Positions 1 through 20,000 of a stretch of 20,000 nucleotides of DNA are shown here, piece after piece (positions within the stretch are counted from its first letter, which is position 1; each line of letters opens with the position of its first letter). The notes under the pieces were generated by a model. That model searched no databases and was not told the origin of the DNA. It saw nothing but the letters and a program-made list of their open reading frames with translations. The position numbers and the translations under genes were made by a program. The stretch is from Jimgerdemannia flammicorona (taxonomy: Eukaryota): contig RBNJ01000012.1 in the NCBI GenBank assembly GCA_003990765.1, forward strand, positions 44,850 through 64,849, in the 5' to 3' direction.

Positions 1-960
1 TGAGCTGTATCTACTTGTTCTTTAGACTTTCTAATATTTAGAGTATAAACATACTGGATACTGTTTGGAGAAATCTTATTCATAAATATTATTAGACCTA
101 TGATGCCTTAGTTAGTGGTATTGAACCTAGCTACAGATATTCTTTTTAGGATTATTATAAAGAATGCTCTGGGTTATTTTTTGAAATTCATCTTCATTTC
201 CATGATAAATTCTTAGACCTTATGGTAGGTTTCATTTCCTGTATATTTCTCAATAAGTTAGTGGATTATGGCTTCATATTCTACTTCCCAGGAGGATGCT
301 ATATGAATGGCTGTTCTAAGATCTGAATGTACATTATTTGCTACTTAGTTAAAAATCCCCTTAGCTGGTTCTCTGAGTTGGATCTTGTAGATAGTAATAT
401 TTTACTATGCAGAGAGATTCTTTAGAGCTATAATTTCTTCAATTCTATTAAAGTATTCTCTTGAGTCTTCTTTAGAGTATTTTGCAAAGATTTGCATTGA
501 GGTGGTTATTTTGTCATCACTGTTTTCTAGTTCTAATTCTGATTCTGATTCTAGTTCTGAATCACTTTTGAAGTTATTGCTAGAGCTTAGAATACTTGAG
601 TATTTTAAAGATAGTATTATTAATCTTGGACAAGGTACAGTAGGTCTGGGAATTCTTAAAGAGGGTATTTCTAGTCCTTCTGATTCTGTGGTTGCTAGTC
701 ATGATAGTGGTTTGAAGGAAGAAACTTAGAGCTTTTGTGGAAAACCAGGATTGTATAATAAGGTCTTCTAATTTTTATATAAGCTTATTGAAGTTTCTGA
801 TAGAGCTGTCTGTATTGTCTGATTGATCTGGTGGTAGGTCTGTTAGTACTGGTTGAGATTCTTCTAATACTGGGTAATTGGTAAGTCTTGAGGTAATTAT
901 TTCTCTTTTTGTTTAAATGCTGATGATGACTTGTTCTCCTATGGTAGCAGAGATTAGTAT
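1..960 (-). pseudogene. gag: Degenerate gag (N-terminal part) of older Gypsy element A, continuing off the left edge
   Basis: Colinear with the gag of element B (~9230-10170), e.g. 121 ttgaacctagc vs 9310 ttgaacctagc, and the Ser/Asp/Glu-rich block; many C>T/G>A changes and stops. Confidence 0.85.
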
Positions 961-1032
961 TGTATCAAATATATCCAGTTTGGCTGTTGGGTTCTTGTGA
1001 GCTGAAAAGTCATATAGATTTAAAGAAATCTA

Positions 1033-1048
1033 TTCAGTTGAGCTTTTA
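1033..1048 (-). promoter_or_regulatory. Decayed primer-binding site of element A
   Basis: ttcagttgagctttta aligns with the B PBS cccagttgagccccca (10238-10253) through C>T changes, 2 nt from the LTR start. Confidence 0.7.
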
Positions 1049-1050
1049 AA

Positions 1051-1184
1051 TATAACATACTAGCTCAATGAAAGTAAATTACAAGATCAGGATTACTATG
1101 TGGTTTAGCTTAAGCCCTTAGTTTTTTTGTCAAAAAGCAACAAAATGTTCAATAGTTTCTGGTATCCTTATTGGTGTTTAGTAG
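1051..1184 (-). repeat. U5-end fragment of the element A 5' LTR, split by insertion of B
   Basis: Diverged copy of the first ~134 bp of the B LTR (tataacatactagctcaatg vs tgtaatgtgcctggctcaatg); homology resumes at 11706. Confidence 0.85.
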
Positions 1185-2385
1185 TGTAATGTGCCTGGCT
1201 CAATGGAGGCAAATTACAAGGTTGGGGGTTGATGTAGTTTGGCTTGAGCCCTCAGTTACTTTGTTAAAAAGCAATAAAATGTTCTAAGATTCCTGAGGTC
1301 CTTGGTATTTAGTGGTATAATAGTCAAGATCTGGATATCTGTGAGTGGTTTCCTTATTGGGATGGTTCTCTGAGTGTAGTGGCAATTTGTGTCTTTCCTT
1401 CTTGGGTCAACTGGGAATGGTAGAATTTGTGTGTAGTATGAGCAGTTTCCTTCTTGAGTAGTGGGTGATTTCTGTATAGCATGACAATCTTATACATGAT
1501 GGTCTGGCAATTTAGCAGTTCTCCTTATGTGATTTCTGTATGATGATCTCTGTGTAGCATGGGCTTCCTTATACAGGACATTCTGATAATTTGGCAGATA
1601 ACTCAATTTGGCTTACTGGGAATAGTATGGCATAGATTCTTTGAATTGAGCTCACTAGGAACAAACTGATAACTCAGATGTTGCAGGTTTTCTGGGAATG
1701 CAGATGACGTGTAAATGGCAGATAACATGGATTCTCCTGAATTGGTAGACTTCTTGAAAAAAAGGTAGCTTCAACTGGGAGTAACTTGGATAGCATAAGT
1801 TCTTCCAGATCGGGCTCTTCTGGGAATGTGAACAACTGGTGGCATTCTTCAGGAAAGAGTTTCTTGGCAAAGTTATGTCAAAGACTGGCTTCATTTGCAT
1901 GGGGTTACATCATAGACTGGCTCCACTGCGAAGTTGCATCAGAAAGACTGGCTTGTGGCAAGAAAGGCAGGTTCTCTGAGAATGCAGTGAATAACTTGAA
2001 AATGATAGATGACACGGATTCTTCCTGAATCAGTGAAGTTCTTGAAAATGGTGGCTTATTCCTTAAGCAGCAGATTACTCAAAAGGCAGCAAAGTTCTTC
2101 TTTGAACTTGGCAGAAAATCGGCTTTGTATCGAAAAGTGGACCAGAGTGGAAAGGAGACCAATGCTCAATCTTTAGAGGCTTCTTTGGTGTTTGTATTTC
2201 AGACTCATTCTTTATATCAGAAAGTGGACTGGAGTGGGGAAATAAGCTCACAATCTCCTAGCAGTGGCTGTAGAGTTCCTCTTGAAGTGTAGCAGGCAGA
2301 CTTGTCTTTTGCTTCAATTTCAGACTCATTCTTTGTATTGAAAAGTGAACTGGAGTTGAAATGTATTCTGAATTTCAGACTGAGG

Positions 2386-2417
2386 TTTATTCACTCTTGT
2401 CTCTGGGGTAATTTATA
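2386..2417 (-). promoter_or_regulatory. LTR TATA box (TATAAAT) and polyadenylation signal (AATAAA)
   Basis: atttata at 2411-2417 and tttatt at 2386-2391; the same arrangement occurs in the other LTRs of the window. Confidence 0.65.
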
Positions 2418-2480
2418 CATTGTGGTTGCTATCTGGTTGCTATCTGACTAACTATAGAGTGCTATTTATGGGGTGATATT

Positions 2481-2558
2481 CACTGTCAGAGTGACAGCTA
2501 CTGTCAGGGTGACAGCCACTGTCAGGGTGACAGCTACTGTCAGGGTGACAACCACTGT
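2481..2558. repeat. 18-bp palindromic tandem repeat in U3 (4.3 copies, CACTGTCAGGGTGACAGC)
   Basis: Units start at 2481, 2499, 2517 and 2535, with a partial unit at 2553. Confidence 0.95.
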
Positions 2559-2692
2559 TCACATTATTTCCTTCTTTGGCTATCTGGTTATTTATACATC
2601 TTCTGCAGCAATGGTTGCTGATTACTATGCTGTACTAATGTTCACATCACCTGATCAGGTTTCAAGATTGCTACATCTTGTAGTTTGTCACA

Positions 2693-2707
2693 TCAGCCGC
2701 CACTAAA
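2693..2707 (-). promoter_or_regulatory. Atypical polypurine tract of B (TTTAGTGGCGGCTGA)
   Basis: Immediately upstream of the 3' LTR; homologous position in D at ~17013-17027; only partly purine-rich. Confidence 0.5.
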
Positions 2708-2731
2708 GGGTAGTCTGTCTCAGACTATTCT

Positions 2732-3238
2732 TTAGTCATCATTCCAATAAGCATAGGCATCTTCTGCATCTATACCTGTTCCATCATCTTTATTGTCTGT
2801 ACTGGGGTCACTCCATTCTAGCTCTGGATCTTCCTCTTGTTCTTCAAGAAACAGGATGTCTACTTGTTGAAGGATACTCTGAAAGGTGGTCTCATTCATC
2901 TGATAGATGTCATTGAGGTGGAAGTGAGACTGCACCAGGGCTCCAATGTTTCATTTATACAGGGTGTAGATTCATTTGGCAGTTCTTACTTCTCTGAGAG
3001 TAATTCTGGCTGGGCTTCTTATATAAGGTTGTTCTGTCAATAACTGCCCAATGTTGTAGAAGGCTTATAGATAGTGGATCCGAAGCAACCTTTGGGAAAT
3101 GGCAAGGTTCTCTTGATGCTTCTGGATCAATTGTATGGAGGTTCCTTCAAGTTGACGAAACTGGGGCAGGGGAATTGGCAGGGCTTAGAAGAAGCTGAGA
3201 ATGAGGGTCTGGAGGCATTGATCTATCCTCTGAGTCAT
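2732..3238 (-). pseudogene. Accessory ORF3 of B (~168 aa, unknown function, acidic C-terminus), 4 premature stops
   Basis: Single frame MTQRIDQCLQTLILSFF*ALP...L*AFYNIGQLL...RTAK*IYTLYK*NIGALVQSHF...YWNDD; all stops revert by T>C; homologous to ORFs in C, D and E. Confidence 0.8.
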
Positions 3239-4299
3239 GGTTTGTGCAGGTATATCTTGAGGTGATTGATGTGGACTGGTGTTCTCAGGGTTCGTCCATC
3301 CATGCTTCTTAAATAGATTCTGGTTCCTCTGATGTTGTGTACAAGATAAGGTCCTTCCCATTTTAGTTCCAGTTTGGTGGCAAAGTTTATTTCTATCATA
3401 CTTCTCCAAACTAGTACTTGGTCTCCAATCTTGATCTCCTGATCTTTCTGTTTCTAGTTATAATACTTCTTTTGTCTTTCTTGGGCTTTGATAATCTGAC
3501 CTCAGGCTTGATTTCATAACTATTCTGCCTTTTTGAGGAGGTCTCTGAGGTTCTCATGGTCAGCAGTTCTAGTTTTCTTAGCAAACATCATTTCGAATGG
3601 CTTTTATTTGGTGGAGGCAGCAGGGGTGTTCTGAATTTCCCATAGAATTTCAGGTAAGCAGAGGTCCCAATTGGTAGGATTGACTCAGGCAAGTCCTCTC
3701 TTGATGGTCTGGTTCATCCTTTCTGTCATACCATTGGTCTGAGGGTAGTATTATGTAGTCTGTTTGAGGTGGATCTTGTGAATTTGGGCATAACTTGTGA
3801 TTATGTTGTTGATGAATTCTGTACCTCGGTCAGAGATGAGTTCTTCTGAGGGTCCATATCTGAGTGTGAGTCCATGGAGGAGGCCTACAATGGTTAAGGC
3901 ATCTGTGATTTCCATTGGAAAAGCCTCAGGCCACTTGGTCAGATGTTCTACAAATACAAGGATATATTTGCGTCTTCTTGGTGTAACTGGTAGAGGTCCA
4001 ATTATGTCTACTCTCCATCTCTGAAAGATGTTGTTTGGTGGTATGATTGGTTGCAGTGGTGCTTGATAGTTCTTTTTTCCTTGGTATTTCTGGCAGGTGT
4101 CACATTTCTTGAGTGTGTCCCAGACTTGTGTTCTGAGGTTGGACCAATGTTGGTATGTTGTTCGCAGCTTCTCTTCTATATTCACCTGTCCCTAATGGGC
4201 TTTCTGATGTTCTTTTCGGATGAGATATTCTTGTGCCTTGATGGTCTGAGGAGCTTCCTTTAGGGTATAGTTCCTCAGGACACCCTTCTTCTGGTTCAT
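3235..4299 (-). pseudogene. Integrase of B (HHCC, DDE core, GPY/F module; no chromodomain)
   Basis: EHQKAH...CDTC, VDIIGPLP, SDRGTEF, YYPQTNGMTERMNQTIK, KWEGPY; internal stops. Confidence 0.93.
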
Positions 4300-5711
4300 T
4301 GGGGCTGGCGGGAAAGTACATCAATATTGTTGTGGGCTTTTCCTGCTTTGTGAATAATTGTGATTTTGTAATCCTGAAGGATAAGGATCCAGTGGGCTAG
4401 GATTCCAGTAGATTTCTTGTAGTTGAATAGCCATTTGAGGGCTGCATGGTCTGTGATCAGGGTGATCCTTTTTCCAATGAGGTAATGCTTGAACAGGGTG
4501 ACTGTCCATATGACTGCAAGACATTCCAGTTTAGTGCTATCATAGTTCATCTGCTGCTGATTAGTACCTCTGCTTACATAAGCTATCACATAGTGCTGTT
4601 GGTCAGGTCTTTCTTGAGCTAGAACTGCTTCTAGGCCATCTTTGGAAGCATCTGTATATAAGATGAATGGCTTCTGTAGATTGGGGCACATAAGGATTGG
4701 TGCTGTAGTCATGTGGTTCTTGAGTTCTCTGAAGACTTTTTCCTGTGGTTCTGTCCATTTGAATGGCATTCCTTTCTTGAGAAGGATTCGGATTGGGGCA
4801 GCAATTTGGACAAAATCCTTGATGAACCTTCTGTAGTAAGATACCAGTATCAGGAATGATAGTGTTTCTTTCAGAGTCTTGGGTACTGGCCAATTGTAGA
4901 TCTTCTCAGTTTTCTTTGGGTCTGCATGAGTTCCTTCTTTTGAAACCATGAATCCCAGGAATTCAAGTTTCTGTTTTCCAAAATAGTATTTCTTTGCATT
5001 CAATCTCAAGTGATTCCTGTGGGTGAGCTTGAAGAATTCCTCTAGGTGGTGCAGGTGTTCTTTGAAATTTGCTAAATAGATATTGGAATTGTCCATATAT
5101 ATAATTAGGCAGTGGTGGATCAAGGGGGCATAGACTGAATTCATCATTCTCTGAAAGGTGGGGGGTGTATTGCAGAGTCCAAAGGGCATTTGGAGATATT
5201 CAAACAGTTTTCCTAGAGTAAGGAAGGCTGTCTTTTGAATGTCCTTGGGGTCCATGGGGATCTCATGGAATCCTGCAAAGAGGTCCATGCTGCTGAAGTA
5301 TCTGGCATCCTGTAACTGATCCAAAAGGTCATCAATTCTGGGCAAAGAATAAGCATTCTTCTCAGTGACTGAGTTGAGTTTCCTGTAATCCACACAGAGT
5401 CTCCATCCTCCTTTCTTTGGTACAATAAGTATAGAGCTGGCCCAGGGGCTAGTAGAGGGTCAGATGACTCCATTGTCTAAGAGTTCTTGAATGTACTCTT
5501 TTTCGAATGTTTTTAAGTAATGGGGTATTCTATAGGATTTCTGCTAGATGGGTGTTGCACTTTCTGTATTTATGCTGTGGTGATATGATGGATTGTATGG
5601 TAGATTGCCATAATCGGTGGTGAAGATATCTTGATATTTGTTGAGAAGTTCTACTAGTTGTTGCTGTTGTTGAGGTCTCAATTCTTCTCCAATGTTGGTG
5701 GAAGGTTTCAC
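4296..5711 (-). pseudogene. pol: Reverse transcriptase - RNase H of B
   Basis: SPWASS, WRLCVDYRKLN, LPRIDDLL, MPFGLCNTP, YMDN (decayed YxDD), LYTDAS, ITDHAAL, DVLSR. Confidence 0.96.
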
Positions 5712-5799
5712 TGTCTCCTGGGTCGCAGAGGGGCCTTTCCTTTCTTCTGGGACCTTTTGCCATTTCCCAATAGGTTTAGTTCATAAACTTCCCTATGAG

Positions 5800-6061
5800 T
5801 TCAGTTGAGAAAAGGCACCAGATGTCCTATGATGGTTCCTTTTGACAGGATGATGGTCTCCCAACTTTGGTTGGTTGCTCAGGAGTGTACTGGGTTCATC
5901 TTGTCAGGGAATGTGTGTCCCTCTATGTCCAGGTATGGGATATCTTCCTTAGGTTCAAAGAAAAGGTTTCTGGGGTCGGGTGGTGCAAAGATTTCGAAGG
6001 TAGTTTGTTCTCCAGGCTCCAGGATGAGATTCTTGTGCAGTCTGACTGGTTGCCAGTACAC
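5800..6061 (-). pseudogene. Possible degenerate dUTPase-like beta domain before RT
   Basis: LILEPGEQTTFEI and ATNQSWETIILSKGTIIGHL echo dUTPase scaffold segments but lack catalytic motifs; judged by eye. Confidence 0.4.
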
Positions 6062-6118
6062 TTGCTGGGGAATATTCCTCTTAAGGTAATTGACTTGAAG
6101 GAGATGTACCTCCTTCCT

Positions 6119-6520
6119 GTCTGAACTTCCAAATCCCTTGGCTTGTCTTGTTCCTTCAGTTAGTTCAGAGACTTCCTGTAACTGTGGAGTCTTGACCTTT
6201 ATGAAGACTGCTTGGGCAATCTTCTGTCCTCTAATGATTCAGTGCTATTCTGCACTGCTGTTGTATAAGATAACCTTGATTTTGCCTATATATCCTGAGT
6301 CAATAGTTCCTCTTTCCACTATTATTCCTTGTCTGGCAAGTCCAGACCTTGAGGTCAGTTGGATATAAATTCCTTGGGGTGACTGTATGGCTAGTCCAGT
6401 TTGGACCATGAAGGTTTTCCCAGGCTTGATAGATTCATCCTCCAGGCTGTGAAGATCATATCCTACATCCTTGAGGTGGACTTTGGTCGGGGGTTTGGCC
6501 TTGGAGTGCAGCAGAGCATA
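6119..6520 (-). pseudogene. dut: Trimeric-type dUTPase domain within the pol region of B
   Basis: All five motifs in order: VGYDL, SRSGLA, GTIDSGYIG, KIAQ, RQAKGFGSS; two premature stops. Confidence 0.92.
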
Positions 6521-6529
6521 CAGGGCAAT

Positions 6530-7843
6530 ATTCTTACTAAGTTCGGGCTCTCCTAAGGCTGAAGCTCCACTAGCAGAAAGCCTCCAAGCTCTAAGGTTGA
6601 GGTGTGGCCATCTGGCTCCAGTAGAGGGGTCTTGAAGGTAGTTAATTCCCCTTCTTCCTATAGGGTCAAGGGCTTCCATGAAGTTGGTGGCATCTTCTGC
6701 CCATTCTTGGTGGGTTGAATGTCTGATAAGAGCTGGGATGTCTTCTCCCAAATCGTAGATCTTGAGGATTCTTTTTCCGGGCTTCTTGGTCGGGCTTTTT
6801 CGAATCTGGCTTTTTTGGATCTGGTTTCGGTTATCTCCTTTCTTCAAAGTATGCACTGCAACATCATAACTGAGGTGAATCTTCTGGTGTCTGCAGTCTC
6901 GGCAGTCAGGGTGTCTTCCATGGTTACAATATCCCATTGCTCAGAAATGGTATTCCTGGCTGTTGATCTCTTGTTGTCTTGGAAATCAGTACCCATCTTG
7001 GTCATAGGTGGGTGGAAGAGTAGACAAGGGATATATTTCTATCTGGGTGAAGAAGCCTTATTCTCTAAATTGACTTTGTAACCTTGTGGTAACTTCTTGA
7101 AAAGTGGTTGACTGTACAAGTGTAGTTGGAGGTTCTGGTCTCTGGGGTCTCTGTCTTTCTTGTTGGTCCAACAGATGACATTGATAGCAGTAGTCTTAAG
7201 GAGAGTGGAAGATCATTTGGTGTGGACATCTTCTTAGCTAAAAAGCTTTCTCTTGGTGAGTTTCTTTCTTGGGAATAATGGTGATTGTACTGGGTCCTTC
7301 TTCTGTATTCCAAGGGTCATTGTCTTCAGGTGGTGTTCAATGAGGATCATCCCAAGGAATGAGTTCAGGGACTTCTTCTTCTTCTCCATATGCTTCTTGT
7401 TCAGAGACTTCTTGATCAGAAGTTTCTTCTTTCTTAGATGATTCTTGACCCCAAATTGCTTGTACTTCTGCAGCTTTGGTTGCAGGTGTTTCTGGAATAT
7501 GTCTATATTTCTTCTTCTTCCTTCTGCATTCTGGGCAGGCTGTACCAGGCAATTTCCTTATTCCCATAATCTTGGAGGAGTGCTCAGGACATTTGTGTCT
7601 CTTGAGGCAGGTAGAGCATCCTTTGGCTTTTCCTGTAATAGCTCCAATAGTGATAGAGATGGTGTTCTTGGCCCACACATTATCTTCTGGTCTGTTATCC
7701 ACCAGATTGATTCGGGGATTGAGTCTGGGATCAGTTCCATCTTCAGATTCTTCTTCTTCTTCTATAGTGGACTCTTCGCTACTGGCATATTCTTCCTGAA
7801 TAGTGATCTTTTTCTTCTTCTTTGATTGCTTATAGCTAGTCAC
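6530..7843 (-). pseudogene. Long linker between protease and dUTPase with acidic tracts and repeated Cys/His motifs
   Basis: In frame with the dUTPase; CSTCLKRHKCPEH..CPEC, CPH..CYQC, CNHGRHPDCRDC. Confidence 0.7.
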
Positions 7844-7849
7844 CTTAAC

Positions 7850-8200
7850 TCTGTACTTCTTGCCTCAGTAGTCAAACTTGAGTACTTGTTGGCCAATGTA
7901 AACAACTGCATTCATTTCCTTCATCCAGTGCCAAGAATCATATCATAGGTGACAGCTTTGGTGATAACAGCTTTGGAGATAGAGAACTGAATGTGTCTAA
8001 GGGAGATGGTGATATTTCATACTTCTCCAAGGGGTTGAGTTCGGGCTCTATCTGCTACTATGATGCTGAGATTGGATGGTCCATCAATGGGCCATTGGAG
8101 GGTGTCCAATAATCGTTTGGCAATGACACAGACAGCTGCTCTTGTGTCTTTGAGGATTTTCACTTTTTGTCCTCCAATATCTCCATGCAGGTAGGTGCTG
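7850..8200 (-). pseudogene. Retroviral-type aspartic protease of B
   Basis: VKILKDTRAAVCVI (decayed DTG), IIVADR flap, YDMILG followed by a small frameshifting deletion. Confidence 0.85.
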
Positions 8201-8699
8201 ACATGTCTTTTAGCTGCTTGAACAGGGATAGGAGCTGATTCTCGCTGTGGGATTGAAACTTGGCCAGTGCTAGACCTAGTGGTTCTCAGCAATTTGTTTT
8301 GGACCCCAGCTGGTATTAGTTGCAAGAACTACAGGAGAGGGACTTCCATCTTGGCTTCTTGAATCTTCTGCCAGACTTCATTGTAAATGTCTCTAGGCAT
8401 AGTCTTCAGAGTGTACTTCTTCTTAGGCTTTGGAGCAGCAGGTTCCTGTTCTTCTTATTCCATTTCTTCATCTTCTGGTGGCAGTTCATTTGTCTCGGGA
8501 AGGGGGTTCAGGGAGGTGTTTCAACTTGTTCCTCCTCATGTTCTTCATCCTCTTTTTGGATAATTCTTCTGCTGATGTTTCTGGATGGTCTTCCTACAGG
8601 TCTCTTTCTTTTCTCTGCTGGATAAACTGTTTTCTGGGTTGTAACCTTAGTGGGGTACAAGTTTAGGTCACTGTAGTCTTCACTATTGCTTGTTTCTTC

Positions 8700-10169
8700 G
8701 AAATCTTCAACAGGATGGGCTTCAGTCTTCTTGTACTGAGTGTCATTCCTTCAGTTTGCTGGTTCTGAGTCCCTTCAGTCACTTCTTTTGTTGTCACATT
8801 CAGTGGCATAGTGTCTGAATTGTTCACAGTGGAAGCATTGGACTTGGGCTCTGTCTCAGACAGAGTACCTTCTTTCTTCTTGCTGGTAATTCCTGTTATC
8901 TCTTGGTGAATATCCTTGGCTCCTCTGTGGTGGGTACCCTCTGTTGTTTTGGTAGTCCCAATTTTCACATGTAGTGAGTTTTTCAAACTGTCTAACCAAT
9001 CGGTCTAACTTGGAGCTGAGGTCTTGGATTTCACTTCTGTTCTTCTTTCCTTCCTTGACTGGCCTTCTTTCTTCTGATCTTTCTTGTCCTTGAAGGAGTC
9101 CTTGTAGGGCTTTGACCAGGATATCTTCTTTATCTTCCTTCTTATCATGATCACTCCAGGTAGTTCCTTGTCTGATATCAAAGAATTCTTGGGCTGCATC
9201 TACTTGCTCTTCAGACCTTCTGATGTCTAGGGTGCAGACATGCTGGGCAATATTTGGAGGAATTCCATTCATGAAGGTCATTGGACCTATGATGTCTTAG
9301 TTGGTGGCATTGAACCTAGCAGAATGCATTCTCTTCTGGATTCTTATAAAGAAGGCTCTGGGTGATTCTCCAAGATTCATCTTCATTCCCATGATGGATT
9401 CCTGGGCCTTGTAGTGAGTTTCATTTCCTGCATATTTTTCAATGAGCCAGTGGACCATGGCTTCATATTCTAGCTCATCAGATATTGCTGCTTGTATTTG
9501 TCTTGCTAGTTCGGAATCTTGGTTGTTTGCTGTTTGATGGAAAATTCCTCTGGCTGGTTCTCTGAGCTGAGCTTTATAGATGGTGATTTTTCTTTCATCT
9601 GAGAGATTTCTCAAGGCTGCAATTCCTTCAATTCCATCAAGGAATTCTCTGAGATCTTCCTCCAGGTATCCTGCAAATGTTGGCAATAAGGTAGCCATTT
9701 CATTGTCACTTTCTTCTAATTCTGGTTCAAGTTCGGATTCTGATTCTGATTCACTTTCTGAACTGTCACTAGAGATGGAGATGCTTGGGTATCCTGAGGA
9801 TGGTGTTCTGGATCTTGGACAAAGTGGAATAGGCCTAGGTATTCTTGTAGGAGCTACTTCTGGTTCTGCAAGGGGTTGTGGTAGGGGTTCAGTTGGTGAG
9901 ATTGGTGAGACTGGTGTAGGGTGTCTGGCTGTAAGGTATTGAGTCCATATAATAAGATCTTCTAGTTCTTGTGTGAGTTCTCCAAAATCTCTAGCAGGGC
10001 TGCCTGTATTGTCTGGTTAATCTGGTTGGGGATTTTGGGCAGTACTGCCTTCTGGTTCTGGTTGGGATCCTTCTGATGCTGGGTAATTGGTAAGTCTTGA
10101 AGTGATTACTTCTCTTCCTGTCCAGATGCTGGTGATAACTGGTTCTCCTGTAGTAGCAGAGATTGGTAT
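8700..10169 (-). pseudogene. gag: gag of B with CCHC zinc knuckle
   Basis: LPTFAGYLEEDLREFL, MKMNLGESPRAF, FMNGIPP; CFHCEQFRHYATEC at 8796-8837; Pro/Ser/Glu-rich N-terminus; start inferred from an in-frame ATA (decayed ATG) at 10169. Confidence 0.88.
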
Positions 10170-10235
10170 TATATCAAATGTATCCAGTTTGACTGTGGGT
10201 TCTTGTGAGCTGAAAAGTTACATCAATTTGAAATC

Positions 10236-10253
10236 TTCCCAGTTGAGCCCCCA
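10236..10253 (-). promoter_or_regulatory. Primer-binding site of B, tRNA-Pro-like (TGGGGGCTCAACTGGGAA)
   Basis: Starts with TGG 2 nt after the 5' LTR end; resembles the MLV tRNA-Pro PBS TGGGGGCTCGTCCGGGAT. Confidence 0.75.
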
Positions 10254-10255
10254 AA

Positions 10256-11701
10256 TGTAATGTGCCCAGCTCAATGGAGGTAAATTACAAGGTTGGGGGT
10301 TGATGTAGTTTGGCTTGAGCCCCCAGTTACTTTGTCAAAAAGTAACAAAATGTTCTAAGATTCCTGAGGTTCTTGGTGTTTAGTAATATAATAGTCAAGA
10401 TCTGAATATCTGCAAGTAGTTTCCTTATTGGGACGGTTCACTGGGTGTAGCAGTGATTCATGTCTTTCCTTCTTGGGTCAACTGGGAATGGCAGAATTTG
10501 TATATAGCATGAGCAGTTTCCTTCTTGAGTAGCGGGTGATTTCTGTATAGTGCGACAATCTCATGCATGATAGTCTGGCAATTTAGCAGTTCTCCTTATG
10601 TGGGATGTTCTGATAATTTGGTGGATAACTTGATTTGGCTCACTGGGAATATTATGGTGTGGATTCTTTGAATCGAGCTCACTGGGAACAAACTGATAAC
10701 TCAGATATTGCAGGTTTTCTGGGAATGTAGATGACTTGAAAACAGTGGATGATGCAGATTCTCCTGAATCGGCAGACTTCTTGAAAAAAAGGCAGCTTCA
10801 ACTGGGAGTAACTCAGATGGCATGAGTTCTTCCGGTTTGGACTCTTCTGGGAATGCAAACAACTGGCGGTGTTCTTTAGGAAAGAGTTTCTTGGCAAAGT
10901 TATATCAAAGACTGACTTCATTTGTATGGGGTTACATCATAGACTAGCTCCACTGTGAAGTTGTATCAGAAAGACTGGCTTGTGGTAAGAAAGGTAGGTT
11001 CTCTGAGAATGTGGTGAATAACTTGAAAATGATGGATAATGCAGATTCTTCCTGAATCAGCAAAGTTCTTGAAAACAGTGGCTTATTCCTTAAGTGGCAG
11101 ATTACTCAAAAGGCAGCGAAGTTCTTCCTTGAACTTGGTGGCAAATTGGCTTTATATCAGAAAGTAGACCAGAGTGGAAAGAGGACCAATGCTCAATCTT
11201 TAGAGGCTTCTTTGGTGTTTGTATTTCGGACTCATTTTTTGTATTGGAAAGTGGACCAGAGTGGGGAAATAAGCTCACAATCTCCTAGCAGTGGCTATAG
11301 AGTTCCTCTCAAAGTATGGTAGGCAGACTTGTCTTTTGCTTCAATTTTGGACTCATTCTTTGTATTGGAAAGTGAACTGGAGTTGAAATGTGTTCTGAAT
11401 TTCAGACTGAGGTTTATTCACTCTTGTCTCTGGGGTAATTTATACATTGTAGTTGCTATCTGGTTGCTACCTGACTAACTATAGAGTGCTATTTATAGAG
11501 TGACATTCACTATCAGGGTGACAGCCACTGTCAGAGTGACAGCCACTGTCAGGGTGACAGCCACTGTTCACATTATTTCCTTCTTTGGCTATCTGGTTAT
11601 TTATATATCTTTCACAGCAATGGTTACTGGTTACTATGCTGTACTAATGTTCATATCACCTGATCAGGTTTCAAGATTGCTACATCTTATGATTTGTCAC
11701 A
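10256..11701 (-). repeat. 5' LTR of element B (1446 bp)
   Basis: Direct repeat of 1185-2692, shorter by a 44-bp deletion and one 18-bp unit. Confidence 0.95.
11508..11567. repeat. 18-bp palindromic tandem repeat in U3 (3.3 copies)
   Basis: Units at 11508, 11526 and 11544, partial unit at 11562. Confidence 0.95.
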
Positions 11702-11705
11702 GTAG

Positions 11706-12771
11706 TATAATTGTTAAATCTAGATATCTATAAGTAATTCAGACAGATTTCGTAATTGAGACAGTTCTTTGATATATAGATAATTTATATATAGTATGAA
11801 TAGATTTTTTTATGTAATTTTATAGTAATTTCTATATAGCATGAGCTGGTTTCCTTATACAATTTCTATATAATGATCTCTGTATAGCATAACAATCTCA
11901 ATTTTTGTATGATGATATTGGTGATCTGAAATAATATGGCAAATTTGTCATTTTTCTTAGTAAGTGATAGGTTGATAATTAGTAGACTATTTGGAAAATA
12001 TGGATTTTTCAAAAATAGTAGATAACTTAATTAGTGAATAACTCAGATAACTCAGATAGTGTGGAATCTTCTAAATTAGCAGACTTCTTAAATAATAATT
12101 CAGATGATACAGATTCTTCTAAATTGGCAGGCTTCTTTTCTTAATAAAGTTATATCAAAGACTACTTTATTTGGACAAGATTATATTGAGAAACTGGCTT
12201 TACTATAAAGGTGTATCTTATATTAAACTGGCTTTGTGGTAAGATATAGACAGACTTATTAAATAGCAGCTCTTTCTTAAGTAGCAAAGTTCTTCACTTA
12301 AACTTTTGGTAGTAAATCTCAGACTTTATATTGAAAAGTAGACTGGAGTAGAAATAGAGCAAAGCTTGCAACTTCTCAGCAGTAGCTCATTGGTAGGTTT
12401 TTTCTCTAAAGTATATTAGATAATTGGCTTTTATTTTGATTTTGGACTGAGGTTTTATTTACTCTTATCTCTGAGATATTTATATAAGTTGATTGCTATA
12501 TAGTTACTATATATATAGCTAACTATAGGTTTGCTAATTAGGGGCAGATATTTACTATCCAGTAGATATTTACTATCTAGTAGATATTTATTGTCTGGCA
12601 GACATTTACTATCTAGTAGACATCTACTGTCTAGTAGATATTTACAATCTGGTAGATATTTACTATCTCTTTCTCTTTTTGACTATCTGGTTATTTATAT
12701 AATTTTCATAGTAATAAGATAACTATGGTATTTATATTATCTAGTTATACTATACTGTTTCATACTTCACA
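11706..12771 (-). repeat. Remainder of the element A 5' LTR
   Basis: Continues 1051-1184 after the GTAG duplication; diverged homolog of the B LTR; ends TTCACA, and this end resembles the D LTR start at 17028. Confidence 0.85.
12543..12668. repeat. 18-bp tandem repeat, 7 copies (ancestral-like unit GGCAGACATTTACTGTCT), in U3 of A
   Basis: Units at 12543, 12561, 12579, 12597, 12615, 12633 and 12651. Confidence 0.92.
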
Positions 12772-12970
12772 ATATCTATCTCTTACTTTAAATTGATAAT
12801 CTTTTGAACTAATTACAAAATATATACTAGATACTTTAATAGTATAGACCTTTTTGCAGAATTCTATAAGATATCTATAGACTCTAAGAATATTCAAAAG
12901 ACAGTCTTTCTCACTTTAAGAAACTATTTGAATATCTCTAAATACTCTTTAAACTCTATAATATACTGCT

Positions 12971-13322
12971 TAGTCCTCCTAAATAAATCAAATCAATTCA
13001 AATCAAATTGAATTGGAGATTTTTCAATTCAAATCAAGTTTAAATCAAATCAAATTCAAATCAAATCGAGGGTCTGATTTAAACCTTATTTTTAGAAATA
13101 TAATAACTTAACTAAAATACATCCAAATATAACAATCTTTAGCTTGTTAGATTTTTCTTATAAGGAGAAATCTAACAAGCTAAAGATCATTAAATTTGAA
13201 CATGTTTTTGTCAAGTTATTATATTTTCAAAAATAGAGTTTGAATTGAATCTCAAATCAAATTATACCTTTGATTTGATTTGAATTGAATTAAATTGGAC
13301 CTTTGATTCATTGAGAGTACTA
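12971..13322. mobile_element. Non-autonomous foldback MITE, probably hAT superfamily
   Basis: Interrupts the RT of D; imperfect TIRs TAGTcCTC..AATaAATCAAA / TTTGATTCATTGAGAGTACTA; 8-bp TSD-like atactgct/atactacc; subterminal AAATC/GATTT repeats; internal palindrome centred at 13160/13161. Confidence 0.8.
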
Positions 13323-13832
13323 ATACTACCAATATCTAGAGGATAATGAACTCAGTCTATGTTATATTGATTTACTACTATCTAATTATCTATATAGATG
13401 ATTTTAATATCTATCAGCAAATTTTGAGAAATACTTGTTAAATCTAAAAGAGTTTTTTTGACTTATCAGAAAGAACCACCTGAGACTCAATATCAAGAAA
13501 TACTATTTTGAAAATCTGAAACTCAAATTTCTCAGATTTATAATTTCTAAAAAAGGAACTTATATAGACTTAAAAAAAAAACAAAAGAGATCAACAACTG
13601 GCCAATATTTAAGATCTCTAAGAAACTACTATTTTTTTTAATACTAATATTTTACCATAGAGGATTTATTAGAAATTTTTCCAAAACCTCTACACTGATC
13701 TGAATCCTACTTAAAAAAGAAGTACTATATAAATAAAAGAAATTATAAGAGTAAGTCTTTAAGAAACTTATATACTATATAACTATAGTACTAGTTCTTA
13801 TATAATCTAATTTTCAAAAGTCATTCATATAT

Positions 13833-15327
13833 TGTAATGGTGACCTCAGAATGATGACATCAGTACAGAAGACAGCCTTTCCTTATAAGTCACCAGATCA
13901 GAGCATGAGAAGATCATACAGTATATGAGATGAGTAATGATGACCAACTGTGAGTCATTGTAACCACAGTTCAGATATCTTGAGAAATATAAAAGAAGGC
14001 TCAAGGAATCACAGTAGCAGTAACCAATAAGACCCATCAATCCCAAAATAGCTCAAAGACTTACCACAAACAAAATGCCTGCTGCTTACCAAACCTCAAG
14101 GTCAAGGAACTACTGAGGCATCTCAGTTGAAGAAAGGATGTTCCAAGACATCAGAAGAGCCATGAGGACCTGCTCAAGAAGGACTCCTAGTGTCAACCTG
14201 GATACTACAGATCCTTATTATTATATTCTCTACTATCATAAAATAGAAACAAGAATCACCATTGCTACTGAATGCCTCCAAATGTGGTAGGAGTATGAAA
14301 TAGGAAATCTCCTCTACTGAGAGTTCCCACAGGCCAGCTCTCAAGAGCTACAAGATGTCACTCCCATAGATATATATGAGGCAAGGATGGCTAAGAAGAT
14401 CCATCAGATCTTCAGGCATGCACCATAGTCTATCCCCAACTTGGAGTATATTAGAGTCTCAGACTTCAGAGACCTGTCATCCCACTATATCAATGCACTA
14501 GAAATCAGGGTGGCTATAGAAGCCCAATCCACTATCACCCTCAATAGTGATGAAGTAGAAAACTTCTAGCATCTCATCTTTCAAGACAACTCAGATCAAT
14601 TCCTGTAAGGATTGATCTCAGTATTTCAAGGCCCAAGCATCCAGGTTAGATCTCCCCAAGACCTCATATTTGTTTCCTATTTTGTAGAAGAGAATCTCAT
14701 AGATTGGAGAGCCCCTGATTTCCCTGCCACTAAACATGATGATGTCATTGGTAATGACATCATTCCACATGACATACATGAGATATGCAACATATATGAA
14801 GTATGCAAAACATGAGACCTATGCAACAATAATGAATTCACAGACCTCATCTCCTTCGAAGACATTCTGACCTCTGATGATGAAGCCTCTATAGTCTTGA
14901 ACATTCTGCTCTAAGTCCCTTGGTTATACTGAATAATGCCAGCATTCTGAACCTGTACAACCATCAGTGCCAACTCTGGAACTTAGCAGTTTTTCCTATC
15001 CTGGCATTTTATTTTAGTTATTGAAATTTATATTTAGCTTTATATCTAAGCAACCATTGAATTATATTTTGTATAAATACCCCTCTTATTTCCTTTGAAA
15101 TAAAGTCAGTCCATTCAGTCCATTTAGTTCTGGTTCACTTATACACACTTCCTTGCAAGCAATCTAAGAGATAATAAGACAGTTTAAAGATAAGAAGTTT
15201 GAGAACTATAAGATCTTAGGAAGGCACTCAAATAAGAACTTGCTTATAATAAACTTGAGTTAGTCTAAGAGATACACCTTGAAGAGAATCTGGTGTATTT
15301 GAAGAACTCAGCAACCACTACATGACA
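13833..15327 (+). mobile_element. Solo-LTR-like element E (1495 bp) containing a decayed ORF
   Basis: TGTAAT...ATGACA ends; flanked by ATAT on both sides; interrupts the D RNase H FILYTD motif; TATAAAT at 15072 and AATAAA at 15099. Confidence 0.8.
14075..14914 (+). pseudogene. ORF3-family pseudogene (~279 aa) inside E
   Basis: One frame with no frameshift and 7 stops, all revertible by single transitions; motifs EYEIGNLL and MAKKIHQIFR. Confidence 0.75.
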
Positions 15328-16479
15328 ATATATAGATATCTTTAAGAATAGTCTCAGAGCTGTCCTAGCTCAAGAAGAACCTGACTGATAATACTATATG
15401 ATAACTTATCTAAACTGAGCTACTAATAAGTAGTAAGTCAATTATAGTAATACTAAATTAGAATATCTTATAGTTATATAGACAGTTATCTTATTTAAGT
15501 ACTATCTTATCAGAAAAATATTCACTCTAATAACTGGTCATACTAATTATAAATAGTTATTTCACTATTAGGACTTTATTGAATTTTTTGCTCACTGGAT
15601 CCTAATTCTGTAAGATTATAAAATTACTATTATTTATAATGCAAAAAAGGCTCACAACAATATTGATATATTTTTTTATATAACTTAATAAATCAGAAGA
15701 AAAATATACTCAGAAACTATACTCTAAAGAAAGTTCTTATAACTATTAAAGAGCAGGAAGATCTCATCTGATAAAAATATTATAAAGTCTATTAAGGACA
15801 GATAAGTATAAAAGAAAAGCTACAAAAAATATACCAATACTAATCTCATCTTAGAATATATATAAATTAGAAATATTCTTAAGAGATATAATATCTATTA
15901 GAAGTATTAGAGAAAAAGAGTTACCAAATAGTCTGAGGCTTTTTCAATAGAAATTACAGATAACTCAACTTCTCCATAACCTCACTCTTAGATATAAATC
16001 TTCCAAAAAACTTATTTAAGATTATAGTATAGAATTTATTAATAAGTTGATCATAACTTCTATATAATTTATAAGATCTATCTGAAAAGAACTATATTAT
16101 ACTATTTCCAAACCAATGATATAATAGAATGAATGATCCAAACCATTAAGAAAGAACTTACTTAAGTCAATCCTATCAACTGAAACCTCTTGAAATCTTA
16201 TAGAAAATATAGAATATTTCTATTATCTTTATTAAATAAAAATATTTTAAGATAATATTTGCTAAGAAAACTAGAACAACTGATTATAAGAATCTTAAAG
16301 AACTCTTAGAAAAGACTGAATAATTATAAAATAAAATCCAACCATAGATAATTAAGATATAGAAATAATGAAAGAAGTTCTATAACTAGAAATAAAAAAA
16401 TTATATAGAAAATCAAAATTAGAGATCAGAGGATCTCAGTATATATTAATTATCTCAAGTTATACTTACTACTCATACA

Positions 16480-16988
16480 ATAATTCAGAGGATTGATCAG
16501 TATCTCCAGACTCTTATTCTTAGCTCTCTTTAGACTTTATCAGTTTTCTTATTCTAGTTCTGTAAAACTAATAGAAGCTATCTTCAATAGATTTAAATAT
16601 ATTAAAAAAACCTTACTCTGATATAATAGCTACTGCAAATTTACTAGCTACAGGCTTATTATACTATTGGTGAACAACTATAATATCTCTCAGCTCTAGA
16701 ATAGATCTATATTAAGAACATCACTAGCCTGATAAGAAAAAATACCACTGCTGCAGACAGACTCTATATAATTTATAAATAAAATATCATAGTACTAATG
16801 CTGATCTAGTTCTCTTTAAATAATATATAAAGAATAAACCTAGCTATCTACCAGAGTATCATTAGCTATATTGAAGTCTAATTTCTAGAAGAAGAAGAAC
16901 TTTTAGAATTAAGTAATCTAGATTAAAAGAAGATAATCATATAGATAATTATATAGAAGATATCTATAGATATTAAAATGATAACTAA
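16480..16988 (+). pseudogene. Decayed ORF3 of D
   Basis: ataattcagaggattgatcag matches B atgactcagaggatagatcaa; LQAYYTIGEQL...TAADRLYIIYK. Confidence 0.75.
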
Positions 16989-17057
16989 AGAATAGTTTAG
17001 GATAGACTATCCTTTAGTAAGGACTGATATGACAAACAAACACTATAGTATAGCTAG

Positions 17058-17533
17058 TGTAACGTAGCGGACACTTACTCTTGAAAGTATGTCGGATTTC
17101 TGTATTTTGAAAACTTGACCGTTCTGACTCTCGCAGAGTCTCTTGAAGTTGCAGGGAAGGGTGGGTGAGTTCAAAGTGTATCTGCCCGCAGGCTTACTAG
17201 TTCCTTTGCTATCTCTTTGCTTTGAACTATTTCGATCTGAGGTTTATTCACTCGAAGATACTGGGTTATTTATACAAGTTTGCTAGCTATGAGAGGGTGG
17301 CTAAGTAATAAATGAGTTATTTGGACTTTGTTGAAACATTTGGACAATGTCTAAATGCTATACTAAATCGGGGTATTCGATTTGGATAATGTCTAAAATT
17401 TAGACAATGTCTAAGAAATTAGACAATATTGAAATCGAGGACTGCTAACTATAATGCTATACTACTTTGGGAATGGGTGTGATCAAGTGTCTGTTCCCTA
17501 TTTCCTTCTTCCAAATCCGGCTGTACCATCACA
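17058..17533 (-). repeat. 3' LTR of C (476 bp)
   Basis: TGTAAC...ATCACA ends, adjacent PPT, TATA at 17268-17274, AATAAA at 17243-17248; partner LTR lies outside the window. Confidence 0.8.
17339..17433. repeat. Palindromic TTAGACAATGTCTAA-type repeats in U3 of C (about 4 copies)
   Basis: Copies near 17339, 17381, 17399 and 17418. Confidence 0.8.
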
Positions 17534-17546
17534 ACTTCCTCCTGAA
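17534..17546 (-). promoter_or_regulatory. Polypurine tract of C (TTCAGGAGGAAGT)
   Basis: Purine run directly upstream of the LTR TG on the - strand. Confidence 0.75.
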
Positions 17547-17570
17547 TGGATGGTCTTGTCCCTGAGGCAT

Positions 17571-18032
17571 CTATTCAAACTCCCAGGCTTCAACGGTCTG
17601 TATGGTCTTGTACTGTGCGATTTGCTGCATAACTATTTCCCAATGATGTCTTCTCACTTTCTCGAAGTTGGTGGAGGTTACTCCTCTCAGGTGGTCTATC
17701 GCTGCTTCATCTTCTCAGAATAACTTGTGGATCCTTTTGGCAACAGTGATCTGTGAGTAGGAGAGTTGACACTCAGCAATCCAGTCCTCCTTGGTCTTTG
17801 CTGGATCCTGATTGAGCACCTGTCCAAGCTTGAAGTACTCTTGGAATTCTGCCCGATATTGATAGGCTCTAAAGTGTGAGATCCTTGAAAGATGAGTCTG
17901 CACAATACTCTGAATATTCTCATAGAATGGCTCTATGGTCGGAGGCTCGGTGGTGTGCCATTGTCTTTCGATGGCTCTTTGAGCAGCACTAGTGATCTTG
18001 AGTGTCATCGTGGTACTTTTGTTACTGGCCAT
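17571..18032 (-). pseudogene. Accessory ORF3 of C (~153 aa, one internal TGA, probably from CGA)
   Basis: The 105-aa ORF continues in frame: ...QEYFKLGQVL...VAKRIHKLF*EDEAAIDHLRGVTSTNFEKV...WEFE. Confidence 0.82.
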
Positions 18033-19215
18033 GATATTTCTTGAGTCAGTTTCGGTGAATGGTGGTGGGGATTATTGTGCCTAAGGGTTTTCGTAGCCAA
18101 AAGGTAGTCCCTTTTATATCTTGCACAAGGTAAGGTCCTTCCCACTTGGGCTCTAGTTTTCGTGACCATGAAGCTTCAACCATATTCTGATACACCAGGA
18201 CTTTGTCTCCTATCTTGATGATCTCCAAGGGTTTGTGGGTCTTTTCTGCATTCCTCCATTGTAGTGTCTGCGCCTTCGTTATGTAATCCTCAGCCTTCTT
18301 CCTGATTTGGTGTAGTCTCCGTATTTCCATGTCCACATGTTTCCATACAGTATCTCCATTAGATGACAAGGTTCCCTGAGAACATTCTTCTCTGAACAGT
18401 ATTTCTCGAGGGGTAAAGTGGGTGCTTTGTGATCGGATATCCCGGAGAGCAGATAATGCTATTGGCAGATAGTGATCCCAGTTCTCGTAGTTATCGCAGA
18501 TCTTAGCAATAACATTCTTGAGGGTCTTGTTGGTCCTTTCTACTTGTCCATTTCCTTGAGGGTGATAGGCTGTGGTCCGAATGTGCTGGATCTTGTACTT
18601 CTTGTAGAGAACTTCAAAGAACTGGTTCACGAATTCGGTTCCTCTATCTGTAGTTACTTGTGTTGGGGTCTTGAACCAGCAGATGATTTCCTTGTGAAAG
18701 AAATCGGCGATTGACTGTGCATTAGCTTCCATAAGGGGTCCTGCTTCTATCCACTTTGTAAAAAGGTCTACGATGACAATGATGTATCGGTTGCCAGTCA
18801 AAGTCAATGGTAGGGGGCCGATTACATCCATTGCAATGTGGGCGAATGGTACTGGTTCTATGTGTGCTGATCCTGAGGCTTGATTTCGTTGGTCTTGTTT
18901 CTGTTTCTGGTATTTGTCACAGGTCTTGACGAATTGTCTGATATCTTCCTCCATCCCTGGCCACCATATTGTTCTTCTTGCCTTGTCGTATGTATTTGTT
19001 CCTCCTAGATGGCCAAGTTCGTGTACTGATTTCATTGCTTGCTCCTTCTTGTGTTCTGGTATGACTAGTAGTTTTTCTTTCTTCAGTGTTTCTCCGTCAG
19101 TTTCGAATTGTTTCCATGTTCTGTTTATAATCATTTGTGTCCATTCTTCCAGATGTTGGGGCATCTTTCGCTGTCCCAGGTATGTGATAATTCCGTAGTA
19201 GAGCTCCTTATTCAT
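18022..19215 (-). CDS. Integrase of C, nearly intact (premature TGA at 18046, 8 codons before the likely natural stop)
   Basis: HELGH...CDKY (C>Y), MDVIGPLP, TDRGTEF, YHPQGNGQVERTNKTLK, KWEGPY. Confidence 0.93.
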
Positions 19216-20000
19216 GATTGATTTGTTGGTTGGAGGCAGTTTGAGGTGTCCATGAGAGAGCATCTGCATTGGAATTTGTTCTTCCAGGGCGGTGCACGAT
19301 GGTTACATCATAGGCTTATAACTTCATTATCCATCTGGCATAGATTCCCTTGGGTTGTCCAGTTGTCAGTAGCCAGGTGAGAGCTGAGTAGTCTGTCTGG
19401 ATGGTGAAGTGTCTTCCGGCCAGATAGTAGTGGAACTTTTCCACAGCCCAGATAACTGCAAGGCATTCCAACTTGTAGGACTCATATTCTTTTTCAGCTC
19501 CTCGGGTTCTGCAGCTAAGATATGCAATGACATACTCTTTTTTGTCTTCTTTTTGAGCCAGGACAGCTCCTAGTCCCTGTGCACTTGCATCCATCTGAAG
19601 GATAAATTCTTGGGTCCAATTGGGTTGTCTGAGGATGGGTGCCTGAGTTTGTCTGACCTTGAGTTTGTCAAATGCTTTTTGTTGTCTGCCAGTCCACTGG
19701 AACTTGGTATCCTTCTTGTTGAGTTCGTAGATTGGACCTGTGATATTGGAGAATCCTCTAATGAATCTGCAATAGTAGGAGGCAAGTCCCATGAAGGCTT
19801 GGGCTTCTGTGACAGTAGTGGGCCTTGGGTATGCTACTACCGCTTGTATCTTGAGGGGGTCCGTGTGCGTTCGTCTCAATTGATGATATGGCCAAGATAG
19901 GAGATCTCGATTTCTGCAAACTTGCACTTCTTGGGTTTGATATAAAGGCCATGTTGTCTTAGTCTCTCCATTATCTGCTGTATGTGCTGCAGATGTTCCT
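19208..20000 (-). pseudogene. pol: RT C-terminal part and RNase H of C
   Basis: FMGLASYY, LQMDASAQGLGAVL, LECLAVIWAV, QTDYSAL, NADALS; one internal stop and a frameshift. Confidence 0.93.

Follow-up and report, generated by a model that had tools for sequence, protein, structure and literature searches.

ORF3, a probable third gene of a Ty3/Gypsy LTR retrotransposon lineage, encodes a soluble protein with a predicted helical core and acidic tail

The open reading frame that follows the integrase in a lineage of Ty3/Gypsy LTR retrotransposons, here termed ORF3, is very probably a real third gene of these elements. It encodes a soluble protein of about 150–185 aa, for which modeling gives a confident all-helical core followed by a disordered acidic tail. 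The window, that is, the whole stretch of 20 kb that was analyzed, is composed of nested, decayed Ty3/Gypsy LTR retrotransposons and contains ORF3 four times, in elements B, C and D and in a fragment, E:

2732..3238, minus strand: ORF3 copy B, 168 codons before the final stop, interrupted by four in-frame stops (TAA, TAA, TGA, TGA)
17571..18032, minus strand: ORF3 copy C, 153 codons before the final stop, interrupted by a single TGA at 17715–17717
16480..16980, plus strand: ORF3 copy D, belonging to the B family, C-to-T hypermutated, with 17 stops
14075..14620, plus strand: ORF3 copy E, representing a third lineage, interrupted by several stops, putative ATG at 14075

All four copies carry breaks, C being the least decayed, and they represent three lineages (B and D; C; E) rather than four independent ones. 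Homology of the proteins in B, D, C and E had been claimed in an earlier note on this DNA. A profile (HMM) built from 21 distant family members only, without any B-family or C-family sequence, was searched against the six translated frames of the whole window and recovered all four copies at significant values, namely C at 17589–18014 on the minus strand (i-E 1.6e-21), B at 2807–3235 on the minus strand (i-E 4.2e-16), E at 14132–14575 on the plus strand (i-E 8.1e-10) and D at 16486–16902 on the plus strand (i-E 2.6e-07). The fifth-best match in the window had a value of 2.6, which leaves only four significant places. Since the profile of distant members matches exactly these places, the observation of four ORF3 copies can be considered settled. 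Searching the window by tblastn with ORF3-B found D (34.8% identity over 135 residues, E 8.8e-09) and recovered neither C nor E. Cross-family hmmsearch between the B and C families gave weak matches (i-E 0.11–1.6), yet at the correct places, and hhalign aligned the two families with a probability of 72.6% and an E of 3.2e-5 over 53 columns spanning both motif blocks.

The motif strings quoted in the earlier note are present in all four copies: in B at 2957–2983, in D at 16651–16680 and 16750–16776, in E at 14297–14314 and 14387–14413, and in C at 17814–17843 and 17718–17744. Nevertheless, three of the quoted residues are in fact stops that had been read through: Q in QAFYNIGQLL, R in TAKRIYTLY and Q in QEYEIGNLL. 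At the two stop positions of B that lie within the motifs, intact relatives carry Gln or Arg; over B and C together, the stop positions are occupied by Gln, Arg, Lys or His in relatives, and the internal stop codon of ORF3-C is an Arg codon in five soil-metagenome contigs.

Database searches yielded seven relatives of B (from 23 candidates) and nine of C (from 14 candidates). P0010–P0015, relatives of B, are 52–81% identical, and the nine C-family relatives show 60–80% identity and open frames at the protein level. Full-length intact relatives include P0011 (169 aa), P0013 (171 aa), P0014 (172 aa) and P0001 (153 aa). In a wider search, a profile made from 15 sequences of the B and C families was run against 1.84 billion representatives of all lengths, and 29 proteins were found at E ≤ 0.001. 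One of them, P0020 (1062 aa, with tandem repeats), was judged a false match; the remaining matches are 49–312 aa long, the distant ones mostly 125–222 aa. The family, which may be described as YYxIG / IAxRIYxLF proteins, is defined by alignment A5 of 32 sequences, from which P0020 and the partial or frameshifted P0003, P0004, P0008, P0009, P0012, P0015, P0016, P0019 and P0021 were omitted. Conserved in A5 (P0011 numbering) are hydrophobic-Y61-x-I63-G64 (84%)-x-x-L67, L79, A87, R89 (94%), I90, Y91, L93, F94 (84%), A100 and L101. Block 1 of ORF3 reads E-(F/L)-x-x-Y-Y-x-I-G-x-x-L, and Block 2 reads L-(S/T)-R-R-x-x-x-I-A-x-R-I-Y-x-L-F-x-x-x-P-x-A-L. Searches of viral contigs with A6 and P0001 gave no relatives. 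The stretch itself is partly present, at shares of at most 0.23, in soil and root metagenome runs and under the code 'organism A'.

For a comparison at the DNA level, the B-family loci L001, L002 and L003 were retrieved from metagenomes. In all six pairs of B, L001, L002 and L003, Nei–Gojobori pN/pS was 0.19–0.33 in the ORF3 frame, and the same aligned DNA gave 0.70–1.89 when shifted by one or two positions. The frame-0 protein served as guide for these alignments, a procedure that slightly favors a low in-frame value, but gaps are few. Differences between B and L001 fall on the three codon positions as 49/30/92, with third positions dominating. The past selection proposed earlier is thus borne out in the B family, with in-frame values well below 1 and values of about 1 or more out of frame; for the C family, the evidence for selection stands at the protein level only, in its nine open-frame relatives. 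Because the neighboring integrase has a dN/dS of 0.08–0.14, ORF3 is constrained yet faster-evolving than integrase, and over the same pairs pN was 0.12–0.24 for ORF3 vs 0.003–0.088 for integrase. These results bear on the reading that ORF3 is no functional gene at all, its similarity resulting from common descent of non-coding DNA and its open frames from chance. All four window copies are broken, the database members come exclusively from unannotated metagenome contigs, and there is no RNA run among the listed runs containing the stretch, as such a reading would have it. However, it is contradicted by the selection test, in which only the true frame has a pN/pS far below 1 and third positions are in excess; relatives only 13–24% identical to P0011 keep the length, motifs and helices, the structural model is confident, and intact full-length ORFs share a conserved start and C-terminus. 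Absence of a gene is therefore extremely improbable.

The elements carry PR-RT-RNase H-IN between long terminal repeats and thus belong to Ty3/Gypsy (Metaviridae). In this lineage the order is gag, PR, dUTPase, RT, RNase H and IN, without a chromodomain. Placement of dUTPase between PR and RT has also been described for PosPlaTy3-5 (PMC2864245). The parts of elements B and C that surround ORF3 are as follows:

1230..2695, minus strand: 3' LTR of element B, 1466 bp, TGATGT...ACATCA, common to the next tandem element
3235..3238, minus strand: ATGA stop-start overlap of copy B, the ORF3 ATG lying on the pol TGA
3239..4230, minus strand: integrase of element B, with zinc-binding part, core and C-terminal GPY/F part, without chromodomain
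17491..17512, minus strand: polypurine tract of element C, the LTR starting at 17485
18022..19269, minus strand: integrase of element C, a 407-codon ORF with a premature TGA at 18046–18048, its frame closed eight codons later by TAA

Along element B, on the minus strand, the Pfam order is gag-asp_proteas, dUTPase, RVT_1, RT_RNaseH, Integrase_H2C2 and rve. Its LTR pairs are about 9.0–9.2 kb apart and have the ends TGATGT...ACATCA. Beyond its 3' LTR lies the gag of a further element (1–1000), giving an arrangement of LTR-internal-LTR-internal. Element C, also on the minus strand, occupies 17485–20000 with the end of RT, RNase H and integrase. Between B and C, an AT-rich stretch (GC 0.23–0.27) on the plus strand forms element D, with RNase H at about 15293–15620; fragment E, of about 1 kb and 41% GC, lies inside it. 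Of the 224 differences that D shows at sites where two relatives agree, C>T or G>A changes account for 162 and the opposite changes for 13, CpA and CpC being the main contexts, and the decay of D is a RIP-like pattern. CpG observed/expected is 0–0.17 over B, D and E and 0.30–0.50 over C; the values for B, D and E indicate that the host targets these elements at CpG. Taken together, the RIP-like decay and the loss of CpG suggest that the host, a soil eukaryote, is probably a fungus.

ORF3 follows the integrase in B, C, D and L001–L003, E being a fragment only, and in L003 the dUTPase, RT/RNase H and integrase are also long open frames. In B and C it is located between the integrase stop and the PPT/LTR, and it fills the entire interval from pol stop to PPT, ending 37 nt before the LTR in B and just before the polypurine tract (17512–17491) in C. 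The earlier placement in the env position of Gypsy elements therefore holds for B and C and, by the order after integrase, agrees with L001–L003. In addition, the same note had described the protein as not env-like. The highest 19-residue Kyte–Doolittle mean among 26 members is 1.36, the customary cut-off for a membrane segment being 1.6, and the N-termini are polar; as there is no membrane segment, ORF3 is indeed not env-like.

The start of ORF3 is tied to the end of pol. The ATGA overlap is present in three of five B-family copies (B, L001 and L002), the same four letters being mutated in L003 and D. In C, the ORF3 ATG stands 8 nt before the pol-frame TAA, so that the overlap amounts to 11 nt. 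Relative to pol, the ORF3 frame is -1 in B and +1 in C, which makes a fixed frameshift fusion unlikely; these differing frames and the lack of any fused protein among the 29 profile matches led to the rejection of an ORF3-pol frameshift fusion. Stop-start coupling of the AUGA/UAAUG type occurs in fungal totiviruses, hypoviruses, caliciviruses and influenza B. The B family resembles these in having a downstream start on the stop of a long upstream ORF (ATGA). Termination-reinitiation pairs also have an RNA element further upstream that holds the ribosome; in copy B, the one decayed copy that was folded, the sequence preceding the ATGA gave no stable structure (z +0.85), and C has its 11-nt overlap instead.

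An AF2 model of P0011 from a deep alignment reached a mean pLDDT of 87.9 and a pTM of 0.74, with predicted helices at 2–18, 34–67, 81–94, 98–103, 108–113 and 116–129 and lower confidence in the tail from about residue 130. With a shallow alignment, P0001 was modeled poorly (pLDDT 51.8), and homodimer prediction for core residues 1–135, in which no alignment was used and the fold was uncertain, scored 0.00, a value that is uninformative in either direction. Net charge over the final 30 residues is negative in 24 of 26 members, down to -14. In the B family the tails are at -10 to -13 and nearly invariant, the last 18 residues being the best-conserved part of the protein. W, F, Y and L are abundant in the tails, and an acidic-aromatic motif closes many of the proteins, often as an acidic stretch followed by (F/Y/W)-x-x-(L/I/V) at the very end. 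The earlier suggestion of a helical protein with an acidic tail is supported by these data. The core is not basic and has a net charge of -4 to +7, about 0 in the B family.

No known domain could be recognized. Pfam searches of 32 members touched 25 families, each matched by one of the 32 only (best E 0.008), without any Chromo hit, and NCBIfam gave 12 families, again each matched by a single member. A Pfam scan of seven ORF3 proteins at E ≤ 10 provided no consistent match and no Chromo. When A4 was used to search PDB sequences, the only match was a designed protein (E 0.43), and the best single PDB sequence match overall was 3qkx_A, a TetR-type HTH protein, aligned on block 2 with an E of 0.043, weak and below significance. 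Structure searches with Foldseek vs PDB (best E 0.43) and with BFVD (best E 0.46) stayed at noise level; VIA-align vs 48,161 chains gave a best Z of 4.1 and none at 5 or more, HTH proteins such as phage Mu Mor (Z 3.2), HetR (Z 2.9) and DeoR (Z 2.9) lying within noise. ESM Atlas returned no usable match for P0011, and its matches for P0025 (closterovirus coat and others), with fewer than 170 features in common, were taken as chance. The accessory family is accordingly as unrecognized as had been claimed, by Pfam, NCBIfam, PDB and BFVD alike, and no described Gypsy accessory domain emerged from these libraries. Absence of fold matches is, on these models, no proof of a new fold.

Non-coding repeats of constant design accompany ORF3 and suggest a possible target:

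2481..2558, minus strand: U3 array in the 3' LTR of B, 4.3 units of 18 bp, dyad CTGTCA-N3-TGACAG, 137–214 nt inside the LTR, RNA fold z -4.29
11497..11567, minus strand: U3 array in the 5' LTR of B, same repeat as in the 3' LTR, 3.8 units
17343..17427, minus strand: U3 dyads of element C, TTAGACA-N-TGTCTAA, 2.6 units of 18–19 bp plus one further copy, 58–142 nt inside the LTR, RNA fold z -5.85
14739..14828, plus strand: repeats 3' of ORF3-E, a 25-nt palindrome with 11-nt arms (14739–14763) and then 3.2 units of 18 bp (14772–14828)
12546..12668, plus strand: hypermutated D-type array, 18-bp period, 6.8 units, less mutated units TGTCTG-G-CAGACA, not assignable to the LTR of D

The repeats of E lie about 120–210 nt downstream of ORF3, a distance counted from its stop and not from an LTR start. 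Across the arrays, the period and the dyad symmetry are constant, the sequence is family-specific, and TGTC/GACA forms a common core. A TATA-like ATAAATA lies downstream of the B array. TGTC..GACA dyads exceed 200 of 200 shuffles (8 vs a mean of 1.98; 9 vs a mean of 1.94), but this excess is not independent evidence because it stems from the arrays themselves.

A possible role, the favored one although rated clearly below an even chance, is that of an element-encoded regulator which would bind its own U3 repeats and recruit host machinery through its acidic tail. ORF3 would be synthesized at a low level, either by ribosomes that reinitiate after terminating on pol or from a subgenomic RNA; the protein would bind to the dyad-symmetric repeats of 18-bp period in the U3 of its own LTR, and the acidic aromatic tail may then recruit the host transcription machinery or counter silencing by cytosine methylation, which has left visible marks on these copies. 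The outcome would be an element-encoded transactivator or anti-silencing factor. Of the roles put forward as speculation in the earlier note (transactivator, anti-silencing factor, targeting factor), a regulator would agree with the anatomy seen here. Several observations fit this role: the stop-start overlap, dyad repeats shortly downstream of the ORF3 stop in B, C and E, and the CpG depletion, i.e., host attack, over B, D and E. The sequence features would fit as well, since no TM segment is predicted and the tail is negative in most members and nearly invariant in the B family.

A precedent by analogy is VANC, an anti-silencing protein of the Arabidopsis VANDAL transposons (Mutator-like DNA transposons), which binds element-specific tandem repeats; both the binding and the loss of methylation are shown for it (PMC5735166). 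VANC resembles ORF3 in being an element-encoded accessory protein, in having as targets (putative ones for ORF3) short motifs in the element's own non-coding tandem repeats, which differ between related elements, and in host silencing by cytosine methylation. VANC belongs to another transposon class and another kingdom, and the analogy would be functional only. The TetR-type match on block 2 would also fit, weakly: the local pattern I-A-x-x-x-Y-x-x-F-x-x-x-x-x-L aligns there with 3qkx_A. However, no structural match accompanies it and the aligned stretch is modeled as one continuous helix instead of a helix-turn-helix; on present evidence, membership of ORF3 among the TetR-type regulators is not supported.

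Other points argue against the proposed regulator. The structure comparisons (Foldseek PDB, VIA-align and BFVD) recognized no DNA- or RNA-binding fold in the model, the core is not basic, the link between ORF3 family and repeat type comes from three lineages in one window, and the region upstream of the ATGA in copy B is without structure. U3 tandem repeats are common in LTR elements, and their usual binders are host factors. In addition, palindromes also fold as RNA and thereby fit a rival equally.

This rival regards ORF3 as a post-transcriptional regulator of the Rev/Rex/Rem/Rec kind, which would bind the U3 hairpin array in the 3' untranslated RNA and help the unspliced RNA to be exported, stabilized or packaged. 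Every element transcript contains the U3 of the 3' LTR, HTLV Rex, MMTV Rem and HERV-K Rec have their response elements at or within the U3/R region at the 3' end, and the protein is small and predicted to be helical. The arrays of B and C, as well as the D-type array (z -4.45), fold far better than shuffles, whereas that of E is no better than shuffles overall (z -0.56), and palindromes would fold as RNA whatever their function. Adaptors of the Rev/Rex type are defined by an arginine-rich RNA-binding motif. Such a motif is missing from the B- and C-family sequences, whose core is not basic; a basic N-terminal stretch occurs in two distant members, P0023 and P0026. A Rev-like function is unlikely. 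Foamy virus Tas, HTLV Tax/Rex, MMTV Rem and HERV-K Rec are small accessory proteins encoded 3' of pol that act on U3/R repeats or structures. Such complex-retrovirus regulators are made from spliced mRNAs in vertebrate retroviruses with env, the Rex/Rev types being arginine-rich. ORF3 is likewise small and located 3' of pol, but the Foldseek, VIA-align and BFVD searches brought up no sequence or fold similarity to them.

The site of ORF3 offers a further reading, in which the protein would act as an integration-targeting or host-docking cofactor in place of a chromodomain, bridging the integrase or pre-integration complex to a host protein via its C-terminal acidic, aromatic motif. Related fungal Gypsy integrases carry a chromodomain at the place of ORF3, which corresponds to the chromodomain position in chromoviruses. 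Frame scans found no Chromo in the elements of B (E ≤ 0.01) and C (E ≤ 0.1), and there was none in the precomputed Pfam domains among the 120 integrase relatives for which they were listed, out of 270 at E ≤ 1e-20. The tail resembles a short linear motif, nearly invariant in the B family against 52–81% identity in the remainder of the protein, and ORF3 has been swapped as a module between lineages (L001 vs L002). On the other hand, the 29 profile matches from the all-length library include no integrase-ORF3 fusion, the frame relative to pol varies between families, and a match to the LEDGF integrase-binding domain is at noise level (Z 2.8). Altogether, a targeting cofactor is quite improbable.

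Fast evolution and swapping are frequent in arms-race genes, and ORF3 exhibits both, its pN exceeding that of integrase. It could then be another counter-defence or particle-associated factor, inhibiting RNA silencing, the hypermutation machinery or particle autophagy via protein contacts only. Host attack on the elements is evident from CpG depletion and hypermutation, and an acidic stretch with (F/Y/W)-x-x-(L/I/V) ends many members. Nonetheless, the protein shows no similarity to a known suppressor in the Pfam and structure searches and no tie to a particular pathway, and the U3 repeats would be left without explanation; the probability of this reading is low.

A third frame between pol and the 3' LTR is a known niche. 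The varied ORF3s of LTR elements in bdelloid rotifers are env-like, TM, coiled-coil, GDSL esterase or DEDDy exonuclease proteins (PMC5408684). Those elements are similar in that the third frame is family-specific and modular and follows a PR-dUTPase-RT-RH-IN order, and different in that the present family has no env-like, TM, coiled-coil, GDSL or DEDDy signature. Some fungal Gypsy elements have an 'add. ORF' of unknown function (PMC2864245), which may be the same family. No description of the ORF3 family was found in the largely open-access literature that was searched. ORF3 is probably a new protein family among the extra ORFs of LTR retrotransposons, which are also found in plant Ty3/gypsy elements.

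Extra genes carried by LTR retrotransposons provided the raw material for retroviral complexity, and few of them have a known role. The ORF3 family is compact, selected, confidently folded in prediction, absent from domain and structure libraries and widespread in soil metagenomes. Its profile enables annotation of a gene that is now called 'hypothetical protein' or missed by pipelines. In its boldest form, which is rather doubtful, the regulator proposal would make this the first LTR-retrotransposon family known with its own sequence-specific regulator: a stop-start-translated helical protein, of a fold without known relatives, that would read its own U3 dyads and co-evolve with these repeats as an exchangeable cassette, its acidic tail switching the LTR on or stripping methylation silencing. 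If true, retrotransposons would have their own equivalent of VANC and of retroviral transactivators. Should ORF3 turn out to activate the element or to relieve its silencing, it would reveal how retrotransposons in fungi or other soil eukaryotes resist defences based on methylation and hypermutation, and the family may be a source of new sequence-specific DNA or RNA binders.

Two adjacent decay regimes could be distinguished among the decayed Ty3/Gypsy elements B, C and D and the fragment E, one covering 11700–17000 of the window and the other 1–11700 and 17000–20000. Element D is RIP-like hypermutated, with C>T or G>A accounting for 162 of its 224 changes, chiefly at CpA and CpC. CpG loss predominates in B and E (CpG observed/expected 0–0.17); C, with a ratio of 0.30–0.50, is younger. 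AT-rich D is split between its RT and RNase H by fragment E:

14000–15000, (+): fragment E, GC 0.41, carrying ORF3-E (its copy of the small third gene between integrase and the PPT/LTR) and its repeats

Unlike the surrounding D, fragment E is free of hypermutation and was therefore probably inserted after D had been hypermutated.

Across 1–2695 and 9190–11702, the 3' LTR of element B is seen to be shared with a further element, whose gag occupies 1–1000. The resulting order, LTR-internal-LTR-internal, is of the tandem kind produced by unequal recombination. Within this LTR, the dyad repeats of 18-bp period in U3 (2481–2558, (-)) are flanked by two TATAAAT motifs, in addition to the first feature below; the other two lie in pol of the B family.

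about 2455–2465, (-): TATA-like ATAAATA, about 20 nt downstream of the repeats
6120–6493, (-): dUTPase domain between protease and RT (Pfam E 1.6e-26); about 600–851 in the metagenome locus L003
about 6500–7900, (-): long conserved stretch between protease and dUTPase; 3–600 in L003

A dUTPase in this position is described for some basidiomycete and rotifer elements (PMC2864245; PMC5408684). The conserved stretch had no match in Pfam; it contains a Cys/His-rich motif, GYCHHGKHPRCWPCQHEK in L003, which looks zinc-binding.

In many ORF3 proteins the extreme C-terminus reads (F/Y/W)-x-x-(L/I/V) and is preceded by an acidic stretch (e.g., ...LFLDV, ...QFLDL and ...YLEV). Such endings resemble acidic activation motifs as well as Atg8-interaction motifs. 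In the distant members P0023 and P0026 the N-terminus is extended by about 60 residues; this extension is basic and contains an RGRP (AT-hook-like) or KRGRR stretch, hinting at DNA or nuclear targeting in this subfamily.

Through the integrase region and on to nucleotide 45 of ORF3, the B-family locus L001 (600–2119) is 92–100% identical to L002, whereas beyond that point identity falls to 73–78%, and to 53–60% within ORF3. This drop marks a recombination breakpoint close to the ORF3 start; ORF3 is therefore a cassette swapped between element lineages.

Follow-up and report, generated by a model that had tools for sequence, protein, structure and literature searches.

The window, by which we mean the whole 20,000-nucleotide stretch of Jimgerdemannia flammicorona DNA analysed here, is a nest of Ty3/gypsy-type retrotransposons, whose elements are named B, C, D, E and F (Table 1). 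Element E, the subject of this account, lies within F and contains a decayed accessory ORF, positioned between the left end of E and a TATA/AATAAA cassette near its right end. A metagenome contig described below (L002) supplies the sequence context that a lone copy such as E lacks, and is included in the table.

Table 1 Features of the window, and of metagenome contig L002 (positions on that contig)
Feature	Position	Strand	Description
Element B	1–2692		Repeats the 5′ 2.5 kb of C at 70–86% identity; period ~9.0–9.2 kb
Element C	~2693–11701	minus	gag, protease, dUTPase, RT/RNase H, integrase
Decayed frame of C, possible ORF3 relative	2732–3184	minus	Three stops; after integrase, just upstream of LTR start at 2692
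F, left part	12791–13832	plus	AT-rich decayed gypsy RT/RNase H region, interrupted by E; blastn to C 5337–4663, 67–74% identity
ATATAT flanks	13827–13832 and 15328–15333	.	Possible 4- or 6-bp target-site duplication, low-complexity
E, probable solo LTR from a D-related Ty3/gypsy lineage	13833–15327	plus	1,495 bp; precise insertion into F
5′ LTR terminus TGTAATG	13833–13839	plus	Read directly
TATA-like TATAAAAG	13988–13995	plus	~80 bp upstream of ORF start; candidate internal promoter, inferred
E-type accessory ORF, decayed	14075–14914	plus	840 bp, 279 codons plus stop; 7 in-frame stops, no frameshift
TATA TATAAATA	15072–15079	plus	Aligns with LTR cassette of D, C and B
AATAAA	15099–15104	plus	Aligns with LTR cassette of D, C and B
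3′ LTR terminus CATGACA	15321–15327	plus	Read directly
F, right part	15328–17037	plus	RNase H, integrase, 3′ internal region; blastn to C 4629–2683, four blocks
Element D	17031 to beyond 20000	minus	RNase H, integrase, ORF3, 3′ LTR
3′ LTR of D	17031–17533	minus	~503 bp, no ORF; starts TGTGATGG; has TATA/AATAAA cassette
PPT of D, ATTCAGGAGGAAG	17535–17547	minus	Identical to the PPT preceding E-like LTRs elsewhere
ORF3 of D	17571–18032	minus	153 codons, interrupted by one in-frame stop; homologous to the N-terminal half of the E-type ORF (supported, moderate similarity)
Integrase of D	18046–19302	minus	73% identical to L002 integrase
L002	2,109 bp		Metagenome contig; intact integrase, spacer, PPT, terminus, leader and ORF start on one molecule
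L002 integrase	47–1420		457 aa, intact
L002 spacer	1421–1722		~300 bp between integrase stop and PPT
L002 PPT	1723–1736		AGGAGGAAGA directly before TGTAATGG
L002 LTR terminus	from 1737		TGTAATGGTGACC
L002 E-type ORF start	1990		First 40 codons match the family HMM (31.9 bits, E 1e-11); contig ends inside ORF

Setting of the nested elements

Element F aligns to C over 12791–13828 and 15358–17037, and is a plus-strand copy related to it. Compared with C (4150–5337), F carries a heavy load of transitions, with 33–67% of the C/G positions of C reading T/A in every dinucleotide context, and its GC content is lowered to ~25%, against ~40% for E and D, the elements inserted in it or adjoining it. This transition load and low GC, set beside the composition of E and D, suggest an episode of cytosine-to-thymine hypermutation in F (RIP-like or by deamination) that would predate the arrival of E. 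The 3′ LTR end of D abuts F tail-to-tail at 17031–17037, where the 3′ LTR of F itself would be expected to start; the insertion site of D seems to be only a few bases from the PPT/LTR junction of F, whose LTR would then fall beyond the window.

Elements B (1–2692) and C (its 9190–11701 part) are arranged head to tail, with a repeat period of ~9.0–9.2 kb. The internal region of C is followed directly by the beginning of the B LTR (TGTGACAAA at 2692), and a single LTR therefore appears to be common to both, in the order LTR–internal–LTR–internal. Within the array, ~1.7 kb lies between the LTR start and gag, a stretch that contains internal repeats of 121–134 bp. A dUTPase domain (5879–6940, minus strand; Pfam PF00692, E 7e-17) lies between the protease and RT of C. 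The AT-rich region between C and F (11702–12790) holds decayed minus-strand pieces of C-type LTR and leader, 12137–12244 resembling 10887–10990 and 12670–12715 resembling 11576–11621. An 18-bp tandem repeat of ~9 units is found at 12525–12686, and inverted repeats at 13036–13303.

E as a discrete insertion and probable solo LTR

Element E sits in the RNase H region of F, the older, AT-rich gypsy copy. Homology between F and C breaks off at 13828 (C 4663) and is picked up again at 15358 (C 4629), and the 34 intervening bases of C correspond to the 4 + 30 bases of F that flank E, leaving F continuous and without loss. The two termini of E form an inverted repeat, complementary at six of seven positions. 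A preliminary description of this DNA had remarked on a flank compatible with a target-site duplication. ATATAT does stand on both sides, but it is of low complexity and the joined flanks are just one base longer than the homologous site in C, making a duplication compatible with the data while lending it no probative weight.

The promoter/polyadenylation cassette of E is common to the LTRs of D, C and B (an alignment at motif level), and nucleotide similarity between E and the LTR of D is limited to this cassette and the termini. Searching E itself, we found no internal direct repeat and no PPT/LTR-start module on the sense strand, the only match with up to three mismatches lying on the opposite strand; tblastn of the E ORF against the window gave no second copy. 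The precise insertion, the TG…CA ends and the shared cassette bear out the earlier reading of E as a solo LTR. E probably represents a solo LTR from a Metaviridae-like Ty3/gypsy lineage, with a whole accessory gene inside the LTR, in U3 upstream of the TATA/AATAAA pair.

The ORF falls between the LTR start at 13833 and the TATA at 15072, with the U3/R border placed by motifs. From these positions we infer that the downstream TATA is the genomic promoter, which would put the ORF in U3; the label U3 rests on where the motifs lie. Should the genomic RNA instead begin from the TATA-like motif before the ORF (13988), R would be very long and would take in the ORF, which would then be 5′-proximal and present at both RNA ends rather than part of U3. 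The conservation of that motif, which stands ~80 bp before the start codon in E and has a TATA-like counterpart in the leader of L002 (ATATAAAGGAAGG), speaks for such a start. Even so, it is very unlikely: the downstream cassette also occurs in the LTRs of D, C and B, which have no ORF, making it the likelier ancestral genomic promoter, and a 1.1-kb R with an active 5′ polyadenylation signal would need special suppression.

The accessory ORF and its relatives

A decayed ORF of about 840 bp free of frameshifts had been reported in E, and this description is accurate for 14075–14914, where the seven stops interrupt a single frame that runs from a start codon to the same C-terminal end as in intact relatives. 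A search of 5.8 billion proteins identified four such relatives (174–271 aa, 60–74% identity; the full range for intact proteins of this size is 60–79%), and an exhaustive HMMER search of 1.84 billion representatives returned five proteins at E ≤0.001, one of them already among the four; the four added sequences (138–342 aa) are 29–58% identical to the E ORF. Gene callers report only open frames, and the intactness of these eight relatives is partly an effect of ascertainment. An HMM built from them scores the E ORF at 347 bits. Their start and C-terminal end coincide with those of the E ORF, every stop of which sits at a residue-bearing column. No fused (longer) form of the E-type protein was found, which is weak evidence, and protein-pattern scans of metagenome contigs and viral contigs yielded no relative. 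Related contigs differ from E mainly by transitions. A 25-nt near-palindrome (88% self-complementary) lies at 14739–14763, in the variable C-terminal part of the ORF.

The 271-aa form of the protein has a net charge of +8 in the first 60 residues and of about −23 in the last 120. Its acidic tail contains repeated [DE]L[IL]xF-type motifs and ends in LNFLL, and no hydrophobic membrane segment is evident in E-type sequences. AlphaFold2 models are helical in the N-terminal half shared with the 153-aa type encoded by D (pLDDT 67 and 47 for the 153-aa and 271-aa types, respectively). Pfam holds no family for the E ORF, the ORF3 of D or the eight relatives (ATG5_HBR appears below threshold in two of the eight), and a PDB sequence profile search gave no match. 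Further searches were similarly blank: the best ESM Atlas score, 0.83, is below lead level; Foldseek with the 271-aa AlphaFold2 model gave no match at E ≤0.001; and the best Z of 6.0 from a wide VIA-align search with the 153-aa model is inside the noise for helical models. With no family or fold matched, any functional reading is a guess. The combination of a basic N terminus, a helical domain and a long acidic tail might befit a protein with a regulatory or adaptor role more than an enzyme or an envelope protein, a suggestion we regard as doubtful.

The same blank searches, and the seven stops of a copy that is dead, would fit a captured or spurious ORF that is carried passively in a long LTR and is not a functional gene of the element. 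That is very unlikely, given that open relatives of 138–342 aa retain block-wise conservation and a common start and end across 29–79% identity, and that the family has a profile match to the post-integrase ORF3 of the sister element D, which itself has intact relatives.

Homology to ORF3 of element D

The ORF3 of D begins 14 nt past the end of the integrase frame and ends 23 nt short of ATTCAGGAGGAAG, after which comes TGTGATGG; the gene is thus upstream of the PPT and outside the LTR. It has nine intact relatives at 60–80% identity (family P0009–P0017). Aligning the E-type and D-type families with hhalign gives a probability of 89.5% (E 2e-6) over 114 columns at ~21% identity, spanning residues 28–141 of the 153-aa type and 14–149 of the 271-aa type. 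The E-type HMM, run against the window in six frames, finds the ORF3 of D at 11.1 bits (E 6e-5), and pairwise BLASTP of the two ORFs is weak (E 0.002 over 34 aa). Homology between the E ORF and the ORF3 of D is supported by these profile comparisons, at a similarity that is moderate and not overwhelming. The alignment covers the N-terminal half, and the E type therefore has ~120 extra C-terminal residues, in agreement with the ORF3-family membership and C-terminal extension proposed previously. Together the E-type and D-type proteins form an uncharacterised family of at least 17 database members in two subtypes.

The same description had placed the gene upstream of the PPT in B, C and D. This is so for D; similarity of the ‘ORF3’ of C and B to the ORF3 families is only sub-threshold. 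The decayed frame of C that follows its integrase (2732–3184) is colinear with these families but scores below threshold (hhalign P 0.014 and 0.005, probability 3–7%).

Both subtypes occupy a post-integrase position. Set against the 14 nt in D, the E-type ORF starts 570 nt after the integrase stop of L002. The integrases of D and L002 are 73% identical, compared with ~21% in the profile alignment of the accessory proteins; either the accessory gene would have evolved far faster than pol, or it was exchanged.

PPT and PBS-like sequence in related copies

Public data place E-like sequences between a PPT and a PBS-like sequence. Logan contigs from four public sequencing runs were mapped to 13500–15700 at 80% likeness; the runs belong to three studies and comprise three soil metagenomes plus one organism. 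Cover by related contigs is confined to 13796–15349 and near zero in the flanking F, with the exception of a gap at 14758–14905, the variable C-terminal part of the protein. At the left end, a PPT (…ATTCAGGAGGAAGA) precedes 13833 in E-like contigs of all four runs, at least 13 contigs in total (7, 1, 3 and 2). The continuation reads …(A/G)GAAGAT(C/T)CTTATTCAGGAGGAAGA, a polypurine tract identical to that of D. At the right end, CTTGGTGCCCATTGG… continues after 15327/15328 in three of the four runs, in at least five contigs (3, 1 and 1). A PBS-like …TTGGTGCCCATTGG follows E-like sequence, its TGG-first TGGTGCCCATTGG beginning 2–3 nt past the terminal CA. A PPT before TGTAAT and a PBS-like sequence after ATGACA, both anticipated in the preliminary description, are therefore present in other copies. 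The mapped contigs are short (~100–250 bp) and L002, described next, stops within the ORF; among them no molecule with a pair of ORF-bearing LTRs turned up, and continuity from PPT through ORF to PBS rests on the tiling of the short contigs and on E itself. The runs, like L002, come from other samples than the J. flammicorona genome, at ~77% identity to E.

Scanning JGI metagenome contigs with a DNA pattern of PPT plus terminus returned two loci. One, L001, is a bacterial glutamine synthetase contig with a chance match to the pattern and was rejected as a family member. The other, L002, joins an intact integrase, a PPT, an LTR terminus and the start of an E-type ORF on a single molecule (Table 1). 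Its post-PPT part is 77.5% identical to E over the first 355 aligned columns, and its integrase is 73% identical to that of D over 417 aa. The L002 spacer (1421–1722) matches neither ORF3 profile. The PPT pattern in genome contigs gave one chance hit, in a bacterial MAG without a family match, which was rejected; the PBS pattern had no match in genome contigs or viral contigs.

The bases just before the L002 PPT resemble the integrase's own …AGACTCAAGAAG… ~380 bp upstream, a resemblance that may reflect an old short duplication. Reading the pre-PPT bases ACTCAAGAAG as RLKK codons of the integrase was dropped, since the L002 integrase ends 300 bp further upstream.

These contexts bear directly on whether E is an intact LTR. 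An internally deleted or chimeric element would consist of a 5′ LTR stub, ORF3, a PPT and a short 3′ LTR, and in intact copies the ORF would lie outside the LTR. Such an origin would suit the position of the homologous ORF3 of D outside its 503-bp LTR, and the restriction of the resemblance between E and that LTR to the termini and the cassette. It would call for a PPT/LTR-start module between the ORF and the TATA of E, where we find none, and E is likewise without an internal direct repeat. L002, whose integrase is intact, has the PPT/TGTAATGG junction upstream of the leader and ORF; the left end of E corresponds exactly to its post-PPT sequence, and the same junction recurs in the contigs of all four runs. 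A deleted or chimeric origin, which the preliminary description had put forward as the finding that would overturn its reading, is excluded as far as these data allow, and we consider it extremely unlikely.

Position of the LTR boundary and a proposed replication scheme

The PPT that precedes E-like sequence, together with the order of features in L002, places the LTR boundary upstream of the gene in the E lineage. In D, its sister lineage, the boundary falls after the gene. The same PPT/terminus module and a homologous gene thus stand on opposite sides of one another, which implies that module and gene changed sides in evolution. No remnant of the other arrangement is present in the L002 spacer or in the U3 of D, and either arrangement may be ancestral. 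Of the shift of LTR boundary relative to gene that had been proposed, the opposite placement in the two lineages stands.

A full-length element of the E lineage would run from integrase through ~300 bp to the PPT (AGGAGGAAGA) and then into the LTR. The LTR would comprise the TGTAATGG terminus, a 240-nt leader, the ~271-codon ORF, ~160 nt, the TATA, the AATAAA and ~220 nt of U5 ending in CA, with a PBS-like TGGTGCCC… after it. Plus-strand DNA synthesis is primed at the PPT in the established retroviral replication scheme. Both cDNA ends would receive a copy of the stretch from the PPT to the 3′ end of the RNA; since the gene follows the PPT, it would be found in each LTR and thus twice in every element. 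Recombination between the LTRs would leave a solo LTR that retains the gene. E would be such a remnant, inserted into an already decayed element and carrying seven stops that it has gained since.

The TATA and AATAAA lie ~20 nt apart, and transcripts starting ~30 nt past the TATA would have no poly(A) signal at their 5′ end and would have one at their 3′ end. On the genomic RNA, the gene would follow pol as it does in D, the PPT/terminus module alone having switched sides. Expression of the ORF could proceed from the TATA-like motif at 13988 with use of the LTR polyadenylation signal, or from a spliced subgenomic RNA.

Discussion

The closest precedent for this arrangement is retroviral. MMTV sag is a complete accessory ORF inside U3, and is hence present in both LTRs and in solo LTRs. 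The E-type ORF likewise lies entirely within U3, as delimited by motifs, and the analogy to sag drawn at the outset holds in architecture: there is no sequence relation, and no Pfam family is matched at E up to 1. The carrier also differs, being a Ty3/gypsy-type retrotransposon with dUTPase and not a betaretrovirus, and the protein has no evident membrane segment. In foamy viruses (bel2/bet) and lentiviruses (nef), a 3′ accessory gene contains the PPT or follows it, and part of the gene is duplicated in the LTR. Those genes only overlap U3, whereas here the entire ORF and its leader are downstream of the PPT. Nearer in descent is D with its ORF3 family, which shares with the E type the PPT/LTR-start module, the TATA/AATAAA cassette and (through L002) an integrase of 73% identity. 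It differs in a shorter accessory protein (153 aa) of ~21% identity, encoded upstream of the PPT and outside a 503-bp LTR.

Among retrotransposons, the bdelloid rotifer families Juno, Vesta and TelKA are dUTPase-bearing and gypsy-like; their LTRs have TG..CA ends, and additional ORFs that vary by lineage follow pol (PMC5408684). The dUTPase is located between protease and RT in these families and in gypsy-like elements of basidiomycetes, the only other source from which the paper reports it among retrotransposons (PMC5408684). The dUTPase of C has the same position. Rotifer LTRs measure 159–551 bp, and the ORF3s are described there as env-like, GDSL esterase or DEDDy exonuclease (PMC5408684). 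The text consulted contains no mention of an ORF within an LTR (PMC5408684). Narrow exact-phrase searches of the literature, by title and the start of the abstract, likewise found no ORF inside the LTR or U3 of an LTR retrotransposon, returning retroviral cases only (MMTV and foamy virus), which is weak evidence. For a Ty3/gypsy retrotransposon, an arrangement known from MMTV sag is confirmed here as regards sequence architecture.

Where an LTR begins and ends is determined by the PPT and by integrase-recognised termini, and such boundaries are usually treated as fixed. The E lineage, set against D, offers a natural example of a boundary shift by which a gene can be taken into the LTR or let out of it. 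Within the LTR, a gene is present at double dose per element and survives LTR–LTR recombination, with consequences for the spread of such genes, for the annotation of solo LTRs and for the behaviour of LTR finders that expect LTRs to be non-coding.

More tentatively, and as a possibility that we would not yet favour, the lineage may have moved its PPT/terminus module across the accessory gene, turning every LTR into a gene cassette with a TATA-like promoter, a 271-codon ORF and a polyadenylation signal. Solo LTRs would then be scattered, expressible copies of a regulator acting in trans, and the lineage would provide the first sag-like gene housed in the U3 of an LTR retrotransposon that is not a retrovirus. 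If this is true, a regulator housed in solo LTRs could serve or police the family after its coding elements are gone, and the sister lineage would preserve the other state.

Follow-up and report, generated by a model that had tools for sequence, protein, structure and literature searches.

In textbook LTR retrotransposons and retroviruses, integrase is the C-terminal part of Pol and is freed by the protease. Two elements, B and C, in a 20,000-nucleotide stretch of Jimgerdemannia flammicorona DNA (hereafter the window) have a pol frame that stops after RNase H, with an ATG at that stop opening an integrase frame. This locus raises the question of whether such breaks reflect decay of the two copies, a recoding site, or the start of an integrase gene translated on its own. 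We consider it probable, at roughly 0.6, that B and C are members of a Ty3/Gypsy LTR retrotransposon clade with a dUTPase and three ORFs, in which integrase would be made by coupled termination-reinitiation at the ORF1 stop.

Layout of elements C and B

Element C lies on the minus strand, and the 3′ part of its ORF1 (RT-RNase H, 19208..19999) is clipped by the window end. This part ends ...ADALSWTPQTASNQQINHE-TAA; the RNase H frame closes as ...NADALSWTPQTASNQQINHE-TAA, with the TAA at 19210-19208. The integrase frame opens MNKELYYG at the ATG 19215-19213, in the +1 frame relative to ORF1, and start and stop together form the overlap ATGAATAA (19208..19215, minus strand). Pfam assigned 19999-19316 to RT_RNaseH/RT_RNaseH_2 (PF17919/PF17917, E 8e-34 and 3e-32) and 19302-18046 to Integrase_H2C2 (PF17921, E 3e-18) and rve (PF00665, E 2e-13). 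Element C therefore has the RT, RNase H, integrase order of Ty3/Gypsy (Metaviridae) elements, and its integrase combines an H2C2 zinc finger with a DDE core. The original prediction of a split pol with the MNKELYYG ATG on the RNase H stop agrees with both the letters and the Pfam domains.

In element B, also on the minus strand, the RNase H stop and the integrase ATG share an ATGA overlap at 4296..4299 (...DVLSRQPQ-TGA; MNQKK...), with integrase in the -1 frame. A second ATGA, at 3235..3238, joins the integrase stop to the ORF3 ATG (...HLKIYLHKP-TGA; MTQRIDQ...). The opposite frames of the two elements, +1 in C and -1 in B, can both be read from the window copies, as had been claimed. Element B is split over many reading frames, its ORF3 is degraded, and direct repeats lie at 1185-2692 and 10256-11701. 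An ORF at 6245-6940 of the same element contains sequence that, judged by eye, is dUTPase-like.

Copy C is inactive, as it carries four in-frame stops (19318, 18048, 18024 and 17717). The TAA at 19318-19316 ('KL*AYD') lies in the RNase H frame and is Gln in contig L001. The integrase ORF (H2C2 zinc finger and DDE core by Pfam; 17989..19215, minus strand) is interrupted by TGA 18048-18046 and TAA 18024-18022, and ORF3 carries the copy-specific TGA 17717-17715. Similarity to both ends of L001 places an approximate 3′ LTR region at 17058..17610 on the minus strand, window 17610-17230 corresponding to L001 1-372 and window 17140-17058 to L001 454-533. A match of 17610-17058 to both L001 ends is what an LTR would give; the 5′ side of copy C lies beyond the window.

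The RNase H-integrase junction in related elements

We surveyed the junction in 18 elements, comprising 16 distinct metagenome elements and the window copies B and C, all of them related and hence phylogenetically non-independent. The upstream ORF stops at -5, -2, +1, +5, +7 or +8 nt from the integrase ATG in 18/18, and this ATG occupies one homologous codon (M-N/D-x-x-L-Y-Y-G) throughout. The junction forms are TAATG/TGATG, which occur in four lineages, ATGA and ATGAATAA/G, besides a few others. Close relatives of C (L001, with 85% amino acid identity, P0396, P0402, P0122 and P0405) have the ATGAATAA junction or an MNKELYYG-containing N-terminus. The geometry of L001 is identical to that of copy C, and L002 and L013 show ATGAATAG.

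In 15/18 elements the upstream frame, which reaches 1746 aa, carries an RNase H tail of the xDxLS (ADALS) type; outside this count are L008 and L018, each with a long ORF whose motif was not printed, and L011, for which 42 nt of upstream sequence were covered. The integrase frame is +1 in 6 elements and -1 in 12. On the tree, the overlap clade forms a single group (support 100/99) of 18 rows, which are not identical with the 18 elements of the frame count, and the seven geometry labels together require 8 changes.

The start codon is equally constant beyond these junctions. An ATG stands at integrase residue 1 in all 19 metagenome loci whose match extends to that residue and in 15/15 more distant loci (34/34 in total), and M1 is invariant in a 46-sequence integrase alignment. 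Stand-alone integrases of about 400-450 aa numbered more than 100, at 40-81% identity. Among those of at least 385 aa (n = 88), 79 begin exactly with the conserved M-[NDEK]-x-x-L-Y; four of the other nine have the motif behind a short N-terminal extension, and four of the remaining five begin M-x-x-x-L-Y. This protein-based count is partly circular, because gene callers by design start proteins at ATG, and the DNA-based count is the independent one.

The upstream ORF of L001, L002, L005 and L007 encodes zf-CCHC, protease, dUTPase, RT and RNase H, without integrase. The dUTPase domain (PF00692, E 3e-28 to 2e-33) is present in these four as well as in L012 and L073, and its position between protease and RT is the one that characterizes dUTPase-containing Gypsy elements. 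For copy C the assignment rests on L001, whose integrase is 85% identical, because C is clipped upstream of that region. Integrase Pfam domains are absent from 17/17 dUTPase-bearing pol relatives; 12 of these pols end 4-32 residues past xDxLS, and 2 end 13 residues past a V/A-D-x-I-S variant. The related elements include some with intact ORF1s (1281-1746 aa) and intact integrases. The named pol matches were from distant animal Gypsy clades, at 36-44% identity over RT-RH.

The best fused RT-RH-IN proteins (733-2090 aa) share 24-39% identity. No fused RH-IN relative above 39% was found in a search that extended up to 2090 aa, a range beyond which a fusion of, for example, 1746 + 418 aa would fall. 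Fused RH-IN copies or non-conserved ATGs had been named as the observations that would count against the original prediction, and neither was found among the relatives surveyed. Judged from these sequences, the RH/IN split is a clade trait rather than copy decay.

Contigs from four soil runs list no indel at 19208-19215, and X2 record 15, the sole bridging contig by the 31-letter rule, spans the junction gap-free. These contigs are short, and the best-matching runs share at most 25% of sampled words, which places the organism firmly in none of the runs. X1 record 6, X3 record 23 and X4 record 30 also reach the site, with just 12-18 nt on one side. An intron at the break was considered for the overlap clade and rejected by inference, since conserved coding sequence comes to about 10-30 codons from the break in pol and reaches the ATG itself in integrase.

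ORF3 and the end of the integrase gene

Integrase of copy C, read through TGA 18048-18046, had been proposed to end at YHGQ-TAA, close to an ORF3 ATG at 18032-18030. These features are all present, but the TAA (18024-18022) is a nonsense codon peculiar to copy C and not the integrase stop of the family. Past it the frame reads QKYHDDTQDH up to the family stop TAG 17991-17989. At its integrase end, the intact relative P0396 has ...KKYHGQQPKYRDSTQDH, and L001 has ...SPQDH*. Because both C-termini extend past YHGQ, the family integrase stop is 41 nt, not 8, downstream of the ORF3 ATG. The proposed spacing of at most 11 nt between ATG and stop consequently holds for the RH/IN junction but is not supported as a family feature at IN/ORF3, where the ORF3 ATG sits 1 to about 130 nt before the integrase stop across the clade.

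The ORF3 start codon (MASNK; 18030..18032, minus strand) lies inside the Tyr-His-Gly codons of the C-terminal integrase motif ...RLKKYHG, in the +1 frame. ORF3 spans 17571..18032 on the same strand and has 153 codons in the family. Beyond TGA 17717-17715 the frame reaches ...EAWEFE-TAG (17573-17571), and L001 ends alike. Soil-run contigs show A>G at 17717, three in X1 and one in X3, among the 40 of 253 letter differences listed. By the 31-letter rule, the IN/ORF3 junction is bridged by X4 record 26 alone.

ORF3-homologous ORFs overlap the integrase 3′ end in 25/30 loci, and an ORF3 HMM search returned 173 representative clusters, with lengths of 58-318 aa in the 150 of 173 that were listed. 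The residue after integrase Y-[HY] has a G-first codon in 57/73 sequences, compared with a background of 26.5%; such a codon retains the +1-frame ATG of ORF3, which on this codon usage appears to be under selection. The AF2 model of the protein is soluble-looking and has 7 helices (pLDDT 88.7). We regard ORF3 as a genuine, conserved gene with a helical product. None of 10 ORF3s scanned had a Pfam match, and a Foldseek search of the model against the PDB gave no match (best E 0.23). The best hit of a wide VIA-align search, a TetR regulator fragment with a Z of 5.2, is under the noise level for helical models. An env-like ORF3 of the errantivirus or retrovirus type would be expected to show transmembrane or fusion glycoprotein features or to resemble a known env, and these Pfam, Foldseek and VIA-align searches brought out no such resemblance.

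Expression of integrase and comparison with known systems

In the expression strategy we propose, ORF1 encodes gag (zinc knuckle), protease, dUTPase, RT and RNase H as a single polyprotein. ORF2 encodes integrase alone, from an AUG lying on or directly beside the ORF1 stop (UAAUG/UGAUG, AUGA, AUGAAUAA/G, or an overlap of at most 8 nt), and ORF3 a small helical protein from an AUG within the last conserved integrase motif. When a ribosome ends ORF1, the 40S subunit would stay on the RNA and restart at the adjacent AUG. Integrase would then be a separate protein, present in a lower amount than Gag-RT, with an N-terminus set by initiation and not by protease cleavage; this lower dose may be the stoichiometric purpose of the arrangement. 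ORF3 might be translated by backward-moving reinitiation where the overlap is short, or from a spliced message.

Stop-restart calls for an AUG at, or a few nt from, the upstream stop that is conserved in relatives, and this is found in 18/18 elements. Stop and ATG stay close together although integrase switches between the +1 and -1 frames, a pattern that fits reinitiation and not frameshifting. The original preference for reinitiation over frameshifting and chance indels is therefore sustained at the RH/IN junction. For ORF3 reinitiation is much less secure, given the distance of up to about 130 nt between its ATG and the integrase stop. The wider proposal, a widespread and truly polycistronic Ty3/Gypsy clade of soil eukaryotes with a stop-restart integrase and a clade-specific helical ORF3 protein expressed from an internal AUG kept by selection, is one that we put forward tentatively, at a little below even odds. 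In such a clade, ORF3 or an undetected RNA element could possibly serve as the reinitiation factor.

Integrase and ORF3 might instead be expressed from spliced or internally promoted subgenomic RNAs, in the manner of the env-type ORF3s of other LTR elements, the stop/ATG overlap being compaction only. More distant relatives (about 30% identity) have the conserved integrase ATG, mostly at 29-375 nt from the pol stop behind a spacer with stops in all frames, and a termination-independent internal start fits these long spacers as well or better. In many lineages the ORF3 ATG, 1 to about 130 nt inside integrase, is too far in for simple stop-restart. As described in the accessible text of one study, LTR retrotransposon ORF3s typically come from spliced messages (PMC5408684).

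Our scans for RNA signals also came out empty, which subgenomic expression would accommodate. When four 100-nt windows around the junction were scored against dinucleotide shuffles, no stability excess emerged upstream or downstream (mean z -0.24 and -0.27; 17 elements), with z below -3 in L012 and L014 only. The calicivirus TURBS core TGGGA, a motif that may not suit the 18S of this host, was found within -85..-5 in 0/15 elements, and no shared upstream k-mer was enriched over the control region. The upstream TURBS-like element that the original prediction had suggested looking for was thus not detected by motif, k-mer or folding scans. Compaction alone does not predict a stop confined to -5..+8 nt in 18/18 elements while junction form and frame repeatedly change, and we regard subgenomic expression as unlikely.

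Ty1, Ty3 and retroviruses recode between gag and pol by frameshifting or readthrough to give a fusion protein; such recoding depends on a defined shift site and a constant frame relation and does without an AUG. A programmed +1 or -1 frameshift in the short overlap could similarly yield a Pol-IN fusion. The integrase frame is open for 1-67 codons ahead of its ATG, so that an overlap exists in every element, and an A-site stop could in principle stimulate a +1 shift at junctions of the ATGAATAA type. Canonical -1 slippery heptamers (CCCAAAG, CCCTTTT, CCCAAAC or CCCTTTC) occur in 4 of the 12 '-1' elements, but the other 8 have none, and L024 and L016 have overlaps of just 7 and 19 nt. Neither a conserved shift site nor a fixed frame relation was found, the frame varying even among close lineages (+1 in 6, -1 in 12). 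Frameshifting would not need an ATG, yet one is found in 34/34 loci with M1 invariant in all 46 aligned sequences, and this explanation is improbable. That the breaks are chance indels in decaying copies with coincidental ATGs is hardly credible: copy C is decayed, copy B is fragmented and one of the two 'tight' junctions of C is a nonsense-codon artefact, but the RH/IN arrangement recurs in all 18 elements, including those with intact ORFs, and neither a fused relative above 39% identity nor a junction indel in the soil contigs was seen.

Coupled termination-reinitiation of integrase would have several consequences. No other lineage of LTR retroelements would so far be known to control the RT:IN ratio in this way, and a clade of hundreds of sequence clusters with integrase as its own cistron would add an expression strategy to those of retroelements. 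A separate cistron would imply that integrase can enter particles or pre-integration complexes outside Gag-Pol. The clade would also supply natural stop-restart variants (UAAUG, AUGA, +5, +7 and +8) for the study of eukaryotic reinitiation after very long ORFs. Transposable element annotation pipelines that read the RH/IN frame break as decay would misclassify intact members.

Gag-pol recoding resembles the proposed strategy in that translation fixes how much downstream protein is made relative to the upstream one; the clade described here differs in having gag and pol in one ORF, the break at RH/IN, a varying frame and a conserved AUG. Caulimoviruses have no integrase. The Caulimoviridae, reverse-transcribing elements related to Ty3/Gypsy, likewise read consecutive close or overlapping ORFs of one polycistronic pregenomic RNA by reinitiation, and according to the accessible text of a review they require the transactivator TAV, with none known outside the family (PMC5902531); ORF3 has no detectable similarity to anything in Pfam, Foldseek or VIA-align searches.

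Ty3/Gypsy elements with a dUTPase include the fungal PosPlaTy3-5 of Postia placenta, elements of Phanerochaete and Tuber, and the bdelloid Vesta, Juno and TelKA (PMC2864245, PMC5408684). They too carry dUTPase between protease and RT and sometimes an extra ORF after pol. By the text descriptions, figures aside, their pol is described as including integrase, and neither a stop-start overlap nor an integrase ORF of its own is mentioned, which would set them apart from the clade described here.

The accessible parts of the literature on viral stop-restart cover caliciviruses (TURBS), influenza B M1/BM2 and pneumovirus M2-1/M2-2 and, in fungal hosts, hypovirus CHV1 (UAAUG) and victorivirus HvV190S (AUGA, with an upstream pseudoknot) (PMC10275272, PMC5902531, PMC2699510). 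In these systems, as here, a long upstream ORF has a stop that overlaps the next AUG within a few nt; they yield less of the downstream product, as the clade described here would too. As described there, the viral systems rely on an 18S-complementary TURBS or a pseudoknot, whereas our TGGGA, k-mer and folding scans detected none.

SART1, a non-LTR element of Bombyx mori with UAAUG stop-start coupling (Kojima et al. 2005, as cited in PMC10275272 and PMC5902531), is the only retrotransposon named as a user of termination-reinitiation in the accessible text of these two reviews, and PMC5902531 explicitly sets it against LTR elements. In the accessible literature, apart from subscription journals, Repbase reports, figures and supplements, we found no description of an RH/IN stop-start arrangement in LTR retrotransposons, which suggests that a stop-restart integrase is a strategy so far undescribed for them. 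SART1 requires a downstream hairpin, whereas the clade described here shows no excess downstream structure. Both systems have a retrotransposon ORF positioned for termination-reinitiation at an overlapping stop and start, with TAATG/TGATG present here in four lineages. In SART1 the coupling leads from ORF1 to ORF2 of a non-LTR element, whereas in the clade described here the coupled gene would be the integrase of an LTR element.

Element C and the state of the two copies

The 3' part of the Ty3/Gypsy element C occupies the minus strand of the window from 20000 to ~17050; the window ends within its reverse transcriptase (RT). Its RNase H (RH) frame, which matches RT_RNaseH and RT_RNaseH_2, is open from the window end to 19316 (-), and its integrase (IN) frame, which matches Integrase_H2C2 and rve, spans 19302-18046 (-). 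The RNase H frame ends ...NADALSWTPQTASNQQINHE-TAA, with the TAA at 19210-19208 (-), and MNKELYYG in the integrase frame begins at the ATG at 19215-19213 (-). The original prediction thus gives the RH/IN junction (ATGAATAA, 19215-19208) correctly, to the letter. When the integrase lies in the +1 frame, extra upstream ATGs arise in that frame from GAT GCn in the conserved RNase H motif ADALS (19230-19260 in the window, and in relatives); these appear as N-terminal extensions in the gene-caller proteins P0121, P0122, P0396, and P0402.

C is an inactive copy: four in-frame stops (-) occupy positions that are sense codons in relatives: TAA 19318-19316 (Gln in the related metagenome locus L001), TGA 18048-18046 (Arg in L001 and P0396), TAA 18024-18022 (Gln in P0396), and, in ORF3, TGA 17717-17715, whose first letter differs in soil contigs. 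Past this last stop, the ORF3 frame reaches the same ...EAWEFE end as L001. Transitions make up most of the listed differences between C and the soil-run contigs, and at the sites of all four nonsense codons relatives have codons of CAA or CGA type, which hints at C-to-T decay by methyl-C deamination or a RIP-like process. The second copy, B, is broken into many frames, yet has an ATGA overlap at both junctions.

Elsewhere in the window, 1-2700 repeats 9190-11700 with 73-92% identity (a gag-like part and a ~1.5 kb LTR). The 3' LTR of B (2692-1185, -) is directly followed by another gag (990-1, -), and the two are probably a head-to-tail element pair sharing one LTR; LTR-sharing or circularly permuted layouts also occur in contigs L001, L006, and L012. 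A B ORF contains dUTPase-like sequence by eye at 6245-6940 (-) (...GYDL...GIIDSGY...), and this putative domain is consistent with the PR-dUTPase-RT order seen by Pfam in related loci. Very AT-rich stretches of 24-27% GC lie within 12000-17000 (e.g. 12824-12966 and 15551-15674). The inverted repeats I1, I3, and I5 in these stretches include plus-strand pieces 73-80% complementary to the RT region of B, which appear to be old, heavily decayed Gypsy copies. An AT-rich spacer at 12525-12686 contains an 18-nt unit (AGTAGATATTTACTATCT-like) repeated seven times head-to-tail.

A separate integrase ORF in relatives

Among proteins of 733-2090 aa, the C integrase query matched only fused RT-RH-IN proteins (24-39% identity), while among proteins of 229-732 aa the matches were over 100 stand-alone integrases of 40-81% identity and, for the most part, 400-450 aa. 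Of the 88 stand-alone integrases of at least 385 aa, 79 have M-[NDEK]-x-x-L-Y as their very first residues, as at MNKELYYG in the window, and in four a short extension precedes this Met; of the five left over, four start with M-x-x-x-L-Y, for which the first pattern is too strict. MNKELYYG itself is present in all four family-level proteins (P0396, P0402, P0122, and P0405). Because gene callers begin proteins at an ATG, the count of integrase start positions is partly circular, and the DNA of the loci was therefore examined.

Metagenomes scanned with A1, an alignment of 46 integrases, gave 80 loci. In all 19 loci with at least 40% identity and a match reaching residue 1, the codon aligned to that residue is ATG, and in all 19 the upstream frame stops at -5, -2, +1, +5, +7 or +8 nt from it. 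Merging near-duplicates (L004/L005, L006/L007, and L011/L029) leaves 16 distinct elements, or 18 with window copies B and C. Their junctions read TGAtcATG (offset of the stop from the ATG -5; L018), TAATG or TGATG (-2; L010, L012, L014, and L016), ATGA (+1; window B, L003, L006, L011, L020, and L024), and ATGAATAA or ATGAATAG (+5; window C, L001, L002, and L013), or have the stop 7 nt (+7; L004) or 8 nt (+8; L008 and L015) past the ATG. Fifteen of the 18 elements have an RNase H tail of ADALS type in the upstream frame; the remaining three are L008 and L018, for which no motif is listed, and L011, with 42 nt upstream only.

The long upstream ORFs (L001, 1281 aa; L002, 1493; L005, 1651; L007, 1746) contain zf-CCHC, protease, dUTPase, RT, and RNase H domains without integrase. 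A query with the dUTPase-RT-RH region of L001 found 17 dUTPase-bearing relatives, none with an integrase Pfam domain; 12 of them stop 4-32 residues past xDxLS, and another two stop 13 residues past a V/A-D-x-I-S variant. L001 and window C are 85% identical in integrase and 77% in DNA over 2.5 kb, and their ATGAATAA junctions are identical. No indel at the RH/IN or IN/ORF3 junction was listed in contigs from four soil runs, with one bridging contig per junction under a 31-letter rule. The relatives keep the split and the ATG, and neither outcome named in advance as contrary to the original prediction, fused RH-IN copies or unconserved ATGs, was found among the relatives surveyed. With high confidence, judging from these sequences, the RH/IN split is a trait of the clade in its gene layout.

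ORF3 and the IN/ORF3 junction

Of the 30 loci with sufficient sequence, 25 have an ORF of at least 90 aa across the integrase 3' end, and in 23 of the 25 it lies in the +1 frame. The ORF3s are mutually homologous (BLASTP E 1e-5 to 1e-21 between lineages), and those of L001 and the window share 69% identity over 118 residues. A search of 1.84 billion proteins with a profile of 20 ORF3s yielded 173 representative clusters, of which the 150 listed measure 58-318 aa and include no ORF3-integrase fusion. The AlphaFold model is a seven-helix protein (pLDDT 88.7), with no Pfam family and no meaningful match among solved structures. ORF3 is a real gene.

The ORF3 ATG lies within codons of the last conserved integrase motif (...RLKKY-H-G/D/E/A/V), where TAY CAT Gnn is read in the +1 frame as ..C ATG. 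In a set of 105 integrase relatives with an RLKKY-H type motif, the codon after Y-[HY] begins with G in 57 of 73 cases against a background of 26.5%, an excess whose nominal p-value is inflated by phylogenetic non-independence. The excess indicates that selection keeps the ORF3 ATG, and hence favors initiation rather than an IN-ORF3 fusion.

At the second junction of C (-), the letters are as described: TGA at 18048-18046, YHGQ-TAA with its stop at 18024-18022, and an ATG at 18032-18030 that begins MASNK. Beyond YHGQ-TAA, the integrase frame reads QKYHDDTQDH-TAG (17991-17989), a continuation that agrees with P0396, which is intact (...YHGQQPKYRDSTQDH), and with the L001 C-terminus (...QDH*). 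The family integrase stop thus lies 41 nt past the ORF3 ATG, as in L001, and the tight spacing in C is an artefact. Window B (ATGA 3238-3235) and L009 have a spacing of 1 nt; some lineages have 5-26 nt, many have 41-68 nt, and others reach ~130 nt. The predicted proximity of stop and ATG is therefore upheld across the clade at RH/IN (-5 to +8 nt, 18 elements) but not at IN/ORF3 (1 to ~130 nt). Reinitiation at ORF3 is plausible where the overlap is short and doubtful where it is long; at least as likely is a spliced message, by which ORF3s of LTR elements are usually expressed according to the parts of PMC5408684 consulted.

Integrase expression and comparison with known systems

The overlap elements, those with a stop-ATG junction, form one supported clade on the integrase tree (100/99, 18 rows), with several changes in junction geometry inside it; the seven geometry labels together need eight changes. 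The integrase ATG is invariant while neighboring residues vary, and the integrase frame relative to ORF1, the upstream polyprotein, is +1 in 6 elements and -1 in 12. Conservation of the AUG, a stop only a few nt away, and a free frame relation are together the signature of coupled termination-reinitiation, in which restart at the AUG beside the ORF1 stop would yield integrase. Restart, which the original prediction preferred to frameshifting, is on these three features the best-supported explanation for integrase, with a probability of roughly 0.6. RNA structure gave little signal, with mean folding z over 17 elements of -0.24 in the 100 nt upstream of the junction and -0.27 in the 100 nt downstream, and values below -3 in L012 and L014 only. 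The suggested TURBS-like element was not found by its core motif, TGGGA occurring in 0 of 15 upstream regions examined, and no upstream k-mers were enriched over a control region.

An internal start on a spliced or subgenomic RNA, which may operate in the overlap clade too, would fit distant loci (~30% identity; on the tree they fall outside that clade): the homologous ATG starts integrase in 15 of 15, and the pol ORF mostly ends 29-375 nt before it, with stops in all frames between. A programmed frameshift at the RH/IN overlap is unlikely, since it does not require the ATG that is nevertheless invariant, the frame relation is free, only 4 of the 12 elements with integrase in the -1 frame have a canonical -1 slippery heptamer, and the frames overlap by only 7 nt in L024 and 19 nt in L016. 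A more distant Gypsy group (L045, L056, L058, L061, and L073) likewise has a separate integrase ORF that begins at the homologous Met, 29-375 nt past the pol stop; in L045 the coding region is split into three ORFs (gag, PR-RT-RH, and IN), its integrase bearing a ~200-aa C-terminal extension.

Relatives of the window elements come from soil and root metagenomes, and our guess is a fungal host. The parts of PMC2864245 and PMC5408684 consulted report Gypsy elements with a dUTPase and extra ORFs from basidiomycetes, Tuber, and bdelloid rotifers; their integrase lies inside pol, whereas the present clade has a separate integrase ORF. The open-access text searched has no description of an LTR element whose integrase is a separate ORF coupled to its predecessor by a stop-start overlap. 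Coupled termination-reinitiation is known, from portions of PMC10275272, PMC5902531, and PMC2699510, in caliciviruses, influenza B, pneumoviruses, the fungal viruses CHV1 and HvV190S, and the non-LTR element SART1. SART1 is the only retrotransposon named for it in those portions of PMC10275272 and PMC5902531, and the latter contrasts it with LTR elements. As far as these portions describe them, all of these systems have the same AUG-near-stop signature as the overlap clade.
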